Origin: Bacteroidota bacterium
Lineage (GTDB): Bacteria; Bacteroidota; Bacteroidia; JABDFU01
DNA: 64,000 nucleotides
Assembly: GCA_013286655.1 (NCBI GenBank)
Contig: JABDFG010000003.1
Coordinates: 8,906 to 72,905 of the forward strand
Direction of reading: 5' to 3'
Shown here: positions 1 through 64,000 of the stretch, one piece after another
Numbering within the stretch: position 1 is the stretch's first letter
Layout of the letters: every line of letters begins with the position of its first letter
Notes under the pieces: generated by a model
What the model saw: only the letters and a program-made list of their open reading frames with translations
What the model was told of the DNA's origin: nothing
The model's database searches: none
Program-made: the position numbers and the translations under genes

Positions 1-786
1 CTGAATCATACTGCCGTTATTTTTACCAGTCGTAGTGCAGCTGACCATTTTTTCCGTATTTGCGGGGAAATGCGTGTTACCGTTCCGGAGAGCATGAAAT
101 ATTTCTGCATTTCTGAGTCAATTGCCTATTATCTGCAAAAGTATGTGCAATACCGCAAGCGTAAAATTTTCCATGGAAAGCAAACGTTTATTGACCTGAC
201 GGAAATTATAAAGAAACACCGGGAGGAATATTTTATGTTGCCTTGTTCGGATATTCATAAGGATGAAATTTCCGATTACCTGGATCAACAAAAAATAAGG
301 TACACGAAAACGGTTATGTTTAAAACGGTAACCAGTAACCTGAAGGATCTGAGTAACGTAAATTACGATATTCTGACATTTTTCAGCCCTACCGGGGTTA
401 AGTCGTTATTTAAGAATTTTCCGAAATTTAAACAAAATCAAACGCGTATTGCTGCTTTCGGCCCTTCAACTGCAAAAGCGGTCGAAGACGCGAAATTAAC
501 GCTTAATATTTATGCACCTACTCCGGAAGCTCCTTCTATGACGATGGCTCTGGAAAATTATATAAAAGCGCCCGATAAGGCGCCTGCAGTTGTGTCCTAC
601 CCCAAACCGGTACTGTCTTCGAAAGCTGTAATTGTCGCTAAATCTCCTGCTGTTGCCAGTAAAAAGGTAATTAATGTTGTCAAATCCGTTAAGAGCCGCA
701 AAGCTGTGAAGGCTTCTGTGAAAGTTTCCAAGTCGAAGAAGGTTTCCAAACCGGTAAAATCGGTCAAGCGCAAAAAAGGAAAATAA
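1..786 (+). CDS. hemD: uroporphyrinogen-III synthase (HemD-like), 5' end cut by the window edge, with a ~70-aa Lys/Val/Ser/Ala-rich C-terminal tail
   Basis: Frame 1 is open from nt 1 (LNHTAVIFTSRSAADHFF...) and is continuous with the 70..786 ORF. HemD-like segments TFFSPTGVKSLF and RIAAFGPSTAKAVED. The tail runs KSPAVASKKVINVVKSVKSRKAVKASVKVSKSKKVSKPVKSVKRKKGK. Confidence 0.7.
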   Translation: MNHTAVIFTSRSAADHFFRICGEMRVTVPESMKYFCISESIAYYLQKYVQYRKRKIFHGKQTFIDLTEIIKKHREEYFMLPCSDIHKDEISDYLDQQKIRYTKTVMFKTVTSNLKDLSNVNYDILTFFSPTGVKSLFKNFPKFKQNQTRIAAFGPSTAKAVEDAKLTLNIYAPTPEAPSMTMALENYIKAPDKAPAVVSYPKPVLSSKAVIVAKSPAVASKKVINVVKSVKSRKAVKASVKVSKSKKVSKPVKSVKRKKGK

Positions 787-1194
787 TTGCTAACTTTATT
801 GAACCAGACTTTTAAAAAGACGGAACGTCTTTGTAGCAAGATACTCATTGACAAGCTTTTTAAGTATGGGCGTTCTTTTACGTTGTTTCCTTTTCGGATT
901 GTCTGGCTGGAAGTAAAACTTGATTCTTCTTCTCCTGCGCAGGTTGTATTTTCTGTACCTAAAAGAGCATTTAAACGGGCTGTTGATCGCAATAAATTAA
1001 AAAGGCGTGCACGTGAGGCTTACCGGAAGCGTAAGTTTCAATTGTACGAATTTTTAAAATTGCATAATAAAACTATTGCACTGACAATTGTTTACTCGGC
1101 TAAAGAAAAAATGGAGTATACACTTATGGAGAACAAAATAAATCAGGTGATTGAACGTTTAATTAATGAGCTCGGAAATGAGTTGGCTGAATAA
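787..1194 (+). CDS. rnpA: ribonuclease P protein component
   Basis: Basic 135-aa protein with the RnpA core [30 protein letters not shown]. Conserved rnpA-yidD adjacency. TTG start directly after the hemD stop. Confidence 0.85.
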
Positions 1195-1408
1195 ATTTTT
1201 AAGCACGGTTTTTGTTTGTATCATCCGGATCTATCAGGGAGCTATTTCTCCTTATTTAATGCCTTCCTGCAGATATACGCCTTCCTGTTCCCAGTACGGG
1301 CTGGAGGCAATTGGAAAGTATGGACCGTTTAAGGGAGGATATTTAACTTTGAAACGCTTTTTATCCTGTCACCCCTGGGGAGGGCATGGAGAGGATTTGG
1401 TTCCTTGA
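1166..1408 (+). CDS. yidD: membrane protein insertion efficiency factor YidD
   Basis: [61 protein letters not shown] is a near-textbook YidD sequence. Overlaps the rnpA 3' end by 29 nt. Confidence 0.9.
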
Positions 1409-1411
1409 GAG

Positions 1412-1550
1412 AATTAAGGAATTAGGATTTGGGAAATGCGAAGCATTCATGAACTCAGATGAAGATAAAGGAAGAGATGTGAATAATAAGGAATTGGGAT
1501 TGGGATTGAGGATTGAGGATTTGGGATTTGGGATTCGGGAATAAGGAAGG
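1412..1550. repeat. degenerate tandem heptanucleotide repeat A(A/T)TN(A/G)GG in two blocks, intergenic
   Basis: Block 1 (1412-1440): aattaagg aattagg atttggg aaatgcg. Block 2 (1485-1550): aataagg aattggg attggg attgagg attgagg atttggg atttggg attcggg aataagg aagg. The blocks are nearly C-free on the + strand. Lies between the yidD stop and the S41 peptidase ATG (1569). Confidence 0.75.
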
Positions 1551-1568
1551 ATAAAAAAAATTATAAAG

Positions 1569-3311
1569 ATGAATAAATTGAAAAAAATTTCCAGAAAAGC
1601 CAAGCTATGGATACTGGTGGTGACTATAATCGGCTCTGCGGTTATTTCCTATAGTTTCGTTGACAATTATTTCGAGATATCGAAGAACCTCGACATTTTC
1701 GCCACCTTGTTTAAAGAGCTTAACTCGCACTACGTGGACGAAACGAACCCGGGAGAATTAATGAAAAAGGGTATTGACGAAATGCTGGAGTCACTCGACC
1801 CCTATACTAATTATATTCCTGAGTCGGATATCGAAGATTATAAATACATGATGACCGGACAATATGGGGGAATCGGTGCGTTGATCCGTCAGCATGGGGA
1901 TAAAATAATGATAGCGGAGCCGTATGAGGGGAAACCTGCTCAGAAATCGGATCTCAGGGCTGGTGATGTTATTGTTGAGGTAAATGGGGTGGACGTTAAA
2001 GGGAAGAAAACAGATGAGGTAAGTAAATTACTGAAAGGTCAGCCGAATACTCCTGTGAAGATCTTATTGGAACGTGAAGGAGAAAAAAAACCATTGGAAA
2101 AAAGTGTTGTCCGCGAGGAAATTAAAATTCCGAGCGTAAGCTATTCCGGTATGATATCGGATCATGTTGGACTCATTAAATTAACTGGATTTACGGATAA
2201 TGCAGCGGCTGAAGTGAAAGACGCATTGCTTGAGCTGAAGAAGAATCCTCAGTTCAACTACCTGGTTTTTGATCTGCGTAATAACCCTGGTGGACTATTG
2301 AAGGAAGCCATTGATATTGTGAATCTGTTTGTAGATAAGGGACAGGATATTGTCAGTACAAAGGGGAAAGTAAAGGACTGGGATAAAACGCATACTGCCC
2401 AGAATGCGCCTGTTGATACGGTTACTCCGATCGTTGTGCTTGTTAACCGTGGTTCGGCATCGGCTTCTGAAATTGTGTCAGGGGCTCTGCAGGATCTGGA
2501 CCGCGCCGTTATTATCGGTCAGCGTAGCTTTGGTAAAGGTCTTGTTCAGCAAACATTGCCGCTGAGCTATAATGCTCAGCTGAAAGTGACCGTGGCTAAA
2601 TATTATATTCCGAGTGGTCGCTGTATCCAGGCGCTTAATTATTCTCACCGGAATGAAGACGGCAGTGTCGATAAAGTTCCTGATTCACTGATCACGGCAT
2701 TTAAAACGGTCAGGAACAAACGTATTGTATACGATGGCGCCGGCATCGCTCCTGATGTGGCATTGGAACCTCAGAAATATTCAAACATTTCAGTGAGCCT
2801 GCTCAATAAGTCATTTATTTTTGATTACGCTACAATGTACCGGTTTTCTCATCCGACGATTCCATCTGCTAAAAATTTTCAGTTGAGTGATGCAGAATAC
2901 GATGAGTTTGTAGCCTATCTGAAAGACAAGGAGTATGATTATAAAACCAAGACGGAAAAGCTGATGGAAGATGTGAAGAAAAGTTCGGAAGAGGAAAAGA
3001 GTTACGAAGTGGCGAAGCCCGAATTCGAGGCTCTGGATGCCAAGCTGGCACACAGCAAAAGTGAGGATCTCAAAAAGTACAAGGATGAAATAAGGGATCT
3101 TCTGGATGAGGAAATTGCTTCTCGTTACTATTTTCAAAAAGGCAGACTGGATGCTTTTATCAAATCGGATACGGAGGTTGCTGAGGCTTTAAAAGTACTG
3201 AATGACGGTAACCGGTATCGGTCTATCCTGACGACGATTGAAAAACCTACTCATCCTTTTCATGCGGATAAGTTTAAAGTAAAGGACAAAATGACGAGCG
3301 GACAAAACTAA
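1569..3311 (+). CDS. S41 family carboxy-terminal processing peptidase (PDZ-containing)
   Basis: N-terminal membrane anchor, PDZ segment LRAGDVIVEVNGVDVKGK, S41 catalytic region VNRGSASASEIVSGALQD ... GQRSFGKGLVQ. Confidence 0.85.
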   Translation: MNKLKKISRKAKLWILVVTIIGSAVISYSFVDNYFEISKNLDIFATLFKELNSHYVDETNPGELMKKGIDEMLESLDPYTNYIPESDIEDYKYMMTGQYGGIGALIRQHGDKIMIAEPYEGKPAQKSDLRAGDVIVEVNGVDVKGKKTDEVSKLLKGQPNTPVKILLEREGEKKPLEKSVVREEIKIPSVSYSGMISDHVGLIKLTGFTDNAAAEVKDALLELKKNPQFNYLVFDLRNNPGGLLKEAIDIVNLFVDKGQDIVSTKGKVKDWDKTHTAQNAPVDTVTPIVVLVNRGSASASEIVSGALQDLDRAVIIGQRSFGKGLVQQTLPLSYNAQLKVTVAKYYIPSGRCIQALNYSHRNEDGSVDKVPDSLITAFKTVRNKRIVYDGAGIAPDVALEPQKYSNISVSLLNKSFIFDYATMYRFSHPTIPSAKNFQLSDAEYDEFVAYLKDKEYDYKTKTEKLMEDVKKSSEEEKSYEVAKPEFEALDAKLAHSKSEDLKKYKDEIRDLLDEEIASRYYFQKGRLDAFIKSDTEVAEALKVLNDGNRYRSILTTIEKPTHPFHADKFKVKDKMTSGQN

Positions 3312-3320
3312 TCCGCCGTT

Positions 3321-4919
3321 ATGCTTTCCCTTCCTTCGCAATTACCGAGAAAAATTTATTTAGCCGGTCTGGCTATTGTGGCTATTGGAATGCCGGTATC
3401 GGTATTTTTAATGAGTATCGGGCAATTTATTGTTTTAGCGGGAATTCTGCTGGATGGCCATTATTCGGAAAGAATAGAACGTTTCTGGAAAAACAAAATG
3501 GCCGTACTGGTAAGTTCGGTTCTGCTCTTCCATCTCCTGGGATTGTTTTATACCACTGATTTTGATTACGGCCTTAAAGACATTCGCATAAAGGCGCCTT
3601 TGTTTTTATTGCCTTTATTTGTGGCAAGTTCCGAACCTCTTTCAAAAAAATCATTCAACTGGCTCCTGGCTGTCTTTGTGGGGGCTGTCACGGTAGGTAC
3701 ATGGATCAGCATGGGTGTTTATTATGGGTTGATCCCTACCCGTCATCCGGTTGTGGATACCCGGGGTATTTCCATCTTCATTTCCCATATACGTTTCAGT
3801 ATGATGATTGCGTTTTCTGTTTTTATAAGTGCGTATTATTTTTATCACGAAACGTTTGTTCTTAAAAAAATAGTGTATGCTTCGGTAATTATCTGGTTGA
3901 TTGTTTTCCTGATCATTCTGAATGCCCTGACGGGTATTATGACCTTCGTCGCTGTAATTTTTATATTAATGCTATACGGCATCTTTACTTTAAAGAGTTC
4001 TGTATTAAGGATTTCCTCTCTTTTGTCTTTCCTGGTATTGATCACCGGCCTTTTTTTCTATGTCAGAACACTCCTGAAAGAGGCTGATTTCGATCAGGTT
4101 GTTACTGTTCCTGTTGATCTTTCAAAACTGGAGAGCCGGACTGCTTTAGGAAATCCATACGTAAACGACACCTTGAATGCGGCAACGGAAAATGGAAACC
4201 GCTTGTGGATTTATGTTTGTGAGCCAGAACTCCGGCAAGCCTGGAATGAACGTTCGGCTGTTGATTTTGAAGGTCGGAACAAGAAAGGGGATTTTGTTAA
4301 ATATACCCTGATACGCTATTTAGCATCCAAGGGTTTGCGCAAGGATGCTGCTGCCGTTCAATCGCTGAGTAAGGAGGAAATAAAATCAATTGAGAAAGGT
4401 GTAGGGAATGTCAATTATATTGGAAAACCAAGGCTCACTGTTCGTTTGATGGAAACGTTTTGGGAGTTTAAGGGTTATCTGATGGGAGCAAGTCCGAACG
4501 GTCATTCAACTGTTATGCGATTGGAATTCTGGAGGGCAGCTCTTGGGATCATTCAGGCACATCCAATTCTTGGTGTCGGAACAGGAGATGTGAAGGATGC
4601 TTTTGACCGGCAATACCAGCAGATTAATTCTTCCCTGGATCTACCACATCGCCTGCGTTCGCATAATCAGTTTTTATCTATCACCGTCGCGTTTGGGTTT
4701 ATCGGTTTGCTGTGGTTTTTAACTGCCCTGATTTACCCGATGGTAAAAATGAAAAAGATTTTCGATTATTTTTATGCGGTATTTTTTATCATTTTCTTTT
4801 TATCCTTGTTTATGGAGGATACGCTTGAGTCTCAAGCAGGTGTGACTTTTTATGCCTTTTTTAATGCTATTTTATTGTTCGCCAGGCCTTCATCCGGTCC
4901 GCAACTCCGGCAGGACTAA
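3321..4919 (+). CDS. O-antigen ligase (Wzy_C/RfaL-like) family polytopic membrane protein
   Basis: 532 aa with many hydrophobic helices, a large soluble loop, and HRLRSHNQFLSITVAFGFIGLLWF typical of O-antigen ligase-like proteins. Adjacent to GT9/GT2 genes. Confidence 0.6.
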   Translation: MLSLPSQLPRKIYLAGLAIVAIGMPVSVFLMSIGQFIVLAGILLDGHYSERIERFWKNKMAVLVSSVLLFHLLGLFYTTDFDYGLKDIRIKAPLFLLPLFVASSEPLSKKSFNWLLAVFVGAVTVGTWISMGVYYGLIPTRHPVVDTRGISIFISHIRFSMMIAFSVFISAYYFYHETFVLKKIVYASVIIWLIVFLIILNALTGIMTFVAVIFILMLYGIFTLKSSVLRISSLLSFLVLITGLFFYVRTLLKEADFDQVVTVPVDLSKLESRTALGNPYVNDTLNAATENGNRLWIYVCEPELRQAWNERSAVDFEGRNKKGDFVKYTLIRYLASKGLRKDAAAVQSLSKEEIKSIEKGVGNVNYIGKPRLTVRLMETFWEFKGYLMGASPNGHSTVMRLEFWRAALGIIQAHPILGVGTGDVKDAFDRQYQQINSSLDLPHRLRSHNQFLSITVAFGFIGLLWFLTALIYPMVKMKKIFDYFYAVFFIIFFLSLFMEDTLESQAGVTFYAFFNAILLFARPSSGPQLRQD

Positions 4920-5898
4920 TCTCGTTTATGCAATGGCATTGCTGGGGATTTTTACGGCAATCGCTGCATTTTTTATCCGTACTCAACGCAAATGCTTTCG
5001 GACCTATCGGTTTCCAGCGGCCAGGGTGCATGGGCCTTATGTTGGGAAATAATCCGATGGCGCCGACCTTTGCCGCCGCTGCAATGTGCAGAGGGCCGGT
5101 ACTTGCTGCGACTAAATAGTCTGCCTGGCTGATGAAGGCGATAAATTCCTTTAAGCTAAACCTTCCTGAAACATCTATTACAGTGGCCGGCAAGGTTTTT
5201 ATCCAATCGGAAAGCCCTGTTTTTTCGGTATCGGTTCCACTGATAAATACCTGGTAATATTCAGGGGATAATAAATCGATCAGCTTTTTGTAATTGTCAA
5301 GACTCCATTCCCGGGCACTGGCATTTGATTTTGGGTGGAGGATCACATTGATCTTATTGTTGCTGAGGAGCTTTGCACTATTTTCAGGTAATGCAGGGAT
5401 TTTTGAAAACCCGGTGTATACTGACATTTCCTGCAGGCTGGGTATTTCGTAAATACCCAGTGGTTCGAGTAATTTACAATTGAGCTGAGATTCGTGTAAG
5501 CTGGAGTTTTTCCTGCTCAGCCGGACTAATTTATTTACAGTGCTCCAATGGAAAATGCGATTGGTGGTGCCTATCCTGTACTTAATACCGATCTGTTTCG
5601 CCAGCCGTGCAATTTCTTTGTGAGGAAAGACATGAATAATAACATCTGCATTTAACCCTGCCAGTTCGATAAGTGCTTGCTTTTTTGGTTGCTTTAGCAG
5701 CTTATCCGCATTGACAAATTCGTCCACATACTCGCAACAGTTGATGACAGGCTGTGTATAGCTGCGCCCCAGGAACAGCAGCTGAGCCGCAGGATAATAT
5801 TTTTTTAGCAGGCCACACAGCGGGAGTGTCAGTATGACGTCTCCAATCGCATCGGTACGACTGATCAGAATACGTTTAATGGCAAGGTTAGCTGACAA
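4867..5898 (-). CDS. glycosyltransferase family 9 (LPS heptosyltransferase-like)
   Basis: N-terminal ILISRTDAIGDVILTLPL motif and GT9-like C-terminal half (STGPLHIAAA). Confidence 0.8.
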   Translation of the reverse strand: MSANLAIKRILISRTDAIGDVILTLPLCGLLKKYYPAAQLLFLGRSYTQPVINCCEYVDEFVNADKLLKQPKKQALIELAGLNADVIIHVFPHKEIARLAKQIGIKYRIGTTNRIFHWSTVNKLVRLSRKNSSLHESQLNCKLLEPLGIYEIPSLQEMSVYTGFSKIPALPENSAKLLSNNKINVILHPKSNASAREWSLDNYKKLIDLLSPEYYQVFISGTDTEKTGLSDWIKTLPATVIDVSGRFSLKEFIAFISQADYLVAASTGPLHIAAAAKVGAIGLFPNIRPMHPGRWKPIGPKAFALSTDKKCSDCRKNPQQCHCINEISPAGVADRMKAWRTIK

Positions 5899-6655
5899 AT
5901 TTTCCCTTGGTTTGAGAGAGTTCGTTTATTTTTTTGTATTTCAGATAGCTTGCAAAGGCGGAGATCCGGCAGACCTGGAATCCTGCTGTCCCATCCAGGA
6001 ATCCCAATTGCAGGAAGTAGCTTTGGATGAATTTAAGAAGGGGGCTCAGGTATAATTTGTACGCCGGATTTTTATTCCCCTGGGAATAAAAGTGTTTTGC
6101 AGCAATCGTTGTAAACTTGTCTGCTTGCTGCAGGTGCTGGGCTTTGTCGTAATAGCTATAATGGAGGCAGTCGCCTGCGAGGTGAACGACCGGAGTGTTT
6201 TTTGTGAAGTTTAATTTTTCGTGGATCACTCCTTCCCAGTGCGCAATCGTGCGATCGAATATCCTGATTTTTGTGTCCGGATACCATCCGCAATGCCGGA
6301 TCCATTTGCCGCAATAATTGGTCATGCGATCGAATTCGCAGGTAAGCAGTTGATCGCCTTGTTTCAGTTTTTCAATGGATTGTGCTAATTCTGCCGACAA
6401 GGCTTCGTCGGCATCCAGGGATAAAATCCAATTGTATTTTGCTGAATTATTCGCGAAATTTTTGGTGAGGGAATAACCTTCCCAGGAGTGGGTAATGAAA
6501 TTCACCGGATAACGTTCACAGATTTTACGCGTGCTATCGGTCGAAAAAGAATCAACCACTACAATGTCGTCGGCAATGGATTTTACGGAATCGAGACAGC
6601 GGGCGATGTTCCGTTCTTCATTGTGCGTAATGATTACAACTGACAGGGGAAGCAT
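5888..6655 (-). CDS. glycosyltransferase family 2
   Basis: LSVVIITHNEERNIARCLDSV ... DDIVVVDSFSTDST ... LSLDADE (GT2 fold with DXD). 11-nt overlap with the downstream GT9 gene. Confidence 0.85.
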   Translation of the reverse strand: MLPLSVVIITHNEERNIARCLDSVKSIADDIVVVDSFSTDSTRKICERYPVNFITHSWEGYSLTKNFANNSAKYNWILSLDADEALSAELAQSIEKLKQGDQLLTCEFDRMTNYCGKWIRHCGWYPDTKIRIFDRTIAHWEGVIHEKLNFTKNTPVVHLAGDCLHYSYYDKAQHLQQADKFTTIAAKHFYSQGNKNPAYKLYLSPLLKFIQSYFLQLGFLDGTAGFQVCRISAFASYLKYKKINELSQTKGKFVS

Positions 6656-6702
6656 GTCTGTAAAATTACGATTATTTGCTATGCTTAAGTATCTTTGTGG
6701 GG

Positions 6703-7614
6703 ATGAGCGAAAAAATCGAGCAACTTCTTGCGGGCTTGGGGCAGGGCGATAAAAAAGCCCTGGCGCGTTGCATTACCATTGTGGAAAATGAATTGGAGGG
6801 TTACGAAGAGTTACTTTATTCCCTTCCGCAAAAAAATACGATTCCTGTTATTGGTATTACCGGGCCTCCCGGTGCGGGGAAGAGTACGCTAATTAATTCC
6901 GTGATTAAAATGCTGACCGCTGACAATAAAAAGATCGGAATTATTGCGATTGATCCAACTTCTCCGTTTAATTATGGTTCCTTATTGGGGGATCGTCTGC
7001 GTATGGCGGAGCATTTTACCAATGAGGATGTGTTTATTCGTTCCCTGGCCACCCGTGGTTCATTGGGTGGCTTATCGGCTAAAATTCTGGAAGTAGTGGA
7101 TGTGATGAAGGGATTTGATTTTGATTACCTGTTTGTGGAGACGGTTGGCGTGGGGCAAAGTGAAATTGAAATTGTGGGCCTGGCGGATCTTACAATACTG
7201 GTGCTTGTGCCTGAGTCGGGAGATGAGGTGCAGACCATCAAATCCGGAGTGATGGAAATTGCGGATATTTTTGTCGTGAATAAATCGGATCGTGCGGGTG
7301 CTTCCGCTTTCGTGAAAAATATTCTTACGCTGGTTCATTCCCGCCTTGGAAAGGAAGACGAAGTGGCAACTCCTGTTATACGGGCCGTTGCCGTCAGCGG
7401 TGAAGGAACGGCTGAACTTATTCAAGCGATCGGAGAAATACATCAACATAAAATAAACAGTAAACGGTCTTTTTTATTAACGGAGAAGGCTTACCGCCTG
7501 ATTCAGAATAAACGCATGAAGGATGTGCAGAAAGGGAATTTACAAAAAATGATCGAAGTGGAATCCGGTAAGCCCGGGTTTAATTTGTATGCGTTTGTGA
7601 GGGAGTTTCAATAA
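6703..7614 (+). CDS. meaB: G3E-family GTPase MeaB/ArgK (methylmalonyl-CoA mutase-associated GTPase)
   Basis: P-loop GITGPPGAGKSTLI, VETVGVGQSE, VVNKSD. The ORF opens at 6676, but ATG 6703 (MSEKIEQLL) is the more likely start. Confidence 0.8.
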   Translation: MSEKIEQLLAGLGQGDKKALARCITIVENELEGYEELLYSLPQKNTIPVIGITGPPGAGKSTLINSVIKMLTADNKKIGIIAIDPTSPFNYGSLLGDRLRMAEHFTNEDVFIRSLATRGSLGGLSAKILEVVDVMKGFDFDYLFVETVGVGQSEIEIVGLADLTILVLVPESGDEVQTIKSGVMEIADIFVVNKSDRAGASAFVKNILTLVHSRLGKEDEVATPVIRAVAVSGEGTAELIQAIGEIHQHKINSKRSFLLTEKAYRLIQNKRMKDVQKGNLQKMIEVESGKPGFNLYAFVREFQ

Positions 7615-7893
7615 AAACAGTTCACTCTCAAATCTCCACCCCCTGCTAAATTAAATTATAGGAGTTTAATGTTAATTTGCAATAAAGTTGCACATAATTG
7701 CTATAATAATACATTTATCCTATTAATGAAATGATGACCTATAGATAGGAGTTTAATATTGAGGGTAGAATTAATTGACAAGTGGAAACCAAATACATAA
7801 TTTTATCGTAAATAGATCTATCAGTAAATGAGGGTCTAAGAGGAGATGATTGGACGATAGCAAACGGAAGGAAGCAATGAATAAAATAAAACT

Positions 7894-9357
7894 ATGAAAA
7901 CAGGAAGACTACTTTTAACATCCTTGATCTTTATTACTTTAATAAGTTCAGGGTTTGCCCAGCTTAAAAATAAATCAACAAATTCTAATAGCCGCCTTGC
8001 TGCGCAGGGGTTCGCCAGCTTATTAGATAGTAGTTATTCATGGTTATGGGATACCATTTACCATAGGTGGAATTTTTCAGCCAGGAATGTGGGTATTACC
8101 TATGATGCAAGAAACAACAAAATAAGTGGAATAAGTGAAAGCTGGATAAACGGGGAATGGGTAAAGGGAGTTAGAGATCTCTATACTTATGATGCAAATA
8201 ATAACACAACGAATGTACTAGCGCAAGGATGGACAAGCGGCTCGTGGGTGAATGGTTATCAAATGATCTATGCCTACAATGCTGATAATAAGATGACAAA
8301 TGAACTAGACCAGAGTTGGATAAATGGTGTATTGGAGAGCACCAATCAATACCTTTATACCTACGATGCCAATAATAACGTGACTGGTTTCCTAATAAAA
8401 AACCCAATGGGTGATTCGTTGGTGAATTCCTTTCAAACTCTCAATACCTACGATGCAAACAATAACCAGACAAGTCAACTTCAACAGAATTGGACAAATG
8501 GCGTATGGGTGAATGGAGGTCTGTACCTCTCCACCTATGACGCAAATAATAACAAGACAACTCAAACAAAACAAAATTGGACAAACGGAGAATGGGATAA
8601 TTCTAATCGAAACGTCTATGCCTACGATGCAAACAATAACGATACAATTCTAATATACCAGGAATGGATAGGAGCCGGATGGCAGGATGTAAATCAATCC
8701 TTCTATACCTATGATGCAAACCATAACCAGACAAGTCAAATGATTCAGTTATTGAATAATTATGTATGGGTGAATTCTAATCAAAATCTTTCAACCTATG
8801 ATTCAAAAAACAACAAGACAAGTATAATATATCAGTCATGGCGTAATAATGCATGGGAGAATTACAATCAAACCCTCTATACGTATGATGCAAATAATAA
8901 CCAGACGAGTGTCACATACCTGGTATGGAGTAATAATGTATGGGTGAATTACTCTCAATACCTCCATACTTATGATGTGAACAATAATAACATAAGTTCG
9001 TCGAGCAAATCCTGGAGCAATTACCACAGTTCATGGATCAACTTGGATAGCACTTATTCTTATTACAGCAAGCATACTATTATTACGACAGGAATAAACA
9101 CATTTAAAAATGACAAGGGTATCTCTGTTTTCCCAAACCCGAGCAGTGGCCAGATGACCGTGCACCTGGCAGGAAATGGGTATACACTTTTGAAAATAGC
9201 CGACCTGTTGGGAAGGGAAGCGTATACTCAGGTTTTATATCCTGATCAAAGTGATGCGAACTTGAGTATACATATTTCGGGTGTAAGTAATGGCATCTAC
9301 CTTTTGCAGGTTTCAATGCCCGGTCAGGTTATCAGCAGACGGCTTGTCATACAATAG
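7894..9357 (+). CDS. secreted T9SS cargo protein built from 11 exact 29-aa W..NG.W / YTYDANNN (YD-like) repeats
   Basis: Signal peptide (LIFITLISSGFAQ). The Y-D dipeptide recurs at residues 70/71, 99/100, 128/129 ... 360/361 (constant 29-aa period). C-terminal type-A sorting domain VFPNPSSGQMTVHL...GIYLLQV...RLVIQ. Confidence 0.7.
   Translation: MKTGRLLLTSLIFITLISSGFAQLKNKSTNSNSRLAAQGFASLLDSSYSWLWDTIYHRWNFSARNVGITYDARNNKISGISESWINGEWVKGVRDLYTYDANNNTTNVLAQGWTSGSWVNGYQMIYAYNADNKMTNELDQSWINGVLESTNQYLYTYDANNNVTGFLIKNPMGDSLVNSFQTLNTYDANNNQTSQLQQNWTNGVWVNGGLYLSTYDANNNKTTQTKQNWTNGEWDNSNRNVYAYDANNNDTILIYQEWIGAGWQDVNQSFYTYDANHNQTSQMIQLLNNYVWVNSNQNLSTYDSKNNKTSIIYQSWRNNAWENYNQTLYTYDANNNQTSVTYLVWSNNVWVNYSQYLHTYDVNNNNISSSSKSWSNYHSSWINLDSTYSYYSKHTIITTGINTFKNDKGISVFPNPSSGQMTVHLAGNGYTLLKIADLLGREAYTQVLYPDQSDANLSIHISGVSNGIYLLQVSMPGQVISRRLVIQ
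8071..9063 (+). repeat. intragenic tandem array, 87-bp (29-codon) period, about 11 units
   Basis: Recurrent ta(t/c)ac(c/t)ta(c/t)gatgcaaa(c/t)aataac (YTYDANNN) words at a fixed 87-bp spacing. Confidence 0.75.
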
Positions 9358-9775
9358 ATCTCGCTCTTTTTCGCTCACAGGATTGTGTAAAGCAAATAAA
9401 CATTTGTGAGGGAGTTTCGGAAGTGATTGATCTGATAAAAAAAGAACTCTTGATAAGTTGAAAAGTTCAGGTTTGAGTTGGACTTGAACCTTTTGAGCTC
9501 ACAGTAATTGACATTCCGGTCGTTTTATTGTTAGTGATTTCATATTTTTATTTTGCAATTTCAATGATTGCAACCCATATAAATTTTCGTGTTCTTGATA
9601 TATTAAGACACCCGTATCGTAAGTTTTCCGGGTTGTTTTTGAGGTTTTGTGATCTGGTTGTGCGATTGGTTCATTTACTAAAGTTCCCATCCGGCAAGTA
9701 TAGATGAAAACGGGAAGAAATAAAAACCTCGGGCAAATTTGACTAAGGTTCCGGGAATAGTAATTATGACCCAAC

Positions 9776-9794
9776 TGGTTACAAATTGTAACCA
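9776..9794. promoter_or_regulatory. perfect 19-bp palindrome, candidate toxin-antitoxin operator
   Basis: tggttacaa-a-ttgtaacca (9-bp arms, 1-nt centre). Sits 25-43 nt upstream of the TATTTTTG -7 box and 55 nt upstream of the antitoxin ATG. Confidence 0.4.
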
Positions 9795-9818
9795 ACTTAA
9801 AATGCAGATATTTATGCT

Positions 9819-9826
9819 TATTTTTG
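9819..9826 (+). promoter_or_regulatory. Bacteroidota-type -7 promoter box
   Basis: TATTTTTG matches the TAnnTTTG consensus, 23 nt upstream of ATG 9849. Confidence 0.35.
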
Positions 9827-9848
9827 TGATAAACAAAACGTAAATCTC

Positions 9849-10091
9849 ATGATTTCTGCAACCGTAAAAAAGGAATTAAGTACATATTTGCCCTTATTGT
9901 CTGCCCGTCAACAGGCACTGGTTTTAGATATGATAAAAAGTATTCTGCACGTTGACCCAAAGGAAAAACGGGTCAGCGTGGAAAAATACAATACTGAAAT
10001 CGAATTGGCTCTGAAAGAGGTTAAGCAGGGAAAGAGCATTAGCCACGATGAAGTTGTAAAACAGAGCAGGAAGTGGCTAAAAAGAAAATAA
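9849..10091 (+). CDS. putative antitoxin of a ParE/RelE-type toxin-antitoxin pair
   Basis: 80-aa acidic/basic protein immediately upstream of, and overlapping by 19 nt, a ParE-like toxin reading frame. The family assignment itself is not recognised. Confidence 0.45.
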   Translation: MISATVKKELSTYLPLLSARQQALVLDMIKSILHVDPKEKRVSVEKYNTEIELALKEVKQGKSISHDEVVKQSRKWLKRK

Positions 10092-10383
10092 AGCTTGAGT
10101 GGAACAGGGAGGCATCTATACATTTCGATGAGATACTCGAAGACTTATACGAAGAATCTGAAATAGCTGCCTCTATTGTCGGTAATGCTATTTTAGATGA
10201 AATCGAAAGTTTAAAAATCGATCATTACTCAACAGCTCATCCCTTGGATCGTTTTAAGAAAACAATGACGAGAATTTTCGGGCCTGTATTGTTTATAGCT
10301 ACAGGATTTCCTATTACATAGATGGTGACGTAATTTATATTTTGAGAATTCGCCATACCAGCCGGGAACCGTTAGATTTTTAA
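10073..10383 (+). pseudogene. ParE/RelE-family type II toxin, disrupted by a frameshift near 10258-10264
   Basis: Frame 2 gives KIKLEWNREASIHFDEILEDLYEES...HPLDRFKK. Frame 1 continues NNDENFRACIVYSYRISYYIDGDVIYILRIRHTSREPLDF* (stop at 10381-10383). Joined, this is a typical ParE sequence. The switch falls in the aagAAAAc run. Confidence 0.7.
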
Positions 10384-10528
10384 TCTACTCCTGAAGCGTT
10401 TTATTCCCATATTTATAGCAATTCTCATTCCTGGCATCAACCTTTCGTCAGGAGAGACCAGAAAATTATAGGAGATTGAGGAAATGGGTATTAGACGAAT
10501 TCATCTTTCACTACGAACAGAGAAATTC

Positions 10529-11302
10529 TTAGTTTGCATGCATTGCTGCCACAGGTTTGCTCAATTGTTTTAAAATGAAGGATGGAAAAAACCGGCTCAT
10601 AAATCTCAACTGACTCGATTGCCCCGGACATATTTCATACGTGTCATTCTCAAATCCCTTCATAAAACCAGCAACCATATTTTGGACAGACATAAGGGAT
10701 ATTCCCTTCATATCAGACTCCTTAAAATTTTTGAGCAACTCCGTTTCGGTTGCCGGAGGTGCCAATTCAAAGACTTTTATATCTGTATTCCTTAGTTGTT
10801 CTCTAAGGGATAAGGTGTACGAATGTAGAGCAGCTTTGGAAGCGCAATAAATCGGTGAGATCGCTAATGGAACGAAAGCTAAACCTGATGAAACTGTGAC
10901 TGTTGCCGTATTTTTGTTTTTCTTTAACAATGAAATAAAGGCATCATTCATCCATATAGTTCCTTTTACATTATTATCTATTTCTTTTGTCAGATCTGTC
11001 GCAGACAATTTATGTTTTTGCAAATCGATAGTATACATTACACCCGCATTGTTGATTAGAATATTAAGTTCAGGGTAGTCTTTCGCAACCTGATCATAAA
11101 GTTCTTTTACATCATTTGGATTACTCACATCACTCTTGAAAGTAATAAGCCCGTTTAACTCCTTTTTTGCCTTTTGCAATTTTTGCTCATTACGCCCGGT
11201 AACAATAACGGTGTTCTTCCTTTTGATGAATTCTTTTGCCATCTCGTAACCAATGCCACTGGCGCCGCCTGTAATTAAAATTGTGTTTCCGCTTATTTTC
11301 AT
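10529..11302 (-). CDS. short-chain dehydrogenase/reductase (SDR) family oxidoreductase
   Basis: ILITGGASGIGYEMAKEF (TGxxxGxG), NNAG, catalytic YCASKAA. Confidence 0.85.
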   Translation of the reverse strand: MKISGNTILITGGASGIGYEMAKEFIKRKNTVIVTGRNEQKLQKAKKELNGLITFKSDVSNPNDVKELYDQVAKDYPELNILINNAGVMYTIDLQKHKLSATDLTKEIDNNVKGTIWMNDAFISLLKKNKNTATVTVSSGLAFVPLAISPIYCASKAALHSYTLSLREQLRNTDIKVFELAPPATETELLKNFKESDMKGISLMSVQNMVAGFMKGFENDTYEICPGQSSQLRFMSRFFPSFILKQLSKPVAAMHAN

Positions 11303-11516
11303 GTTTGTGTTATAAGAATTAGTTATGATAAAGTCCTTAAAGATACTCGTTTTTATCAGGGTTTATACCTATTATGTGAAGTAAAAAATTGGCTTATCTG
11401 TGAAACATGTAATCTTTAAGAAAAGTTATGTAATCCTCCTGCGCTTTTTTCTGTTCAATTTGGCTTGACGAAATTTTATCAACAATTTAATATGGGAAGC
11501 ATACCTAAAAATTGAT

Positions 11517-11684
11517 ATGTATAAATATTCCATGTGGGTGTATATAGTCTTCATTGTTGTAATGGTAGTCATCATATTTGGGGTAGATTTCCTTTTTTTT
11601 AGAGATCATTTCTGGGCACGACTGCTTGTCAACATAGGAATTGTCTTGGTGTTCGCGGCATTTTACCTTCGGTTCTTGAAGTAG
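11517..11684 (+). CDS. hypothetical 55-aa two-helix membrane peptide (below the ORF-track cutoff)
   Basis: MYKYSMWVYIVFIVVMVVIIFGVDFLFFRDHFWARLLVNIGIVLVFAAFYLRFLK has two clean hydrophobic helices. The antisense track ORF 11505..11708 has no comparable features. Confidence 0.4.
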   Translation: MYKYSMWVYIVFIVVMVVIIFGVDFLFFRDHFWARLLVNIGIVLVFAAFYLRFLK

Positions 11685-11756
11685 TTCACAGTTTATGCGT
11701 AATATCAATCCATTTTACTAATTTTAAAGATATAAACAGATATATACAATAGACTC

Positions 11757-13370
11757 ATGAAAAAAACATACAAACTCTTTATTTGGAGCTTTTTCAACCT
11801 GAGTTTCATCACTCTTATTCAAGCCCAAAATACGTTTTCAAAAGTTATTAGTCATGTGAGCAATTACGCATATGGCTTCTCTGCTAGCAGCGTTGTTCAG
11901 ACCTTAGACAATGGTTATATCGTTGTGGGCCAGTCAGACACTTTGGGCCTTATTATGAAACTTGATTCATCGGGAAAGCCGCTGTGGAACAAAAGTATTG
12001 GAACAAATAAACTCGCTTATAATAGTGGTGTTTCTTTTAATAGTATTGCAGTCACAAGGGATTCTTGTTTTGTAATTGTTGGAAAAATACCAAAGAGATT
12101 AGATTCCTTGTATTCGGATGTGTTTTGTATCAAGATAAATTCAAAAGGCGATACCCTTTGGACCCAATCGGTGGATATTGGCTATGACGGAACGGCTTAT
12201 TCAATTCAGCAGACTTACGATAATGGATATGTCATTTCGGCACAAGTAGTAAATAAGAATAGCGCAATTATTAAGCTCAATTCAGCTGGAAATCTCCAGT
12301 GGACGGAGATTTTTGATAGTTCTGCAAATGAATGCTATTCTGTAAAGCAAACTCCTGATAGCGGTTATGTATTAATTGGTGATTATAATAGTTTGAATTA
12401 TCCTACTGGTTATCTGTTAAAATTAACATCTAAAGGTGTTATTTCATGGTGTAAAACATTTAATGTTTCGAATAGTAATTATAGTGAATTTTGGGGACAA
12501 GGCGTACAATTGGCGAATGATGGAATAGTTAGTTTATACCAAGGAGCCAATGCTTTTCCTACAACTACGGGAAACACTTATTTAATTAAAACGGACTTTG
12601 CCGGAAATATTATTTGGACCAGGCGGTTTCCGGTCAATTCCGCGTTTGGCCATATTAATTTGAAAAGGGCATTGGATAGTACTTATGTTTTTGTAACTGC
12701 TTCAAATGATTCATACTTCTCAAATAGCCTGTTAAAAGTTGGATCCAACGGAGAGTTGTTATGGATTCGAAATATGCAGCTGAATGGTGTGGATGTGGTT
12801 GAGTCGAAAGATAAGGGATACTTAATAGTTGGTGATGGTCCGGTCGGAAATATTGGAGTCAGACTTTCCAATAACTCAATCGTTCCAGGATCTCAAATCG
12901 GAATAATAAAGACCGATTCTATGGGAGAAAATATATCGTCTTGTCTTTTTAAAACGGATACAACTACTTCTACTTATAATCTATTCACTGGCACAGCAAG
13001 TTTCGGAGCTTCAATGTTATTGACAGGATCATACAATAGCAAAACGGCGATAGTCAGCATCGCGTTGATTTCTGACACAGGCTGCGTTTCGGTGAATCCA
13101 GCAGGAAGTATTGATGAAAATAAACATACTGTTGTATTTGCAGTTTATCCCAACCCAAGTAATGGTTTGTTCACATTAAAGTTGACAAATGCATCTGGAC
13201 CCTCTTATCTACATATATATAACCTTGCGGGACAAGAAACCTTTGCTTCTCTGCTAACTGTCGATGTAAGCTCTATAAATCTTGATGGTTACGCTAAAGG
13301 CCTTTATATGTATAGATTAATAAATCAAGACGGAGAGCCATTGTCTGTTGGAAAAATGATAGTGGAGTAA
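11757..13370 (+). CDS. secreted T9SS cargo protein with beta-propeller-like repeats
   Basis: Signal peptide. Recurrent ..D(N/S)GY(V/I)..G.. blade-like motifs (LDNGYIVVGQ, TYDNGYVISAQ, TPDSGYVLIGD, SKDKGYLIVGD). C-terminal VYPNPSNGLFTLKL...GLYMYRL sorting domain. Confidence 0.65.
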   Translation: MKKTYKLFIWSFFNLSFITLIQAQNTFSKVISHVSNYAYGFSASSVVQTLDNGYIVVGQSDTLGLIMKLDSSGKPLWNKSIGTNKLAYNSGVSFNSIAVTRDSCFVIVGKIPKRLDSLYSDVFCIKINSKGDTLWTQSVDIGYDGTAYSIQQTYDNGYVISAQVVNKNSAIIKLNSAGNLQWTEIFDSSANECYSVKQTPDSGYVLIGDYNSLNYPTGYLLKLTSKGVISWCKTFNVSNSNYSEFWGQGVQLANDGIVSLYQGANAFPTTTGNTYLIKTDFAGNIIWTRRFPVNSAFGHINLKRALDSTYVFVTASNDSYFSNSLLKVGSNGELLWIRNMQLNGVDVVESKDKGYLIVGDGPVGNIGVRLSNNSIVPGSQIGIIKTDSMGENISSCLFKTDTTTSTYNLFTGTASFGASMLLTGSYNSKTAIVSIALISDTGCVSVNPAGSIDENKHTVVFAVYPNPSNGLFTLKLTNASGPSYLHIYNLAGQETFASLLTVDVSSINLDGYAKGLYMYRLINQDGEPLSVGKMIVE

Positions 13371-13687
13371 TAAAACCCGCATAAAATCTTCCTAAAAGTT
13401 TTGTTGCCTTACCTTTCATTTTTATTAACCTAAAGATTATCCAAAATTGCACGTTTGCTTTTACTTGCGAAAGTGAAGCACTTTAGTATAATGTACCCTA
13501 TCTGTAGGACAGGGAATTAATCAAAGTTATATTGTTATGTAGTTCATTTTTCTTTTTTTGCTTCTTTTTTTCTTTTGTTGAAATGTGTTAATATGTTCAT
13601 AACTCAAGCTTGAACTTGAACCATTCCATAGGTTATTATTGAAGTACGATTTTAGTTTTTATTTCCTGTCCATAAGGACATTTGTAA

Positions 13688-16600
13688 TTATAGTTCAATA
13701 CCCACCACCATCACATCATCAACCTGTTCATTGGTGCCCATCCATTCAGTCAATGTAGCCTGCAGTTTTTCTTTTTGCTCGTCTATAGGATTAGACTCAA
13801 TCTGCTGAAGTAGGTTTTTAAATCGTGATTTCATAAACTTCTTATCATTAGCTCCTCCGAACTGAGAATAATAACCATCCGAGCTTAGGTAAATATGTTG
13901 TCCGGGGATAATGGGAAATCGTTTAGTTTCAAATTTTCTTTCAACCGCTTCTATCACCCCGCCAATTGAAAAACGCTCGGAAGGTAACTCTTTAATTTTT
14001 CCATCTCCATCCGAAAGGAACAGGGGGCGGTAAGCTCCTGCGAAATACACTTCATTAAAATAAGTGTCCACCACACATAAGGCTATATCCATTCCATCTT
14101 TAACTTCCTGGACGTCTCCCCTAACTGCTTCTGAAAGCCTGCTATCTAATAATTCTAAAATTTCTGATGGATTTTCTATATGTTCATCTATAACGATATG
14201 GTTAAGCAAGTTATTCCCGATAATTGACATCAATGCCGCAGGTACTCCATGTCCAGTGCAATCTGCTACTACAATGAATTTTTTACTGCGTCTTTGAAAG
14301 CACCAGAAGAAATCGCCACTAACAATATCCCGTGGAAGAAAGAGTATAAATGATTTAGAAAATATTTCTGCCAATTGTCTGGAATTGGACATGAGTCCAA
14401 CCTGAATCCGCTTGGCATAATTAATGCTATCCGTAATACTTCTGTTTTTATCAACAAGTTCTTTGGTTCGTGAATCGACCCTATGTTCAAGTTCAGTCAA
14501 GGTATTGTCTCTCTCCTGCTGGACTCTTTTTAGTTCTGTTATGTCTTCGTGAGCCACAACAACCATTGGCAAATCACTTTCAAATTTCATCACTCTTAAG
14601 ACAAACCATCTTTGCTCATTGGGAGAATGACAAGGATATTCAAGATAAAATATGCTCTTTCTTTGATCCATTACTTCCTTTATTCCCTGTAATGCTTTCG
14701 CGGCAATTCCATCACCCTCTCCGGCTGATTTAATGCATACGTCAAAATAATTACTTCCCTCTCCTGTGCGCTGTAAAGCCGTTTCTCCATTTTGTAATGC
14801 AAATTGATTCCATGCCTCGTTCACCGCCACAATAGTTCCGGCTGCATTTATCACAGCGATATGAGAACTCAAGGAATGCAGAACCCCTCGGTTAAATTCC
14901 TCACTTTTTCGGAGCAACTGTTCCGTCCTTTTTCTTTCAGTTATGTCTCTGGAATGACATGCAGCTCCAACAACACCTTTATCCTCTTTGATAGGAGAAT
15001 ACGAAATCTCTGTCCACAGTTCAACTGGCGAGTCGAAGTGCTCAATTTCTGTAAAAACTTCCCCCACAAATGCCCTCCCATATAATTGCTTAAAGTGATT
15101 AAGCATTTCTATAGTGTAAGATGATGAAAGAACATTGCTTCCTTTTGAGATTGTTTTGCCAAAAGAAAGCTCGCCCATTATGTCAAATGGCTTATTTGAT
15201 GTAATTAAATTAAAATTTTTATCTACGCTCCACATTAAATCCTTTGTGTTATTGATCAAAGCATTCAAATTGTTTTCATCAAATTTTCGCTGGGTTTCCA
15301 TTTTTTTTATTTCGGAAATATCACTGAAATTTGATACCAAAGCATGTATTCCGGGTTCACGAAGCATATTGGTAATATTACCTTCGCACATAATCCAGTT
15401 GCCATTTTTATGCAAAAACCTTAGCTGAGCATAGAATGATTGACCTGGATTGAGCAGAATTTTATTCCTTTTCTCTAAATATCCTTCCATGTCCTCCGGA
15501 TGAATAATTTTGAATAGTGGAATACTTAGAAACTCCGCCGAAACATATCCGAGTATTTTTGTAATAGAAGGGCTTACATAAATTATTTTCCCTTCTTCAT
15601 TAGAAAGTATTTTTATGTCGCTGCTTTTTTCGATCAGGGAACGAAACAGCTTTTCATTTTGAGCTACCAGCTTTTCTGTTTCCTTTTGTATTTTCGCATT
15701 TGCAAACGTGTCAATGGTCAAAGAAATGTCCTCCGACATTTCTACAAGCAATTCAATTTCTTCTTTGGTGGCAAAATCGAGTTCGGCAGCATACAGGTTA
15801 AAGGTGCCAATAATAATTCCTGATTTTCTAATTGGTAATACCATGCAGGATCGGATACCATACTTTGAGGCAAATAACTTCCAGTTTTCCAATTGGGGGT
15901 CATTTTCTATATCATTGCAGATATAGTGCATACCCGTTTCTAAAACATGGCTTTGCGGACCTTTATTTTGAAGGGAAACTCTGGTAAATAATTTGATTTC
16001 TTCATCTGGTACACCACATTGATTAATAAGAATTATTTTTTTCTGCTCATTGTAAAACAGCCCTATCCACGCCATCTTTAATCTGCCGAACTCAATCGCT
16101 ATTGCGCATGAATTACCGAAAAGTTCTTTTTCACTTTTTATATGAACAATATTCTGATTGATCTGGTTAATAAAAGCGTACAGACGATTAGCTTTACTTA
16201 TTTTCTCCTCTGTTTCCCTGCGTTCCGTAATATCCTGTATAGTTCCATATAAACGAACGGGCTTCCTTCTTTTGTTGTACTCAAATTTCCATTCGGCATA
16301 ACCGTGTCTAATAATACCATCCGTGCGAATGAACCTGAAATTAAAGCCGGAATCAGTTAATGTATCAAAAGCTTCTTTTGTTTTCCTTTGTGAGGAAACT
16401 GCATCATCGGGATGAATAAATGATAACAAGGTTTCGATGGATTGCCGGTTTTGACCTAGGGGGATGCCATATATTCTGCACGCTTCATCAGACAATAGAA
16501 GAACTTTGGAGGAGAATACTAATTCCCAGCTTCCAAAATGAGCCACCTGTTGTGCCTTTGCAAGCTGTTTTTCACTTTGTGCAAGATCAAAAGCTGTTTT

Positions 16601-17008
16601 CTTCTTTTGTTTATTTTCTTTTGAATCCTTTAATGCTCGTAGTACTTTGGTGTTCAAAGTGAACAATCTGTCTTTTAATACATAATCAGTCAAACCATTC
16701 TTAATCAGCTCAATGGATTTTTCCTCCCCAATTGTTCCTGATACAAAAATAAATGGAGTATCGGGAGCTGTCTGTTCGCGTATTTTAAGGGCGGTAAGTC
16801 CGTCAAAGGATGGAAGAGAGTAGTCAGACAATATAACATCTGGTTCAAAATCTTTAAGAGCAATGCCGTAATCCCTCTCATTTTTAACAATTTCTGATGT
16901 AAAATTGATTCCTCCCATTTTTAATTCGTATTGCAGAAGCTCAATATCATTTGCGTCATGCTCTACAATTAAAATTTTGGTTTTGGTATTCAATGGGTTG
17001 TTTGTCAA
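13688..17008 (-). CDS. response-regulator receiver / PAS / GAF / PAS / SpoIIE-PP2C phosphatase multidomain protein
   Basis: N-terminal REC ([14 protein letters not shown]...[13 protein letters not shown]). Several PAS-like blocks and a GAF-like block. C-terminal PP2C/SpoIIE region ([11 protein letters not shown]...[20 protein letters not shown]...LSSDGY...[10 protein letters not shown]). Confidence 0.85.
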
Positions 17009-17439
17009 GGTGTTTGGTTAACGATCATCCAGAAAAGACCCAACTCGGTAATAACCGTCTGAAATTCAATAAAGTCGACTGGCTTTACAACGTAACTGTT
17101 TACACCAAGTTCATAACATTTTTTTATATCGGGGTCTTCCTTTGAAGAAGTGAGTACGACAACCGGGATTCCTTTGGTTCTTTCATCTGATTTTATTCTC
17201 TGAAGGACCTCAATGCCATTTATCTTGGGCATTTTTAGATCAAGAAGAATCAGCTTGGGCTTATTCTCTATTTGTCTTTCTGACCATTTTCCTTCGGCGA
17301 AAATGAAATCCAATGCCGCTGCACCATCTTTTATATGCAGAAGTTTGTCAGCTAAATTGTTCTTCTGTAACGCAGTGATAGTCATTTCAGCGTCGCTGGC
17401 GTTGTCTTCAACCAATAAAATTTGCACTTCTCTGTTCAT
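17005..17439 (-). CDS. stand-alone response-regulator receiver (CheY-like)
   Basis: [14 protein letters not shown]...[17 protein letters not shown]...PVVVLTSS...NSYVVKP. 4-nt ATGA overlap with the downstream PP2C gene. Confidence 0.9.
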
Positions 17440-17443
17440 GAAT

Positions 17444-18844
17444 TTAAGACTTAATCAATGTGAAATAAAATACTGCTCCTTCGTTTACTTTTCCTTCCGC
17501 CCATACTCTTCCGCCATGTTTGGTAATAATCCTTTGAACAATGGCCAACCCTACCCCGGTTCCCTCAAATTCATCTTCAGAATGAAGGCGCTGAAATACT
17601 CCAAAAAGTTTGTTTATATACCGCATGTCGAAACCGGCACCGTTATCCTTTATATAATAAATTATTTCATCGCCTTTTATTTCAGAGCCAATTTCAATAA
17701 TTGGTTTTTCTTTAAATCCGGAGTATTTAATAGCATTTGAAATAAGGTTTACCCAAACTTGTTTTATTGCAACGCTGTCTGCCTGAGCAGGGATTAGGGG
17801 TTGAATACGGAATTCAATTTTAGTGTGACCTTCTCCATTTCGAAATTCGTGACAGATATTCTCCACCATTTCATTCATCAGAATTTTGATCTTAACCAAT
17901 TCTTTGCGTCCAAGGCGCGAAAAGGTGAGAAGGTCATCAATTAGCTGCCCCATTTTTTTTGCATTGCCAATGATATTACCCATCAACCGCTTTGCTTCAG
18001 TATCCAGTAGGCTTTCATATTTATCTTTATGCATCTGCGCATATCCAAGTATTGCGCGGAGTGGAGCCCGTAAATCATGAGATACGGAATAGGAGAATGA
18101 TTCCAACTCTTTATTAACGGCTTCCAGTTGGGCCGTTCGGTCTATTTTCTCCTCGTTTTGAAAGGCCAATTCGTTATTTGCAATTATCAACTCCGCCGCT
18201 CTCTTTTCCTTCTCTTCGTTTTGAAAAGCAAGTTCTATGTTGGCAATGCCTAATTCTCCGGCCCTTCTTTCCTTTTCCTTATTTTGAAAGGCAAGTTCTT
18301 TATTTGCAATTTTTAATTCGGCAGCGCGTTTTTCTTTCTCAATATTCTGAAAAGCCAGTTCTTTATTAGCAATTATTAGTTCCGCCGCCCGTTTGCCTTT
18401 CTCTTCGTTTTGAAAGACCAATTCTATATTCGCCAGACCCAATTCAGCAGCTCGTTTTTCTTTCTCCTTATTTTGAAAACTAAGTTCTGTATTGGCAATG
18501 CTCAGCTCTGCAGCTCGTTTTTCCTTCCTTTGGTTTTCAATGGCTAGTTCTTTGTTGGCAATAATTAACTCAGCAGCACGTTCTTCTTTTTCTTCGTTTT
18601 GAAAGGCAAGTTCATGATTTGCAATGACTAACTCTGCAGCGCGTTTTTCTTTTTCCTTATTTTGAAACGCCAATTCTTTATTAGCTATGCTTAACTCGTT
18701 AGCACGTTTTTCTTTCTCCTCATTTTGAAACGCGAGTTCTTTATTGGCTATACTTAATTCTGCGGCTCGTTTCTCCTTCTCCTCATTCTGAAAAGCAAGC
18801 TCCTTATTGGCAAAAATTAATTCATCTGATTTCTTTTTGTCCAA
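17444..18844 (-). CDS. soluble histidine kinase whose entire N-terminal region is 11 tandem 21-aa coiled-coil repeats
   Basis: Residues 8-238 are 11 x EL(I/S)[18 protein letters not shown]. They run straight into HisKA ([19 protein letters not shown]) and HATPase_c (DNGAGFD...GTGVGLAIV). No TM, PAS, GAF or other sensor domain. TTG start. Confidence 0.85.
18131..18823 (-). repeat. 63-bp tandem repeat array, 11 units, in frame
   Basis: Repeated ttgaaa(a/g)gc(a/c)a(g/a)ttc...gc(a/c)at..ttaa(c/t)tc.gc.gc.cg.tt.tc words across lines 18121-18840. Units are diverged at the DNA level. Confidence 0.9.
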
Positions 18845-18993
18845 TTTATTTCAATGCATTAAAATGCTTTAAGTAAAGAACCTGTGCCGACTAAGGTATA
18901 TCTATAATATGGATAAAGCCTTATATTTCCAGTAATAAAGAATTATATAATTCACTCATTTGTGCCGATTTTATAAAATGCCTGTAAAATGGC

Positions 18994-21900
18994 TCACAAT
19001 GAAGCGGGAATGTAAATATCAATCCGAGTGCCCTTATTTAATTTACCTGTTGCGGTAATAACGCCTTTGTGGTTTTCAACAATTCGTTTACAAATAGCAA
19101 GTCCAATACCTGTACCTTTATATTTATCAAACTCGTGAAGGCGTTGGAATACTTCAAAAATCCGATCCTTATACTGTGGGTCGAAACCGATACCGTTGTC
19201 GCTAACAGTTAAGTGACAATAGTTGACTTCAGGTAAGAGATCTTTTATATTTAATATGCTTCCTGATTTAATTTCGCACTTTATCGTTATACGTGGAAAT
19301 CGTTTAGGATATGAAAACTTTAGAGAGTTGCTGATAAGATTTTGTATGATCTGACGGAACTGGAAGCGAATAATGTTTGCATTGCAAAGTCCATCGACTT
19401 TGATAGTTGCTTTTTTTTCTATCAAAGTTTCCTTAAAATCCGCTATAACTTCTTTAACAATTTCAGTGAGAGTTGTGTTTTCGAAATTATGTGCTCCATT
19501 CTTTACACGTGAATAAGCAAGTAAATCTTCAATGAGCATCTGCATTCTTTTAACCGTGTCCATCATTCTATTCAAATAATCCTTCCCTTTTTCTGATAAA
19601 TTTTCCTTTTCATCCCGGATTATAGAATCTGAAAAGTTTTTTATTTTACGTAAAGGTTCCTGCAAATCGTGGCTCGAAATAAAAGTGAATGTTTCCAATT
19701 CCTTATTCATTTTTTCCAGAAAAGTATTCTTTTCTTCAAGAGTTTTATAACTTTCATCCAATTCAGATGTTCGTTCATTGATAATATTTTCCAATCCCTT
19801 TTTTTCTGCTTTCCGTTTGCGTGTACTCTCTGTTATATCGGTAAAAGCAAGCAAAATCAATTGCTCGTTTTGAGATTTCTGTACAATTCGTTTTGCATTG
19901 AGCAACATTGTTTTCTTACCTATTCCGGGAAAAAAATGGGTAATTTCATAATCGTTGAAGTAATTATCTTTTTGAATAATACTTTCCAAAAGTTCGCGCA
20001 GACGTGGAATATCCCATTGGTGATTACCTAATTCATACAACAGATTTCCCTCCGTGTCTTTTTGGAGAACCATGAATTTTTTATAGAACGCTTTATTGGC
20101 TGATTTTATCCGAAGGTCTTTTCCAAGGATGAGAAAGGGCTCATGCATTGTCGCTGCAATGGCAATGGCAAAGTTATAAGTTTCCGTAAGTTGCTCGTTC
20201 CGTGTTTGTAATTCTTCATTTGTAGAAGTAAGCTCTTCATTAGTTGCTTCAATTTCTTCCTTGGAGGTTTCAAGTTCTTCATTCAGGCTCTGAAACTCTT
20301 CATTGGTTGAAACAATTTCTTCATTAGCAGCCTGCAATTCTTCGTAAGCTGTTTCCCTTGCTTCTATAATAGAATGCATTTCGGCATGCGCGCTATTCAA
20401 TTCTTCTGCCAGTTTTTTTATTTTCCGGTTTTTTTCTGTTGAATTATTATTTGAGTCTTTACCATTATGACTATAATCATCCGCAGGCTCCTGTATCGTA
20501 AAAACAATGAGGAGAATCGGCTCCTCCCATTCAATATCAAGAGGATGTACCTGTAAAGTTATTGTCCTCAATGTGGAATCAAAATTCATTTCAATATCCG
20601 ATTTCCTGACAGGCTTCTTTGTTTTAATAGCTTTGTGAATCACGGAACGCAATTCAAAAGCAAATTCAGGGCGTACCATTTTTAAAATATTCAAACTGGC
20701 ATTACCTGAAGAATGCCTTAGAAACAAAGATGTGGAGCCTCTGAATTTAAGAATTTCCATATCCTTATTAATTATGGCACAAGCCGGCACATAATTGGAG
20801 AGAAGAGTGGAATCGATAACATTATCGAGTTCTGTTGAATTAAAGTGTGTGTTTTTCGATGCAACCTTGATATTTTTTGGAGTAATAGCCGTCCGTGGAA
20901 AATGAGGCAGCAGTTCTGGCACCTTACGTAAACCTGCATTTTTTTTCTTGGAGAAAATTGCGAATCTATTATCTACACGTGAAAAAAGCTGAGAAGATGT
21001 TCCGACAGTTTCTGATTGCCCCATCATTAAATATTTCCCCTCATTCAAGGCAAAATAAAAAAGCGCCAGTGCTTTTTTCTGGGCAACCGGGTCAAAATAA
21101 ATAAGAAGATTTCGGCAACTGATTAAATCCAACCGTAAAAAAGGCGGATCACGCAGAACATTGTGCGGAGCAAACACACACATTTCCCTGATCTCTTTAA
21201 CTATTTTGTAGTGATTATTGGTCTTCACAAAAAAGCGCTTAAGACGTTCTTTGCTGACGGGCTTTACATCACTTTGCGAATATTCACCGATTCGGGCATC
21301 ATGTATAGCCTGGTCACTGAGATCAGTGGCGAAAATCTGTATGGGATTTTTTTTGCTTTTATTATCCTGCAATTCAATTATCAGCATAGCAATTGTATAG
21401 ACTTCCTCTCCTGTCGAACAAGCAGGTACCCATATTCGTATTGTTTCTTCGGCTGTTTTGCTTTTAAGAATTCTAGGAAGTATTGTTGTTCTTAAATACG
21501 GGAAAATTTCTTTATCCCTGAAAAATCTGGTTACATTAATAAGTAAGTCCTTGTAAAGTATATCGACCTCCTGACTCTTTTTTAATAACAACCTGGCATA
21601 TCCCTTTAATGTCTTTTCTCCGCATTGAAGCATCCTGTTTTGAATCCTTCTTTTAATGGTAGCTATTTTATACCTTCCGAAATCAACATTTATTTTTTTG
21701 TGCAAGATGTCCAGAACGGTCTTCAAAGCCGGATCACTATCTTCAATGGTCATGTCTTCCACCTCGTTTTTAATCTCTCGCCTCAAAAATCCACTTTTGC
21801 TAAAGCGTATAAATTCACGTGCAATTTCCTGTGGTGATAAAACAAAATCAACCACTCCCGATGCAATAGCAGATTGAGGCATGCTGTGTGCCTGCGCTGA

Positions 21901-22410
21901 ACCATCCTGAGCAAAAGTCATGCCTCCGGCGTCTTTAATTGCCTTTAACCCAATGGTGCCATCATGCAGATTACCTGATAGAATCACACCAATGACATTT
22001 TCTTTATGAGTTAGTGCCAACGAGGAAAAAAGGATATCAATGGAAATGGCATTTCCGTCTTTCGACCGAGGAATCAATTTTATATGACCGTCCATTACCG
22101 TAATTCCTTTATTATAAGGAATTACGTAAACATTATTTGGCTTAATAAGTTCCATATCATCTATCTCCTGAACGTCCATTTTGGTTATTTTCGATAAAAT
22201 GGAAGTGAGATAACTTTTATGATCCTTATTGAGGTGCTGTACAATAATATATGCCATTCCGGTATCATCCGACAAATTTTTCAATAAAGCTGAAACGGCT
22301 TCCAGCCCCCCAGTGGAGGCGCCAATGGCAACCACCGGAAAAGATTTTTTTTGGACCTTATAGGGCGCGTCAGATTGTTTTTTTTGAACAGATGATTTTT
22401 TTCTTGCCAC
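18994..22410 (-). CDS. CheB methylesterase - CheR methyltransferase - PAS - heptad coil - PAS - HisKA/HATPase fusion kinase
   Basis: CheB: FPVVAIGASTGGLEAVSALL. CheR: VTRFFRDKEIFPYL...IWVPACSTGEEVYTIAM...ISCRNLLIYF. Coil: ELQAANEEIVSTNEEFQSLNEELETSKEEIEATNEELTSTNEELQTRNEQL. HisKA: FTFISSHDLQEPLRKIKNF. HATPase: DNGIGFD...GTGIGLAICK. GTG start. Confidence 0.85.
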   Translation of the reverse strand: MARKKSSVQKKQSDAPYKVQKKSFPVVAIGASTGGLEAVSALLKNLSDDTGMAYIIVQHLNKDHKSYLTSILSKITKMDVQEIDDMELIKPNNVYVIPYNKGITVMDGHIKLIPRSKDGNAISIDILFSSLALTHKENVIGVILSGNLHDGTIGLKAIKDAGGMTFAQDGSAQAHSMPQSAIASGVVDFVLSPQEIAREFIRFSKSGFLRREIKNEVEDMTIEDSDPALKTVLDILHKKINVDFGRYKIATIKRRIQNRMLQCGEKTLKGYARLLLKKSQEVDILYKDLLINVTRFFRDKEIFPYLRTTILPRILKSKTAEETIRIWVPACSTGEEVYTIAMLIIELQDNKSKKNPIQIFATDLSDQAIHDARIGEYSQSDVKPVSKERLKRFFVKTNNHYKIVKEIREMCVFAPHNVLRDPPFLRLDLISCRNLLIYFDPVAQKKALALFYFALNEGKYLMMGQSETVGTSSQLFSRVDNRFAIFSKKKNAGLRKVPELLPHFPRTAITPKNIKVASKNTHFNSTELDNVIDSTLLSNYVPACAIINKDMEILKFRGSTSLFLRHSSGNASLNILKMVRPEFAFELRSVIHKAIKTKKPVRKSDIEMNFDSTLRTITLQVHPLDIEWEEPILLIVFTIQEPADDYSHNGKDSNNNSTEKNRKIKKLAEELNSAHAEMHSIIEARETAYEELQAANEEIVSTNEEFQSLNEELETSKEEIEATNEELTSTNEELQTRNEQLTETYNFAIAIAATMHEPFLILGKDLRIKSANKAFYKKFMVLQKDTEGNLLYELGNHQWDIPRLRELLESIIQKDNYFNDYEITHFFPGIGKKTMLLNAKRIVQKSQNEQLILLAFTDITESTRKRKAEKKGLENIINERTSELDESYKTLEEKNTFLEKMNKELETFTFISSHDLQEPLRKIKNFSDSIIRDEKENLSEKGKDYLNRMMDTVKRMQMLIEDLLAYSRVKNGAHNFENTTLTEIVKEVIADFKETLIEKKATIKVDGLCNANIIRFQFRQIIQNLISNSLKFSYPKRFPRITIKCEIKSGSILNIKDLLPEVNYCHLTVSDNGIGFDPQYKDRIFEVFQRLHEFDKYKGTGIGLAICKRIVENHKGVITATGKLNKGTRIDIYIPASL

Positions 22411-22442
22411 AGGCCTGGGTTTTATCGCTTAATGAATAATAC

Positions 22443-22907
22443 TTATACCTCTTGCAAACTGAGAATAAATTTATCTCGTGAAGGCTGTTCAAATTTTTTC
22501 CCCACAATCTTAGTAAGAATATAATTGAGCGTTTTTCTAAGTTCTGTCAAATCTGTCTTTCGAATGTAATAGTATGCTCCGATTTTGTAGAGAATGTCGG
22601 CAATCTGGTCGTCAAGAGAAGTGGAATATATTACTACCGGAAGTTTTTGAAGTTTTTTATTGCTTTTAATTTCTATAAGACATTCATGACCGTTTTTTCG
22701 GGGCATGTTGAGGTCGAGAAAAAGAACATCCGGAAGTTGTTCTGAATTTGCAGAAAGATAATTTATCAGTCGTTCACCATCATTAACAGATTTAAAATGA
22801 GTAGCGATTGGTAATTCCTCTAACGCTTCCTTAAAGAAAAAGCGATCATCTTTGTCATCATCTGCAAGAAGTATATTAAGAATTATATGCTTTTCTTTAG
22901 GTTTCAT
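22443..22907 (-). CDS. stand-alone response-regulator receiver (paralog of 41154 and 42086)
   Basis: ILLADDDKDDRFFFKEAL...VLFLDLNMPRKNGHECLIEIKSNKKLQKLPVVIYSTS, plus the C-terminal motif QPSRDKFILSLQ. Confidence 0.9.
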   Translation of the reverse strand: MKPKEKHIILNILLADDDKDDRFFFKEALEELPIATHFKSVNDGERLINYLSANSEQLPDVLFLDLNMPRKNGHECLIEIKSNKKLQKLPVVIYSTSLDDQIADILYKIGAYYYIRKTDLTELRKTLNYILTKIVGKKFEQPSRDKFILSLQEV

Positions 22908-23143
22908 GGATTAAATTATTTGAAAAAAGTTATAAAATACATTTGGTCTTTTGTCTTTGTATTTAGAAAACATATCCGTTGAAGCCACTTGAAAATCCAA
23001 AGGAGGAAGGGAAATGGGCTGCTTAGAATGAATAAAAAATAAAGACAAAATAACGACCGAAGGTATCATTTATTCCATAGTTTTGGATTTTATTCCGATG
23101 AATGAGGTTTATTCATAGTCTAAATGCATTTCCCCCAAGAAAA

Positions 23144-24514
23144 TTAAAAGGCAATTGCTGCTTCTACCATCCAACCTTCGAATTGCCCTCCTGAGAGTAT
23201 ATTTGTATTTAGATAATTCATATATATCTGGTTAACATATTCTGCTTTCAACATTAAATTTTTGGTAAGAAACCAGCCGACGGAACCTGCTTCGCGTTGG
23301 ATTGTTATGTTTTGGGCAATACCTTGCATTGCTGCTGTAACAGTGTTATATCGGAAACCTACCCAAAAGTTTTGTTTTTCTCTTGGGAATCTGTAAATAA
23401 GATCGGCTGCTAATTGAGTGGCCTGACGTGAGGTGGTTTCTATAATTGTTCTACCGGAAGCTATTTCGTATGTCCCAAAAAACTCCAAGCCTTTGTATTT
23501 CAGGAAAAGATTGCCCATTGTGGTCATTACTTCTTCACTAAAACCCGGATTGTACCTTCCTGAGAAAGGGTTGTAATCATTGGCATCATTGAGTGTCGTA
23601 TTACCCGCTACAGTAGCATTGGACATGACATTGAAATAATGTGATCCGGTACGGTCTCCTCCGAACAGGGTATTACTGTTAGCACTTGCATCAGAATAGA
23701 ATGAACCACTTATTCTGACGCGAAAATCCCTATTTACTTGCCTGTCATAGCCTATCTTGCCATGAAAAGCGGGTGCGTAGCGATTTGTTTTTCCTGTTGC
23801 TGAATCAATTTTTGTTGCAGAGAGAACTGTTGGATCGAGCTCTCCATTTGTTATGCCTCCCATAATAAAAAGTCCGCAATTCGAATGATAGTATATTTCA
23901 CCACCAATTTCGGTGGCAAATTCGTCCATAATGTAGTTATCCATAAAAGGATTAAACAACGTACTTCCTCCGTCTGATCTGCGAAAATGCTGGTCACCGT
24001 AATCCACATCGTATTGACCTATTTTTATGGTGATATTCTTCATTAATTTATCTATAAATTGATTATGAAGGATTGTCAATTTATCGATCTGAACATATCC
24101 CCCCTTTACCCAGGTATCCTCGTGGTGTCTGGATGCAAGGTAAGCCGTCAGGTTTACCCTTATGCCATCGGATAATTGTGCGTCAATATTGAGGTTAGCC
24201 ATTGCCAGATCAAATCCATCTGTAAGGGGGACAAGACTGTTAATATTGCCAATGACTCCGGTTTTTGACATTACCGGTACTGCAGTGTTCTGATCTCGTA
24301 AGGCCTGAAAATCCTGTTCAAAATTCCCTCCGACTTTTACTTTCATTTTTGTGAAGGGAGTGCTGTCTTGTTTGGTTGTTTCAAACATATTTACGCCATC
24401 ACTGTTGTTTGGACGAAAGTATTGCATTTCCTGGTTTTGTGCGTTTGATATAAAACCTCCAACTACCATTATTGCTGTCGTGAACTGCCTGATTTGTTTA
24501 AATGGTTTTTTCAT
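23144..24514 (-). CDS. putative outer-membrane beta-barrel (porin-like) protein
   Basis: Signal peptide, alternating amphipathic beta-strand pattern, aromatic C-terminus (...EAAIAF). The family is not recognised. Confidence 0.45.
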   Translation of the reverse strand: MKKPFKQIRQFTTAIMVVGGFISNAQNQEMQYFRPNNSDGVNMFETTKQDSTPFTKMKVKVGGNFEQDFQALRDQNTAVPVMSKTGVIGNINSLVPLTDGFDLAMANLNIDAQLSDGIRVNLTAYLASRHHEDTWVKGGYVQIDKLTILHNQFIDKLMKNITIKIGQYDVDYGDQHFRRSDGGSTLFNPFMDNYIMDEFATEIGGEIYYHSNCGLFIMGGITNGELDPTVLSATKIDSATGKTNRYAPAFHGKIGYDRQVNRDFRVRISGSFYSDASANSNTLFGGDRTGSHYFNVMSNATVAGNTTLNDANDYNPFSGRYNPGFSEEVMTTMGNLFLKYKGLEFFGTYEIASGRTIIETTSRQATQLAADLIYRFPREKQNFWVGFRYNTVTAAMQGIAQNITIQREAGSVGWFLTKNLMLKAEYVNQIYMNYLNTNILSGGQFEGWMVEAAIAF

Positions 24515-24536
24515 TCTTGTTTTATTTAAAATGTTG

Positions 24537-25142
24537 TTAACTATTACTTGCCGGATTGGTTTTTATTACAAAATTTATTTTAAAGTTGATTGTGATTTCG
24601 TTACCAGTCTTTAGCGTTCCAAAAAGAGCCACCGGGGGATCAATACTATAATCGGTCATTTTTATTGTCTGAGATCCCTCGAATCCCAATTTCCCATTTT
24701 TCTGCATGAATATCTTTACTTGCATGTCAACAGGTTTGCTTGCACCAGCTATACTCAGGTTGCCTTTTGCGGTAATCATTTTATCATTTAATATGGGTTG
24801 AATTGATTTAACAGGTAACGTCAGCGTGAAGATAATTTGCGGATTCACATCCGCTTTCAGGGCTTTATAGGTATTGTTATTCATTATAGAACCCTCGGAG
24901 CTTTTAATGGAGTGAACATCCATTTTTATGTTGATTGCTTCTAAATCAAAACTGCCATCACTATTTTGATTGATAAGGGCATCACCTGATACTATTCCAA
25001 CTTTTTCATTCCAGTTGTGAAGATTGGACGTACCATTAATGCTAACTGTATAATCTTTAGAAAGTGTGTAGGTCCTTTTATCTGAAGCTGTTGCGCAGAT
25101 AAAAAGGATGAAAATTGCGATCAGTGAAGGACATTTGTTCAT
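24537..25142 (-). CDS. YceI-like polyisoprenoid/lipid-binding periplasmic protein
   Basis: Signal peptide. YTVSINGTSNLHNWNEKV and DVHSIKS resemble the YceI family pattern. Confidence 0.7.
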   Translation of the reverse strand: MNKCPSLIAIFILFICATASDKRTYTLSKDYTVSINGTSNLHNWNEKVGIVSGDALINQNSDGSFDLEAINIKMDVHSIKSSEGSIMNNNTYKALKADVNPQIIFTLTLPVKSIQPILNDKMITAKGNLSIAGASKPVDMQVKIFMQKNGKLGFEGSQTIKMTDYSIDPPVALFGTLKTGNEITINFKINFVIKTNPASNS

Positions 25143-25546
25143 GGATTCATTTTTTCGAAAACTAATCCCGCGGTAATACCCTGGGCCAAGGCAAGTGCAA
25201 ACCAGGTGCCCACCATAGTCAGCGATACATTCATCGCGCTATAAATGAGCCACATCATTGGAAATGTAGCAATCAGCGCATATGTTAATCCGAATTCAAT
25301 ACCACGGGTAAGAAACGAACCCGATAGAATACCTTTAAACCGGGACCAAAACCAGGATAGGGCTGAACTTATTATAAAAGGATGTATGTAAAAAAGCATA
25401 ATTCTATCCGACTGCGTATTAAAAGCGGGATCGAAGTATTGCAAGGCAAGACCAGGGAACAGCCAGATAGTTATGTACAATCCGAAAACACTGAAAATTA
25501 ATAATGCCACTCCCGCGACTAACCCTGATACAAATACTTTTTTCAT
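25139..25546 (-). CDS. hypothetical four-helix inner-membrane protein
   Basis: 135 aa with 4 hydrophobic segments. 4-nt overlap with the yceI-like gene and 3-nt gap after the ADH gene. Confidence 0.5.
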   Translation of the reverse strand: MKKVFVSGLVAGVALLIFSVFGLYITIWLFPGLALQYFDPAFNTQSDRIMLFYIHPFIISSALSWFWSRFKGILSGSFLTRGIEFGLTYALIATFPMMWLIYSAMNVSLTMVGTWFALALAQGITAGLVFEKMNP

Positions 25547-25549
25547 GAT

Positions 25550-26587
25550 CTAACTTGTCAGTATCACTTTCAGGGCCTTTTCTTTTGCAGCGTTTCCAAA
25601 TGTATCATACGCCTTAACTATCTCGTCCAGTTTGAAATGGTGAGTAATGAGTTTCTTGGGTTCAAGTTTGCCAGATTGTACAGTTTTAAAAAGCATGGGT
25701 GTGGTTGAGGCGTCCACGAGACGTGTGGTGATTGTAATATTCCGAGACCATAATGTTTCCATGTGCAGGGTTACACTTTTTCCATGAACTCCAATATTCG
25801 CTATATGACCGCCCGCGGCAACAATTTCCTCACACAATTCAAATGTTGCTGTTGCTCCAACCGCTTCGATTGCCGTATCAACTCCTTTTCCATTTGTCAG
25901 GCTCATTATTTTTTCAACTGCATCTTCCTTCGCACTATTGATCGTATGAGTTGCTCCGAAAGTTTTTGAAACTGCGAGGCGATTGTCGTCCTGATCAATC
26001 ATAATTATGTTGGCCGGAGAATAGAATTGAGAGGTTAATAATGCAGCCATACCTATTGGCCCGGAACCTACGATGGCTATTGTATCACCTGGTGATACTT
26101 TTCCATTTAATACACCGCATTCAAAACCTGTGGGTAAAATATCGCTTAACATTACCAGAGCTTCTTCATCAGCACCTGCTGGTATTGGATATAGGCTATT
26201 GTCTGCGTAAGGAATCCTTACATATTCTGCCTGACAACCATCAATTAGGTATCCTAATATCCAGCCACCTTTTTCACAATGGGAGTACATTGCTTTTTTG
26301 CAATATTCACATTTGCCACAAGAGGTGATACAAGAAATAATGACATGATCTCCCTTTTTAAAATTGCTTACAGCACTTCCAACTTCATCTATAATGCCAA
26401 CACCTTCATGCCCAATAATTCTTCCATCTGTAACCTCCGGCAAATCGCCCTTCATTATGTGCAAATCTGTCCCGCAAATTGTTGTTTTCAATATTTTTAC
26501 AACTGCGTCTGTTTGTTCTTTTATAGTAGGTTTTGGTTTTTCTTCCCAGATTTTCTTTCCAGGACCATGGTAAACTAATGCTTTCAT
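25550..26587 (-). CDS. zinc-dependent alcohol dehydrogenase (MDR superfamily)
   Basis: MKALVYHGPG...TTICGTDLHI...GHEGVGIIDEVG...CGKCEYCKK...IAIVGSGPIG. Confidence 0.9.
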   Translation of the reverse strand: MKALVYHGPGKKIWEEKPKPTIKEQTDAVVKILKTTICGTDLHIMKGDLPEVTDGRIIGHEGVGIIDEVGSAVSNFKKGDHVIISCITSCGKCEYCKKAMYSHCEKGGWILGYLIDGCQAEYVRIPYADNSLYPIPAGADEEALVMLSDILPTGFECGVLNGKVSPGDTIAIVGSGPIGMAALLTSQFYSPANIIMIDQDDNRLAVSKTFGATHTINSAKEDAVEKIMSLTNGKGVDTAIEAVGATATFELCEEIVAAGGHIANIGVHGKSVTLHMETLWSRNITITTRLVDASTTPMLFKTVQSGKLEPKKLITHHFKLDEIVKAYDTFGNAAKEKALKVILTS

Positions 26588-26814
26588 TGAATGTGGTTTT
26601 AGTAGTGTGACTAATTATAAATCGGGAAGACAAAGGTTGTATTACATTCTCGTTGGGGAGTTACATAACCGTAAAATTATTTTGCAACATTCACACATTT
26701 TATTGCTGAGAGTAAAGAAACAGTTTGGTTGAAGTTTCTCATATATTTTTATAAATAGCTTTAAATGAGTGCTAAATGGAGTAAAATAATTATATTCGAG
26801 ATTGATCATTTCAC

Positions 26815-27195
26815 ATGAATCCCATTAGAACGAGAACTGCCGAATATTCTTTGCTTGCTGATAACATTATTCTTTGCAGGATACTTGAAAATGTCAATAT
26901 ACAACCAGCTGATATTAAGGAAAACCTCGGAGTAACCCTTCAACTGGCTGACGGAAAGCCTTATGTAGCTTTAGTAGATGGAAGAGGTGAGAGTACTATT
27001 ACCAGGGAAGCAAGGGAGCTTGCTGCGAAACCGGAATCTTACCTATTACAATTAGCCTCGGCCATAGTTGTCAACACAACCAGTAGTCGTCTCATTGTAA
27101 ATTTCATCATCAAATTCTATAAACCGCCTGTGCCGACCAAACTCTTTAGTGATATAGATTTAGCCTTGATTTGGCTTAAAACACGCCTAAAGTAG
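26815..27195 (+). CDS. hypothetical protein, possibly a STAS/SpoIIAA-like fold
   Basis: 126-aa soluble ORF with its own intergenic region. The fold guess rests only on size and the alternating hydrophobic pattern. Confidence 0.3.
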   Translation: MNPIRTRTAEYSLLADNIILCRILENVNIQPADIKENLGVTLQLADGKPYVALVDGRGESTITREARELAAKPESYLLQLASAIVVNTTSSRLIVNFIIKFYKPPVPTKLFSDIDLALIWLKTRLK

Positions 27196-27261
27196 AAATG
27201 AGCTTTTGGGCAGTTCCCAGAGATTTCGCTTGATGGCTTCTGTTGGGAAATAGCCCTTCGC

Positions 27262-28533
27262 TCATAAGATCGTATAAAGCAAATAAACATTGAGCAGGAG
27301 AATAATTGCTGAAACGCTCCAGGCCACTATTTGAAGTGGCTTTTTGTTTGCAAATGGTCCCATCTGGTCTTTATTACTGGTGAAAATGACCAGCGGAATG
27401 ACCGCGAAACTCAATTGCATGGATAGAATAACCTGGCTTAGCACCAACAAATTGGCTGTTCCATGTTCTCCATAAAGCAGGGTGACTATAAATGCCGGTA
27501 CCACAGCGATCATTCGTGTGATAAGCCTGCGTAACCAGGGTTTTAAGCGGATATTCAGAAATCCTTCCATTACGATTTGTCCGGCAAGTGTACCTGTTAA
27601 AGTAGAACTTTGTCCGGAGGCAAGCAGTGCAACTGCAAACAGGACACTTGCTAAAGTGGCGCCCAAAAGGGGCGTCAGTAACTTGTGCGCATCCGTAATA
27701 GTGGCCACTTCCTGGTGGCCGCTTGTATGGAAACTTGCAGAGGCTACGATCAAAATCGCTGCGTTGATGAAAAATGCAAACATCAGTGCGACTACACTGT
27801 CGATATTGGCAAACCGGAGGGCTGTTTTTTTCCCTTCCTGTGTTCTTGGGTAATCCCGTGTTTGTATAATACTTGAATGCAGGTACAAGTTATGAGGCAT
27901 CACGGTGGCGCCAAGGATGCCGATAGAAATATAGAGCATCGAAGGGTTGTTGATAATTTCAGGTTTGGGTAACAGACCGTCTAAGATGGGGAACAATTGA
28001 GGGTGGGATGCGATTATCTCAAAGGTAAAAGTGCCGACGATAATAAGGATGAGAGCCGCCACAATGCTTTCAATGAAACGGAAGCCTTTGTATTGAAAAA
28101 ACAAAATGATCAGCACGTCCAGGGAAGTGAATGCTACGCCCGCTATCAGTGGAAGACCGAACAAGAGGTTCAGTGCGATTGCAGATCCGATCACCTCTGC
28201 AAGATCGCAGGCTGCAATGGCAATCTCGCAAAGTACCCACAGGCAAAAACTGGTAATGGGAGAATAGTGATCTCTGCATGCCTGTGCAAGGTCCCGCTCA
28301 GTAGCTATTCCGAGTTTTAAAGCAAGGTGTTGCAGCAGGATGGCGAAGAGATTGGAAATAAATATTACGGACAATAAGGTATATCCGAATTTAGAACCAC
28401 CGGCTATATCTGTGGCCCAGTTTCCCGGATCCATATATCCGGCGGCAATCATCAGGCCTGGTCCGGAAAAAGCCAGGAACTTTTTCCAAAAACTTCCTTT
28501 CCAGGGAACCTTTACGATCGGGAAATTGTTCAT
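27262..28533 (-). CDS. mntH: Nramp-family divalent metal (Mn2+/Fe2+):H+ symporter
   Basis: GPGLMIAAGYMDPGNWATDIAGGSKFGY and VMPHNLYLHS signatures with ~11 TM helices. The ORF opens at 28569, but ATG 28533 (MNNFPIV) is the more likely start. Confidence 0.9.
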   Translation of the reverse strand: MNNFPIVKVPWKGSFWKKFLAFSGPGLMIAAGYMDPGNWATDIAGGSKFGYTLLSVIFISNLFAILLQHLALKLGIATERDLAQACRDHYSPITSFCLWVLCEIAIAACDLAEVIGSAIALNLLFGLPLIAGVAFTSLDVLIILFFQYKGFRFIESIVAALILIIVGTFTFEIIASHPQLFPILDGLLPKPEIINNPSMLYISIGILGATVMPHNLYLHSSIIQTRDYPRTQEGKKTALRFANIDSVVALMFAFFINAAILIVASASFHTSGHQEVATITDAHKLLTPLLGATLASVLFAVALLASGQSSTLTGTLAGQIVMEGFLNIRLKPWLRRLITRMIAVVPAFIVTLLYGEHGTANLLVLSQVILSMQLSFAVIPLVIFTSNKDQMGPFANKKPLQIVAWSVSAIILLLNVYLLYTIL

Positions 28534-28570
28534 AAGGTGTAAACGTATTAAAATAATATGACATAGCAAA

Positions 28571-28602
28571 TTTTATTTATTAGTCACGACTAATAAATAA
28601 AA
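28571..28602. promoter_or_regulatory. perfect inverted repeat (15-bp arms, 2-nt spacer), candidate MntR operator in the divergent mntH/mntR promoter region
   Basis: ttttatttattagtc-ac-gactaataaataaaa. Lies 38 nt from the mntH ATG and 9 nt upstream of the TATATTTG box of the regulator gene. Confidence 0.45.
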
Positions 28603-28611
28603 GATAAATTG

Positions 28612-28619
28612 TATATTTG
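28612..28619 (+). promoter_or_regulatory. Bacteroidota-type -7 promoter box
   Basis: TATATTTG matches TAnnTTTG, 60 nt upstream of ATG 28679. Confidence 0.35.
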
Positions 28620-28678
28620 TTTTTGGGTCGTTCTAAGTTTATATTATAAATTTGAGCAGCCTCTTCCAGGCAAATTAT

Positions 28679-30688
28679 ATGGCACACACTCTTTCCGAAG
28701 AAAATTATCTTAAGGTAATCTATAACCTGGGAAAACAGGGGAACGAGAAGATCAGTCCTACTGCTATAGCTCAGGCTCTTACGAATAACCCCGCCTCTGT
28801 GATCGATATGCTTAAAAAGCTGGGAGATAAAAAACTGTTACATTATGAAAAGAGCAGGGGAGTGAAACTTACGGATAAGGGGAAAAAGACCGCTCTTTCG
28901 ATCATTCGCAATCATCGGTTATGGGAGGTGTTTTTGTTTGAAAACCTGGCGTATACCTGGGACGAGGTTCATGCTATTGCAGAACAGCTGGAACATGTTC
29001 ATCATGCCGAGTTGGCCGATAGGCTGGATAAATTTCTGGGCTTTCCTCCCTACGATCCCCATGGCGACCCAATTCCTAAATCGAATGGGGAAATGCCCAG
29101 CTTATCTAGTTTCACACTACTGGATGTGGATTCGGGCAAAATCTGCAAAGTGGTTGGTGTCAGGGATACCTCCGTTTCTTTTTTAAAATACCTGCAAAAA
29201 TTAAACATCGGAATAGGAACATCCATCAGAATGGTTGACAAAATAGAATTTGATGGATCGATGAACATACATATCGAAAAGGGTACTCCGGTTTCTGTCT
29301 CGAAAAAATTTGCGGAAAGTTTACTCGTGAAGTTTTGTTTGCTATTGTCACTCGGTTGTTTATTCTTTGGCGGCCCTGCTGTAAATGCCCAAATCATTAC
29401 AACGATTGCCGGAGATAGTGTTCAGGGGTATAACGGAGATAACATTCTGGCCAATCAGGCAGAACTGGCCAGTCCTCAAAGCCTGGCTACTGATACTTCG
29501 GGCGATATATACATTGCGGATTTTGATAATAACAGAATTCGGAAAATAACAAAAAGTACAGGTTTATTAACTACTGTTGCCGGAACAGGAGTGGGCGGCT
29601 ATTCGGGGGATGGGGGCCCGGCGGTCGCGGCTGAATTAAATTCCCCCGTTGCGTTGGCAATAGACCTGTCAGGAAATTTATATATTTCCGATTTGAGTAA
29701 TAATCGAATTCGCAAGGTGGATGCTGGTTCGGGCATTATAACTACCGTTGCCGGGAATGGCTTGTTTGGGTATAGTGGAGATCGGGGTTTGGCTACTGAT
29801 GCTACATTTAGAAGTCCTTATGGCATTTCGCTGGATTCATACGGAAATCTGTTTATAGCGGATAATGAGAACAATGTGATCCGTAAGGTGACGGCTGGTA
29901 CCGGAAAAATAACAACGGTAGCCGGAGATAGTATCGCAGGCTATAACGGGGATGACTCCGCAGCCATTGTTTCTCAATTAAATTATCCAACGGGTGTTGT
30001 TTCAGACGCTTTTGGAAATATATACATAGCAGACTGGGGGAATAACCGTATTCGCAGAGTTGATGCGATAACGGGTATTATAAGCACTGTAGCAGGAAAT
30101 GGTTCTGCGGGTTATAGCGGAGACAGCTCTGCTGCCCTTTCAGCTCAATTAAACATGCCCTACGCAGTTGCCTTGGACAAAAACAATAATTTATACATTA
30201 TAGATAATATCAATAATGTTATTCGTAAAGTCATAAACGCCTCAGGAATAATAATCACCATAGCGGGAAATGGCACATCGGGTTATAGCGGAGATGATCT
30301 CCCGGCAACCTTGGCTCAATTAAATCTTCCTTCTGGTATAGCGTTTGACCCCGCCGGGAATTTATACATTGCAGATGCGGGTAATAACCGTGTCCGGGAA
30401 GTTAACAATATCGTATCAAGCCTGAAAGAATTATCGGCCGGTACCAGGGACGTTGGCATTTTTCCAAATCCCTGTGGGGATTATTTTATTGTTTCGCTCG
30501 CGCCCGGCTTATCGGGCGAGCATCCGATTTTGGAGGTATTTGATATCAACGGCAAGTCCATACAAAGACAACTGTTACAACAGGACAAAATGATTATTGA
30601 TACGAGCCATCTTGGGAATGGTTTCTATTCACTTCTCATCACGACCGGTGAAGCGGTATCCGTCAAAAGATTAGTCATTGTCAGGTAA
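28679..30688 (+). CDS. single open frame joining a DtxR/MntR-family metalloregulator (to nt 29326) to a signal-peptide-bearing six-bladed NHL-repeat T9SS cargo protein (from GTG 29327)
   Basis: N-terminal part: EENYLKVIYNL..., IIRNHRLWEVFL, DPHGDPIP, and a FeoA/SH3-like end ...VSVSKKFAESLLV. Then VKFCLLLSLGCLFFGGPAVNAQ (signal-peptide-like). Then 6 x ITTVAG.G..GYSGD...A.L..P.G.A.D..GNLYIAD..NNRIRKV. C-terminal end: IFPNPCGDYFIV...GFYSLLI...RLVIVR. No stop codon separates the two parts. Confidence 0.7.
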   Translation: MAHTLSEENYLKVIYNLGKQGNEKISPTAIAQALTNNPASVIDMLKKLGDKKLLHYEKSRGVKLTDKGKKTALSIIRNHRLWEVFLFENLAYTWDEVHAIAEQLEHVHHAELADRLDKFLGFPPYDPHGDPIPKSNGEMPSLSSFTLLDVDSGKICKVVGVRDTSVSFLKYLQKLNIGIGTSIRMVDKIEFDGSMNIHIEKGTPVSVSKKFAESLLVKFCLLLSLGCLFFGGPAVNAQIITTIAGDSVQGYNGDNILANQAELASPQSLATDTSGDIYIADFDNNRIRKITKSTGLLTTVAGTGVGGYSGDGGPAVAAELNSPVALAIDLSGNLYISDLSNNRIRKVDAGSGIITTVAGNGLFGYSGDRGLATDATFRSPYGISLDSYGNLFIADNENNVIRKVTAGTGKITTVAGDSIAGYNGDDSAAIVSQLNYPTGVVSDAFGNIYIADWGNNRIRRVDAITGIISTVAGNGSAGYSGDSSAALSAQLNMPYAVALDKNNNLYIIDNINNVIRKVINASGIIITIAGNGTSGYSGDDLPATLAQLNLPSGIAFDPAGNLYIADAGNNRVREVNNIVSSLKELSAGTRDVGIFPNPCGDYFIVSLAPGLSGEHPILEVFDINGKSIQRQLLQQDKMIIDTSHLGNGFYSLLITTGEAVSVKRLVIVR

Positions 30689-30716
30689 ATCGTAATTTAT
30701 TGCTGTGAATAGAAAA

Positions 30717-31160
30717 CTACTTTGATCCGGTATCGGCGTTATTGGCAATCGCTGTGTACCCTTTTTTTGATTTATACAGGTGGAGGTAGCAATATTTTTC
30801 TTTGTAACGTAATCTGAATTCCTCCCTGTTGACTTTCAATCGAAGAATAGATTTGTTCTCATTCTTTTTTTCAATAATAATATTTAATGCCCTTTTGGAT
30901 TTAGCTTCTGTGGAAATGACAGAGCTATATATTGTTTTGTCGTTTAAAAGCAATGTTAATGTGTCCTTCAGGAAGCCGGTTTCACAGATCAAAATTAGAT
31001 TTCCGCTGTTTTCTTCCCCGCATGGAAAACTTCCTTTTACTTTTTGAAATTCGGGTGTTATCACTAATCCTTTTTCAGGCGTGCAACTAAAAAGAAAAAT
31101 TGCTGAAAATAAAATGAAGGAGCTGATATAAGACAATTTTGACACGTTCAAAGCTAACAA
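30717..31160 (-). CDS. hypothetical lipoprotein
   Basis: Signal peptide ending in the lipobox-like FLFSC. No recognisable domain. Confidence 0.5.
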   Translation of the reverse strand: MLALNVSKLSYISSFILFSAIFLFSCTPEKGLVITPEFQKVKGSFPCGEENSGNLILICETGFLKDTLTLLLNDKTIYSSVISTEAKSKRALNIIIEKKNENKSILRLKVNREEFRLRYKEKYCYLHLYKSKKGYTAIANNADTGSK

Positions 31161-31169
31161 AAATAGCCG

Positions 31170-31709
31170 CTACTGCATTAACCGGTTTGTTATTTCGGAT
31201 ATTTCCTTCAATAGCAGCTCATCTTTGAATTGAAATTTTCCATCGACGGGCTGTAATTGTTCGTGAAATTTGTTGACCACGATCTTGCCGGCGATCGATG
31301 CTCCCAGGCGCTTTAAGATCGTTTCGGCATGTGTAATCGAGCCGCCCCCGCCCCCGAATGGCGAAGCGCTGAGCAGGAAGACCGCTTTGTTCGTTAAGAT
31401 TTTGTATTTTTTTTCTACCCTTGAAAGCCAATCCATACTGTTCTTAAAAAAAGCAGGAATGGAGCCGTTATGTTCGGGAACGGCTATTACTAAAGCGTCT
31501 GTTTGATCGATGAGTTGTTTTAGTTTTACCGCATTTTCAGGTATACCTTCCGTTTGTTCTGTTTCAGAAGAATAGAATGGCATCGAAAAATTACGAAGGT
31601 CAATAACTGTGACATTGGCATTCTCCAATAAACCTGAAATGGCTACGATCAGACTTTGGTTGACGGATTTGGAACTGTTGCTTCCGGAGAATAATAATAT
31701 GTTTTTCAT
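31170..31709 (-). CDS. NAD(P)H-dependent FMN reductase family oxidoreductase
   Basis: MKNILLFSGSNSSKSVNQSL...LVIAVPEHNGSIPAFFKNSMDWLSR. Confidence 0.8.
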   Translation of the reverse strand: MKNILLFSGSNSSKSVNQSLIVAISGLLENANVTVIDLRNFSMPFYSSETEQTEGIPENAVKLKQLIDQTDALVIAVPEHNGSIPAFFKNSMDWLSRVEKKYKILTNKAVFLLSASPFGGGGGSITHAETILKRLGASIAGKIVVNKFHEQLQPVDGKFQFKDELLLKEISEITNRLMQ

Positions 31710-31912
31710 GTGTTGTTTTGTATTTTTTTTATCTCTTTCATCATATGGCTGAATGCCTTTCCAATAACAATGGAGTATTTTTTATCTATAAATGTCTCCG
31801 GGCTCCTGGTTCTTTTATTTAAGATGGTTAAATAAAAGTTCGTATCCTCGTCGATGTCCAACGATACGGTATATAGCTGGAGGATGTTTTTAAGTTTTGT
31901 TGTATTTTTCAT
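31706..31912 (-). CDS. hypothetical small protein
   Basis: 68-aa ORF translationally coupled (4-nt overlaps) to both neighbouring genes. Confidence 0.4.
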   Translation of the reverse strand: MKNTTKLKNILQLYTVSLDIDEDTNFYLTILNKRTRSPETFIDKKYSIVIGKAFSHMMKEIKKIQNNT

Positions 31913-32367
31913 TCAATTTTAATGGAGTCTTCTGTTAATTCATCCATTTGCTTATGAATTCTTCCGGTTGAATTAAAATGCTCGTAAACATTCGTACAGT
32001 GAATGTTGGAAATTTCATTTTTGCCGCCCATTATCGGCAGTTTCAAAAAAGAAAAGACCTCGTCTTCCTTCAGCTGTTTCCCATCTTGTTCGAGTTCTTC
32101 AATTAACTCGGGTAAAAATATTTCATAATATTGTTCTGCAGACAGTCTGTTTTTTAAAAAGTCATTGGAATAATTGGAGAGGTGTTCCATGCTGCCAGTG
32201 CAGGTAGAAAGAAAATAAAGTTTATGTGACGGGTCTTTCAATACTAAATCTCCCATTTTAGTTATAACCATAATTTCCTTGTCTTCTCCTATTAACCATT
32301 TCCAGGGACTAAGTATCTCCTCATGGGAAAGGTGAGAGCTGTGAATGATGAACTTTAATATATTCAA
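31909..32367 (-). CDS. DUF1851 / Tdi1-like (T6SS immunity-type) domain protein
   Basis: WKWLIGEDKEIMVITKMGDLVLKD...LYFLSTCTGSMEHLSNYSNDFL...FSFLKLPIMGGKNEISNI fits my memory of the DUF1851 pattern (GD.fl...v..ld...g....y.f.P.l.lGG). Confidence 0.5.
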   Translation of the reverse strand: MNILKFIIHSSHLSHEEILSPWKWLIGEDKEIMVITKMGDLVLKDPSHKLYFLSTCTGSMEHLSNYSNDFLKNRLSAEQYYEIFLPELIEELEQDGKQLKEDEVFSFLKLPIMGGKNEISNIHCTNVYEHFNSTGRIHKQMDELTEDSIKIE

Positions 32368-32520
32368 GCTTGATTGGTTTAGTTGAATGAGATTTCCGGC
32401 CCATCTTTAGAGTTGGCTAATTTAAGCAATAGCTCAGCACTCAAGTGAGAATGATATAACTATTTATCAAAAGCATGTAATGCTAAAAAGATAAGGAGTT
32501 CTCATATTTGTCCGGTACTA

Positions 32521-33045
32521 ATGACGAAACCGATGGGCGAATTGCAAACAAAATTGAAATCCCGAACTACGACTCATCTGAAAGAAGGAGATGCTGCACC
32601 TGATTTTTCAGGCACTGACGAAAACGGAAAGCGTGTGGCTCTGAAAGATTTTAAGGGGAAAAGACTCGTGCTTTATTTTTATCCTAAGGATGATACTACC
32701 GGTTGCACTGAGGAGGCCTGCAACCTCCGGGATAATTACGAAATGTTCAAAAAGATGGGCTTTGAAATAGTTGGTGTGAGTGCCGATGATGAAAAATCAC
32801 ATGAAAAGTTCATTCAAAAGAATGATCTTCCTTTCCGGTTAATCGCGGATACCGACAAAGCAATAATCAACGCGTACGGGGTTTGGGGTGAAAAATCCAT
32901 ATCGGGTAAAATAACGGAGGGACTTTTGAGAACGACATTCGTTATTGATAAAACGGGTAAAATCGAAAAAATAATTTCAAAAGTTGATACGGCTAATCAT
33001 GCTGAGCAGATATTATCATCAACAGGAGAGGCTACAACGGGCTAA
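32521..33045 (+). CDS. bcp: thioredoxin-dependent thiol peroxidase (peroxiredoxin Bcp)
   Basis: GDAAPDFSGTDENGKRVALKDFKGKRLVLYFYPKDDTTGCTEEACNLRD. Confidence 0.9.
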   Translation: MTKPMGELQTKLKSRTTTHLKEGDAAPDFSGTDENGKRVALKDFKGKRLVLYFYPKDDTTGCTEEACNLRDNYEMFKKMGFEIVGVSADDEKSHEKFIQKNDLPFRLIADTDKAIINAYGVWGEKSISGKITEGLLRTTFVIDKTGKIEKIISKVDTANHAEQILSSTGEATTG

Positions 33046-33062
33046 AAATTTAACTATAAAGC

Positions 33063-33170
33063 ATGAAAAGGTCATTGATTATTATTGCAATTTTGATGGG
33101 ATTGTTTTTCTCTTCGTGTATCATTGAAAATGGTCATCGCCACTGGAGGTGGCATCACCATCGCGAATAG
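33063..33170 (+). CDS. candidate 35-aa His/Trp/Arg-rich mini-lipoprotein (not in the ORF track)
   Basis: MKRSLIIIAILMGLFFSSC-IIENGHRHWRWHHHRE: signal peptide plus a Cys lipobox-like site. Its 3' end overlaps the convergent GNAT gene by 50 nt. Confidence 0.35.
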   Translation: MKRSLIIIAILMGLFFSSCIIENGHRHWRWHHHRE

Positions 33171-33627
33171 GTTTAATTTCGTAATTAAAATGGACTACCT
33201 TTTCTGCTATTCCTCCTGTATGGTGGTAAAAGTCTAATGCATGTTTGTCTTCTTCATTTGCCGGTACAAAAAATTCCCGTATCCCATTGTATTTGCAATA
33301 TTCTTTTAAGGTTAGGATCAATTTTGCCCCTATTTTTTTTCTTTGATATTCCGTTTTGATGGCGATATCATAAATCAGCAGTTCAGCATATTCTCCATAA
33401 TACATAGGCAACTCGTAGGCTGTCAGACCTCCGATTACTGTATTTTTACAAATAACCGCATAGACAATAAACCCGGGTTTATCAAGAAGACTTTGCAAAT
33501 AGGTTTCTTTGGGGGTGGCAGGATTTTCTGTTTCAAATACTTCCTGAAACACACAAACAAGTTCTTTAAAAAACAGAACGTCCTGTTTGCCCAACCGTTT
33601 TATTTGAAATTCATCTGTCACTTGCAA
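33121..33627 (-). CDS. GNAT N-acetyltransferase resembling aminoglycoside 3-N-acetyltransferase AAC(3)-I
   Basis: [24 protein letters not shown]...[39 protein letters not shown]...[10 protein letters not shown] parallels, from memory, AAC(3)-Ia ([23 protein letters not shown]...[35 protein letters not shown]...EEVMHFDI). Confidence 0.6.
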   Translation of the reverse strand: [168 protein letters not shown]

Positions 33628-33650
33628 ATTCCCGGCGCAAGGTGTTATAG

Positions 33651-34022
33651 TTAGCGGAGACTTTTTCCGTTATGTAGGACTTCTTCATTCAAACACTTAA
33701 AGGTGCAGTTCTTCTTATGAATGACTTTCACAATCACTTTGTCGCCTTTTTTCAAATTAAATTTTTTAAAATCAACTTCAACTGATTTTCCGGTAACGGC
33801 TTCTGACATTGCTTTTCCGTTCACAATTACCATTGTAATACAGGTAGTATAACCCTTTGAATAATCATTCTGAAAAAGGACATTCTGAAAAAGCAGGTTT
33901 TTTTCGCTATACGTGCCGGAATATACGGCTGTGTCAAGGGTTTGGGTCGATATTCCCCCGGCTTTTCCATATAATCCGGTCATCGCAAAACATACAAACA
34001 CACTATATTTCAGACGGTTCAT
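33651..34022 (-). CDS. hypothetical secreted protein
   Basis: Signal peptide. 4-nt overlap with the upstream VOC gene. Confidence 0.5.
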   Translation of the reverse strand: MNRLKYSVFVCFAMTGLYGKAGGISTQTLDTAVYSGTYSEKNLLFQNVLFQNDYSKGYTTCITMVIVNGKAMSEAVTGKSVEVDFKKFNLKKGDKVIVKVIHKKNCTFKCLNEEVLHNGKSLR

Positions 34023-34582
34023 TGGCTTTTCGAACTTTGGTCACTATTAACCATCCAGACGATGCCGAACTTGTCGCTGAGCATGCCAAAATAAGAACCC
34101 CAGAACATGTCTGCAATAGGCATTGTAATCTGGCCACCCGCTGAAAGGAGTTTGAAAATTCTATTCGCTTCATTTTTACTTCCTGTGTTTACGGATAAGG
34201 AGAGGTGTTGTCCTACGGTTACTTCTCCCATCATTGGATTTGAATCGCTTCCCATCAGGAACGTTTCCTTGCTGATTGGCAGAGAAACGTGCATGATCCT
34301 TTCTTTTAAGTCTTCGGACATTTCTTGTCCTTCCATTGGCGGTATATCTCTAAATCTGCTAAGCCGATTAAAATTTCCACCAAATACAGATTTGTAAAAA
34401 TTAAATGCTTCTTCGCAATTGCCGTTAAATGTCAGATAGGGATTTATGGTTGTCACCGGGGTAATTTGCCGAGTCACTTTTTTTGCAGAGGATGTCTTTT
34501 TTAAAAGCTTAGGTTTTGCTTTTGAAGCAGTTGCTTTTTTGCTGAGGTTTTTTTTGGTTTGTTTTTTCTTTGACTTTTTCAT
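34019..34582 (-). CDS. VOC/glyoxalase-fold (PhnB-like) protein with a ~40-aa polylysine-rich N-terminal extension
   Basis: Core: INPYLTFNGNCEEAFNFYKSVFGG...MHVSLPI...LMGSD...FWGSYFGMLSDKFGIVWMVN. N-terminal extension: MKKSKKKQTKKNLSKKATASKAKPKLLKKTSSAKKVTRQ. Confidence 0.75.
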   Translation of the reverse strand: MKKSKKKQTKKNLSKKATASKAKPKLLKKTSSAKKVTRQITPVTTINPYLTFNGNCEEAFNFYKSVFGGNFNRLSRFRDIPPMEGQEMSEDLKERIMHVSLPISKETFLMGSDSNPMMGEVTVGQHLSLSVNTGSKNEANRIFKLLSAGGQITMPIADMFWGSYFGMLSDKFGIVWMVNSDQSSKSQ

Positions 34583-34641
34583 GTGTTTGTATTTTGATAG
34601 AACTAAGGTAATAAAAAAGGACTTTTGACGGAGCCGGTTTA

Positions 34642-35361
34642 TTATTCGTTCATTGGTACTTCCATCAACAGCACTTCGGCATCTTGTGAGTTTGATTTAA
34701 ATGATATTTTATCCGTATTCCAGATTCCCAAGCCATCTCTTTCATTCAAAACATTTCCATCGATCGTTACATCGCCCTTTAGGATGAAGGCGTAAACGCC
34801 ATTTCCCTTTTTTTTAATGACGTAATCCGTAAAAAAGTCCTTGTCAAACTTGCCAAGATGAAACCATGCGTCCTGATGGATCCATACACCTGCATCATCC
34901 GCATCAGGTGAAAGGATTTGCTGGAATTTATTATGCCGGTCACTCGGCTTTAGCGTTATCTGATCGTAACGGGGTTTTACGTTTTTCTGGTTCGGGAAAA
35001 CCCAGATCTGTAAAAATTTTACCGGTTTATCCTTATTACGGTTGTATTCGCTATGAGAAATTCCACTACCAGCGCTCATTACCTGAACATCACCATTTTT
35101 AATAACGGTTAAATTGCCCATACTATCTTTGTGTTCCAGATCACCTTCAAGGGGGATGGAAATAATTTCCATATTCTCGTGATGATGAGTGCTAAATCCC
35201 ATACCTCCTGAAACCTGGTCATCATTCAGCACCCGTAATTTGCCGAAGTGCGTTCGTTCGGGATTGTGATAGTTAGCGAAACTGAAGGTATGTCTGCTAT
35301 GCAGCCAGCCATGGTTAGCGTTTCCCCGGCTGTCTGCTTTGTGAAGGATTATATTTGCCAT
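34642..35361 (-). CDS. pirin family protein (bicupin)
   Basis: RGNANHGWLHSRHTFSFANYHNPERTHFGKLRVLNDD...GFSTHHHENMEIISIPLEG. Confidence 0.9.
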   Translation of the reverse strand: MANIILHKADSRGNANHGWLHSRHTFSFANYHNPERTHFGKLRVLNDDQVSGGMGFSTHHHENMEIISIPLEGDLEHKDSMGNLTVIKNGDVQVMSAGSGISHSEYNRNKDKPVKFLQIWVFPNQKNVKPRYDQITLKPSDRHNKFQQILSPDADDAGVWIHQDAWFHLGKFDKDFFTDYVIKKKGNGVYAFILKGDVTIDGNVLNERDGLGIWNTDKISFKSNSQDAEVLLMEVPMNE

Positions 35362-35548
35362 TGTAGTTGTACGTTTTTTAGTGTTTTTAGTAATTCCACG
35401 ACCACACTAAAATTAAATCATGCAGGTTCAGAAACAAAATTAAAATATCTTTTTTTGCAAATATAGTCTTCAGGGCAAGGTGAGAATAATGTAATAATTC
35501 ACCAACATTATGTAACAGTAAAAGATAAGAGATACCCATTTTTGTACC

Positions 35549-35743
35549 ATGAAAAAATTATTATTAGCGGCAAGCGTAGCAATTGTCTTCTTATCCTCAT
35601 GTGAGGTAGAGTACAGAGGTGATACAAGGTATCATCATTACTGGGGATACGAACATTCGCATTTTCCTGATCATCACGAAGCATATAATCATGGATATCA
35701 TCATGATGAGCATGGTGGCGAGATTATCGGACCAAGGAGGTAG
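35549..35743 (+). CDS. His/Tyr-rich small lipoprotein
   Basis: MKKLLLAASVAIVFLSSC lipobox. The mature 46-aa peptide has 11 His (YHHYWGYEHSHFPDHHEAYNHGYHHDEHGG). Confidence 0.55.
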   Translation: MKKLLLAASVAIVFLSSCEVEYRGDTRYHHYWGYEHSHFPDHHEAYNHGYHHDEHGGEIIGPRR

Positions 35744-35786
35744 GAGGTCGATACATTGCGACCTCATTCAATGACTGAGCGATTGC

Positions 35787-36515
35787 TTATTTATTCAACA
35801 TCTTAAATGCGGTCTTTGGAAGGAAGCGACTGAATTTATTCAGCCCTGCTGATTGACCAATATTCATTATATTTTCTCCGCTTTCAAGTTTTTCAATGAA
35901 TAGCTGAGCAAATTTATCTGCCGGCATTTTCGGGACGGGTGCATTTTTGCTTAAATCGGTGTCTACAACCGGAGGTAAAACTTCAACCACCCTGATTTTT
36001 AAACCCGCTAACTGATGTCTGATGGACATTGTTGCAAAATGAACGGCGGTTTTAGAAGCACAATATGTTCCTAACGAAGCAATGGGCATATAAGCTAATC
36101 CGGAAGAAATAATTACAACAATTGGCTCCTTTGATTTTTTAAGTAAGGGAAGTGCCTTTTTAGTGAGTAGAATAGGTGCACTATAATTTATTGATATTTC
36201 TGTTTCTATATCCTCTTTCAATTTCTGTTCAGACGAATTAACAAAATCAAACTGGGTTCCTTTTCCGGCATTGTTAATCAATAAGTCAATTTTACCATAG
36301 GACTTTTCAATTTTAGAAATGGCGGCATTTAATTGGTCGCTCGAAGTGACATCCGCCTGAATGCTATCGACCTTGGGCATGGCAGTTTTTAGAGCTGAAA
36401 TCTTTGCGGGATTTCTATCAATGGATACGATGGTGTTGTTATTTATTAAGGCTTTGGTAATGGCATATCCGATACCAGTTGCTCCACCGGTAATTACTAT
36501 AATTTTATCTTTCAT
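35787..36515 (-). CDS. short-chain dehydrogenase/reductase (SDR) family oxidoreductase
   Basis: IIVITGGATGIGYAI, NNAG, YCASKTA. Paralog-like to 10529..11302. Confidence 0.85.
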   Translation of the reverse strand: MKDKIIVITGGATGIGYAITKALINNNTIVSIDRNPAKISALKTAMPKVDSIQADVTSSDQLNAAISKIEKSYGKIDLLINNAGKGTQFDFVNSSEQKLKEDIETEISINYSAPILLTKKALPLLKKSKEPIVVIISSGLAYMPIASLGTYCASKTAVHFATMSIRHQLAGLKIRVVEVLPPVVDTDLSKNAPVPKMPADKFAQLFIEKLESGENIMNIGQSAGLNKFSRFLPKTAFKMLNK

Positions 36516-36661
36516 ATTTCAAGAATGTTGGTTCGTGAATTTTTTCTGATATGATTTTGCCCTACTAAGGTAATTATTTCGCATTACTCAGGAGGTAATG
36601 TGTGAAAGTTGCAACTAACTACAAAAAGTTCTGCAATTGTGTCATGCGTTATCAAATTTTA

Positions 36662-37045
36662 TTATTTCCTTCCTACTTTGTCAATTGGCCTGAAACGTAA
36701 TGCACTCCAGGTATCGTCAATCGAAATAGCTGTTACGGTAGTGATACCGTATTCTTCACCTGTTATTCGAATGGTGTCCCTGTTAATATCCGTTTTGACC
36801 TTAGCTGTTCCTTTTGGGTATGCAAACCATAAAACACTATCTGATGCTATGTTTTTTAACTGATTGTTCAGGCAATCCAGATACTCCTTGTTACTGTTAA
36901 TGAAAATCAATGTGTTTTCGCTTTGTTCTTTTTTGCTGAATGAAGTTTTAAAACCAAGTTTTACAAAGTCCTTTTCCAATGCTTTCGGTGAGTTGATTAC
37001 AATACCGTTGTCTTTGAACTTAAATTTTTTGATGATCTCTTTCAT
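36662..37045 (-). CDS. hypothetical protein (DUF3052-like by memory)
   Basis: 127-aa soluble ORF with SVLWFAYPKG...ISIDDTWSALRFRP. Confidence 0.4.
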   Translation of the reverse strand: MKEIIKKFKFKDNGIVINSPKALEKDFVKLGFKTSFSKKEQSENTLIFINSNKEYLDCLNNQLKNIASDSVLWFAYPKGTAKVKTDINRDTIRITGEEYGITTVTAISIDDTWSALRFRPIDKVGRK

Positions 37046-37076
37046 CCGTATGTATTTTTTTTAGTTTGATAGGCTC

Positions 37077-38216
37077 TTAACAGGGCAATGCAAAACAAAA
37101 TGTAGCACCTTTACCTACTTCCGCTTCTGCATATATCCTTCCTCCATGTTTGTTTATGATACGTTGCGCAATCGCCAAACCTACTCCTGTTCCTTCAAAT
37201 TCTTCATCTGTATGTAAACGCTGAAAAACACCAAATAATTTGTCCGCATACTTCATGTCAAATCCTTCGCCGTTATCTTTTATCATATAGGTGACTTGAT
37301 GATTTTTCCTTTCGGATGTTATTTCAATCAGGGAATTCTTCTTTTTGGAAGAATATTTTATACCATTTGAAATCAGATTGATTGCGACTTGCTTGATCAG
37401 AGCGTAATCCCCTTTGACCGGATCTAATGTATTTACTTTTATTTCTGCCTTATGATTCGTTGTGTTTTTTAAATCTGTTAGTATTTCCTCAATTAGGAGA
37501 TTCATGTCAATGTCTGTTTCCTGAATAGGTTTTTTTCCCAGTCTTGCAAAAGTTAACAAGTCATCAATCAGGTTGTTCATCTTTATGGCATTATCCTGAA
37601 CGGCTGATAATACTCTTTTCCCTTCCTTATCAAAAAGCGGGCTAAAATCCTCTTCCAGTATCCTTGTATATCCATCTATGGCGCGTAAGGGAGCCCTCAG
37701 ATCATGTGATACAGAATAAGAAAAGGCTTCCAGCTCCTTATTTACTGCTTCCAACTGTTGCGTACGTTGCTCAATAACAGCCTGTTGTTCCATGATCTTT
37801 GTGATATTAATGAAAAAAGATATCAGGTAATTCTCTCCGTTCATTTCCATCAGCTCAATGGATGATACGGTATGAACTGTTGTCCCGTCTTTTGCGATGC
37901 ATCTAACATAATCATTTTGTAGCCTGCCTTTTTCTTGTATGATGTAGCCCACTCTGACGGATTCTTCCCTATCAAGGATTCCTATTTCTACAGATGTCCG
38001 GCCGATGATATCCGATTCAGCATAGCCGAAAGTTTCTAAAAATTTCTTATTGACTCTTACATAGGTTCTTTTTCCCGGAGCGGTAGTTGTCATGCTCATG
38101 CAAACGGGACTGTTGTTGAATAAGGTTAAAAGTCCCGCTCTGCTTTCCTTGAAAAGCTTCCTGGCCGTATCCAGGTTTTCAACAGTAATCGTATCAGAAA
38201 ATAAGTCCATCGGCAA
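37077..38216 (-). CDS. PAS-domain sensor histidine kinase
   Basis: PAS block, then [28 protein letters not shown] (HisKA) and DNGEGFD...[10 protein letters not shown] (HATPase_c). The kinase core is paralogous to 17444..18844. Confidence 0.85.
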   Translation of the reverse strand: MPMDLFSDTITVENLDTARKLFKESRAGLLTLFNNSPVCMSMTTTAPGKRTYVRVNKKFLETFGYAESDIIGRTSVEIGILDREESVRVGYIIQEKGRLQNDYVRCIAKDGTTVHTVSSIELMEMNGENYLISFFINITKIMEQQAVIEQRTQQLEAVNKELEAFSYSVSHDLRAPLRAIDGYTRILEEDFSPLFDKEGKRVLSAVQDNAIKMNNLIDDLLTFARLGKKPIQETDIDMNLLIEEILTDLKNTTNHKAEIKVNTLDPVKGDYALIKQVAINLISNGIKYSSKKKNSLIEITSERKNHQVTYMIKDNGEGFDMKYADKLFGVFQRLHTDEEFEGTGVGLAIAQRIINKHGGRIYAEAEVGKGATFCFALPC

Positions 38217-38263
38217 TTAGTTTTTAATGTTCATGACACTCTGTCCAGAGTAACAACAAGTAA

Positions 38264-38287
38264 AAATCGTAAAAATATTTACGATTT
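38264..38287. promoter_or_regulatory. perfect inverted repeat (10-bp arms, 4-nt centre) just upstream of the SPFH promoter
   Basis: aaatcgtaaa-aata-tttacgattt, in the divergent region between the PAS kinase gene and the SPFH gene. Confidence 0.35.
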
Positions 38288-38314
38288 CACTTGTTTTATG
38301 AAAAAGTATTTCAA

Positions 38315-38322
38315 TATCTTTG
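38315..38322 (+). promoter_or_regulatory. Bacteroidota-type -7 promoter box
   Basis: TATCTTTG matches TAnnTTTG, 37 nt upstream of ATG 38359. A TTG at 38291-38293 is at a plausible -33 spacing. Confidence 0.4.
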
Positions 38323-38358
38323 TGATATCATATTAGTATCAATTAAAAATTAATTAAA

Positions 38359-39210
38359 ATGACAACTGAAAAAACGATCAAACCGCTTTCCGCTTATGGA
38401 GTACTCCTGGTCTCTATTTTACTGATTGGTTTTGGAATATATTGTGTCGCCCATGAATTTTATTCCGGAATGATTTTACTTTTTTTTGGTCTTTCGTTAT
38501 TGCCGGGACTAATTATTGTAAATCCTAATGGGGCAATAGCCCTTATACTTTTTGGTGCGTACAAAGGAACGGTAAAAGAAAATGGATTTTTTTGGGTTAA
38601 TCCCTTGTTTGTTAAAGTCCGTATTTCTCAACGTGCAAGAAACCTAAGTGGACAGATTCTGAAGGTAAATGATAAATTAGGAAATCCTATTGAAATTGCT
38701 GCGGTAATTGTATGGAAGGTAGAAGACACCGCTAAATCTATTTTCGAAGTAGATGATTATTTGAAATATGTAAACATTCAGAGCGAAGCTGCTGTCAGGC
38801 ATCTGGCCGGCGTTTACCCCTATGATAATATTGAAGATAATCAATCGGATATTACTTTGCGTGGGGGTGCTGACAAAGTAAATGAAATACTGGTAACTGA
38901 ACTAAATGAACGTCTTGGAAAAGCGGGTATAAATGTATTAGAGGCACGGATTAGTCATTTGGCTTACGCTCAGGAAATTGCAGGAGCTATGCTAAGAAAG
39001 CAACAAGCCTCGGCTGTGATTGCGGCAAGACGTTTAATTGTGGAAGGAGCAGTAAGTATGGTAGAAATGGCACTTACTAAACTTTCAGAAAGAGAAATCG
39101 TTCACCTGGATGAGGAACGTAAAGCTGCAATGGTAAGTAATTTATTGGTTGTTTTGTGTGGCGATAAAGAAGTGAGTCCGGTAGTAAACACAGGAACCTT
39201 GCATAATTAA
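38359..39210 (+). CDS. SPFH/band-7 domain membrane protein
   Basis: Two N-terminal TM helices, then an SPFH-like core (FWVNPLF...NLSGQILKVNDKLGNPIEIAAVIVWKV...) and a C-terminal coiled region. Confidence 0.75.
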   Translation: MTTEKTIKPLSAYGVLLVSILLIGFGIYCVAHEFYSGMILLFFGLSLLPGLIIVNPNGAIALILFGAYKGTVKENGFFWVNPLFVKVRISQRARNLSGQILKVNDKLGNPIEIAAVIVWKVEDTAKSIFEVDDYLKYVNIQSEAAVRHLAGVYPYDNIEDNQSDITLRGGADKVNEILVTELNERLGKAGINVLEARISHLAYAQEIAGAMLRKQQASAVIAARRLIVEGAVSMVEMALTKLSEREIVHLDEERKAAMVSNLLVVLCGDKEVSPVVNTGTLHN

Positions 39211-39213
39211 AGG

Positions 39214-39393
39214 ATGGCAGAACGAAAAGCATTTATATTACGAATCAACCCGGATACTTTGAAAGAGCTTGAAAAATGGGCGTCTGATGAATTCAGGAGC
39301 GTTAACGGACAGATAGAGTATTTGTTGCAAAAGGCCATCCTTGATAATAGCCGGGGCAAATCAAAGGATAAAAAAACGGATTCAACTAAATAA
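39214..39393 (+). CDS. Arc/MetJ-type ribbon-helix-helix DNA-binding protein (59 aa, below the ORF-track cutoff)
   Basis: MAERKAFILRINPDTLKELEKWASDEFRSVNGQIEYLLQKAIL matches the RHH pattern (beta-strand FxLRI, then two helices with SxNxxI). Starts 3 nt after the SPFH stop. The track's antisense ORF 39207..39413 is the likely artefact. Confidence 0.6.
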   Translation: MAERKAFILRINPDTLKELEKWASDEFRSVNGQIEYLLQKAILDNSRGKSKDKKTDSTK

Positions 39394-39411
39394 GTAATAA
39401 AAAAACAGATC

Positions 39412-39975
39412 ATGGACCTAAAGAACGACGTAATTGAAATTCCGTATAGTATACGGATACTTTTTTTGCCTATCTATCTAGGCGTTTTGCTTACGCTGCT
39501 TTCTAATCAATTTTTTAAAGCAAATTCTGTTCAGACTCTGGGCCATATGAGTATACCCCGAATTTGGTTAATCATCCTGTTTGGTATTTTATTTTGCTTT
39601 GTTTTGTACGTGATTATTTCAGCAGTCATGAAACTAATTACAAGGAAACCCGGACTTATTATTAATAATGAAGAAGTAATTGACAAAAGCAGTATTCTTG
39701 GCGCAAGAATTTTATGGGACGACATTTCTGATATAGAAGATGTTTCCGTTGGGCGCATGACGTATATTCTTGTTTTTGTAAACAATCCTGAAATTTACAT
39801 TTCTCAAACAAGCAATTTATATAAAAAATCAGTAATGAAATTTCGTTATATGAGGAAAGGAACGCCTTTTTTTCTTAATAAGAATCACTTAAACTACAGT
39901 CAGGGAAAAAGGGGACTCACGGGAATTTTACATGAAATACTGGAACAGAAAAAGGCTGCGCGGTTTGGTGTTTAA
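39412..39975 (+). CDS. hypothetical membrane protein (two TM helices plus a PH-like soluble domain, STM3941-like by memory)
   Basis: Two hydrophobic helices followed by GLIINNEEVIDKSS...ILWDDISDIE. Confidence 0.4.
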   Translation: MDLKNDVIEIPYSIRILFLPIYLGVLLTLLSNQFFKANSVQTLGHMSIPRIWLIILFGILFCFVLYVIISAVMKLITRKPGLIINNEEVIDKSSILGARILWDDISDIEDVSVGRMTYILVFVNNPEIYISQTSNLYKKSVMKFRYMRKGTPFFLNKNHLNYSQGKRGLTGILHEILEQKKAARFGV

Positions 39976-39999
39976 TTATTTGTAAAATAATAGCCTGGC

Positions 40000-41136
40000 C
40001 TAATTTGCCGGGATATAAATATCAAAGGTTGCTCCTTTTTTTAGTTCGCTCGTAGCGATGATGATGCCGTTGTGATTTTCTACTATTTTCTTAACGATGG
40101 CTAGCCCGATTCCTGTACCTGCATATACGTCTTTGTTGTGAAGTTTTTGGAATACTTCAAAAATTCGCTCGCTGAAATGAGGTTCAAATCCGATGCCGTT
40201 GTCCTGAACAGTGATGTGACAATAATTTTTTTCCGGTGAAAATTTTTTATTATTTAATTTACTTCCTTTTACAATTCTGCTTTTTATTATTATGTGTGAT
40301 GGCACATCAGGTTGTGAAAATTTGAGCGCGTTGCTTATCAAATTGTACATGAGCTGGCGAAATTGAAAAACAATAATGTTGGCAGAGCAGAGCTGATCGG
40401 CTTCGATGCTTGCGTGTTTTTCAAAAATGGTATCTTTTAATTCGGCTGTGACCTCTTCAATAATTATTTTCAGTTCGGTTTTTTCAAATTTGAGTTCGGT
40501 AGTATTGATACGGGAGAATGCAAGTAAGTCGTCGATGAGTTGTTGCATTCTGCCGGCCGCTAATTGCATCCGTTGAAAATTGTATTTGCCATTGTCAGAT
40601 AGATTCTTATTCTCATTTTCGAGTATTATCGTGACAAAGGTTTGTATTTTACGAAGAGGTTCCTGCAAATCGTGGCTTGATACGTACGTAAATGCTAATA
40701 GCTCTTTGTTGGCAATAATTAACTCTGCCGCTCGTTTTTCTTTCTCTTCATTTTGAAAGGCGAGTTCTTTGTTGGCAATGATTAACTCTGCCGCTCGTTT
40801 TTCTTTCTCTTCATTTTGGAAGGCGAGTTCTTTGTTAGCGACAATTAATTCGGCTGCCCGTTTTTCTTTCTCTTCATTTTGAAAGGCTAGTTCTTTGTTG
40901 GCAATGATAAGTTCTGCCGCCCGTTCTTCTTTCTCTGTTACCTGTTTCTCCAGTTCTGTGTTGGCAATAATGAATTCGGCTGCCCGTTTTTCTTTCTCGT
41001 GGTTTTGGAAAACGAGTTCTTTATTGGCAATGACTAATTCTGCTATTAGTTTCCCCTTCTCTTCTTTTTCAACAGCAAGTTCCCTGCGAACAGTGCTTAG
41101 CTCGTGTCTGTCCAATTTAGTTGTATCCGTCATCAT
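40000..41136 (-). CDS. soluble histidine kinase with an N-terminal array of 21-aa coiled-coil repeats (second copy of this architecture)
   Basis: Five clean repeats plus two degenerate ones of EL(I/V)(I/V)[17 protein letters not shown]. They run directly into HisKA (FTYVSSHDLQEPLRKIQTF) and HATPase_c (DNGIGFE...GTGIGLAIVK). No sensor domain. The kinase core is paralogous to the CheB/CheR kinase. Confidence 0.85.
   Translation of the reverse strand: MMTDTTKLDRHELSTVRRELAVEKEEKGKLIAELVIANKELVFQNHEKEKRAAEFIIANTELEKQVTEKEERAAELIIANKELAFQNEEKEKRAAELIVANKELAFQNEEKEKRAAELIIANKELAFQNEEKEKRAAELIIANKELLAFTYVSSHDLQEPLRKIQTFVTIILENENKNLSDNGKYNFQRMQLAAGRMQQLIDDLLAFSRINTTELKFEKTELKIIIEEVTAELKDTIFEKHASIEADQLCSANIIVFQFRQLMYNLISNALKFSQPDVPSHIIIKSRIVKGSKLNNKKFSPEKNYCHITVQDNGIGFEPHFSERIFEVFQKLHNKDVYAGTGIGLAIVKKIVENHNGIIIATSELKKGATFDIYIPAN
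40726..41103 (-). repeat. 63-bp tandem repeat array, about 6 units, with two adjacent units differing at 2 of 63 nt
   Basis: The units starting at ~40704 and ~40767 (ctttgttggcaat(a/g)attaactctgccgctcgtttttctttctcttcattttg(a/g)aaggcgagtt) are almost identical. Confidence 0.9.
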
Positions 41137-41153
41137 TTATTGTTTTAACAGAC

Positions 41154-41618
41154 TCAACTGTGCAAATTACTTTGCACAGTGAGTACAAAATTATCTCTGG
41201 TGGGTAATGTTCTTTTTTCCTGGGCTATATGTATGAGCGTTTGATAAACGATCGCTTTAAATTGTGAAAAGATGGATGGTTTTCGAATGAAATAATGTGC
41301 CCCATTTTTGTAAAGCAGATTCACAACTTCTTGTTCAAAGGAGGTGGAAAAAATAATGACAGGAAGGTGTTTCAATTTTTCACTTGACTTTATTTCTGAT
41401 AAACATTCAAAACCGTTTTTTCGTGGCATATTCAGATCAAGGAAAAGAACATGTGGGAGGTTATTCGCTTCGGTTGCGAGATAGTCCATGAGTTGTTCTC
41501 CGTTATGCATGGTTGCGAGGGTTGTGGGGATTGCTAAATCCTTTAACGCATCTTTAAAAAAGATGCAGTCATCCGTATCGTCATCTGCAAGCAGGATATT
41601 CAATTGGGTCAAACTCAT
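41154..41618 (-). CDS. stand-alone response-regulator receiver
   Basis: ILLADDDTDDCIFFKDAL...VLFLDLNMPRKNGFECLSEIKSSEKLKHLPVIIFSTS, plus the C-terminal motif LPTRDNFVLTVQ. Confidence 0.9.
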   Translation of the reverse strand: MSLTQLNILLADDDTDDCIFFKDALKDLAIPTTLATMHNGEQLMDYLATEANNLPHVLFLDLNMPRKNGFECLSEIKSSEKLKHLPVIIFSTSFEQEVVNLLYKNGAHYFIRKPSIFSQFKAIVYQTLIHIAQEKRTLPTRDNFVLTVQSNLHS

Positions 41619-41621
41619 TGG

Positions 41622-42080
41622 CTAAGGATGTATATTAATTAAGCGAATTTTTTCTACAACCTTTGTAAGGGCCTGACCGATGGCCTGTTGGAGTTGTGCC
41701 AAATCACTGGACTTGTGGATGTAATCGTTCGCTCCGATCTTGAAAAGATTGGCTATCATTTCCCGTTCATAATTCTTGTCCTGTGGAAATGATGTTGAAA
41801 ACATGATCACATAGAGGTTCTTGAGCTTTTCATTTTCTTTTATCTCGGACAGGCATTCAAAACCATTTTTTCGAGGCATATTCAGGTCAAGAAAAAGAAC
41901 ATCGGGAAGGTGTTCCGAATGTTCGGAAAGGTATTTCATCAGCTCCTCTCCATCATTAACGATTGTAAGGGTGCGGGATATTGTTAGTTTCTCCAATGCC
42001 TTATCAAAAAACTGACGATCGTCAGAGTCATCATCTGCAAGCAGAATGCTAATAGGAGCTTTTTGTTGTAGTACGTTCAT
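41622..42080 (-). CDS. stand-alone response-regulator receiver
   Basis: ILLADDDSDDRQFFDKAL...VLFLDLNMPRKNGFECLSEIKENEKLKNLYVIMFSTS. Lacks the C-terminal motif of its paralogs. Confidence 0.9.
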   Translation of the reverse strand: MNVLQQKAPISILLADDDSDDRQFFDKALEKLTISRTLTIVNDGEELMKYLSEHSEHLPDVLFLDLNMPRKNGFECLSEIKENEKLKNLYVIMFSTSFPQDKNYEREMIANLFKIGANDYIHKSSDLAQLQQAIGQALTKVVEKIRLINIHP

Positions 42081-42085
42081 CAGAT

Positions 42086-42616
42086 TTAATTAAATTTAGG
42101 GGCCATGGGAAGTGCGAAGAAATTATTGAACCAAAACAGAGGCTTGGAATTTTTCCGTTCCACTGTAAGCAAAAAATATTCTTTTTTTGGTTGTAAAATG
42201 TTTCCTTCAGCTATAAGCATAAGTGTTTGTTGAACTGCTTGTTTGAGATGTAAAATCTCAGTTGGTTTACTTATATAGTAATTTGCTCCGTTCTCATAAA
42301 GAATGTCCGCAATCTTCTTATGGAATGTCGTGGAATAAATAATTATCGGAAGCATTTTCAATTTTTCGTTTGACTTTATTTCTGATAAACATTCAAATCC
42401 GTTTTTCCGGGGCATGTTCAGATCGAGGAAAAGAGCGTGAGGAAGCTGATTGGTTTCACTTGTGAGGTGGTTCATTAGCTGTTCTCCATCGGCTACTGTT
42501 GTCAGCGTAATCGATAGTGAAAATTCTTTGAGCGCTTCCTTAAAAAAAGTGTGATCATCTGCGTCATCATCTGCCAGCAGGATGTTAAGAGAGGTTTTGT
42601 TTTGTTTCGGTTCCAT
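42086..42616 (-). CDS. stand-alone response-regulator receiver with an extended C-terminus
   Basis: ILLADDDADDHTFFKEAL...ALFLDLNMPRKNGFECLSEIKSNEKLKMLPIIIYSTT, then QPKKEYFLLTVE and a 20-aa hydrophobic tail. Confidence 0.9.
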   Translation of the reverse strand: MEPKQNKTSLNILLADDDADDHTFFKEALKEFSLSITLTTVADGEQLMNHLTSETNQLPHALFLDLNMPRKNGFECLSEIKSNEKLKMLPIIIYSTTFHKKIADILYENGANYYISKPTEILHLKQAVQQTLMLIAEGNILQPKKEYFLLTVERKNSKPLFWFNNFFALPMAPKFN

Positions 42617-42774
42617 AACAATTAGTTTTCAATGCGCGCTTACACATTACGAAGCAGCGCTTTATAACCGTGCAAGGTGAGGACTAAAAACCTGCTATTG
42701 TTATACAACCTTTGCAATAAGTTACAGAATTCACACATTAGTGTCGCAGCTTGCTGCGAGGGGGCTCGTTTCGC

Positions 42775-43866
42775 TCATTTGACCCTGATTACATCTTCAT
42801 TCCTGATATTCTCCGATGCGTCCGTAACTAAGGAGTCACCGTTTTTCAAATCTCCGTATACTTCCATATTACTACCATTCGCATTTCCCTTATCAACTTT
42901 TATCCGTTTTGCCTTTCCGTTTTCTACTCTTACTACAAAAATGCCTTCCGTTGAAGAAACGATGGCGGTTGAAGGAACAAGAAACGATTTGGTGTTACGT
43001 TTTGTATTAAGTTCCACCTGGGCATACATTCCTGACAGCAGCTTTTTGTCTTTATTGATAACATCCATTTCTATCATCTCCGAACGGATATTTGTTTCAA
43101 TATTTCCTGCCAGGCGGCTGACTTTGGCCGTGAACATTTCTTTGGGATAGCTTTTTACTGTAAATCTGACCTGATCGCCCAAATGCAGACTGCTTGTAAA
43201 TACTTCGGGAACAGCAACCGCTAAACGAAGTATGTTTTCTTGTTTGAGTTTTAGGAGTGGTTTTTCCGAACCTTTGCCGGAAGGGCCTACATAGGCTCCC
43301 GGATGTATATTCCGTTCAGTTATCATTCCATCGAAAGCCGCTCTGACTGTCAGGTAATTTTTGATTTCCGTTGCAGCCTTATAATTCGAACGGGCAGAGT
43401 TTACCTCTGAACTATCCGACATCATTTTTGAAAGAGCAAGATCCAGATCGTTAGGAGAAACTGTACCTGGAGTTTTGCTCGTTTCATACAAACGGGAATA
43501 GGTGGACGCACTTGATTTTAAAATAGCTTCCCTTGTTTTAAGTTTAGAAGCTGCCTCGGCCATTTGAGATTCGAATTCGGGAGCATCCAGCAGGAGTAAA
43601 AGATCTCCTTTTTTAACCTCTGATCCGCGGTCAACGTGGACTTCCTTTACAAAGCTGTTGACCTTGGCATAGATATCCACTTCCTGAAAAGCGATTAATT
43701 CTCCGGGCAATGCTACCGTGTTTTCCACCTGGCTTTCCTCCAGCACAAACGTCTTCATTAGTTGTGCTTTTGCTTCCTCTTTTAGTTTTGGTTCCTTTGG
43801 ACCGCAGGAATATAACGTGAGACAGGTGGCTGATGTGATAATAATTATCAGGTTATTAGTATTCAT
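42775..43866 (-). CDS. efflux RND periplasmic adaptor (membrane fusion protein)
   Basis: Lipoprotein-like start MNTNNLIIIITSATCLTLYSCG (the ORF opens at 43920). Biotinyl-lipoyl/HlyD-like hairpin (GDLLLLLDAPEFESQ...). Last gene of the TolC-RND-MFP operon. Confidence 0.8.
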   Translation of the reverse strand: MNTNNLIIIITSATCLTLYSCGPKEPKLKEEAKAQLMKTFVLEESQVENTVALPGELIAFQEVDIYAKVNSFVKEVHVDRGSEVKKGDLLLLLDAPEFESQMAEAASKLKTREAILKSSASTYSRLYETSKTPGTVSPNDLDLALSKMMSDSSEVNSARSNYKAATEIKNYLTVRAAFDGMITERNIHPGAYVGPSGKGSEKPLLKLKQENILRLAVAVPEVFTSSLHLGDQVRFTVKSYPKEMFTAKVSRLAGNIETNIRSEMIEMDVINKDKKLLSGMYAQVELNTKRNTKSFLVPSTAIVSSTEGIFVVRVENGKAKRIKVDKGNANGSNMEVYGDLKNGDSLVTDASENIRNEDVIRVK

Positions 43867-43923
43867 AGGATATTTTTTGGTTTTATTAAATAGTGTTGGC
43901 GCATAGGGTGGCTCTTGCAATTA

Positions 43924-46900
43924 TTAGTCCCGACTGATAAGTTTTGGGTTATAGTATTTACTTTCCTTGTCCTCCGGATCCATGGAAGCGGATGTGATGG
44001 GGGATTTTTTCTGTACCATGGCAAATACCAGTGGAAGTATAAGTAAGGCAGCGAATGTGGAGGCCAGCAATCCTCCTATTACAGCTCTTCCGAGAGGGGC
44101 TGTCTGATCTCCGGCTTCACCCATCCCTGATGCCATCGGTATCATGCCGACAACCATCGCCAGACTTGTCATAATTATGGGACGAAGCCTGGTGGCAGTG
44201 CCTTCCATTGCGGATAGTTCGGCATCGTTGTTTTTGAGTCGAATACTCTCTGCGTTTGTTATCAGCAAAATGGCATTTGCTACAGAAACACCCACACTCA
44301 TAATAATTCCCATGTAGGATTGCAAATTCAGTGTACAACCTGTTGCAAGTAATGAAATGAGACATCCGCAAAGAACTGCCGGAATGGTAGATAATACCAC
44401 AAAGGACAATTTGAAGGATTGAAAATTAGTAGTCAACATTAAAAAGATGACGATAATTGCAAGTAAGAGTCCTGATTGCAGACTATCCAGCGTCTCCGTT
44501 AAAAGTTTAACCAAGCCTTTGGTGCTGACTGTTAATCCCCTTGGGGGAGCTCCAATTGAAGCAATGGCCTTATTGACATCTGCGGAAGCGCTTCCCAGAT
44601 CCTTGTCGTGAATATTCGCCGTAACCGTAATCAGCCTTCGGGGACCGTCTCTGTCGTATTCACCTATGATCGTGTCAATTTTAAGTGTTGCTACATCTGC
44701 TAGTATTGGACTCGACTTATCTTTCATTAAAGGAATTTCGAGCAGGTCATTCATTTGTTTCATCTGATATTCAGGTACCTGTACCTGTACCTGATAGGCA
44801 TATCCATTGTTCGGATCAAGCCAGTAATTTTTTTCCGTGAAGCGGCTGGAAGATGTTGCGGCAATCAATGACCTGGAGACATCTGATGCAGTTAGTCCAA
44901 GTTGTCCTGCCAGTTCACGGTTTATGTTGATCGTGATAACCGGGTAACGGATGGGTTGCGCAATCTGCACGTCTCTCAGGTAAGGTATTTCTTTTAGTTT
45001 ATTCAATACTTTATCTGCGAAGACTTTCCCCTGGATCAGGTCTTTTCCGGCAACGGCGACTTCTATCGGCGTGGGAGAACCCTGGCTCATCATTTTATCT
45101 GTCAATTCGATTGGCTCAAAGGAGATTCTCAGATCAGGAATATCTGAAGCAATTTTTTTTCTGAGTTTTTCCTTAAGTTCATCCATATTCACTTTGTAGT
45201 CTTCTGCGAGGTTAACCTGTAAAACGGCCTCATGTGGTCCACTGTTGAAGATCAGGATATTGCTTGTTGCATAAGAAGAGGGCTGCAAGCCAACGTAGGC
45301 AGAAGATATAGCAACATTTTCTTTCCCTCCCACTGTTTCATATATCGCATCCAGTACCTTCAATAGCTTTCGTTCCGTTTGTTCAATGCGGGTGCCGTCG
45401 GGGGCTTTTATTCTCAGCTGAAACTGTGCTGTATTGTTTTTGGGTAATATGTCTTTACCTATAATCGCAAAACAAATGCCGATAATGGAAAATGTAAGTA
45501 TCACGTAAATAAGAACGATTCTGCGTTTTTTTGCCATCAGTTTTTCCAGGCGCACCATGAAATTTATTTTGAATTTCTCAAAGCCCTTTAACTTTTTGAC
45601 CTGGGGTTTTTCCTTCTCATAATCTTCACCCAATTGGATTACTTCGGTTTCGTTCATATTTATATCTGCGTGCAATTGAGGTGCATGATGTTTCAATTTT
45701 TCAGGCCGGAGTAGCCAATTAGCAAGAACAGGGACTAATGTCCTTGCCAGCATAAAAGAAGCAATCATGGAAAATCCTACTGCCATAGATAAAGGGATAA
45801 ACATGGACCTGGGGATTCCGGTCATTAAAAAAGAAGGTGCAAACACGGCGAGGATGCATAGCAAGATTAATAGTTCGGGATAAGCGATTTCCCGGCAGGC
45901 AGCTAAAATGGCCTGCTGTTTTGGCATTCCCATCTCGAAATGCTGGTGTATATTTTCTATTTCCACCGTGGCCATATCCACCAGGATTCCAACTGCTAAG
46001 GCCAGCCCGCTTAAGGTCATGATATTGATGGTTTGCCCGCAAAGAGATAATAGCAGGATGCAGGTGAGGATGGATACCGGAATGGTGATGATCACAATCA
46101 GCGCACTTCTGCTGTCTCCCAAAAAAAGTAAAACCATGAGTGCAGTGAGTACCGCTCCGATTACTCCTTCTGTGACCAGGCTTTTTACAGCGTTCATCAC
46201 GTAAACGGATTGATCGAATTCGTAAGAAAGCTGCACTTCTTCGGGTAAGAGGCTCTGCATTTTAGGCAGATCTGCTTTCACTGCCTGCACCACATCCCAG
46301 GTAGAGGCTTCGGCTCTTTTTGTAACGGGAATATATATCGCTCTCTTGCCATTTACAAGTGCATAACCAACTGTGATATCGGCAGCATCTTCCACTGTGG
46401 CCACATCCCGAAAAAAAACAGTTGGGCCGGCCCCTGTTTTAACAGGTATGTTTAAAAATTCGGGTACTTTTTCCAAAATCGAGTTGGTTGGAGTAATGTA
46501 CATCATATTGCCTATACGGACGTTCCCGGCGGGAGTGATGGAGTTATTGTCGGCTAAAGCTTTGACCATTTCGTCCGGAGTTACATTACGGCTTCTCATT
46601 AAATCGGGATCTGCTTTTATAACAATCGTTCTTGCATTTCCTCCAAAGGGAGGGGGGGAAGAAACACCGGGAATAGCGGCGAACAAGGGACGTATTTTGG
46701 TTGAGGCTAAATCCTGCATTTGATTGAGCGATACACTCTTGCTTTTGAATACCAATTGTCCAACCGGCAAAGAGGATGCATCAAATCGAACTACAATCGG
46801 GGGTAATGTACTGGATGGCATCTGCGCTCTTGCACGACTTACCTGTACCGAAACTTCCGCTGCTGCCTGGGCCATATCGGTACCGGGATAGAACGATAAT

Positions 46901-47178
46901 TTCAGAAGGGCCATGCCCTGGATGGCCTTTACTTCAATATTCTTTATTCCGGATACGTATAAAAACTGATCCTGATACCTTGTAGCAATAAGTCCTTCCA
47001 TTTGTTGCGGGGACATTCCGCCATATGGCTGTGCTACATAAATGGTAGGCAGATCCAGTTGTGGAAATATGTCAACGGGTATTTTACGCAGGGCCAAAAT
47101 GGAGAAAAAGAGTACCCCTACTACCAGTACCAGGATACTGATCGGTTTTTGTAAGGCTGATTTTATCAGGTTGTTCAT
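43924..47178 (-). CDS. RND superfamily efflux transporter permease (AcrB/CzcA-like)
   Basis: 1084 aa with a 12-TM/2-large-loop layout. Typical N-terminus (ISILVLVVGVLFFSILALRKIPVDIFPQLDLPTIYV) and TM4-like GILVDMATVEIENI. Confidence 0.9.
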   Translation of the reverse strand: MNNLIKSALQKPISILVLVVGVLFFSILALRKIPVDIFPQLDLPTIYVAQPYGGMSPQQMEGLIATRYQDQFLYVSGIKNIEVKAIQGMALLKLSFYPGTDMAQAAAEVSVQVSRARAQMPSSTLPPIVVRFDASSLPVGQLVFKSKSVSLNQMQDLASTKIRPLFAAIPGVSSPPPFGGNARTIVIKADPDLMRSRNVTPDEMVKALADNNSITPAGNVRIGNMMYITPTNSILEKVPEFLNIPVKTGAGPTVFFRDVATVEDAADITVGYALVNGKRAIYIPVTKRAEASTWDVVQAVKADLPKMQSLLPEEVQLSYEFDQSVYVMNAVKSLVTEGVIGAVLTALMVLLFLGDSRSALIVIITIPVSILTCILLLSLCGQTINIMTLSGLALAVGILVDMATVEIENIHQHFEMGMPKQQAILAACREIAYPELLILLCILAVFAPSFLMTGIPRSMFIPLSMAVGFSMIASFMLARTLVPVLANWLLRPEKLKHHAPQLHADINMNETEVIQLGEDYEKEKPQVKKLKGFEKFKINFMVRLEKLMAKKRRIVLIYVILTFSIIGICFAIIGKDILPKNNTAQFQLRIKAPDGTRIEQTERKLLKVLDAIYETVGGKENVAISSAYVGLQPSSYATSNILIFNSGPHEAVLQVNLAEDYKVNMDELKEKLRKKIASDIPDLRISFEPIELTDKMMSQGSPTPIEVAVAGKDLIQGKVFADKVLNKLKEIPYLRDVQIAQPIRYPVITININRELAGQLGLTASDVSRSLIAATSSSRFTEKNYWLDPNNGYAYQVQVQVPEYQMKQMNDLLEIPLMKDKSSPILADVATLKIDTIIGEYDRDGPRRLITVTANIHDKDLGSASADVNKAIASIGAPPRGLTVSTKGLVKLLTETLDSLQSGLLLAIIVIFLMLTTNFQSFKLSFVVLSTIPAVLCGCLISLLATGCTLNLQSYMGIIMSVGVSVANAILLITNAESIRLKNNDAELSAMEGTATRLRPIIMTSLAMVVGMIPMASGMGEAGDQTAPLGRAVIGGLLASTFAALLILPLVFAMVQKKSPITSASMDPEDKESKYYNPKLISRD

Positions 47179-47209
47179 TGTCTTTATTTAATTAAGTCAT
47201 TCCCCTATA

Positions 47210-47253
47210 AGTCAGACTTGCACCAGCTAGTCTGACTAATGCCGCTACGCGGC
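47210..47253 (-). other. two adjacent intercistronic stem-loops between the tolC-like and RND genes
   Basis: agtcagact-(10 nt)-agtctgact (9-bp stem, 47210-47237) and gccgc-tac-gcggc (47241-47253), inside an 87-nt gap in an otherwise tight operon. Confidence 0.5.
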
Positions 47254-47265
47254 GCTAACTATTAA

Positions 47266-48663
47266 CTATTTACTGTTTAAAAATAAATTCATATCTCCGG
47301 CCGCCGCCGCCTTCAAAAGCAGGGCTCTCCAGACATTATTATAGGCAATGACAAGATCGGATTCAGCACTGTTCAATAAATAGCTATTTTGTGCAAGATC
47401 GGCCAGTGTAGCCAGTCCCGCCTTATAGCGGGCGTCGGAACTGGCATATGCTTCAGCCGCAGATTTTAATCCAACGGGTGCTTCGACAGCTTGTGATCGG
47501 GCAATGGAAATTTGCACCTGCGCATTATCAAGTTCGGCCTGAGCTTTCAGCCTTTGTTCATCGAAGACTGATTTTGACTCCAGAGCGTACATCTGTTCGC
47601 TTTTGTACTCATTATGCACCCTTGGATAATCCAACACGTTCCATAAAAAGTAAACCCCAAGCAGATAATTATAAGCATCGTAAGAGAGTCCGTCCGAAAG
47701 GTGTGCACTATAATAATTATCATTTGTGCTGGAAATTCCTGAACCTCTTCCCATTCCGGCAGCAATAAATTTAATGGAAGGCAGGTATGATCTCATAACC
47801 GCAGTGGATTTTGCAAATTGAGATTCTTCCTGTGCCCGGTATAATTTAAGTTGCAGGTTATTATTAATGTTCACACTGTCCTGAGTGGCAAATGCAGGGA
47901 TTGAAGAAGCGTAATTCATACTATCAATTTCGACCATAGAATCATTTACTCCCAATAATTCGTTGAGCCTGATTTTCTGGGAGGCTACTTTGCCGTTTGC
48001 TTCACTTAAAATTATTCTAGCCTTTGATAATTCAGCATTAGCGAAAGAACTGTCGGTACCTGCTTTTAATCCTGACCTCGAGGCGGCGGTAATGGCGATT
48101 TTCAATTCTGCGGCGCGTTGCAGATTCTTTTCCTGTACACCTGCTTCTTTTTCAAATCCCAATAGCAAAAGGTAAGCGTCTGCCACTTTAATTTTGTGGC
48201 TGAAGAGTTCATTCTGATAGGCCAAATCGGCTTCATTTAACTGCGATTTGGCCAGGTTGATATTTGCCTTTATTTTGCCGAAATTAAAAAATGCCCAATC
48301 TACGGCTATTGTTGAGTAGGATCCATAGGCAGCGGAATAATTGTTATCCGCATGGATACTGCCTGATGTAGGGAAAGCAAAACCTCCATTTGGGATAAAC
48401 GTTCCATTAAGGCCATTGGCGGTTGCATAAGTAACCTGTTCTTGCAAATCAAGAGCGGGCATGTATTCAAGTTTATTAGCACTTAAATTAAATTCGGCAC
48501 CGCTCTTTCTAAACAGAGAGGCTTTTATCGAAGGATAATTCGCTTCTGCGAGTTTAAGTGCATCTGGCAAGGTCAATCGTTTATTTTGAGCATAGCAATT
48601 GACCGTTAGGGCATATATGTATATGCCCACAATTAATTTTCCGAAAGCATTGAAACGATTCAT
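47266..48663 (-). CDS. TolC-family outer-membrane efflux protein
   Basis: Signal peptide, LTLPDALKLAEANYPSIKA start and a duplicated coiled/barrel repeat pattern. First gene of the efflux operon. Confidence 0.85.
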   Translation of the reverse strand: MNRFNAFGKLIVGIYIYALTVNCYAQNKRLTLPDALKLAEANYPSIKASLFRKSGAEFNLSANKLEYMPALDLQEQVTYATANGLNGTFIPNGGFAFPTSGSIHADNNYSAAYGSYSTIAVDWAFFNFGKIKANINLAKSQLNEADLAYQNELFSHKIKVADAYLLLLGFEKEAGVQEKNLQRAAELKIAITAASRSGLKAGTDSSFANAELSKARIILSEANGKVASQKIRLNELLGVNDSMVEIDSMNYASSIPAFATQDSVNINNNLQLKLYRAQEESQFAKSTAVMRSYLPSIKFIAAGMGRGSGISSTNDNYYSAHLSDGLSYDAYNYLLGVYFLWNVLDYPRVHNEYKSEQMYALESKSVFDEQRLKAQAELDNAQVQISIARSQAVEAPVGLKSAAEAYASSDARYKAGLATLADLAQNSYLLNSAESDLVIAYNNVWRALLLKAAAAGDMNLFLNSK

Positions 48664-48740
48664 GTATATTTAGTTAAATAAATTGCAAACGAAATGGAGA
48701 TGGCGAGAGGTCGGCCATCTAAAGAAATGAAATCAGAAAA

Positions 48741-49169
48741 TCAAATCAGGAAACTACACTTGAGAATAAGTTTGTCAGGCTGTGAATAAACAGTCTGAAC
48801 ACGTGGAGCAGAATAAATGAAATACCGTCTGAATTCGGGTATTCTGTTTGGAAAAATTTGTCCGGATAATTGCTGCAACTTGCTTTTTAATACTTTATCT
48901 GCAAGATTAGTTGACGCAATAAATTTTAAATACCCACAGGAAAACTCTTTTTTGTTTTTCTTTACCGGTATTTCCAACACTTGTCCAAATGTCTTATGTG
49001 TAGTATCGGTAATATATGCACTATTGTTAATATATGCAAGAGAGGATATTAGAAGGTAGGATGATAATACCGTCGACACCGTGAAACAAACTATATTTTT
49101 TAAAAATCCAAAAAACATAGAAATAATTATTGTATAGCAAAAGTACAAAGAAATTATTATATACCTCAA
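48741..49169 (-). CDS. questionable hypothetical membrane protein
   Basis: 142-aa ORF with two N-terminal hydrophobic segments in an AT-rich 620-nt gap. No recognisable domain, so it could be non-coding. Confidence 0.3.
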   Translation of the reverse strand: MRYIIISLYFCYTIIISMFFGFLKNIVCFTVSTVLSSYLLISSLAYINNSAYITDTTHKTFGQVLEIPVKKNKKEFSCGYLKFIASTNLADKVLKSKLQQLSGQIFPNRIPEFRRYFIYSAPRVQTVYSQPDKLILKCSFLI

Positions 49170-49250
49170 CAGGATTTTACCCTAACCGCAGTTTCAACCC
49201 TTAAAAATGGGTTACTATCGAATATCAGGGATATTTTTTACACTGTCTTT

Positions 49251-49258
49251 TAACTTTG
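49251..49258 (+). promoter_or_regulatory. Bacteroidota-type -7 promoter box
   Basis: TAACTTTG matches TAnnTTTG, 29 nt upstream of ATG 49287. Confidence 0.35.
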
Positions 49259-49286
49259 GACTTCAGTAAAAAATGTTAAACACCAC

Positions 49287-49814
49287 ATGAGGACAATAAA
49301 ATCAAGAAGTGCCAACCAAATCCTGAAATTGCTTTTTTTTGTACTTATTGCCGGCGCGGTCGTATTGAATGATGCCGGATGTAAAAGCTCAAAGGCTGCG
49401 AAAGCAAAGGCTGCAGAAGAGGCGAGGGCTAAGGCCCAGGCGGATGAAGAGGCCAGGAGAAAGGCGGACCGGGATGCCACCGCTGCAAAGGTGGCGGCAG
49501 ATGCGAAGGCTGCTGCTGCGAAGAAGGAACCGTACGACAGGATTGAAAACTATTTTCAGCAGGTTGCCAATGCAGGAGATGTTACCAATGCCAACCAGGT
49601 TATTGCTACCGCACTGCAATCGTTTTTGTCTCCGGATATTCCCGTATTGATTATTATTTACCGTTCGGGCAGCACCGTCGATTATGATCAACCCACAACA
49701 ATCGGTAAATACCTGGCTTATATTAAGGATCAGAAAAAGAATCCGAACAGCATTGATCATCTTGAAATGGATACTAACGGAAAAATAACAGAAGTAATAT
49801 TACTAAAAAAATAA
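49287..49814 (+). CDS. hypothetical lipoprotein with an Ala/Lys/Glu-rich linker
   Basis: Lipobox-like LNDAGC, then KAAKAKAAEEARAKAQADEEARRKADRDATAAKVAADAKAAAAKKE, then a ~90-aa globular C-terminal domain. First gene of a tight 4-gene operon. Confidence 0.6.
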   Translation: MRTIKSRSANQILKLLFFVLIAGAVVLNDAGCKSSKAAKAKAAEEARAKAQADEEARRKADRDATAAKVAADAKAAAAKKEPYDRIENYFQQVANAGDVTNANQVIATALQSFLSPDIPVLIIIYRSGSTVDYDQPTTIGKYLAYIKDQKKNPNSIDHLEMDTNGKITEVILLKK

Positions 49815-49819
49815 GTTAT

Positions 49820-50398
49820 ATGTCGAGGCAATCACTCATTTTCATAGCGTTGGTGTTCTGCGGTACTGTGTCCCGGCTCTTGGGGCAAGATAACGTCAGT
49901 CCTCAGCGGAAGCATGCAATCGATTCACTGGCACTTGAAAAGATCAGAGATTTGAGTAAGTATATCAGTATAATCGGGGATAAAAGCACTTCCTTTTCCG
50001 AAGCTTCCAGAGTAGTGAAACGGGCAGATGAACTTTTTGCACCCGGGAGCAAAATGGGAGTATCTTCTCTTGCAAGTCCTGATGTTAGTTATTTTACCGT
50101 GGATAGCTATTTTCAGCGTTTAATGGCGCTGAATTATATTAAGGTCAAAATAGATTGGTATAATATCCATTATATCAGTGATCTGGAAAAGCAGCCGGAT
50201 GGAAAGTATGTAGGAGTTGTAACGATCTACCAGCGCTTCGAGGGGTACAGTGCGGAAGGACTGAAATATACGGATGTGACCAAAAAGGATGTGACGATTT
50301 ACGTAGAGAAAAAAAGCACTCAGATTAATGGCATGCCCATTGATTTCTGGGATGTGATTTTAGGGGATATGAAAGTAACGGAAACAAAAAAGCAGTAA
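49820..50398 (+). CDS. hypothetical secreted protein
   Basis: Signal peptide MSRQSLIFIALVFCGTVSRLLGQ. 5-nt gap from the previous gene. Confidence 0.6.
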   Translation: MSRQSLIFIALVFCGTVSRLLGQDNVSPQRKHAIDSLALEKIRDLSKYISIIGDKSTSFSEASRVVKRADELFAPGSKMGVSSLASPDVSYFTVDSYFQRLMALNYIKVKIDWYNIHYISDLEKQPDGKYVGVVTIYQRFEGYSAEGLKYTDVTKKDVTIYVEKKSTQINGMPIDFWDVILGDMKVTETKKQ

Positions 50399-50417
50399 AC
50401 AAACTTATACCGGAGAT

Positions 50418-51263
50418 GTGAAATCAGTCAGATGGATTTTCGGGTTACTTTGTTTCTTATTTTATTTTACCGGCGACTTATGCGCTCAACTTATTACTCA
50501 CTCTCTGGATGATGAGGTGGCTTTGTACGCGGCTACCAAACAGGTCAACCAGTTTTTCAGACGATTTAATAATGAAGAGTCTATTGACGGGACAAGGTAT
50601 TATGAAAAGGATAGTCTTTACCGGAATCCTGCCACCAGAGCCGTTTTCCTGAATTTATTATTTGATAAGGAAAACCGGCAAATAAGTGAAGGTATAAAGC
50701 TGCAATTCATCCAGGAAGTCGGGCATCCTGATAAACCTGTTTACCTCGACTTTCATGGCGGAAATTGGCTTGCCGAGGTTTCTGCTATTTTTTATTGGGA
50801 AGGGAAAGAAGTAACTACAACGTTGTTTTTGAAATTGCAGGAAGAAAAGGTTGGGTCCAAATGGGTGATCGATCGTATATGTTTCAAACCCTTTCAGGAG
50901 TATTTCAGGAAGGATACGTTGGATACGGTTCATTTTTTGCATCCCTTGAGTCATGAACTTGAATTTATGAATTTGTATGATGTTTTTCGCGATGAAAAAA
51001 AAGTCTTGCAAGATTATACGGAACGTAATTTTACACCTGATTTCCTTGCTCTTTTCCTATATGAGGTAAAAAGAGGAAATCTTCGATTCAAAACGGTCAA
51101 GGATGTTGAGTTTCATTTTTTTCAGATCGATCATTGGTATTTTAAACTTTCGCAGTTTAACCGGAAAGGGTATAACACGGGGTGGCTTATTTCAGATCTG
51201 ATAAAAGTAAATGCTAAAGAAAAGGATGAATTACTGAAGCGCATCTATAACAGGTATGAATAA
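50418..51263 (+). CDS. hypothetical secreted protein
   Basis: GTG start, signal peptide WIFGLLCFLFYFTGDLCAQ. 8-nt overlap with the downstream LRR gene. Confidence 0.6.
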   Translation: MKSVRWIFGLLCFLFYFTGDLCAQLITHSLDDEVALYAATKQVNQFFRRFNNEESIDGTRYYEKDSLYRNPATRAVFLNLLFDKENRQISEGIKLQFIQEVGHPDKPVYLDFHGGNWLAEVSAIFYWEGKEVTTTLFLKLQEEKVGSKWVIDRICFKPFQEYFRKDTLDTVHFLHPLSHELEFMNLYDVFRDEKKVLQDYTERNFTPDFLALFLYEVKRGNLRFKTVKDVEFHFFQIDHWYFKLSQFNRKGYNTGWLISDLIKVNAKEKDELLKRIYNRYE

Positions 51264-53439
51264 AGCGGTCTTTCGTTTTTTGATCATTTTCATTTTTTCT
51301 TCCTCCTCTGGTTATGCTCAGAAAACCGAGCCGGTAAAAATGGCTCCCGAGGATGTCGAAAATTATAAAAGAGATGCAGTCCGGTTGATTTCATTTTTGG
51401 AATACTCCATGAATATTATTGGGAGTGATAGCAGTACAGAGGAGGAAAAGGAAGCGGTTATCTATTCCAGCTATTTAAAAATATTCAGGGATAAAAAGGT
51501 GCTCATTGAAGATGATCTGGATGGAAACAGAAAAGTGCCGACTTCCAAGCTTGTACAGGCGTACCTGCAGGACATTGCCTATTTCTATAAAAAAATTAAG
51601 TTCGCATTGGAGATTGAAAACATAGAATTTGCCCAAAGCGAAACGCGCTTTCCTTATTTCAAAATTACGATCGACCGGCACTTACGGGGCATCAATCTTG
51701 ATCAGGATACTGTTGAAAATTTATTACGCAGATATGTCGAATTGAATATCGATCCCAGAGACAAGGAGCTTAAGATTGTGAGTATCTATACTACTCAGCC
51801 GAATGAACGGGAGGAACTTATTTCCTGGTGGAAGGGTCTGCCTGTTGAATGGCAAATGGTATTGACAAAGGAAGCAGCCCTGACTGATTCTGTTTCATAC
51901 GAACAGCTGAAAAAAGTAAGGGGATTGGAAACACTTGACCTTTCGGGAAACACAGGTATAAGAGATTTCAATCCTCTTTCGGGATTGAGTGAATTAAAAC
52001 AAATTAATTTGTCGGGGACTTCTATTGTTAACCTTGATGTGCTTAGAAATCTTCTTCAACTGGAACTACTAAAACTGGATAATACACCTGTTGTGACGAT
52101 CCCCCCATTGATTTATTTACGCAAATTGAGTGCTTTGTATATTGATCATACCGGAATTTCCAGCCTGGACTTCGTTAAGTTTTTCCCTTGTCTGCGAAAG
52201 TTGTCGTGTGCAGGGACCCCTATCCATGATCTTTCTCCCGTTTCGGGATTGAAACTACTGGAGGAGTTGGATGTATCCAATACTGCGGTTGCTTCTCTGC
52301 AACCTATTGCCCAACTGAAAGGATTGAAAAAAATAATCTGTGATGCGACCCCTGTCAGTGAACAGGAAATTATTGAGTTCAGACGACAACATACCGATGC
52401 GCTGGTTATTTATGAATCGGAGAGGCTTGTTAACTGGTGGAATAATCTGGATCCCGAATGGAAATCTTTTTTTAAACAGCGTAAGCAACTAATGGATACT
52501 CCTTCTAAGGAGCAATTGACTGCTTTGGTCAAAATAGATTCTGTTGACGTTTCGGGTAATCAAAAAATTGTTGATTTGCTTCCTTTGAAAATATTGTCAA
52601 ATCTTAAAGTGCTGCGTTTCAGCAATACCGGAGTAAATACACTTGATCCGCTCGCAGATATGCTTACCCTTCAAACAATCGATCTTTCAAACACGAAAAT
52701 TAAGGATCTGGCTCCCCTCAAAGATCTTCCCAGGTTAAGCCTCCTGATCTGTGAGCATACGTCTGTAGATAGTTTACCACTTGCTCAATTTATACTGAGC
52801 CACAGGAAGAGCTGCCTGGTTGTATACAAATCAACGGAATTACTGGAATGGTGGGAACATTTAACGAATGAATGGAGGAAGACCTTTCGAAATTATCTGC
52901 GTTTGGATGCTTCGCCAACGGTACAACAATTACATCAATTAATAAAACTGGATTCTGTTGATGCCAGTGGTAAAAGTATAGAAAACATAGGGCCTTTAGG
53001 GGAGTTTTTATTCCTGAAATATTTAGGACTGTCCAAATGTGGGCTTGGCACCATTCCCGATCTCAGGGGCTTTGTCTATTTGACAACTCTGAATATTTCT
53101 GATAATCCGATCATTGACCTGCAACCGATCGAAAATATTTCGGGGTTAAAAAACATTAACTGCAGCAATACGGCCATTCGGGATCTGATGCCTTTGCAAA
53201 AACTTATTCACCTGGAAGTTTTGAAGTGCTCCGGTACGCGTATAAAAGACGTAGAACCGGTTTCGAAATTGTTTAATCTTTCTTTTCTGGATATTTCCAA
53301 TACGGTGATCAAAAGTGTTGTGCCTCTGGACAAACTTAAAAAGATGAATACCCTGATCTGTTATAATACGAAGATTCCGAAAAGCAAAATGGATAAGTTT
53401 GTAAAGGGGCATCCAGCCTGTCGCCTTTCCTATTTTTAG
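51256..53439 (+). CDS. secreted leucine-rich-repeat protein with three capped LRR modules
   Basis: Signal peptide and a ~185-aa N-terminal domain. Then 3 x [L..WW..L..EW...F...QL..L.K.DSVD.SGN + 22-aa LRRs (L..L..L.L..T.I.DL.PL) + cap LIC..T.V]. Confidence 0.75.
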   Translation: MNKAVFRFLIIFIFSSSSGYAQKTEPVKMAPEDVENYKRDAVRLISFLEYSMNIIGSDSSTEEEKEAVIYSSYLKIFRDKKVLIEDDLDGNRKVPTSKLVQAYLQDIAYFYKKIKFALEIENIEFAQSETRFPYFKITIDRHLRGINLDQDTVENLLRRYVELNIDPRDKELKIVSIYTTQPNEREELISWWKGLPVEWQMVLTKEAALTDSVSYEQLKKVRGLETLDLSGNTGIRDFNPLSGLSELKQINLSGTSIVNLDVLRNLLQLELLKLDNTPVVTIPPLIYLRKLSALYIDHTGISSLDFVKFFPCLRKLSCAGTPIHDLSPVSGLKLLEELDVSNTAVASLQPIAQLKGLKKIICDATPVSEQEIIEFRRQHTDALVIYESERLVNWWNNLDPEWKSFFKQRKQLMDTPSKEQLTALVKIDSVDVSGNQKIVDLLPLKILSNLKVLRFSNTGVNTLDPLADMLTLQTIDLSNTKIKDLAPLKDLPRLSLLICEHTSVDSLPLAQFILSHRKSCLVVYKSTELLEWWEHLTNEWRKTFRNYLRLDASPTVQQLHQLIKLDSVDASGKSIENIGPLGEFLFLKYLGLSKCGLGTIPDLRGFVYLTTLNISDNPIIDLQPIENISGLKNINCSNTAIRDLMPLQKLIHLEVLKCSGTRIKDVEPVSKLFNLSFLDISNTVIKSVVPLDKLKKMNTLICYNTKIPKSKMDKFVKGHPACRLSYF

Positions 53440-53445
53440 GTATTT

Positions 53446-55206
53446 CTAAATTGGTGCCAGGATTATGTGCAATTCCTTTTTTTGTTCTTCACTTATTTTT
53501 GAGGGTGCATCGATCATAATGTCCCGCCCTTTGTTGTTTTTCGGAAAGGCAATAAAATCCCGTATGGATTCAACTCCCCCGAACAGAGAACAAATGCGAT
53601 CAAACCCAAAGGCTATTCCTCCATGTGGTGGAGCGCCATATTCAAAGGCGTTCAGGAGAAATCCAAATTGTTCAAGTGCTTCTTCTTCCGTGAATCCTAA
53701 GCGTTGGAACATAAGGGCTTGTGTTTCTTTATTATGGATGCGGATCGATCCTCCTCCGATTTCGACACCGTTAACGACCATGTCGTAGGCATTCGCCCGG
53801 ACTGCTCCTGGGTCATCTTCCAATAAGTGCAGGTCTTCCGGATTTGCAGAGGTGAAGGGATGGTGCATAGCGAACCATCGTTTGGCTTCTTCGTTCCATT
53901 CCAACAAAGGAAAGTCGATTACCCAGAGACAGGAAAAAGTTCCGGCATTCCGGAGCCCTAGACGGTTGCCCATTTCCAAACGAAGCTCTCCCATTGCTTT
54001 GCGTGTTTTGTTGGGTTCACCGGCGAGTATAAGCATTAAGTCGCCTGGCTGTGCCTGCAATACTTCACTCCATTTTTTTAATTCTTCTGCATTGAAAAAT
54101 TTGTCAACGCTGGATTTAATCGTACCGTCCTGCTGGTAACGTGCATACACGAGCCCGGTCGCCCCTATCTGTGGGCGCTTTACAAATTCGGTAAGTTCGT
54201 CCAGTTGTTTACGGGTATATTCTCCGCAGCCCTTTGCACAAATGCCGATTATCAGTCCTGCGTCGTCGAATACTTTAAATCCTTTGCCTTTTACGGTGGA
54301 GTTGAGCTCAACGAATGTCATTTCGAATCGTGTATCTGGTTTATCGCAGCCATATAGTTTCATGGCTTTTGCATAAGTCATGTGGGGAAGGGAAGGAAGG
54401 TCTATGCCTTTAACGGTTTTAAATAAATGGCGGATCAATCCTTCAAACATATCCAGTATGTCCTTGCGTTCCACAAAGCTCATTTCACAATCTATTTGTG
54501 TGAATTCGGGCTGACGGTCGGCACGCAAGTCTTCGTCACGGAAACATTTTACGATCTGAAAATACCTGTCGAAGCCTCCTATCATCAGTAGTTGCTTGAA
54601 TGTCTGGGGCGACTGGGGCAGGGCATAAAATTCACCGGGATTCATGCGGGAGGGGACCACAAAGTCCCGTGCGCCTTCGGGTGTGGATTTTATTAAAACA
54701 GGCGTTTCTACTTCCAGAAATTTTTGTTTATCCAGGTAACTCCGGGTTTCCATGGCTAGTTTGTGGCGGAGCTGAAGTGCTTCCCGTACCGGATTGCGCC
54801 GGATATCCAGGTAACGGTATTTCATCCGGAGTTCGTCTCCCCCGTCTGTATGGTCTTCGATGGTGAAAGGGGGTGTTAGTGCCGTATTAAGTATTTCTAA
54901 TGTGTCGACAACTATTTCAATTTCCCCTGTCGGGAGTTTTGTGTTCTTATTACTTCGTTCGGTTACTTTTCCGATCGTGCGAATCACAAATTCGCGTCCC
55001 ACTTGCCTGGCTTTTATGCATTGTTCCTTGTGCGTTTCCATGTTAAAAGCAAGTTGTGTAATGCCATAACGATCCCGGAGGTCAATGAAAGTCATTCCGC
55101 CGAGGTCACGCGAACGCTGTACCCAGCCACACAAAACGACTTGCTGACCAAGGTCTTTCAATGTTAACTCCCCGCAAGTATGTGTACGTAATTCTGTTTG
55201 TAACAT
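53446..55206 (-). CDS. aspS: aspartate--tRNA ligase
   Basis: [46 protein letters not shown], class II motifs ([34 protein letters not shown]). Confidence 0.95.
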
Positions 55207-55284
55207 AATGATTCATCAGATTAATAGTAGGGCAAAAATAATAAGAAATGCCCACGATTCCAGTTTTTTGCTAATTTGGTTGTT

Positions 55285-55734
55285 ATGGAAACAGTCCTGA
55301 ATGATGTGTATTTTATGAGGGAGGCCCTGAAGGAAGCCCGGAAGGCTTTTGATGCAGATGAAGTGCCGGTTGGCGCGGTGATTGTGTGCGGTACTAAAAT
55401 TATTGCAAGGGGATATAATTATACAGAGCATTTGAACGACGTTACTGCCCATGCTGAAATGCAGGCTTTTACTTCGGCGGCTAATTATCTGGGCGGCAAA
55501 TATCTAAACGAGTGCATATTGTATGTAACGCTGGAGCCTTGCGTCATGTGTGCCGGAGCCAGTTTCTGGACACAAATAAGCAAAATTGTGTATGGCGCCA
55601 AGGATGCGAAACGCGGCTATTCTCTGATTGAGAATAGTTTGCTTCATCCTAAGACAAAGGTCGTAAGTGGTATTTTGGAGGAAGAATGCTCCGATTTACT
55701 GAAGGAATTCTTTCGAAAGAAAAGATTGTTTTAA
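55285..55734 (+). CDS. tadA: tRNA-specific adenosine deaminase
   Basis: HAEMQAF...TLEPCVMCAGA zinc-deaminase motifs. The ORF opens at TTG 55276, and ATG 55285 is the likely start. Confidence 0.9.
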   Translation: METVLNDVYFMREALKEARKAFDADEVPVGAVIVCGTKIIARGYNYTEHLNDVTAHAEMQAFTSAANYLGGKYLNECILYVTLEPCVMCAGASFWTQISKIVYGAKDAKRGYSLIENSLLHPKTKVVSGILEEECSDLLKEFFRKKRLF

Positions 55735-55804
55735 TCGTAACTTAATTTACAGAAGAGTAGATGCTTTTTACTGCAAATGAAAATTTATCACTATCCTTAA
55801 GTTA

Positions 55805-57748
55805 CTAATTAACGATAACTTTTTTAATTGTCTCCGTATTTTGAGTTTTCAAATTTACAATGTAAACACCGCTTCCAAATTTTTTCAGATCAACTTGTTG
55901 CGTGTATGTTCCAGAAAAGTCTGTTACTTTTTCACTGGACAACAATTGACCCAATATGTTTTTTACCTCCAGCAAGTAATTATCTTTTTTGTTTGAATAG
56001 ATATTAATATTGAACAGCCCTTTGTTCGGGTTTGGGTATACCTCCAATAAAATGGATTCCTGTTTTTGCACCGGAATGCCGGTAGTTCCACTGATGCTGA
56101 TATTATCCAGATACAACAGACTTGCATGCGCAGATATATTTTCAAAAGAAAATATTATGCTTGGTTGGCCTACAAGCCCGGTAATACTGCTAAGGTCGAT
56201 TGTATTTGTTTTCCACCAATTATGGGCAGCGCTTTTTGTGAGATTATTCGGATAGAATATTCCGCCTGCACCTCCTGTTGTAGTGGTCAGGTTAGTACCC
56301 TGCATTTTCAACAGTGGCACCCAGGTGGTTCCGCAATCCGCAGAATACAGTATCGCAAGGGTATCAGTGGAAGCGCCGGCTGCAAAATCATAACTCAAAC
56401 TTGGGCCGGAGACGTTGGAGAAATCGTATTGGGGTGTACGAATAGCATATTTTTTACCGGTATTGTCGCCACATACATTATCAAAATAAATGCAGGAAGC
56501 ACTCTTTATATAGCCCCCAAACAGATTAGTGCCTTCCAGAGGAGGAATTGCCGTCCAGCCTAATGCAGTACTGTCCAATTGGTGCCAGTTAAAATAGCCA
56601 TCACCTGCCAGCGTCCAGCCTGGGGGTGGAAATGTACTTTCTTCAAAGTCTTCTGTAAAATTAATTGGATGCCCTTTGCTAATCGTACGAAAGCTCACTG
56701 TTGTAGTATCGTTTGCCGGAACCGGATCTATCATGCCATTTGGCAAGGTGGTGTATGCTTTAAAGATATGCGCCCCCACCGTTAAGGACTGAAGAGGCAA
56801 TGAGAGCGTATCTTTTTGTAAGCGAAGCATATTACCCGACCAGGGTATTGTATGGAGCGTGCCACCATCGACCTGGTAATTTATAGTTGCTGATTTTAGC
56901 ATATTAACACCCTTATTCTGTATAGTTAAAACGGGTATATAAGAAGTGCCGCATTCTTCAGCCGGAGTTGAAACCTCCGATATTCCTGCATCATTGTCTG
57001 CATACGAACTGGCTAATTTATCCAACAGGGTAAAGCCCATATATTCCATCTTATATTGAGGGGCCTCATGTGCCCTGCTGTACTCAATAGCCAGATTAAC
57101 AATAGCACCCGAATCAACAAAACGACGGTATAGGCGTGGTATAAAAGTTCTGTAATTTACCGCTGTATCCGTTCCGCTTGGGAGTAGTGGAATATTTTCA
57201 GATGAACCTACTCTGATAATAATAGGGATATACTTTCCATTTGAATAAGGATATTTTGGAGAACCGGGAGCTCCAAAGTCACTTAATAAAAAATCCGGTG
57301 TAAAAGCATAAATTCCCCGAAAACGCTTCCAGTTTATTAATCCATACATAAGAGCATATCTTCCTGCCCAGGACAATCCACAGATATAAACATAATCCGG
57401 ATCAATTTTATACGTTGACATGGTAGCATTTATCGCCAGGGTTATTTTACTGGAATCTCGAGAGTTAGGCCAGGAATTAGTAATAACATTAGCGTTAATT
57501 ATAATAGCGTTCAGAAAATAAGGGGAGCTGAGAATAGAATCGATATTAAAACCACCTATCGTAAGTATAAGCTTGTATTTATTTGTCGGGTTATAGTTAG
57601 AAGGCACATAATAATTTATTAGACAGGTATCGCCATTACCATATACCGTTTTTGTAAAAGTGCCGGTTTTTTGTGCAAAAGAAGCCTGACTTAATAACAC
57701 TACAATCCCTAGCAGAATTGTGTTAAATAAAGAGTTCGTTTTTCTCAT
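55805..57748 (-). CDS. secreted T9SS cargo: esterase-like alpha/beta-hydrolase N-domain plus Ig-like/choice-of-anchor-J-like domains
   Basis: Signal peptide. Nucleophile-elbow-like ICGLSWAGRYALMYG. EDFEESTFPPPGWTL motif. C-terminal LEVYPNPNKGLFNINIY...GVYIVNL sorting domain. Confidence 0.6.
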   Translation of the reverse strand: MRKTNSLFNTILLGIVVLLSQASFAQKTGTFTKTVYGNGDTCLINYYVPSNYNPTNKYKLILTIGGFNIDSILSSPYFLNAIIINANVITNSWPNSRDSSKITLAINATMSTYKIDPDYVYICGLSWAGRYALMYGLINWKRFRGIYAFTPDFLLSDFGAPGSPKYPYSNGKYIPIIIRVGSSENIPLLPSGTDTAVNYRTFIPRLYRRFVDSGAIVNLAIEYSRAHEAPQYKMEYMGFTLLDKLASSYADNDAGISEVSTPAEECGTSYIPVLTIQNKGVNMLKSATINYQVDGGTLHTIPWSGNMLRLQKDTLSLPLQSLTVGAHIFKAYTTLPNGMIDPVPANDTTTVSFRTISKGHPINFTEDFEESTFPPPGWTLAGDGYFNWHQLDSTALGWTAIPPLEGTNLFGGYIKSASCIYFDNVCGDNTGKKYAIRTPQYDFSNVSGPSLSYDFAAGASTDTLAILYSADCGTTWVPLLKMQGTNLTTTTGGAGGIFYPNNLTKSAAHNWWKTNTIDLSSITGLVGQPSIIFSFENISAHASLLYLDNISISGTTGIPVQKQESILLEVYPNPNKGLFNINIYSNKKDNYLLEVKNILGQLLSSEKVTDFSGTYTQQVDLKKFGSGVYIVNLKTQNTETIKKVIVN

Positions 57749-58184
57749 ACTGTAATATGTCAGATTTTTTTATTCAGTTTATTAGTGAAACTTGTCCCGT
57801 CATTTTTGGCGGGACTTAGTTGAACTTATTTGGTTCAATACCCTGCAGCTTGCTGTGAGGAGGTTCGTTGAAAACCATACTAGCTTAGCAGCGTCACATT
57901 CCTCCTCCTGGAAATCTTTTGTCCATTCACCAAAGTTGGTAAAATTAACATAAGCATTCGCCTCCAATAGTTGCATATTTATACCTAATAATGGAAATAT
58001 AAATCTACAAATCTTTATAACCAAGAAGTTTCCAGTTTTCGGTGTATTATTTCCAACTAACGGCTTGTAAGAAATATTGATTGGAGCCTGTTTAATGTAC
58101 AGTGTACATTTGAGTCGGAAAAGTATGCTGGTAAGGCCGAAAAGATGCATAAGCAAATTGTGAGATAAATTTTTAAAACAGCTC

Positions 58185-61100
58185 TTAGTATAACAAGGTT
58201 ATATTTCCCGTTTTGTTAATGGACTGCCCATTAGATAAAATGGCCTCTAAGGAATACGCAAAAACTCCCGCATTGAGAACTTTGCCACGGAAGGTACCAT
58301 CCCATCCCAGGGAGGAATTGGTGGTTTCAAACACCAATTCCCCCCAGCGGTCAAATACCTGCAGATGTATCTGGGTTATGCAATCGGAACCACGAACATA
58401 CAGCACATCATTCTTGCCATCTGCATTGGGTGAAAATGCTGTTGGGATAAATACTGCTGAGGCTTCACAGTTGACAACGGTTATCAACACACTGTCTGAA
58501 GCCGAACAGTTATGTACATCCGTTATTGTCACCTTGTAATTTGTCGTCTGGGTAGGGTCTGCGGTGGGATTATAAATGGTATCGTTACTCAGGAATGTGG
58601 CTGGTTTCCATAAATAGCGAACTCCTCCACTGGCTGATAATTGAATGCTTCTTCCCTGGGCGATTGTCTGACTAACGCCAGCAGAAACAACTGGATCGGA
58701 AAACTGAAGAATACTATCCAAGGCTATAGCTGTACAACCATTTCCATCCGTTACTGTAACTGTATAATAACCTGCGGCCAAACCCGAAACCGTGCTGCCT
58801 GAACCCAAAACTCCGGCACTCCAGGTATAGGTTAACCCACCGGTTCCAGCAGCATTCACTGTTATTGCCCCCATTGTTTCTCCCATGCAAATGTTAGTTG
58901 TGTTTGAGACAATAGCGGTCGGACCATTGCTGTTTTGAATTGCAACCGTTGAAGTGGAAGTACATCCATTTGCCGGATCGGTTGCTGTTACCGTATAGGT
59001 ACCCATCGCCAAACCGGAAGCAGTGGCACCAGCTGCTCCACTACTCCAGGTATAAGAATAAGCTGAACCGACAGCTCCTGTCACCAGCGCCTCTCCATCA
59101 CTGTGATTACAGGTTGCTTCTTTCACTTCTGCAGTACTTACTATGGTGGGCGGAGTGACATCACTTGTTACAATAACCGTGGTACTTACAGAACAATTGT
59201 TGATGTCTGTTGCCGTTACGGTATAGATTCCTGCTGCAGCTACTATAGCCGGGTTGGACGCATTCACCAATGCACCTCCGTTCCAGACCATATTGTCTGC
59301 GCTGATTCCTGTTAGGGTAACACTTGTTATGGTACAGCTTAGGTTACCATTGCTCTTTGCAGTTAAAGATGGACCGCCGGAAACAGTTACTGTTACGGTA
59401 GCAGTTTGTGAAACACAGGACGTCATGGACGTACCGGTTACGGTATACGTGGTAGTACCCGTCGGGCTGGCAGTGACGGATGAACCCGTAGTGGAACTTA
59501 AGCCTGCTGCGGGGCTCCAGCTATAATCGATTCCACCACTTGCCGAGAGCAGGGCTGAGGTGCTATTGCAGGAAATAGTGGTATTCGGGCTTGCCGTGAT
59601 AACCGGATTCGTACAGGCAATGTTAAACTTTGCTATGATGGGTGTTTCATTTGTCCCAAGAGTAGTATTGTAATAGGCTCCCGTAAGGGACTGAAGCTTA
59701 TAGCTGGTTCCGCTTGCGGCAGGACCCTGAGCGTCTCCTGCTACAAAAATACTTGCACCGTTACTGCTGACATAACTCCCATCATCCTCTCCATCAATTC
59801 CGAAATAAGTAGCCCATTGTATAATTCCGGATGTATTGAACTGCAGAATAAAAGGCTCCTGCGTTCCCTTGTTTCCAAATGCAGGCTGATAAAAGCCACC
59901 ACAGGGAGGAGCTTTGGTCGGAAAATCTGTTGAGCTTGTACCTCCGCATACCCATACATTCGATCCATCGCTTTGGATAGAATAGCCGATATCGCTCTTG
60001 GTTCCTCCGTAAAAGGTTCCCCATACCAGGCTGCTGTTAGCGCAATTGAATTGTAAAATAAATGCAGTTCCGCCGGAATTACCGGGATTGCTGTTAATCC
60101 CATTGAAATATTGACCTGTAGTTGGATTTTTGGTTGGGAAATCTGTTGAAAAAGAAACGCCGGTCAGCCATACATTTACTCCATCACTGCTAATGGACTT
60201 CCCTTCATCACCGAAAAAAACGCCTCCGCCACCACTTCCCCCATAATAGGTAGCCCATATCGGAGTACTGGTGACACAACTGAACTGTAAAATGAATACA
60301 TTGGTAGCTCCCGCGCCTCCCAATGTAGGTTGATTATAAGCTCCGCCAAGAGGATGCAAAGGAAAATCGGCTGAAGTGGTTAGGCCTGTGACCCATACAT
60401 TTGATTTGTCACTTTGTATCGAAAAACCAATATCGCTGCCACTCCCGCCATAGTAGCTCGCCCAGGTTAATGAACTATTGGCACAACTAAACTGTAAAAC
60501 AAAGGCATCTCCCGATCCTTTCGCAGCCTGATTATAAGCTGTTCCAAGCGTTTTCGTTGGGAAATTTGTTGATTGTGTCTCTCCTGTTATCCATACACTT
60601 GTACCATCACTATTTATGGAATAACCAAAATCAATGGTGCTCCCCCCATAATAAGTTGCCCATGTTCTACTACCGGTACTGGTTTGAAATTGTAAAACAA
60701 AGGCATTAAAAGCTCCGACTCCTCCTATCGTGGATTGATTATATGCAGTACCAAGCGTTTTCGTGGGGAAATTTGTTGATTGTGTTTCTCCTGTCACCCA
60801 TATATTTGCGCCATCGCTGCTAATGGAATTACCCTGATCCATTGAGCCACCCCCATAATAAGTTGCCCAGATGAGTTTGCCACAGGTGGTGAACTGAAGT
60901 ATAATGACATCTGAAGAGCCAATTACCTTTCCCTGGAAATAAGCTCCTCCCCCTGGGTTAAGCGTATCTCCCGCCGGAAATCCTGTATTCAGGGAATACC
61001 CGGTTAGCCATACATTTGCTGCATCGGCACTTATTGAATTAATGTCTCCCCCGCCATTTGTAGCAGAACCCCCAAAATAAGTTGACCATTGCAAAGCTGG

Positions 61101-62081
61101 GTCTATGACTAAATTCATATCAGGATTGTACTTCCCTATTTTGAACACCAGCTTATTTCCCTGAATGCTGAAATGAGTATCTATTGTTCGATGATCATCA
61201 GTCTGGTAACTTACAGGGATTCCCTCCATAACATCACCCATAGGTGTGTTTACTTTAACAGAGCCATCTCTTTGCAATTTTGGTTTATCAGCCCATTTAT
61301 AACGGAGCTGTATAAGTGAGGGGTCAGCTCCAGGATGGACGACAAAATCGTATTTAAAACCACCGGTGTTAGTCTTTAGTCTCGAGTCTCGAGTCTTTAG
61401 TTCTGAATCTTTGGAAGATACATTCTCTGCACTCGGTACTCCGGACTCATTACTCTGTACTCCTGCTAAAGAATAAAGCACCCAATCTATCCCCGGATAA
61501 ATATTTTTAATTGTAATTTTTTCATAGCTGTGGACATTCAATACTCCATCCGGACAATGGGGCAGATAATAGTCAGTCCGGTCTTCGCTTTCCTGCTCTT
61601 TAATGATATTTTCCTTCTTAATTACTGCTCCTGCTAAGTCCATATCAGCACGGCAATATTGAATTTGTGTACTCTCCGGATTTTGCAAACTGCGGCCTGG
61701 TAAAGTAACTGAATTATTCAGTTGCGGTATGACTGATCTCTCGATTTTGGTAAAGACATAACTCAAGCCCGAGGTTGTGATATAGAGATCAACCCCATTG
61801 CTATTCGTCTTAAACAACAGATGGGTGTCCGCCACACACTTATCCGAAGTGCGGTCTTGCAAATCCGCCATTTGGCCTTTGTTTTCTGTAAAACGAAGCG
61901 TCCCACGTGCTGGCCCAATACCCGTATGGGTATCGTTCCTACTTTGTATCCAGCTCTTAACCTTAGTCTCCAATGTGGGATCGTTGCTGCCCATAACAGG
62001 TGAAAAGGACCGAACTAACAGTAATAGAAACAGAAAAGACGCCCCGCTGCTTTGCTGTGAGGAGATTGGTTGCTTTTCCAA
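58185..62081 (-). CDS. giant surface adhesin: SBBP beta-propeller repeats + SprB/Ig-like repeats + type-B T9SS (CHU_C, gliding-associated) C-terminal domain
   Basis: Repeated WATYYGGS..D.G.SI.SDG.NVWVTG.T.S..FPT (SBBP). SprB-like C.G...GAI.V.A.G..L.Y.WS. C-terminal FIPTAFSPNADGKNDVLYVRG...VFDRWGELVF. The ORF opens at 62270, but that overlaps the upstream gene by 121 nt. TTG 62081 gives a signal peptide (MEKQPISSQQSSGASFLFLLLLVRSFS). The start is uncertain. Confidence 0.75.
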   Translation of the reverse strand: MEKQPISSQQSSGASFLFLLLLVRSFSPVMGSNDPTLETKVKSWIQSRNDTHTGIGPARGTLRFTENKGQMADLQDRTSDKCVADTHLLFKTNSNGVDLYITTSGLSYVFTKIERSVIPQLNNSVTLPGRSLQNPESTQIQYCRADMDLAGAVIKKENIIKEQESEDRTDYYLPHCPDGVLNVHSYEKITIKNIYPGIDWVLYSLAGVQSNESGVPSAENVSSKDSELKTRDSRLKTNTGGFKYDFVVHPGADPSLIQLRYKWADKPKLQRDGSVKVNTPMGDVMEGIPVSYQTDDHRTIDTHFSIQGNKLVFKIGKYNPDMNLVIDPALQWSTYFGGSATNGGGDINSISADAANVWLTGYSLNTGFPAGDTLNPGGGAYFQGKVIGSSDVIILQFTTCGKLIWATYYGGGSMDQGNSISSDGANIWVTGETQSTNFPTKTLGTAYNQSTIGGVGAFNAFVLQFQTSTGSRTWATYYGGSTIDFGYSINSDGTSVWITGETQSTNFPTKTLGTAYNQAAKGSGDAFVLQFSCANSSLTWASYYGGSGSDIGFSIQSDKSNVWVTGLTTSADFPLHPLGGAYNQPTLGGAGATNVFILQFSCVTSTPIWATYYGGSGGGGVFFGDEGKSISSDGVNVWLTGVSFSTDFPTKNPTTGQYFNGINSNPGNSGGTAFILQFNCANSSLVWGTFYGGTKSDIGYSIQSDGSNVWVCGGTSSTDFPTKAPPCGGFYQPAFGNKGTQEPFILQFNTSGIIQWATYFGIDGEDDGSYVSSNGASIFVAGDAQGPAASGTSYKLQSLTGAYYNTTLGTNETPIIAKFNIACTNPVITASPNTTISCNSTSALLSASGGIDYSWSPAAGLSSTTGSSVTASPTGTTTYTVTGTSMTSCVSQTATVTVTVSGGPSLTAKSNGNLSCTITSVTLTGISADNMVWNGGALVNASNPAIVAAAGIYTVTATDINNCSVSTTVIVTSDVTPPTIVSTAEVKEATCNHSDGEALVTGAVGSAYSYTWSSGAAGATASGLAMGTYTVTATDPANGCTSTSTVAIQNSNGPTAIVSNTTNICMGETMGAITVNAAGTGGLTYTWSAGVLGSGSTVSGLAAGYYTVTVTDGNGCTAIALDSILQFSDPVVSAGVSQTIAQGRSIQLSASGGVRYLWKPATFLSNDTIYNPTADPTQTTNYKVTITDVHNCSASDSVLITVVNCEASAVFIPTAFSPNADGKNDVLYVRGSDCITQIHLQVFDRWGELVFETTNSSLGWDGTFRGKVLNAGVFAYSLEAILSNGQSINKTGNITLLY

Positions 62082-62149
62082 ATTCTTTTGTAATTTATCC
62101 GGTATTAGCGTTCTATCTGAGCCTTTTCTACGTAAAGACTTTTTAATTT

Positions 62150-64000
62150 TTACCGCAAGAGTGTCAGATTCCCTTTCCTGCTTATGCTTTGTCCGTTTGA
62201 CAAAGTGCCTGTTAAAGAATACGTAAAAACTGCAGTATTCATCATTTTGCCCTTGAAACTGCCATCCCATCCAGTTGCCGGGTTTATCGTTTCAAATACC
62301 AGTTCTCCCCAGCGGTCAAATATCATTAAGTGCATTTGAGGCATACACGTGGTCCCACGTACATACAACAGATCATTCTGACCGTCTCCATTGGGTGAAA
62401 AGGCTGTGGGCATAAATATGGCCGAAACATCGCAATTGATAACTGTTATCAATACGCTATCCTCCGCTGTGCAGCTATTCCCATCGGTGATCGTAACCGT
62501 ATAATTGGTCGTCTGAGTGGGAGCTGCTATAGGGTTGTAAATCGTCGGGTCATTTAAGGTCAAGGATGGACTCCATAAATAACTCGCCGCTCCACTGCTT
62601 GCCAATAACTCTACCGTCTGACCTTTGGTGATCGTCTGACCGGGACCAACGCTGATCACCGGTTCCGGCAAGGTAATTACGCTCGCTGAGGTAGTTGCCG
62701 TACAACCTGCTCCATCTGTCACCGTTACGGTATAAACACCCACATCCAAACCAGTTATCGTTGGATCCAATGTCCCATTACTCCAGTTGTAAAGCAGTGC
62801 GCCTGTTCCTCCCGTTCCGCCGGCCGTTAGCGCCCCATCCGTAGTTTTGCCAGGACAGTTATTGATGGTGCTCAGTACACTCACCGATGGGCCCGTACTG
62901 CTGATAGTGGCCGTTGTGCTGACCGTACAATTCGTTGCATCCACTACTGTCACTGTATATGTGCCGGGTAACAAATTAATAGCTGTTGCTCCACTGCTAA
63001 GGTTGCTCCAGTTATAGACATACGGTGAACCCGCACCTCCGCTTGCACTCGCCGTTGCGGAACCGTTGTTTTCTCCACACGTGGATTCCGTTGACTGGGA
63101 TGCAACCGGCAATATTGCCGTAGGCTGAGTGACATCTACGATACTCACTGCGATGCAGCCTGAAGCGTCCGTTACGCTTACCACATAGGTGCCCGCTGTC
63201 AGACCGGTAATTGTAGTCGTACCGCCGGAACCATTGCTCCAGTTATAGGTCAATGTCCCTGTACCTCCCGTTGCAAGCACGGCTGCCGAACCGTTGGCGC
63301 TTCCGTTACAGGATAAAGGCATGGATGATATCGAATTAATTGTCGGCGAAGGGTTGGTGCTAATGGCAACCAGAGCAGTTTGAGTGCAGGGGCTACCGTC
63401 ACTCACGGTGACTGTATAAGAGCCGGCAGCTTGCCCGGTAATCGTCTGACTCGTCGCGCCGGTATTCCATAGGTAAGTATACTTGCCCGTACCTCCGGTG
63501 GCTATAACACTTGCACTTCCACCACCGGCTCCGCAGCCCGCCGAAGAACTCTGCGAAGCGTTGGCAACGATTGGCGTTAAAACCGTTACCGTTGCCGTCG
63601 CTGTTGTTGTTGCACCGCATGCATCCGTTCCGGTTACTGTGTAGATAGTTGTGCTGGATGGATTCGCGATGGGGTTTTGTGCCGTAGGGGAACTAAGTCC
63701 CGCAGCAGGACTCCAGTTATAGGAAACTGCACCTATGGCGGTTAGTGTGACTGAACCTCCCGTACAAATGGAATCCCCGCCTGCTGTAGAAAGGACAGGA
63801 ATGGAAGTGGAACAGAGTATGCTGAACTTTCCGATAAACATATTTTCAGTGCCCGTGCTCGTTCCTTCGAAATGAGCTCCCGCTAAATTCATGGTTGGAT
63901 GCGAATTCACGCGATCGGCATCTCCTAATATAAACACATTCTTTCCGTCACTGAAGAGGCCGTCACATATTTCATTTTCCGTATCGTTTCCATAAAAGGT
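62150..64000 (-). CDS. paralogous giant adhesin (SprB/Ig-like repeats + type-B T9SS C-terminal domain), 5' end beyond the window
   Basis: The frame stays open to nt 64000 (TFYGNDTENEICDGLFSDGKNVFILGDAD...). The GTG at 63937 in the ORF track is internal. C-terminal FMPTAFSPNGDGQNDLLYVRG...IFDRWGELVF. Confidence 0.8.
   Translation of the reverse strand, partial: TFYGNDTENEICDGLFSDGKNVFILGDADRVNSHPTMNLAGAHFEGTSTGTENMFIGKFSILCSTSIPVLSTAGGDSICTGGSVTLTAIGAVSYNWSPAAGLSSPTAQNPIANPSSTTIYTVTGTDACGATTTATATVTVLTPIVANASQSSSAGCGAGGGSASVIATGGTGKYTYLWNTGATSQTITGQAAGSYTVTVSDGSPCTQTALVAISTNPSPTINSISSMPLSCNGSANGSAAVLATGGTGTLTYNWSNGSGGTTTITGLTAGTYVVSVTDASGCIAVSIVDVTQPTAILPVASQSTESTCGENNGSATASASGGAGSPYVYNWSNLSSGATAINLLPGTYTVTVVDATNCTVSTTATISSTGPSVSVLSTINNCPGKTTDGALTAGGTGGTGALLYNWSNGTLDPTITGLDVGVYTVTVTDGAGCTATTSASVITLPEPVISVGPGQTITKGQTVELLASSGAASYLWSPSLTLNDPTIYNPIAAPTQTTNYTVTITDGNSCTAEDSVLITVINCDVSAIFMPTAFSPNGDGQNDLLYVRGTTCMPQMHLMIFDRWGELVFETINPATGWDGSFKGKMMNTAVFTYSLTGTLSNGQSISRKGNLTLLR

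Follow-up and report, generated by a model that had tools for sequence, protein, structure and literature searches.

What CheB and CheR might methylate where no methyl-accepting chemotaxis protein (MCP) is encoded nearby, and whether the five genes around them form a single signalling pathway, are the questions raised by this locus. In the window, the analysed 64-kb stretch of DNA, none of the 53 ORFs of at least 90 aa encodes MCPsignal, CheW or CheA-specific domains, and a phmmer query with the Tsr hairpin found no match in the window or in the retrieved loci of related CheB/CheR (CheBR) proteins. The initial annotation, which had reported no MCP, CheA or CheW in the 64 kb, is upheld on this point, as it is for the five genes lying head-to-tail on the minus strand (Table 1): the ORF list reproduces their coordinates and their spacing. 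The first three junctions are gaps of 32, 149 and 4 nt, and at the fourth the genes overlap by 4 nt. This overlap, previously written as ATGA, reads TTGA, the TTG start of the PP2C gene lying over the REC2 stop. TM-like segments are absent from all five proteins, and the CheB/CheR kinase is cytoplasmic. The assignment of the host to T9SS-bearing Bacteroidota also stands, with T9SS sorting domains (Por_Secre_tail or CHU_C) in six window proteins and relatives that are almost all from Bacteroidota.

Table 1. Genes of the five-gene run and the domains and repeats within their products
Feature	Position	Strand	Support
REC1, stand-alone receiver, 154 aa	22443..22907	-	Pfam REC 3.7e-16
MAC1-type protein, 1138 aa, CheB-CheR-flexible linker-PAS-like-98-residue coil-PAS-HisKA/HATPase_c	18994..22410	-	
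CheB methylesterase/deamidase, aa 27-199	21814..22332	-	Pfam CheB_methylest 1.1e-51
CheR_N + CheR SAM-dependent methyltransferase, aa 229-481	20968..21726	-	Pfam 3.8e-52 and 3.4e-08
PAS-like domain, aa 525-640	20491..20838	-	PAS-like AF2 topology; Foldseek, tandem-PAS sensors
Putative methyl-accepting coiled coil, one continuous helix, aa 656-753, 98 residues	20152..20445	-	
Eight heptad-spaced Glu-Glu/Glu-Gln pairs, aa 690-741; proposed methylation/deamidation sites	20188..20343	-	
Second PAS, aa 759-858	19837..20136	-	Pfam PAS_4 at 757-863; AF2
HisKA (H914) + HATPase_c, core subtype HK1, bacteriophytochrome-like	19003..19674	-	
Repeat kinase, 466 aa, sensor-less, core subtype HK2 (LvrA-like)	17444..18844	-	Pfam HisKA 8e-16, HATPase_c 7e-22
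Eleven in-register 21-aa repeats, aa 8-238, leading directly into the HisKA helix	18131..18823	-	
REC2, stand-alone receiver, 144 aa	17005..17439	-	Pfam REC 2.4e-19
REC(REC3)-PAS-GAF-PAS-PAS-PAS-PP2C, 1106 aa, TTG start	13688..17008	-	
SpoIIE/PP2C phosphatase domain, aa 911-1105	13694..14278	-	Pfam SpoIIE 4.7e-19

[quoted passage not shown] MAC proteins join receptor and kinase functions, and MAC1, which has a profile in MiST3, includes CheB and CheR domains (bioRxiv 10.1101/2022.05.07.491037; MiST3, PMC6943060). The CheB/CheR kinase fits MAC1, a placement guided by secondary descriptions of the class. Like the MAC1 family it combines CheB, CheR, a coiled coil with Glu pairs and HisKA/HATPase in one polypeptide, occurs in genomes or loci devoid of MCP, CheA and CheW, and adjoins a single-domain receiver. 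Nothing in the protein itself departs from the family; the unusual element is its same-strand repeat-kinase/REC/REC-PP2C neighbour, seen in none of 88 other CheBR loci. Proteins of the MAC1 kind have been described before, and the window adds a member that is 57-81% identical to many others. Its full-length homologues number at least 7,893, with relatives named 'CheB/CheR fusion protein' in JGI records, and the unit of PAS and coil is matched by at least 7,159 cluster representatives (E <= 1e-10).

The enzymatic domains of the fusion retain the residues required for catalysis. The CheB domain, which lacks a receiver domain of its own, aligns its triad S32/H59/D150 with S164/H190/D286 of 1A2O (1CHD was also aligned), and the CheR motifs FFRD, ACSTGEE, ATD and CRNLLIYF match the alignments to 1AF7, 5FTW and 5XLY. 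Among 23 relatives at 57-77% identity the catalytic residues of both domains are invariant or nearly so, H59 and D150 being invariant and S32 nearly invariant. Both active sites are intact on alignment to 1A2O and 1AF7/5FTW. The domain anatomy given in the initial annotation also stands; in the PP2C protein Pfam finds REC, PAS, GAF, PAS and SpoIIE. The PAS-like domain preceding the coil has no Pfam match, and the counterpart of the second PAS in relatives is a PAS_10 domain (5.9e-32 in locus L109).

The coil between the two PAS domains corresponds to helix H162-259 of the fragment modelled by AF2 (pLDDT 78-94) and has no counterpart among the Pfam models. Strict E-E-x-x-[AST]-[AST] sites begin at residues 690, 697, 711, 718 and 725 of the coil segment, against an expectation of 0.38, and none of 10,000 shuffles reached five; the entire 1138-aa protein contains six such motifs, all of them inside residues 669-730. 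At the nucleotide level, TRF detects the heptads as 21-nt repeats at 20210-20343. Across 201 family members the heptad consensus is E-E-[LIF]-x-[STA]-[TSA]-N. Invariant columns account for 48% of the heptad segment, compared to 20% of the whole protein, 22-25% of the catalytic domains and 2% of the linker (aa ~482-524; pLDDT ~35), a predicted disordered tether. No other part of the protein is as conserved as the heptad segment, which suggests that the likely methyl acceptor belongs to the protein itself. The most likely target for methylation by the CheB/CheR kinase is its own glutamate-rich helix. The methylation target, described as unexplained in the initial annotation, finds a candidate in this invariant coil of MCP-type methylation-site heptads within a protein that fits the MAC1 class. 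Because no experiments on MAC proteins are on record (bioRxiv 10.1101/2022.05.07.491037), we infer self-methylation from the sequence, and likewise infer how it acts on the kinase and in which direction phosphate is transferred.

The MAC1 protein would act as a soluble, presumably dimeric sensor kinase with two PAS domains flanking the 98-residue coil, and with CheR and CheB held at the N-terminus by the disordered linker of about 40 residues. CheR would methylate coil glutamates of the same protein or of its dimer partner, and CheB would demethylate or deamidate them; the coil would change in charge and stability as a result, and this might shift the C-terminal kinase in its gain or set-point. 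The kinase would phosphorylate the Rcp-like receiver encoded directly upstream. With receptor, adaptation enzymes and kinase proposed to reside in one polypeptide, MCP, CheA and CheW would not be needed. The arrangement shares with E. coli Tsr/Tar adaptation the catalytic residues of the CheB and CheR domains and an alternation of Glu and Gln suggestive of deamidation. Both systems tether the enzymes near their substrate, by fusion in the window protein and by a C-terminal pentapeptide in canonical MCPs. Unlike canonical chemotaxis, the window protein does without the MCP signalling hairpin, CheW and CheA, includes a dimeric kinase of the HisKA type within its own chain, has no receiver on its CheB and offers eight tandem sites on its coil; the canonical output is the flagellar CheY, whereas here it would be an Rcp-like receiver. 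The canonical MCP coil is an antiparallel hairpin, in contrast to the predicted long single helix of the window coil, and recognition by CheR and CheB may differ from that in MCPs.

The stand-alone receiver REC1 possesses the acidic pocket D16-D18, the phospho-acceptor D65, S95/T96 and K117. RcpA and Rcp1 are its best matches in the PDB, and the protein is similar to the Rcp-type partners of phytochrome kinases. An upstream receiver is the usual partner of the CheBR kinase across loci: 19 loci have a REC1-type gene immediately upstream of the kinase and 10 have one downstream, and the gene persists beside the kinase, without the downstream genes, in relatives at 81, 80, 77, 68 and 67% identity.

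The three remaining genes constitute a cassette of a different kind. The gene for the repeat kinase, whose product matches the C-terminus of NCBIfam LvrA at 1.3e-79, contains, ahead of the HisKA/HATPase_c part, a 63-nt unit repeated 10.8 times (TRF, 18146-18823). The encoded 21-aa repeats contain no MCP-type methylation motif of the form EExx[AST][AST] or [EQ][EQ]xx[ASTG][ASTG]. Their sole Pfam match, PH_SLA1 at residues 22-54 of the kinase, was treated as spurious. REC2 is akin to bacteriophytochrome response regulators (PDB 5IC5, 9e-44; 5BRJ, 2.5e-39). Among the loci anchored on the 80 metagenome relatives of the repeat kinase, about 36 contain the three-gene cassette of repeat-HK2 kinase, REC2 and a REC3-X protein. 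A REC2-type gene comes after a repeat-HK2 kinase in 51 loci. The last gene usually encodes a kinase; a PP2C output was seen in a single relative (L090), whose repeat kinase is 90% identical and whose third gene has the identical REC...PP2C architecture. The repeat kinase would pass phosphate to REC2, to the receiver within the REC-PP2C protein, or to both, with a SiaA-like Ser/Thr phosphatase as the output here in place of the usual histidine kinase.

The paired kinases and receivers of the locus resemble the Cph1/Rcp1 and bacteriophytochrome pairs. They share with them the SHDLxxPLR H-box in the kinase cores, whose best solved relatives are bacteriophytochrome kinases, the coupling of a kinase gene to a single-domain receiver gene, and stand-alone receivers closest to Rcp1, RcpA, RcpB, 5IC5 and 5BRJ. 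The photosensory module of phytochromes is missing; PAS domains and the coil provide the input in the MAC1 protein, and a repeat coil alone does so in the repeat kinase. The kinase cores share 35% identity with each other, and each has a 58%-identical paralogue elsewhere in the window, that of the HK1 core being the kinase core at 40003-41136. There is also some resemblance to the Leptospira hybrid kinases LvrA and LvrB: the repeat-kinase core scores 268 bits, far below the 1200-bit family cut-off of LvrA, and the LvrB N-terminus matches the receiver domain of the PP2C protein with 131 bits, far below its cut-off of 500. As in LvrB, the third cassette gene encodes a REC-HK protein in most relatives. 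Neither LvrA nor LvrB has an N-terminal repeat coil or a PP2C output.

We consider it likely, on balance, that the locus comprises two independent same-strand modules, a MAC1 system (22907-18994) and a repeat-kinase/REC/REC-PP2C cassette (18844-13688), and their adjacency is probably fortuitous. The initial annotation had instead wired the five genes into one phosphorelay, an operon in which both kinases feed three receivers and the PP2C protein is the common output. Such a relay would account for the shared strand and the tight spacing, no terminator-like site was found on the minus strand of the 149-nt gap (18845-18993), co-transcription or cross-talk may occur, and in locus L109 a kinase-less CheBR-PAS-coil protein and a repeat-HK2 cassette share a strand, the former encoded 1.4 kb upstream of the latter. 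The gap, however, has a G+C content of 28%, typical of an intergenic promoter region, and the gene neighbourhoods of relatives dissociate the modules. The five genes are not co-conserved: a PP2C gene is missing from all 88 further loci anchored on CheBR, the adjacency being lost even in relatives at 81, 80 and 77% identity, and CheBR lies within 10 kb of the repeat kinase in only 3 of the 80 loci anchored on the latter. Kinase and receiver subtypes also match within modules and not between them: HK1-type kinases adjoin REC1 40 times and REC2 once, and HK2-type kinases adjoin REC2 63 times and REC1 five times, in counts drawn from related sequences under anchored sampling and thus not independent. 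We regard the integrated relay as unlikely.

Other substrates of CheB and CheR were weighed against self-methylation. The enzymes might instead modify, in trans, the 21-aa repeat coil that the neighbouring kinase and its paralogue at 40003-41136 carry, which would make the repeat MAC2-like. The repeat is very strongly conserved between genera and holds a QNEE element; it occurs within CheBR proteins of three loci (L058, L076 and L163), and two Flavobacterium loci (L012 and L051) encode stand-alone CheR and REC-less CheB between hybrid kinases, the 21-aa repeat being the only coil of a CHASE3-GAF kinase in L012. These few loci that join the repeat with CheB/CheR suggest that it could be a second substrate. 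The repeat lacks both forms of the methylation motif, however, and in most repeat-kinase loci CheB and CheR are out of reach: of 23 loci whose upstream flank spans the full 10 kb, about 2 have CheBR nearby, by estimate not clearly above chance in genomes that carry several CheBR paralogues. Action in trans is unlikely. Canonical MCPs encoded elsewhere, with the fusion merely coupling enzyme activity to the kinase, might escape a view of the genome that spans 64 kb, but this explanation leaves the conservation of the heptads above all other segments unaccounted for. MCP, CheA and CheW are missing from the window, the Tsr-hairpin probe detected none in the CheBR loci, and some proteome clusters rich in MAC1 and MAC2 seemingly have no other chemotaxis systems (bioRxiv 10.1101/2022.05.07.491037). 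We give distant MCPs little credence. Catalytically dead remnants of CheB and CheR, serving only as structural or sensor modules, are highly improbable: nothing specific favours them beyond the absence of a record of MAC protein activity (bioRxiv 10.1101/2022.05.07.491037), and the CheB triad and all SAM and substrate motifs of CheR are kept in relatives at 57-77% identity.

A partner-switching target of the PP2C protein had been proposed in a STAS-like ORF. The ORF gains weak fold support as SpoIIAA-like (TM ~0.53) but has no genomic link to the phosphatase, being the sole SpoIIAA-like ORF and lying 9.8 kb from the PP2C gene, on the opposite strand and behind unrelated genes. The PP2C gene differs from the SiaABCD and RsbU systems in that no SiaC/STAS substrate and no SiaB/RsbW kinase gene adjoins it. 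The receiver among its N-terminal regulatory domains is a feature shared with RsbY and RssB-like phosphatases. The nearest solved relative of the phosphatase domain is SiaA (NCBIfam SiaA, 1.8e-52; 6K4E, 3.5e-37), and the metal-binding motifs GDF, DCxGHG, SxDG and DD are complete in the alignment with 6K4E.

The five minus-strand reading frames described in the initial annotation are present where it had placed them, and Pfam bears out the domain content assigned to each (see table). Their spacing is likewise as described, with gaps of 32, 149 and 4 nt and one 4-nt overlap, except that the overlap reads TTGA and not ATGA, TTG rather than ATG being the start codon of the last gene. Tandem Repeats Finder reports a 63-nt unit repeated 10.8 times in the third gene, which encodes the repeat kinase; the second gene, which encodes the CheB/CheR kinase, has heptad repeats of 21 nt. 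No membrane-spanning segment was found in any of the five proteins. The 53 ORFs covering the window encode no MCP signalling, CheW or CheA-specific domain, in agreement with the earlier reading; a canonical MCP-CheW-CheA pathway next to CheB/CheR was not found within the 64-kb window, and a Tsr-hairpin probe had no match in the 167 fetched loci (given by L numbers below). Type IX secretion sorting domains occur in 6 of the 53 ORFs, as expected of the T9SS-bearing host that had been supposed.

Genes and other features of the window, with their strand and the basis of each assignment
Feature	Position	Strand	Content or basis
REC3-...-PP2C gene	13688-17008	-	REC + PAS + GAF + PAS + SpoIIE 4.7e-19 (Pfam)
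REC2 gene	17005-17439	-	stand-alone receiver (Pfam)
Repeat kinase	17444-18844	-	HisKA/HATPase_c after repeat region (Pfam)
21-aa repeats of the repeat kinase	18131-18823
CheB/CheR kinase	18994-22410	-	CheB_methylest 1.1e-51, CheR 3.8e-52, CheR_N 3.4e-08, PAS, HisKA 2.7e-10, HATPase_c 1.4e-21 (Pfam)
REC1 gene	22443-22907	-	stand-alone receiver (Pfam)
456-aa ORF	23144-24514	-	directly upstream of REC1, 239-nt gap
DUF7793 protein	26815-27195	+	126 aa
Nramp metal transporter gene	27262-28569	-
678-aa ORF	28652-30685	+	DtxR-type iron-dependent repressor (DNA-binding, dimerisation) + FeoA + NHL beta-propeller repeats + T9SS C-terminal sorting domain
ORF with immunity domain	31912-32367	-	T6SS immunity protein Tdi1 C-terminal domain, 1.6e-10
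Second signalling cluster	40003-42616 and 37080-38216	-
PAS kinase	37080-38216	-	HK2-type core
378-aa repeat kinase	40003-41136	-	follows three receivers; same 21-aa repeats, HK1-type core
Three tandem REC1-type stand-alone receivers	42089-42616, 41625-42080, 41157-41618	-	52-58% identical mutually and to receiver 22443-22907

The initial annotation had allowed for CheB and CheR domains that lack their catalytic residues. Alignment finds these residues present: the CheB triad S32/H59/D150 corresponds to S164/H190/D286 in Salmonella CheB, the CheR motifs line up with those of solved CheR structures, and the catalytic residues of both domains are kept invariant or nearly so in 23 relatives. In the kinase part of the same protein, H914, the N box and the G box are invariant across relatives. 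No receiver precedes the CheB domain, which begins at residue 27; a separate receiver gene lies upstream.

An AlphaFold2 model spanning residues 495-885 of the CheB/CheR kinase starts with a disordered stretch (pLDDT about 35), followed by a PAS-like domain without a Pfam match (525-640), a single unbroken 98-residue helix (656-753, pLDDT 78-94), a second PAS domain (759-858) and a helix leading into the kinase. The top Foldseek matches of this model are tandem-PAS sensors, e.g. WalK, DosP, NifL and FixL. Neither the first PAS-like domain nor either coil corresponds to a Pfam family, the only hits being spurious coiled-coil and PH_SLA1 matches. Eight [EQ][EQ] pairs follow each other at exact seven-residue spacing between residues 690 and 741. 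Five of the eight are strict E-E-x-x-[AST]-[AST] sites, a number reached in 0 of 10,000 shuffling trials (mean 0.38). In 201 members of the family, 5-10 such pairs (median 7) follow in a row, and the heptad consensus is E-E-[LIF]-x-[STA]-[TSA]-N. The heptad segment is the most conserved stretch of the protein: 48% of its columns are invariant, against 22-25% in the CheB, CheR and kinase domains and 2% in the linker (482-524). The target of CheB/CheR methylation, which had been considered unexplained, may therefore reside in the same polypeptide, where the consensus heptads and their top conservation make the Glu pairs of the coil strong candidates for methylation by the protein's own CheB and CheR domains.

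[quoted passage not shown] A database search recovered at least 7,893 homologues of the CheB/CheR kinase with the same architecture, many of them labelled 'CheB/CheR fusion protein' by JGI, and residues 500-745, between CheR and the second PAS, match 7,159 cluster representatives among 1.84 billion at E <= 1e-10. In a 2022 analysis, MAC proteins are said to unite receptor and kinase functions, MAC1 members having CheB and CheR domains built in and MAC2 members being associated with separate ones, and no MAC protein had been experimentally studied at that time (bioRxiv 10.1101/2022.05.07.491037). The defining features of MAC1, a class known here from secondary descriptions, were tested directly on the protein: CheB- and CheR-related domains lie within one protein, a kinase (HisKA/HATPase_c) shares the chain with the receptor-like part, and a conserved coiled coil bears methylation-site-like Glu/Gln pairs. 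By these sequence features the CheB/CheR kinase is to be regarded as an ordinary member of the already named, experimentally unstudied MAC1 class and not as a new kind of system.

The gene neighbourhoods of the CheB+CheR fusion proteins (CheBR) were compared in 80 genomic loci, one genome per species, together with contigs of the closest relatives (81, 80, 77, 68 and 67% identity), and those of repeat kinases in 80 metagenomic loci; domains of the fetched loci were mapped by phmmer. The usual companion of CheBR is a stand-alone receiver of the REC1 type, located directly upstream in 19 and downstream in 10 of the CheBR-anchored loci, while another CheBR subfamily has a receiver fused at its C-terminus. 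The PP2C gene occurs in none of 88 other CheBR-anchored loci, and in the relative with 81% identity the gene following the CheBR kinase encodes a convergent PAS kinase. CheB/CheR is found within 10 kb of the repeat kinase in only 3 of 80 loci. Co-conservation in relatives was the standard by which the initial annotation wished its five-gene phosphorelay to be judged; the five genes are not co-conserved, and by that standard there is no conserved five-gene unit. The locus is best read as two adjoining modules, A, composed of REC1 and the MAC1 kinase, and B, composed of the repeat kinase, REC2 and the REC3-...-PP2C gene. The apparent five-gene circuit would then be a juxtaposition, which calls for caution against over-reading operon-like spacing. 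No terminator-like site was found in the 149-nt gap, a sigma-70 promoter scan returned 32 sites against 30.7 expected, which is the chance level, and the Bacteroidota TAnnTTTG -7 motif is missing both from this gap and upstream of REC1.

About 36 of the 80 repeat-kinase loci contain a three-gene cassette, unnamed and defined here, in which a 21-aa-repeat coil with an HK2 (LvrA-like) core is followed by a stand-alone REC2 and then by a gene beginning with REC3; the gene order of module B fits this cassette. At 18 loci (2 cut by the contig end) the product of the third gene has a terminal histidine kinase, and at 10 the gene is receiver-only (9 of the REC3 type and 1 of the REC2 type, one cut by the contig end). 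The third gene ends in PP2C at a single locus, L090, where the repeat-kinase match is 90% identical and the architecture is that of the window. Module B is a rare variant, with PP2C as its output, of a common repeat-kinase cassette. Kinase and receiver subtypes are paired along the same division. HK1 (bacteriophytochrome-like) cores adjoin REC1-type receivers 40 times and REC2-type receivers once, and HK2 cores adjoin the two types 5 and 63 times, respectively. The MAC1 core shares 58% identity with the 378-aa repeat kinase of the second signalling cluster against 35% with the core of its immediate neighbour, which in turn shares 58% with the PAS kinase of the second cluster.

This conservation pattern and the subtype pairing oppose one integrated relay of all five genes, a reading that their tight spacing favours and that we consider unlikely. 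CheB and CheR might instead act in trans on the 21-aa repeat of the neighbouring kinase, as might be expected from two relative loci (L012 and L051) with a stand-alone CheR and a REC-less CheB between repeat-containing hybrid kinases, and from L058, L076 and L163, which carry the repeat within CheBR proteins; with no methylation consensus in the repeat, and with most repeat-kinase loci lacking CheB and CheR, such action is quite unlikely. Similarly doubtful is a functional adjacency of the modules, in which the 11-repeat coil downstream would also be modified by the MAC1 CheB and CheR, or the receivers downstream cross-phosphorylated by the MAC1 kinase, so that a methylation-adapted sensor would drive an output through a Ser/Thr phosphatase; the 21-aa repeat, ultra-conserved and present in 3-24 copies in relatives, would then be a second, undescribed methyl-accepting or length-coded coil. 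Modification of MCPs encoded elsewhere in the genome, beyond the 64-kb window, would leave the conservation of the coil unexplained and is very unlikely. That the CheB and CheR domains are dead enzymes is contradicted by their invariant catalytic residues and deserves next to no credence.

With the locus read as two adjoining modules, the PAS domains of the MAC1 kinase would sense some cytoplasmic signal, relayed to the kinase by the coil. CheR and CheB, held permanently by a flexible linker of ~40 residues, would put methyl groups on the Glu pairs of the coil and take them off, with Gln 740 being deamidated, and these modifications would reset the output of the kinase, which would phosphorylate the Rcp-like REC1. 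The CheB domain itself lacks a receiver, and whether REC1 also feeds back on CheB is a matter of speculation. The locus brings no new principle. It appears to offer a clean soluble, membrane-free example of MAC1, with intact CheB/CheR, eight consensus methylation heptads and a clearly assignable partner receiver, and its main value is that MAC methylation could conveniently be studied on this soluble protein and that it draws attention to the uncharacterised kinases with 21-aa repeats.

The repeat kinase of module B has no sensor, its eleven 21-aa repeats leading straight into the HisKA helix. It would pass its signal to REC2, a relative of bacteriophytochrome response regulators, to the receiver that forms part of the SiaA-like phosphatase, or to both. 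The metal-binding motifs of the PP2C domain are intact in alignment with SiaA (6K4E). Scans of the window revealed no STAS, DUF1987 or RsbW-type kinase gene (stand-alone HATPase_c_2) alongside it, the sole HATPase_c_2 match being below threshold and inside the repeat histidine kinase; the substrate of the phosphatase is not encoded nearby. A STAS-like ORF encoding a DUF7793 protein had been suggested as its partner-switching target. A SpoIIAA-like fold is plausible for this protein, as the best match of its AlphaFold2 model (pLDDT 82) is the SpoIIAA-like 2Q3L (E 4.7e-4, TM 0.53), with weaker matches to STAS anti-sigma antagonists (TM 0.5-0.58). At E <= 1e-5 only six homologues turned up among 5.8 billion proteins. 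The functional link to PP2C found no support: DUF7793 has no invariant Ser/Thr, and its ORF lies 9.8 kb from the PP2C gene, on the opposite strand, behind five other ORFs (only two of them with confident Pfam matches, YceI and alcohol dehydrogenase), and is missing from L090, where the orthologous PP2C gene is present. With the fold as its sole credential, and neither a conserved phospho-site nor synteny, DUF7793 was rejected as the substrate.

The repeat-kinase cassette is widespread and is flagged here for its 21-aa repeat, which is nearly identical across distant Bacteroidota (the window, L001, L012, L030, L064, L076 and L085-L164). Among 93 proteins it occurs in 3 to 24 copies, and it always either adjoins the HisKA helix on its N-terminal side or separates HisKA from a PAS/GAF domain. 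Pfam has no family model for the repeat, its one hit (PH_SLA1) being spurious; text queries with the repeat and heptad peptides gave no relevant match in the searched literature, and whole-word matches to 'CheBR' were KEGG-style mentions only. As an MCP-like methylation array the repeat was rejected, having no consensus motif. L131, L139, L154 and L159 likewise have one to four REC1-type genes ahead of a repeat-HK1 kinase, the order seen in the second signalling cluster.

Related architectures were encountered in other loci. Flavobacterium sandaracinum (L012, 776-16434) and Flavobacterium sp. XS2P12 (L051, 618-16351) share a seven-gene cluster, assigned by Pfam for three L012 genes and by the same phmmer map in L051. 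It encodes, in order, a PAS-repeat-HK-REC protein, a REC, a stand-alone CheR, a stand-alone REC-less CheB, a CHASE3-GAF-repeat-HK-REC hybrid (three REC stretches by Pfam), a REC-PAS-HK-REC protein and a MAC1 hybrid (CheB-CheR-PAS-coil-PAS-HK-REC). This cluster may be MAC2-like, with the 21-aa repeat as the sole coil open to the separate CheR and CheB. Kinase-less CheB-CheR-PAS-coil-PAS proteins of ~980 aa are present in L035, L039, L048, L052, L072, L109 and L162. Several of these loci are adjoined by a separate multi-PAS kinase and, on the opposite strand, a ~340-aa CheB-homologous ORF, whose length suits REC-CheB and in which a REC domain was not detected; in L109 a repeat-HK2/REC2/REC3-HK cassette follows 1.4 kb downstream of the kinase-less protein.

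Among the remaining genes of the window, the ORF with a Tdi1 immunity domain has no T6SS genes visible nearby. The 678-aa ORF, divergent from the Nramp transporter gene, mixes a cytoplasmic regulator with a secreted-protein signal and could be either a true fusion or a sequencing or frame artefact joining two genes. The 456-aa ORF upstream of REC1 has no Pfam or NCBIfam match and is also found ahead of the receiver gene in the Logan contig L167.

What the first reader, a model, noticed from the sequence alone, without database searches (positions are those of the whole stretch)
18131..18823. Histidine kinase whose only input region is 11 tandem 21-residue repeats (63-bp DNA period)
Residues 8-238 of the 466-aa kinase are 11 consecutive copies of EL(I/S)[19 protein letters not shown] 12th degenerate copy ([20 protein letters not shown]) merges into the HisKA phospho-acceptor helix. 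There is no TM segment, PAS, GAF or any other sensor domain, and the protein begins only 7 residues before the first repeat. The unit length of 21 residues equals three heptads. The array would therefore form one uninterrupted coiled coil in register with the dimeric HisKA helix. I estimate about 230 residues and roughly 30+ nm if fully helical. A kinase regulated purely through a long modular charged coil is not a described input logic. Possible roles are a ruler, thermosensor, scaffold, or substrate for the neighbouring CheB/CheR enzyme. I recall seeing the [19 protein letters not shown] word in other Bacteroidota kinases, but I know of no functional study.
Basis: partly seen in the sequence, partly recalled or inferred. 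Interest (0 to 1): 0.7.

Follow-up and report, generated by a model that had tools for sequence, protein, structure and literature searches.

The report
Histidine kinase with tandem signalling-helix stalk
A soluble bacterial sensor kinase has no sensor domain, only a roughly 34-nm rod made of eleven copies of a 21-residue helical unit; the same undescribed rod module recurs in at least about 1,500 signalling-protein clusters, mostly from Bacteroidota.

Summary
Gene 17444..18844 (minus strand, 466 aa) encodes 7 residues, then 11 gap-free 21-aa units, then a 12th degenerate unit holding the phospho-acceptor His256, then HisKA and HATPase_c. No TM, PAS or GAF is present, and an in-frame stop lies 3 codons upstream.

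The array is old and under selection. Each unit matches the same-numbered unit of an independent 89%-identical orthologue (87% versus 72% DNA identity).

The unit is almost invariant at heptad positions a, d, e and g. It copies the "EL..ANKEL" and Arg-containing signalling-helix stretch that normally precedes this type of H-box.

Spacing to the His, and to upstream PAS "DIT" motifs, is heptad-phased. AlphaFold gives a helix continuous with the DHp. I read it as a tandemly iterated S-helix: a polar-core, probably parallel coiled-coil stalk.

The module is widespread (≥1,565 clusters at 50% identity). It links PAS, CHASE3 or REC to HK, GGDEF or HD-GYP domains. About half of sampled members are repeat-only kinases with 5–26 units.

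The conserved partner is an adjacent phytochrome-type single-domain receiver. CheB/CheR is nearby in only ~14% of loci, and the unit lacks the methylation motif.

I found no Pfam, NCBIfam, PDB or literature entry. What the coil senses remains inference.

The parts
17444..18844 (-). Repeat-only histidine kinase gene (466 aa, TTG start)
   Evidence: ORF list. In-frame TGA three codons upstream. Pfam finds HisKA and HATPase_c only. The orthologue P0007 in L001 has the same TTG start and the same length.
18131..18823 (-). Array of 11 x 21-aa units (residues 8-238). Consensus [21 protein letters not shown], three heptads per unit. Assigned core positions: a = L2, L9, K16; d = A5, Q12, R19.
   Evidence: Unit-by-unit orthology with L001 and a third-codon-position excess of differences.
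18068..18130 (-). 12th, degenerate unit (residues 239-259, [21 protein letters not shown]). It is the start of DHp helix 1. His256 codon at 18077-18079.
   Evidence: His falls at unit position 18. AlphaFold helix 139-279 runs through it.
17909..18103 (-). HisKA (DHp) domain, residues 248-312
   Evidence: Pfam PF00512, E = 8e-16. Best solved relatives are 8f71, bacteriophytochrome kinases and HK853.
17456..17779 (-). HATPase_c catalytic domain, residues 356-463
   Evidence: Pfam PF02518, E = 7e-22.
17005..17439 (-). Stand-alone receiver protein (144 aa), 5 bp downstream. Probable cognate phospho-acceptor.
   Evidence: Pfam Response_reg. Best PDB relatives are phytochrome response regulators: 5ic5 (9e-44), 5brj, RcpA/B and Rcp1. 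A stand-alone REC is directly adjacent in 75 of 87 repeat-only kinase loci that have both flanks.
13688..17008 (-). REC-PAS-GAF-PAS-PAS-SpoIIE (PP2C phosphatase), 1106 aa. Third gene of the cassette.
   Evidence: Pfam. In other loci the equivalent position holds a REC/PAS/GAF-HK gene.
18994..22410 (-). CheB-CheR-heptad coil-PAS-HisKA-HATPase fusion, 150 bp upstream. A neighbour in a minority of loci.
   Evidence: Pfam. Conserved next to the orthologue in L001. CheB/CheR present in only 7 of 50 repeat-only loci with at least 4 kb on both flanks.
22443..22907 (-). Stand-alone receiver of the second ('LLADDD') type, upstream of the CheB-CheR kinase
   Evidence: Pfam. It is 52-56% identical to the three REC genes at 41154-42616 and 28% identical to the REC at 17005.
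40000..41136 (-). Second repeat-only kinase in the window (378 aa). It has 7 units in register (residues 12-158, window 40663-41103). The last unit runs directly into the H-box ([25 protein letters not shown]). Its kinase core belongs to a different lineage.
   Evidence: Its core is 58% identical to the CheB-CheR kinase and 36% identical to the first repeat kinase. AlphaFold gives a single helix 11-156.
41154..42616 (-). Three tandem stand-alone receiver genes directly upstream of the second repeat kinase
   Evidence: ORFs. Pairwise identities 51-58%. Upstream REC genes recur in this kinase subclass.
37077..38216 (-). PAS-HK paralogue with a single canonical signalling helix ([30 protein letters not shown]). 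Serves as the comparison for the unit's origin.
   Evidence: Its core is 58% identical to the repeat kinase.

Best explanation
Structure (shown or strongly inferred). The 11 units are a tandemly iterated signalling helix (S-helix). Each 21-residue unit is three heptads. It reproduces the stretch '(E/K)R(T/A)AEL..ANKEL.F' that ordinarily lies just N-terminal to the H-box of this HisKA subfamily. The array is one continuous alpha-helix that runs without a phase break into DHp helix 1. In the kinase dimer it most probably forms a parallel, in-register two-stranded coiled coil about 34 nm long. Its core is unusually polar and marginally stable: Leu, Ala, Leu, Gln, Lys, Arg at successive a and d positions. 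Because indels come in whole units of 3 x 7 residues, copy number can change without changing the angular register at the His.

Function (inferred). In the family at large the array is a long-range connector that carries conformational signals between input domains and the DHp. In repeat-only kinases such as this one, nothing sits at the far end, yet all 11 units are held under strong purifying selection. I therefore take the coil itself to be the regulatory element. Its zipped or rigid state versus its dynamic state would set the rate of autophosphorylation at His256. That state could be set by physical conditions (temperature, ionic strength, pH) or by a protein that binds the coil. This follows what is described for the marginally stable coil of BvgS. 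The phosphoryl group then goes to the adjacent phytochrome-type single-domain receiver. From there, or in parallel, it reaches the REC-gated multi-PAS/GAF PP2C phosphatase, where chemical signals are integrated.

My sub-probabilities:
- continuous helix in register with the DHp: 0.85
- parallel dimeric coil: 0.7
- the coil is the regulatory input rather than a passive dimeriser: 0.45
- the cue is physical rather than a binding partner: 0.25
For: Anatomy. Eleven gap-free units are followed by a 12th that contains His256.

Conservation. In 1,650 distinct units, positions 1, 2, 5, 6, 8, 9, 12, 15, 16, 19, 20 and 21 are at least 92% conserved. These cover every a, d and g position and two of the three e positions (N13, the third e, is 80%); the f position 21 is also 93%, while the b positions and the other two f positions are variable. 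This is the pattern reported for the S-helix.

Origin of the unit. R19 aligns with the Arg of the S-helix 'ERT' signature, and the last unit reads DRTAQL. Non-repeat kinases with the same H-box show E-L-x-x-[S/A]-N-K-[E/D]-L at His-17 to His-9, which equals unit positions 1-9.

Phase. The distance from the start of the last unit to the His, taken mod 7, is 3, 0 or 6 in 255 of 268 proteins. The offset from the PAS 'D[IV][TS]' motif to the first unit is 3+7n (most often 10, then 17, 24, 31) in 63 of 105 junctions. Heptad-dependent linker behaviour is established for YF1 (PMC6798134).

Structure prediction. AlphaFold gives helix 139-279 through His256. It gives a single helix 11-156 for the second kinase. 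There is no Pro. Gly occurs almost only at outward b and f positions and is not centred in the array. 39 of 163 arrays have no Gly or Pro at all.

Orientation. All g positions are Glu and the e positions are Asn, Asn and Ala. That would give Glu:Glu g-g' clashes in an antiparallel pairing but not in a parallel one. This is my inference from the logo.

Selection. Orthologous units share 87% DNA identity against 72% for paralogous units. Differences fall 51% at third codon positions against 13-20% at the first two. The same 11 units are kept in order in P0007 and in P0042, whose core is 71% identical.

Module use. The array is linked to PAS, REC, CHASE3, GAF, GGDEF, HD-GYP and SpoIIE domains.

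Partner. A stand-alone REC is adjacent in 75 of 87 loci. It is of the phytochrome-RR type.

Precedent. Coil-stability gating is described for BvgS (PMC4810494).
Against: - No dimer model could be computed. The monomer model of the 11-unit protein folds back at residues 129-138, although with pLDDT 40-49.
- Only 3 of 6 core positions per unit are apolar. Conserved Ile4 and Phe11 sit at the outward 'c' position, which a simple two-stranded coil does not explain. A higher-order bundle or a bound partner is therefore possible.
- The 'EEKEKRAA' heptad resembles ER/K single alpha-helices, so parts of the array may not pair at all.
- Copy number ranges from 5 to 26 among repeat-only kinases. This argues against a precisely tuned length.
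- Nothing computed here shows that the coil responds to any cue. A constitutively active kinase would fit the same data.
- The unit logo is drawn from units detected with an HMM built on this protein, which inflates the apparent conservation.
Confidence: 0.5

Rival explanations
1. Default-on kinase. The array is only a very stable dimerisation and solubility stalk, left over after loss of an N-terminal PAS domain. The kinase is constitutively active. Regulation happens downstream, through phosphate-sink receivers and the REC-gated multi-sensor PP2C or HK, or at the level of transcription.
For: The closest kinase cores (72-77% identity) carry a PAS domain before the array, so PAS loss is plausible. 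The H-boxes read SHDLRAPL and SHDLQEPL. They lack the Thr/Asn of the HisKA E/DxxT/N phosphatase motif. From my knowledge of HisKA kinases, not tested here, this suggests kinase-biased enzymes. Sensor-rich REC-PAS/GAF proteins follow in the cassette.
Against: A vestigial cable should decay or shrink. Instead all 11 units are kept in order with strong purifying selection down to 71% core identity. Repeat-only kinases make up about half of the sampled family across many orders. Simple dimerisation does not need 231 residues or near-invariant Lys and Arg in the core.
Confidence: 0.22
2. Docking or co-assembly platform. Interface residues are nearly identical in all paralogues of a genome. The array may therefore zip sensor-less kinases to PAS-bearing paralogues, to receivers, or into higher-order bundles. 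Input would then be borrowed in trans.
For: Outward-facing Ile4 and Phe11 ('c' positions) are 89-94% conserved, which suggests a second interface. Several genomes and loci carry two or more array proteins: two in this window, and L004, L033 and L036. The array sits on two different kinase lineages in this window. In B. cereus RsbK the receiver domain interacts with the S-helix and HK region (PMC4574943).
Against: No co-variation or interaction data exist. DHp domains normally enforce homodimer specificity, which is general knowledge and was not tested here. No array-only or sensor-plus-array proteins without an output were clearly seen; the short hits are probably gene fragments.
Confidence: 0.15
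3. Methyl-accepting coil. The neighbouring CheB-CheR enzyme methylates or demethylates (or deamidates) Glu and Gln residues of the array. This would adapt kinase output, as CheR-like RsbM does on the S-helix of RsbK upstream of the REC-PP2C RsbY in Bacillus cereus.
For: This window holds the full gene set in one strand-run: a CheB-CheR fusion, the S-helix-array kinase, and a REC-PP2C. The same order is kept in the orthologous locus L001. CheB/CheR recurs near array kinases in diverse lineages, in 7 of 50 loci. RsbK provides the precedent (PMC4574943). Each unit offers Glu14-Glu15 and Gln12.
Against: 86% of well-flanked repeat-only loci have no CheB/CheR within at least 4 kb. The unit has no Glu-Glu-X-X-(Ala/Ser)-(Ser/Thr) motif. 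Every CheB-CheR fusion seen carries its own 5-7 heptads of (S/T)(S/T)NEEL(Q/E), which do fit that motif and are the more obvious substrate.
Confidence: 0.08
4. Antiparallel hairpin stalk. The array folds back on itself and forms a chemoreceptor-like four-helix bundle in the dimer. This would bring the N-terminus, or a PAS domain where present, back next to the kinase.
For: The AlphaFold monomer model of the 11-unit protein breaks at residues 129-138, near the middle, at the Gly-containing unit 7. That unit is conserved in the orthologue.
Against: The break has pLDDT 40-49, and monomer models often fold long dimer helices back on themselves. There is no conserved turn. Gly and Pro are not centred in 163 arrays, and 39 arrays have none. 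The 7-unit kinase is modelled as one straight helix. Odd and even copy numbers are equally common. Having all g positions as Glu would clash in an antiparallel pairing.
Confidence: 0.05

Closest known systems
Signalling helix (S-helix) of Anantharaman, Balaji and Aravind 2006 (PMC1592074)
   Same: A heptad helix placed between input and output modules and directly before the DHp. Conservation is concentrated on a, d, e and g positions. A polar Arg sits at a 'd' position, matching the ERT signature (DRT in the last unit here). It is found with HK, GGDEF and other outputs.
   Different: The S-helix is one segment of about 40 residues (5 heptads). Here a 3-heptad unit is repeated 5-26 times. In the units, ERT is replaced by K-R-A. 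The array also occurs at the extreme N-terminus with no input domain.
BvgS PAS-DHp coiled-coil linker (PMC4810494) and YF1/FixL LOV-DHp linker (PMC6798134)
   Same: A two-helix coiled coil with a marginally stable interface, continuous with the DHp. Its dynamics and heptad phase decide between kinase and phosphatase output.
   Different: Those linkers are a few heptads long and are driven by an upstream sensor. This one is 33 heptads long with nothing upstream.
RsbK-RsbM-RsbY module of Bacillus cereus (PMC4574943)
   Same: A kinase with an S-helix, an adjacent CheR-type methyltransferase, and a REC-PP2C phosphatase as the downstream partner. This window has the same gene content.
   Different: RsbK has CHASE3-HAMP-GAF inputs and a single S-helix. 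The methyltransferase association is not conserved for array kinases. No methylation motif is present in the unit.
Cph1-Rcp1 and bacteriophytochrome HK / single-domain RR pairs
   Same: The kinase core and the adjacent 144-aa receiver are most similar to phytochrome-associated kinases and receivers with solved structures. A long helical spine feeds the DHp.
   Different: There is no PAS-GAF-PHY photosensory module. The repeat array takes its place.
Chemoreceptor (MCP) cytoplasmic coiled coil
   Same: A very long heptad-quantised signalling coil. Length classes differ by whole heptads. Genes sometimes neighbour CheB/CheR.
   Different: MCPs are antiparallel hairpins that form four-helix bundles and carry EExxA(S/T) methylation sites. 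The array shows no hairpin signature and no such motif.
TlpA coiled-coil thermosensor, EnvZ cytoplasmic osmosensing, and ER/K single alpha-helices (recalled from my own knowledge, not tested here)
   Same: Long, highly charged helices whose folding or pairing responds to temperature or solute conditions, or which act as stiff spacers.
   Different: There is no sequence relationship, and none of them is built from a 21-residue S-helix unit fused to a DHp.

Membership tests
HisKA-type sensor histidine kinase | HisKA (DHp) domain with a phospho-acceptor His in an H-box | tested here: met
   PF00512, E = 8e-16, residues 248-312. H-box [10 protein letters not shown] with His256.
HisKA-type sensor histidine kinase | HATPase_c catalytic domain | tested here: met
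   PF02518, E = 7e-22, residues 356-463. Solved relatives include HK853 and bacteriophytochrome kinases.
HisKA-type sensor histidine kinase | Recognisable input (sensor) domain or TM segments | tested here: not met
   No further Pfam or NCBIfam domain. Maximum hydropathy 0.94. A stop codon lies 3 codons upstream of the start.
HisKA-type sensor histidine kinase | Autophosphorylation and transfer to a cognate receiver | not testable with these tools
   Only gene adjacency to a stand-alone REC is available.
Signalling helix (S-helix) | Heptad-patterned helix located between signalling modules, immediately N-terminal to the DHp or another output | tested here: met
   Heptad phase to the His and to PAS DIT motifs. 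Helix continuous with the DHp in AlphaFold models. Varied input and output partners.
Signalling helix (S-helix) | Conservation concentrated on a, d, e and g positions | tested here: met
   Logo of 1,650 units: all a, d and g positions and two of three e positions are at least 92% conserved (N13 at e is 80%); b positions are variable, as are two of the three f positions (f position 21 is 93% Ala). Compared.
Signalling helix (S-helix) | 'ERT' signature at c-d-e of the central heptad | tested here: inconclusive
   Arg is 98% conserved at the matching 'd' position. The units read K-R-A, however. Only the last unit reads D-R-T.
Signalling helix (S-helix) | Single segment of about 40 residues (5 heptads) | tested here: not met
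   231 residues, 33 heptads, as 11 tandem units. The range is 5-26 units in relatives.
MCP-like methyl-accepting coil (CheR/CheB substrate) | Glu-Glu-X-X-Ala-Ser/Thr methylation motif on the coil | tested here: not met
   The unit has E14-E15-K-E-K-R. The motif is present instead in the CheB-CheR fusion's own coil.
MCP-like methyl-accepting coil (CheR/CheB substrate) | Antiparallel hairpin giving a four-helix bundle | tested here: inconclusive
   No conserved central turn. Straight helix in the 7-unit model. A low-confidence fold-back appears in the 11-unit monomer model. No dimer model was possible.
MCP-like methyl-accepting coil (CheR/CheB substrate) | Consistent genomic association with CheB/CheR | tested here: not met
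   7 of 50 repeat-only loci with at least 4 kb on both flanks.
RsbK/RsbM/RsbY-type stress module | S-helix kinase, adjacent CheR-type methyltransferase and REC-PP2C in one cluster | tested here: met
   Window genes 18994-22410, 17444-18844 and 13688-17008. The same arrangement is found in L001.
RsbK/RsbM/RsbY-type stress module | Methylation of the kinase S-helix by the methyltransferase | not testable with these tools
   Needs biochemistry. The precedent is PMC4574943.
Phytochrome-type HK / single-domain RR pair | Receiver of the Rcp1/RcpA/bacteriophytochrome-RR family next to the kinase | tested here: met
   5ic5 (9e-44), 5brj (2.5e-39), 1k66, 1k68 and 1i3c.
Phytochrome-type HK / single-domain RR pair | PAS-GAF-PHY photosensory core | tested here: not met
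   Absent.
ER/K single alpha-helix | Dense i to i+4 Glu-Lys/Arg pairs and no hydrophobic seam | tested here: inconclusive
   40% of residues are charged, with 2.2 opposite-charge i,i+4 pairs per unit. A conserved Leu/Ala/Leu seam is nevertheless present.

The most novel reading that the evidence does not exclude
The 21-residue array is a self-contained, length-tunable physical sensor or zipper. One possibility is a protein thermometer or ionic-strength gauge, whose cooperative zipping over 5-26 units directly gates the DHp. Another is a common interface through which the many array-bearing sensors of one Bacteroidota cell co-assemble into mixed signalling bundles. In that case sensor-less kinases would read the state of PAS-bearing paralogues, a chemoreceptor-array-like organisation for two-component systems.
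Probability: 0.15. Interest if true: 0.85.

Novelty: new variant of a known kind. Interest (0 to 1): 0.6.

Why it matters
How signals travel along coiled-coil linkers into histidine kinases is still debated. It is mostly studied on linkers a few heptads long. This family offers a natural series of the same near-invariant 3-heptad unit repeated 5 to 26 times. The series is placed before, after or without sensor domains, and it appears on several output types.

If the coil alone can gate a kinase, it would be an input logic with no ligand-binding domain. It would also be a ready-made modular part for synthetic signalling. If it is only a cable, it would show that conformational signals can pass over 30-80 nm of polar-core coiled coil.

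In either case, a module present in at least 1,565 protein clusters and in hundreds of Bacteroidota species has no family model and no literature. Defining it would improve the annotation of thousands of proteins now labelled 'PAS domain S-box protein', 'ATP-binding protein' or similar.

Tried and rejected
- Upstream extension or missed sensor exon: rejected. An in-frame TGA lies 3 codons upstream, the intergenic gap is 149 bp, and the orthologue has the same TTG start.
- Assembly artefact or recent slippage: rejected. Units are 63-83% identical at the DNA level. An independent assembly has the same 11 units in order. There is no sign of recent exchange with the second array gene in the window, where unit identities are 52-84%.
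- Pfam PF24081 (PH_SLA1) hit: rejected as a low-complexity artefact, with no significant stretch.
- Search for a solved structure of the array: only chance hits with E around 0.5.
- NCBIfam: only kinase-core matches below cut-off.
- Literature: exact peptide words, '21-residue repeat', and coiled-coil/Bacteroidetes combinations found nothing on this module. A search for CheB-CheR fusion papers returned only noise.
- Hairpin reading of the AlphaFold break at residues 129-138: judged an artefact.
- CheB/CheR substrate idea: downgraded.
- Copy-number polymorphism among strains: could not be tested. The metagenome scan gave no near-identical relatives except L089, whose gene is cut by a contig end. 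Exact look-up of the query protein found no contig on record.
- Scanning all 146 representative hits against Pfam exceeded the size limit. A subset of 55, enriched for long and short proteins, was used instead. The architecture counts are therefore not a random sample.
- A first comparison with all neighbouring non-repeat kinases was uninformative because H-box subfamilies were mixed. Restricting to the same H-box type gave a clear result, but from only 17 sequences.
Full report
**1. The observation**

The gene is the minus-strand ORF 17444..18844, encoding 466 aa from a TTG start. Reading the minus strand, an in-frame TGA lies three codons upstream of that start. The preceding gene stops at 18994, so only 149 bp of non-coding DNA lie between them. 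An N-terminal sensor domain therefore cannot be supplied by a longer reading frame.

Residues 8-238 (window 18131-18823) are 11 units of exactly 21 residues with no indel. Residues 239-259, [21 protein letters not shown], form a 12th degenerate unit that contains the phospho-acceptor His256. Tandem Repeats Finder reports period 63, 10.8 copies, 73% matches and no indels.

Pfam finds only HisKA (248-312) and HATPase_c (356-463). A PF24081 hit has no significant stretch and is compositional. NCBIfam matches only the kinase core, below every cut-off. There is no hydrophobic segment; the highest 19-residue hydropathy is 0.94. The array is 40% charged, has net charge -8, and would span about 34 nm as a coiled coil.

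**2. Real, old and under selection**

Within the gene, the 63-bp units are only 63-83% identical to each other. A short-read assembler would not collapse or expand them.

An independent metagenome contig (L001, protein P0007, 89% identical) has the same TTG start, the same length and the same 11 units. Each query unit is most similar to the unit with the same number in L001: 87% mean DNA identity on the diagonal against 72% off it. Unit-specific quirks are shared, such as [21 protein letters not shown] in unit 7.

Differences between units fall 51% on third codon positions against 20% and 13% on the first two. Half of all identical-residue pairs use different codons.

P0042, whose core is 71% identical, still keeps all 11 units in order. 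A Flavobacteriales MAG (L005) keeps units 1-10 and has three extra units inserted before the last one. The array therefore predates these lineages. It evolves by rare whole-unit indels and is held by purifying selection on the peptide, not by concerted evolution.

**3. What the unit is**

I collected 1,650 distinct full-length units from 266 proteins and the array-bearing ORFs of the first 83 loci. They give the consensus E1 L2 x I4 A5 N6 x E8 L9 x F11 Q12 N13 x E15 K16 E17 K18 R19 A20 A21. Positions 1, 2, 5, 6, 8, 9, 12, 15, 16, 19, 20 and 21 are at least 92% conserved. This figure is somewhat inflated because detection used an HMM built from this protein.

I set a = L2, L9, K16 and d = A5, Q12, R19. 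The near-invariant positions then cover every a, d and g position and two of the three e positions (N13, the third e, is 80%). Position 21, an f position, is also 93% Ala. The b positions and the other two f positions are variable. Conservation concentrated on a, d, e and g, with a polar Arg at a 'd' position (the ERT signature at c-d-e), is how Anantharaman et al. describe the signalling helix (PMC1592074).

The last unit of this protein reads DRTAQL. Every unit's Arg19 lies 20 + 21k residues before His256.

In 17 non-repeat kinases with the same H-box type, taken from the flanks of the fetched loci, residues His-17 to His-9 read E-L-x-x-[S/A]-N-K-[E/D]-L. That is unit positions 1-9 in the same register. 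The PAS-kinase paralogue in the window (37077-38216) has one such helix, [30 protein letters not shown].

I conclude, by inference, that the unit arose by tandem duplication of the 21 residues of S-helix that abut the H-box. The array is a poly-S-helix.

**4. Register and shape**

Across 268 array proteins I measured the distance from the start of the last detectable unit to the His, taken mod 7. It is 3 in 141 proteins, 0 in 83 and 6 in 31. Only 14 have any other value. Phase 3 means uninterrupted heptads, with His at unit position 18. Phases 0 and 6 differ from it by the 3- or 4-residue steps that keep a hydrophobic seam.

Where a PAS domain precedes the array, the offset from its D[IV][TS] motif to the first unit is 3+7n (most often 10, then 17, 24, 31) in 63 of 105 junctions. 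Many of these sequences are related. Even so, several independent junction classes share the same phases. Heptad-dependent linker behaviour of exactly this kind is documented for the LOV kinase YF1 (PMC6798134).

AlphaFold2 could be run only on the monomer. For this protein (mean pLDDT 71.7) it gives helices 4-128 and 139-279. The second helix runs through His256 into the DHp. The two are separated by a low-confidence break (pLDDT 40-49) at residues 129-138. For the second, 7-unit kinase of the window it gives one helix, 11-156, up to the His.

I read the break as the usual fold-back of a long dimer helix in a monomer model, for three reasons. In 163 repeat-only arrays, Gly and Pro are not centred. 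39 arrays contain none at all. Gly occurs almost only at the outward positions 3, 10, 14, 17 and 21.

All g positions are Glu and the e positions are Asn, Asn and Ala. An antiparallel pairing would put Glu against Glu, while a parallel one would not. This orientation argument is my inference.

Two features do not fit a simple two-stranded coil. Conserved Ile4 and Phe11 sit at outward 'c' positions. The third heptad, EEKEKRAA, is ER/K-like.

**5. The family**

The array alone finds 1,565 clusters at 50% identity with E ≤ 0.001, and 376 with E ≤ 1e-30, among 1.84 billion representatives. The full protein saturates the 8,000-candidate limit of the word-indexed search.

In species genomes, at least 574 stretches match. 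Nearly all are Bacteroidota: Mucilaginibacter, Pedobacter, Flavobacterium, Chitinophagaceae, Cyclobacteriaceae, Chryseolinea and Bacteroidales. There are a few Ignavibacteriota/Kapaibacteria hits and two MAGs labelled Eubacteriales and Soehngenia.

The 21-residue spacing is kept in every one of the 120 best hits. Four architectures appear:
- array then HK
- PAS, array, HK
- array, PAS, HK
- array, PAS, array, HK

Of 55 representatives scanned (not a random sample), 40 have HATPase_c, 34 PAS, 22 REC, 6 CHASE3, 2 GGDEF, 2 HD-GYP and 1 SpoIIE. The array is thus a general connector of signalling modules, as the S-helix is.

Repeat-only kinases make up about half of the sample: 135 of 249, and 128 of 157 in the loci. 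They hold 5-26 units. The kinase cores closest to the query, beyond its direct orthologue, carry a PAS domain before the array. PAS gain or loss is therefore frequent, while the array stays.

No Pfam or NCBIfam model, no solved structure and no paper covers the array.

**6. Context**

In the window, the minus-strand run reads as follows:
- REC, 22443-22907
- CheB-CheR-coil-PAS-HK, 18994-22410
- the repeat kinase, 17444-18844
- REC, 17005-17439
- REC-PAS-GAF-PAS-PAS-SpoIIE (PP2C), 13688-17008

Over 163 loci from genomes and metagenomes, 75 of 87 repeat-only kinases with both flanks present have a stand-alone REC gene directly adjacent. It is directly downstream in 77 of the 111 repeat-only kinases that have at least 600 bp of downstream flank, usually followed by a REC/PAS/GAF kinase.

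The REC here is most similar to phytochrome-associated single-domain regulators: 5ic5 (9e-44), 5brj, RcpA/B and Rcp1. The kinase core is most similar to 8f71, bacteriophytochrome kinases and HK853. The output end is therefore a Cph1/Rcp1-type pair in which the array stands where the photosensory module would be.

CheB/CheR lies within the flanks in only 7 of 50 loci that have at least 4 kb on both sides.

**7. The CheB/CheR idea**

There is a real precedent. In Bacillus cereus the CheR-like RsbM methylates the S-helix of the kinase RsbK, which signals to the REC-PP2C RsbY (PMC4574943). This window has the same three kinds of gene.

Three points count against it. The association is absent from most loci. 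The unit lacks the classical Glu-Glu-X-X-Ala-Ser/Thr motif. Every CheB-CheR fusion seen carries its own 5-7 heptads of (S/T)(S/T)NEEL(Q/E), which do fit that motif. I keep this reading as a low-probability rival.

**8. Mechanism, and how sure I am**

Shown or strongly inferred: the array is a continuous helix of iterated S-helix heptads, in phase with the DHp. It serves as a modular connector and is kept under selection even when nothing sits at its far end.

Inferred: the coil is a parallel dimer whose polar core (Leu, Ala, Leu, Gln, Lys, Arg) makes it marginally stable. In repeat-only kinases its rigid-versus-dynamic state sets autophosphorylation, as shown for the BvgS linker (PMC4810494). 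The cue would be physical or a bound partner. The signal then passes to the adjacent phytochrome-type receiver and the REC-gated multi-sensor phosphatase.

The main rivals are a default-on kinase with a passive stalk, a docking or co-assembly platform, a methyl-accepting coil, and an antiparallel hairpin. None can be excluded without a dimer structure and biochemistry.

**9. Verdict**

The finding is real and the description accurate. The module is widespread but undescribed. It is best filed as a new variant (a tandem array) of a known kind (the signalling-helix coiled-coil linker). It is not a categorically new input logic. What the coil senses, if anything, is open.

Noticed in passing
window 40000-41136 (-), with REC genes at 41154-41618, 41622-42080 and 42086-42616 (-): This is a second repeat-only kinase (378 aa). 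It has 7 units in register, and the last runs straight into the H-box ([25 protein letters not shown]). Three tandem stand-alone receiver genes precede it. Its core is 58% identical to the CheB-CheR kinase but only 36% identical to the first repeat kinase. The array therefore sits on two kinase lineages within 64 kb.
   Followed up: yes
window 20210-20343 (-), inside gene 18994-22410; also CheB-CheR fusions in L001, L029, L032, L033, L046, L047, L080: The CheB-CheR-PAS-HK fusion has its own heptad coil between CheR and PAS: EEIVSTN EEFQSLN EELETSK EEIEATN EELTSTN EELQTRN. The coil is seen in all eight CheB-CheR fusions whose sequence extends past CheR. It fits the classical chemoreceptor methylation motif Glu-Glu-X-X-(Ala/Ser)-(Ser/Thr). 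This suggests that these fusions, found in bacteria without chemoreceptors, methylate themselves.
   Followed up: partly
window 17005-17439, 22443-22907 and 41154-42616 (-): The window holds two distinct kinase/receiver pairings. SHDLRAPL-type kinases have a phytochrome-RR-like receiver downstream. SHDLQEPL-type kinases have one to three 'LLADDD'-type receivers upstream. The latter receivers are 51-58% identical to each other and 28% identical to the former type.
   Followed up: partly
window 13688-17008 (-): A 1106-aa REC-PAS-GAF-PAS-PAS-SpoIIE (PP2C) protein overlaps the stop of the stand-alone REC gene by 4 bp. It is an RsbY/RsbU-like phosphatase, which hints that the cassette feeds a partner-switching (anti-sigma) pathway. 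No anti-sigma or antagonist genes were looked for.
   Followed up: no
window 37077-38216 (-): A PAS-HK paralogue (379 aa) has a kinase core 58% identical to the repeat kinase and a single canonical S-helix ([25 protein letters not shown]). It shows what the junction looks like without the array.
   Followed up: partly
L089 1-982; L006 652-2676: The closest metagenome relative (L089, 90% identical) is cut by a contig end, so its array is incomplete. In L006 an array ORF without a kinase (212 aa) lies directly before an array kinase, which looks like a frameshift or a split gene. Short-read assemblies seem to break or mis-call within these arrays. Copy numbers from MAGs should therefore be treated with care.
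   Followed up: no
L036 5184-10085; L010 1099-3504; L014 1162-3540; L039 1-2298: Some genomes carry arrays of 24-26 units, about 80 nm if fully helical, with no other input domain. L036 has two array kinases in tandem, with 13 and 26 units.
   Followed up: partly

Follow-up and report, generated by a model that had tools for sequence, protein, structure and literature searches.

The soluble histidine kinase K2, encoded in the Bacteroidota window (the whole 64,000-nt stretch of DNA that was analysed), very probably carries an amplified signalling-helix-like coiled coil that is continuous with the first helix of its DHp domain, as judged from sequence and a structural model. The whole N-terminal region of ca. 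146 residues (21–22 nm) would be one α-helix running unbroken into DHp helix 1. In the kinase dimer, two such stalks most likely form a parallel coiled coil, the AlphaFold2 model itself being that of a monomer. Each unit of 21 residues, or three heptads, appears to be an amplified and modified copy of the superfamily's native signalling-helix/pre-H-box segment, ...ERTLELEVANKELESF..., and would alternate a short hydrophobic zipper (L2, A5, and L9) with a polar stretch rich in salt bridges (Q12, K16, and R19). The stalk would be the sole possible regulatory element of K2, and may set its kinase/phosphatase balance towards at least one of three co-transcribed stand-alone receivers, the presumed substrates.

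The K2 gene lies on the minus strand (40000..41136) and its open reading frame encodes 378 residues, which are arranged as an N-terminal cap, the 21-residue array, a HisKA domain, and a HATPase_c domain. The cap spans residues 1–11 (MMTDTTKLDRH, 41104..41136), the HisKA (DHp) domain residues 149–211 (40504..40692, Pfam HisKA, 7.7e-10), and the catalytic domain residues 259–377 (40006..40362, Pfam HATPase_c, 8.4e-21), all on the minus strand. The phospho-acceptor His155 (codon 40672..40674, minus strand) is located in the H-box SHDLQEPL. In an alignment of 38 homologues, H155 is invariant, and so are the catalytic residues N265, N269, D312-G314-G316, and G340-G342-G344. The HisKA/DHp domain with its H-box histidine and the HATPase_c domain with its N, G1, and G2 boxes make K2 a HisKA-type (class I) kinase, and its best matches among solved structures are the histidine-kinase domains of bacteriophytochromes (8f71) and HK853. 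The domain analysis found only HisKA and HATPase_c in K2, with neither a transmembrane segment nor a sensor domain; there was likewise no CheB, CheR, or PAS domain, and no HAMP match at E<=0.01. Automated annotation wrongly labels the 21-residue repeat a 'PH_SLA1' domain. We regard this Pfam match, which has zero significant stretches and falls on a low-complexity helix, as spurious. An open reading frame on the plus strand (40895-41182) was also discarded, as it is the opposite-strand shadow of the repeat.

Three stand-alone receivers, all recognized by Pfam, precede K2 on the same strand. REC1 (42086..42616) is the first gene of the cassette and is followed by REC2 (41622..42080) and REC3 (41154..41618, Response_reg, 1.2e-16), the last one ending 17 nt upstream of K2. 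The gaps between the genes are 5, 3, and 17 nt in the order REC1-REC2-REC3-K2. The cassette of three receivers plus stalk kinase is kept in L022, L028, L029, and L030.

The continuity of the stalk with the DHp domain is predicted by AlphaFold2. Run on the single K2 sequence, it gave a straight helix and a poor core (pLDDT 62), and was rerun with the alignment of 38 sequences. The resulting monomer has a single helix from residue 9 to residue 174, passing through His155, and then a helix of residues 181–212; the mean pLDDT is 78, and that of the array is 68–81. The unit contains no Gly/Pro connector and is predicted as unbroken helix.

The register of the repeat was then inspected. In 1348 units, only positions 3, 7, 10, 14, 17, and 21 are variable, and the other 15 of the 21 are nearly invariant. 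The variable positions form a b/f stripe, which places L2, L9, and K16 at 'a' and A5, Q12, and R19 at 'd'. The polar 'core' of Q12, K16, and R19 takes up half of each unit, and L2, A5, and L9 are invariant hydrophobic residues along a single face. The strong conservation of I4 and F11, both at 'c', is not accounted for by a simple two-stranded coiled coil. Comparison of near-consensus units gave 1812 codon pairs with synonymous differences against 743 that change the amino acid; by this measure, the repeat sequence is under strong protein-level selection.

The phase between array and phospho-acceptor is fixed. In K2, the Ala of every ANKEL motif stands at His minus (13 + 21n). Across 183 homologues, 1479 of 1530 AN.EL motifs (96.7%) share one offset modulo 7 from the His, and 1335 of the 1530 share one offset modulo 21. 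Successive motifs are 21 residues apart in 2092 of 2284 cases, counted over 343 proteins. Of the spacings not divisible by 21, 47 in all, 41 are divisible by 7 (binomial p 1e-28 under the assumption of independent events, which these are not fully). K2 has no upstream sensor, so that conservation of phase cannot serve sensor-to-kinase transmission in this protein.

These features bear on the possibility that the array is a stiff single α-helix of the ER/K type, an unpaired spacer that merely holds something at a distance. Its NEEKEKR stretches do contain i/i+4 Glu–Lys/Arg pairs like those of single α-helix domains, and the monomer model shows a straight helix. However, an unpaired spacer would not account for the invariant hydrophobic face of L2, A5, and L9, nor for a helix that continues into the obligate dimer interface of DHp helix 1. 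The strict quantisation of insertions in heptads would be needless for a free spacer, and the far end of the K2 stalk bears nothing to be held away. We therefore consider a spacer of this kind unlikely, and a paired coiled coil the better description of the stalk.

Tandem Repeats Finder together with reading in the gene frame resolves six full 63-bp/21-residue units, u1–u6, at 40726..41103 on the minus strand, which is exactly the range of the array in the earlier note on this DNA. Units u1 (41041-41103, ELSTVRRELAVEKEEKGKLIA) and u3 (EFIIANTELEKQVTEKEERAA) are degenerate, u2 reads ELVIANKELVFQNHEKEKRAA, and u6 occupies 40726-40788. They are followed by the junction unit u7 (40663..40725, minus strand), in which the repeat part ELIIANKEL joins LAFTYVSSHDLQ, comprising the pre-H-box and H-box. 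The previous count of five clean and two degenerate units holds if the fused u7 is taken as clean. The junction ANKELLAFTY recurs throughout the K2-type clade. Tandem Repeats Finder by itself reports the 63-bp array at 40703-41043 with 5.4 copies, 79% matches, and a score of 400, and the in-frame 63-bp period with the family consensus is present. Within the array, two 63-bp blocks (40704-40766 and 40767-40829, minus strand) form a young tandem pair at 40704..40829 that is out of register with the units. The blocks differ at 2 of 63 positions, as had been noticed before, and neither change alters the protein (TTC/TTT, Phe; ATC/ATT, Ile). The longest exact direct repeat at a lag of 63 is 38 nt. 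Adjacent units otherwise differ at 6–22 of 63 positions in nine arrays.

We then asked whether the near-identical pair, or the whole copy number, could have been created by faulty assembly of a metagenome bin from short reads. The source genome is a draft (72.6% complete) in 125 contigs, and tandem repeats with 38-nt exact matches are prone to mis-assembly; if identical units were collapsed, the assembled copy number of K2 could be a lower bound. An artefact nevertheless appears very unlikely. The two blocks are in frame and differ at two positions that are both synonymous, arrays with adjacent units only 6/63 apart also occur in independent assemblies (contigs of 4.1 and 5.3 Mb among them), and the congeneric orthologue has a like pattern.

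The recent unit duplication or gene conversion and the copy-number instability suggested earlier were supported when homologues were compared. The K2 orthologue of the same genus has the same cassette of three receivers and kinase, and its core shares 80% amino-acid identity with that of K2. It contains 10 units versus 7 in K2, plus a 7-residue duplication, and the units of the two proteins have no one-to-one orthology. The number of units is equal in only 22% of homologue pairs whose cores are at least 95% identical. At a related locus, three metagenome alleles encode proteins of 461, 482, and 503 residues that have identical cores and differ by whole 63-bp units, with flanks mismatching at 0 or 8 positions of 3 kb. 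L025 and L026 differ by exactly 63 bp, which might itself be an assembly collapse; the difference in L027 is not one, the extra unit there being distinct in sequence. The His positions in homologues form a ladder of 153, 174, 195, 216, 237, 258, and 279. These sequence comparisons support a fast change in whole-unit copy number that leaves the helix phase unshifted. The array would gain and lose whole 63-bp units via slipped-strand mispairing or unequal recombination of neighbouring units, and single-heptad changes would happen occasionally. Such steps in length, of 7 or 21 residues, would never shift the phase in which the helix reaches the phospho-acceptor His.

The window contains a second array of this type, in the repeat kinase K1 (gene 17444-18844). 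Its 11 units occupy 18131..18823 on the minus strand, and Tandem Repeats Finder reports a 63-bp array at 18146-18823 with 10.8 copies and 73% matches. The best lag-63 window of this array has 10 mismatches. Clean units of K1 and K2 have 43–53 of 63 bases in common, in line with the much greater DNA divergence previously ascribed to the distant array. No sign of exchange between the two arrays was found, the best pair of units sharing 53/63 bases.

Despite their like architecture and unit consensus, K1 and K2 have dissimilar cores. The closest paralogue of the K2 core in the window is the CheB/CheR-PAS kinase (18994..22410, minus strand; 58% identity), and that of the K1 core is the PAS kinase (37077..38216, minus strand; 57%), versus 36% identity between K1 and K2. 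Trees of the HisKA cores of the same genome join K2 to the CheB/CheR kinase and to a kinase without repeats on contig 29 (support 100/99); the partners of K1 are the PAS kinase and another repeat-free kinase, on contig 79 (support 99/98). The approximately unbiased (AU) test rejected a single clade of K1 and K2 (p=2.0e-5) as well as a single clade of all repeat-bearing rows (p=1.2e-5). With the receiver encoded in the CheB/CheR operon, REC1–3 share 51–58% identity, compared with 28% for the receiver adjoining K1. The partner receivers are split along the same two lineages. The paralogies proposed in the earlier note, with the CheB/CheR-fused kinase for K2 and the PAS kinase for K1, are thus confirmed, and trees, AU tests, and receivers agree in supporting two separate kinase lineages beneath the repeat array.

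The core phylogeny that the earlier note had proposed also settles whether a single repeat kinase was simply duplicated in recent times to give K1 and K2. Aside from the shared architecture and consensus, the evidence speaks against it: the cores are closer to repeat-free paralogues than to each other, their single clade is rejected, their partner receivers belong to different lineages, and their arrays share only the 43–53 of 63 bases given above. We count recent duplication as refuted, with next to no probability left. A second way to account for two lineages is that each acquired its array separately, by convergent amplification of its own pre-H-box helix and with no transfer of a module. 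A native (A/V)NKELE.F does precede the H-box in all kinases of the superclade and resembles part of the unit, and the two junctions are unlike, as K1 keeps a native 16-residue segment after the array and the K2 array joins directly. Convergence is still highly improbable, since one 21-residue consensus occurs in both lineages and in all other architectures, even at positions that a coiled coil leaves free, and since the repeat-free sisters have unrelated sequence upstream of NKEL.

The distribution of the unit points to a portable module, and a broader one than had been claimed from the two kinases. At E<=1e-3, the K2 array matches 1642 protein clusters, of which 438 remain at E<=1e-30. The unit is found on at least three kinase core types, and also on SpoIIE phosphatases, PAS-GGDEF proteins, HD proteins, CHASE3 receptors, and a soluble chemoreceptor (MCP), with Pfam architectures tallied in a half-sample of 68 of the 148 representatives. 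The copy number per array ranges from 2 to at least 18. The array is the only non-output region of 59 of the 145 representative proteins, across several output classes. The module would be homologous wherever it is present, having been spread by domain shuffling to several kinase lineages as well as to outputs of the phosphatase, cyclic-di-GMP, and chemoreceptor types. The 21-residue repeat unit is apparently undescribed so far: four of its sub-strings gave no paper, word searches gave only general papers on S-helices, linkers, and poly-HAMP arrays, and no published description of it was found by either route.

Two other roles of the stalk were weighed. It might be a docking or modification platform, whose repeated surface recruits the stand-alone receivers or other stalk-bearing proteins, or is methylated by CheB/CheR-type enzymes, which are frequently encoded nearby. 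The surface residues I4, F11, E15, and K18 are among the nearly invariant positions of the unit, the cassette always has two or three stand-alone receivers, and arrays adjoin CheB/CheR genes in the window (K1), L030, G215, and G223. In Bacillus cereus, the S-helix of RsbK is methylated by RsbM and itself aids binding of a REC domain (PMC4574943). On the other side, CheR is absent from three complete array-bearing genomes (G091, G095, and G023), being present in 7 of 10 array genomes versus 141 of 300 overall, and the number of receivers does not track that of units, as three receivers go with 6 to 10 units. The classical MCP methylation site has the context EE-x-x-A-S/T, which the EEKEKRAA of the unit does not fit. 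The absence of CheR from 3 of 10 complete array genomes and this misfit weaken the idea of the array as a substrate of the CheB/CheR kinase, which we keep only as part of the platform proposal. On balance, a platform is rather doubtful as the main role of the stalk.

The second proposal, to which we give a similarly low probability, is that the array itself is the sensor. Alternation of zipper and salt-bridge segments would make it a metastable coiled coil, responsive to a physical variable such as temperature or ionic strength, and it would serve as a self-contained input module for kinases, PP2C phosphatases, cyclic-di-GMP enzymes, and chemoreceptors. Response threshold or cooperativity would then be tuned heritably by the unit copy number, which changes between strains through 63-bp slippage. 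The proposal is allowed because the array is the sole non-output region in so many representatives and because selection on it at the protein level is strong.

Whichever role the signalling-helix-like stalk has, its family would be of use in the study of signal transmission. Bacterial signalling proteins use coiled-coil helices as their wires, and the effects of linker length and phase on output have so far been studied with engineered linkers. The repeat family provides a natural series of linkers, with a nearly invariant unit, lengths quantised in heptads and differing between close strains, and many outputs. Its natural alleles make it testable whether stalk length tunes the kinase/phosphatase balance, whether a sensor-less stalk can sense, and whether tandem coding repeats allow fast retuning of a bacterial signalling pathway.

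We finally compared the K2 stalk with known systems. The MAC1 kinases, which are fused to CheB/CheR, are methyl-accepting coiled-coil proteins (MiST 3.0, PMC6943060). The core and receivers of K2 are paralogous to the CheB/CheR kinase set of the window, with identities of 58% for the core and 51–56% for the receivers, and both have heptad-repeat helices; unlike MAC1 kinases, K2 is free of CheB, CheR, and PAS, and its 21-mer repeat differs from the NEELxST 7-mer of the CheB/CheR kinase. Poly-HAMP arrays are long concatenations of one helical module that serve as input of soluble kinases and chemoreceptors such as AskA and Aer2 (Coles et al. 2026, PMC13446029). The 21-residue array likewise concatenates a helical module on a coiled-coil backbone and occurs on kinases and a soluble MCP. 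However, the HAMP unit has ca. 50 residues in two helices with a connector and forms a four-helix bundle, whereas the 21-residue unit has no connector and no Pfam HAMP match. For coiled-coil linkers entering DHp, the heptad rule has been shown experimentally with YF1, whose function depends on linker length modulo 7 (PMC6798134). Like these PAS/LOV–DHp linkers of YF1/FixL, the helix of the stalk is continuous into DHp helix 1, and arrays mostly change by multiples of 7. The linkers are short and of unique sequence, in contrast to the long tandem array of a nearly invariant unit whose far end is often sensorless.

As defined in 2006 by Anantharaman, Balaji and Aravind (PMC1592074), the S-helix connects two domains as one segment of five heptads (ca. 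40 residues), whose central heptad bears a conserved ERT signature. The stalk resembles it in being a heptad-periodic helix directly N-terminal to DHp with a polar Arg at 'd', and the unit aligns gap-free to the ERT-containing linkers (ERTLELEVANKELESF) of repeat-free paralogues in the same genome. These paralogues, like the last helix of K1, have ERT, DRT, or QRT. Different from the S-helix, every K2 unit has KRA at the aligned position (R 0.98 and A 0.98 in 1348 units). The 21-residue piece is moreover repeated from 2 to at least 18 times, and in K2 its seven tandem units are N-terminal, with no domain upstream.

K2, the repeat-stalk histidine kinase under study, is encoded at 40000-41136 (-) and has a 378-residue product. 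Its only Pfam domains are HisKA (residues 149-211) and HATPase_c (residues 259-377), and the Pfam and protein-feature scan found neither a sensor domain nor a membrane segment. Read in the gene frame, as assembled, six full 21-residue units (u1-u6) occupy 40726-41103 (-). The seventh unit, u7, begins ELIIANKEL and runs into LAFTYVSSHDLQ, the H-box. Units u2, u4, u5, and u6 are at or near the 21-residue consensus, and u1 and u3 are degenerate. Tandem Repeats Finder detects the 63-bp periodicity at 40703-41043 (5.4 copies, 79% matches) and a second array at 18146-18823 (10.8 copies), the latter in the other repeat kinase, K1 (17444-18844 (-)). In precomputed and fresh Pfam scans, the repeat is labelled PF24081 'PH_SLA1' (SLA1-like PH domain) at 40726-41103, at 18131-18823, and in most homologues. 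These hits contain no significant stretch, and the label appears to be an error that the coiled-coil repeat attracts systematically. A 95-aa ORF opposite the array, at 40895-41182 (+), is a Ser/Phe-rich shadow of the repeat and not a gene.

The adjacent blocks 40704-40766 and 40767-40829 differ at 2 positions, both third-base and synonymous, and the longest exact match at lag 63 in the K2 array is 38 nt. Other neighbouring units, in the nine arrays with DNA at hand, differ at 6-22 of 63 positions. In the K1 array, 18 kb off, the best lag-63 window has 10 mismatches, so that each window has at least 10, and clean units of the K1 and K2 arrays have 43-53 of 63 bases in common. The earlier note, which had placed the array at exactly the range of u1-u6, found two near-identical blocks next to each other, and called the distant array more diverged in DNA, is correct in all checkable details. 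Codon comparison of near-consensus units counts 1812 synonymous versus 743 amino-acid differences; hence, the unit sequence is held by protein-level selection and not by recent copying. The exception is the 2-mismatch pair, where the K2 array shows fresh unit duplication or conversion.

The potential copy-number instability raised at the same time is borne out by comparison. In the same-genus genome G005, the cassette of three receivers and a kinase recurs. Its 463-residue kinase, whose core has 80% amino-acid and 75% nucleotide identity to that of K2, contains 10 units plus one in-frame 7-residue duplication. The three kinase-proximal units are a little more alike within species (52-57 of 63 bases) than between them (48-52). 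The 195 homologues of K2 have 0 to 13 units per protein, and their His positions form a ladder of 153, 174, 195, 216, 237, 258, and 279. Only 22% of the 27 homologue pairs with cores at least 95% identical have equal unit counts. Three proteins of 461, 482, and 503 residues, encoded at one locus on contigs L025, L026, and L027 with the same neighbour genes, have 100% identical cores. L025 and L026 have 0 mismatches over 3 kb of flank; a single exact 63-bp unit sets them apart, and assembly collapse could account for this. L027, with 8 mismatches over the 3 kb, carries an additional unit whose sequence is distinct, a length difference that assembly collapse cannot explain. This polymorphic stalk-kinase locus adjoins an Ice_binding (PF11999) protein gene (L025, L026, and L027, 811-1653 (-)), which suggests a cold habitat. 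The comparison shows that arrays of this kind differ in length from species to species and from strain to strain while the heptad phase is kept.

Phase was measured from the phospho-acceptor His: 1479 of 1530 AN.EL motifs (96.7%) lie at one offset modulo 7, and 1335 at one offset modulo 21. Successive motifs in 343 proteins are spaced by 21 residues in 2092 of 2284 cases and by 42 or 63 in 145, the latter reflecting degenerate units missed by the search pattern. Among the remaining 47 spacings, 41 are multiples of 7 (28, 35, 49, 56, 70), for which one in seven is expected by chance; the binomial p of 1e-28 is an overstatement because related proteins share events. Most of these irregular heptad multiples are duplications of the heptad EKEKRA(A/E), which recur in unrelated members of the family, with a spacing of 28 seen 24 times and one of 35 seen 13 times. 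The in-frame change from a 21- to a 28-residue unit is seen at locus L022 (7181-8572 (-)) and in proteins P0069 and P0030. The activity, and even the signal sign, of coiled-coil linkers leading into DHp depends on length modulo 7 (PMC6798134), which would account for the survival of only heptad multiples in the arrays.

The structure was predicted by AlphaFold2 with a 38-sequence alignment (mean pLDDT 78; array 68-81). Residues 9-174 form one predicted helix, which takes in the entire array and His155 and ends with DHp helix 1; after it come the second helix of DHp and a catalytic domain modelled with confidence. The best structural matches of the model are HK853 and a bacteriophytochrome kinase domain. 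Matches to solved structures by sequence begin only at residue 130; therefore, no solved structure covers the repeat. Across 1348 units, variation is confined to positions 3, 7, 10, 14, 17, and 21, and this 4-3-4-3-4-3 spacing marks an exposed b/f stripe that fixes the register. Specifically, L2, L9, and K16 take heptad position a; A5, Q12, and R19 d; N6, N13, and A20 e; E1, E8, and E15 g; and I4, F11, and K18 c. One half of each unit is thus hydrophobic and the other polar and charged. Ile4 (0.90) and Phe11 (0.95) are near-invariant at c (e.g. in the unit at 40852-40914), which a two-stranded coiled coil does not explain. This is the main loose end, and it may point to a bundle of higher order or to a surface for a partner; the oligomeric state of the stalk is one that we infer.

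The cores of K1 and K2 belong to different lineages, as the earlier note had proposed. The K2 core is 58% identical to that of the CheB/CheR kinase (18994-22410 (-)), and the K1 core is 57% identical to that of the PAS kinase (37077-38216 (-)), versus 36% between K1 and K2. In maximum-likelihood trees of all HisKA cores of this genome, K1 groups with the PAS kinase and a repeat-free contig-79 kinase (99/98 support), and K2 with the CheB/CheR kinase and a repeat-free contig-29 kinase (100/99). The AU test rejects both a K1+K2 clade (p=2.0e-5) and one that unites every repeat-bearing row (p=1.2e-5), so the two are not simple recent duplicates of each other. Partner receivers divide along the same two lineages: those upstream of K2 (42086-42616, 41622-42080, and 41154-41618, all (-)) show 51-58% identity among themselves and to the CheB/CheR-operon receiver, and only 28% to the receiver beside K1. 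This small draft genome also encodes three long CheR-containing ORFs of 1144, 1207, and 1293 aa (C3:29873-30442, C44:11349-11918, and C12:22668-23243), which are CheB/CheR-kinase-like proteins.

K1 and K2 hold the only two arrays in this assembly (72.6% complete, 125 contigs). Among 41 related genomes, 8 have the unit, as do 10 of 300 high-quality phylum-wide genomes (9 of 144 genera), a sparse, patchy distribution. Searched against 1.84 billion representative proteins, K2 residues 33-146 matched 1642 clusters at E<=1e-3, 1028 at E<=1e-10, and 438 at E<=1e-30. Among the best 148 of the 1642, 12 clusters have a K2-type core (QEPLRKI), 19 a K1-type core (SHDL[RK][AST]P), and 37 a third, hybrid-type core (SHE[IL]RTP). 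A Pfam tally of half of these 148 (68 clusters) found HisKA plus HATPase_c in 47, PAS in about 35, Receiver in 19, CHASE3 in 6, HD and GAF in 4 each, and GGDEF in 2; two array proteins from the other half are SpoIIE phosphatases. Of 145 representatives, 59 have an array that begins no more than 45 residues from the N-terminus. A soluble MCP of genome G215 (L031 4161-5522 (-), G215:C20; Pfam MCPsignal 4.9e-36) has an array of eight units as its N-terminus, and its gene sits in a complete cluster of CheW, CheR-TPR, CheW, MCP, CheA-REC, and CheB. Array and CheR are also side by side in G223, of the same genus. The module is portable, as claimed, and its hosts range wider than two kinases.

In seven loci from different organisms, the stalk kinase comes after two or three stand-alone receivers in a conserved cassette, and the genes around the cassette differ. 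K2 would phosphorylate or dephosphorylate one or more cassette receivers, with the stalk presumably its sole regulatory element. In one such locus (L030, 4.1-Mb contig), the cassette of three receivers and a K2-type stalk kinase is directly followed by a 1395-aa CheB, CheR, PAS, HisKA, HATPase, REC protein (7537-11724 (+)), an arrangement that echoes the K1 and CheB/CheR adjacency in the window. We also considered the stalk as a physical sensor, or as a docking or methylation platform. The platform has a precedent in RsbK, where RsbM methylates the S-helix, which also takes part in receiver-domain binding (PMC4574943). Four loci have an array next to CheB/CheR genes, but CheR is absent from three complete genomes that bear arrays.

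The observation is real and its interpretation essentially right: K2 adds a second member, from another two-component lineage, to a family of tandem signalling-helix-like stalks. The family is widespread and apparently undescribed; a literature search, with coverage short of all journals, found no paper on the 21-aa repeat. Repeat-free kinases of the same superclade have (A/V)NKELE.F before the H-box and, further upstream, ERT, DRT, or QRT of the S-helix type. In the contig-79 kinase the sequence is ERTLELEVANKELESF, and the unit matches it with the same spacing. The unit is best seen as an amplified, modified piece of signalling helix. By definition, an S-helix spans five heptads and has an ERT signature whose Arg occupies a d position (PMC1592074). 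The unit resembles it in placing R19 at d in the derived register, but lacks the ERT signature and is not a single segment. In architecture, the array comes closest among described systems to the poly-HAMP arrays that soluble kinases and chemoreceptors carry (PMC13446029), which are built from a different module.
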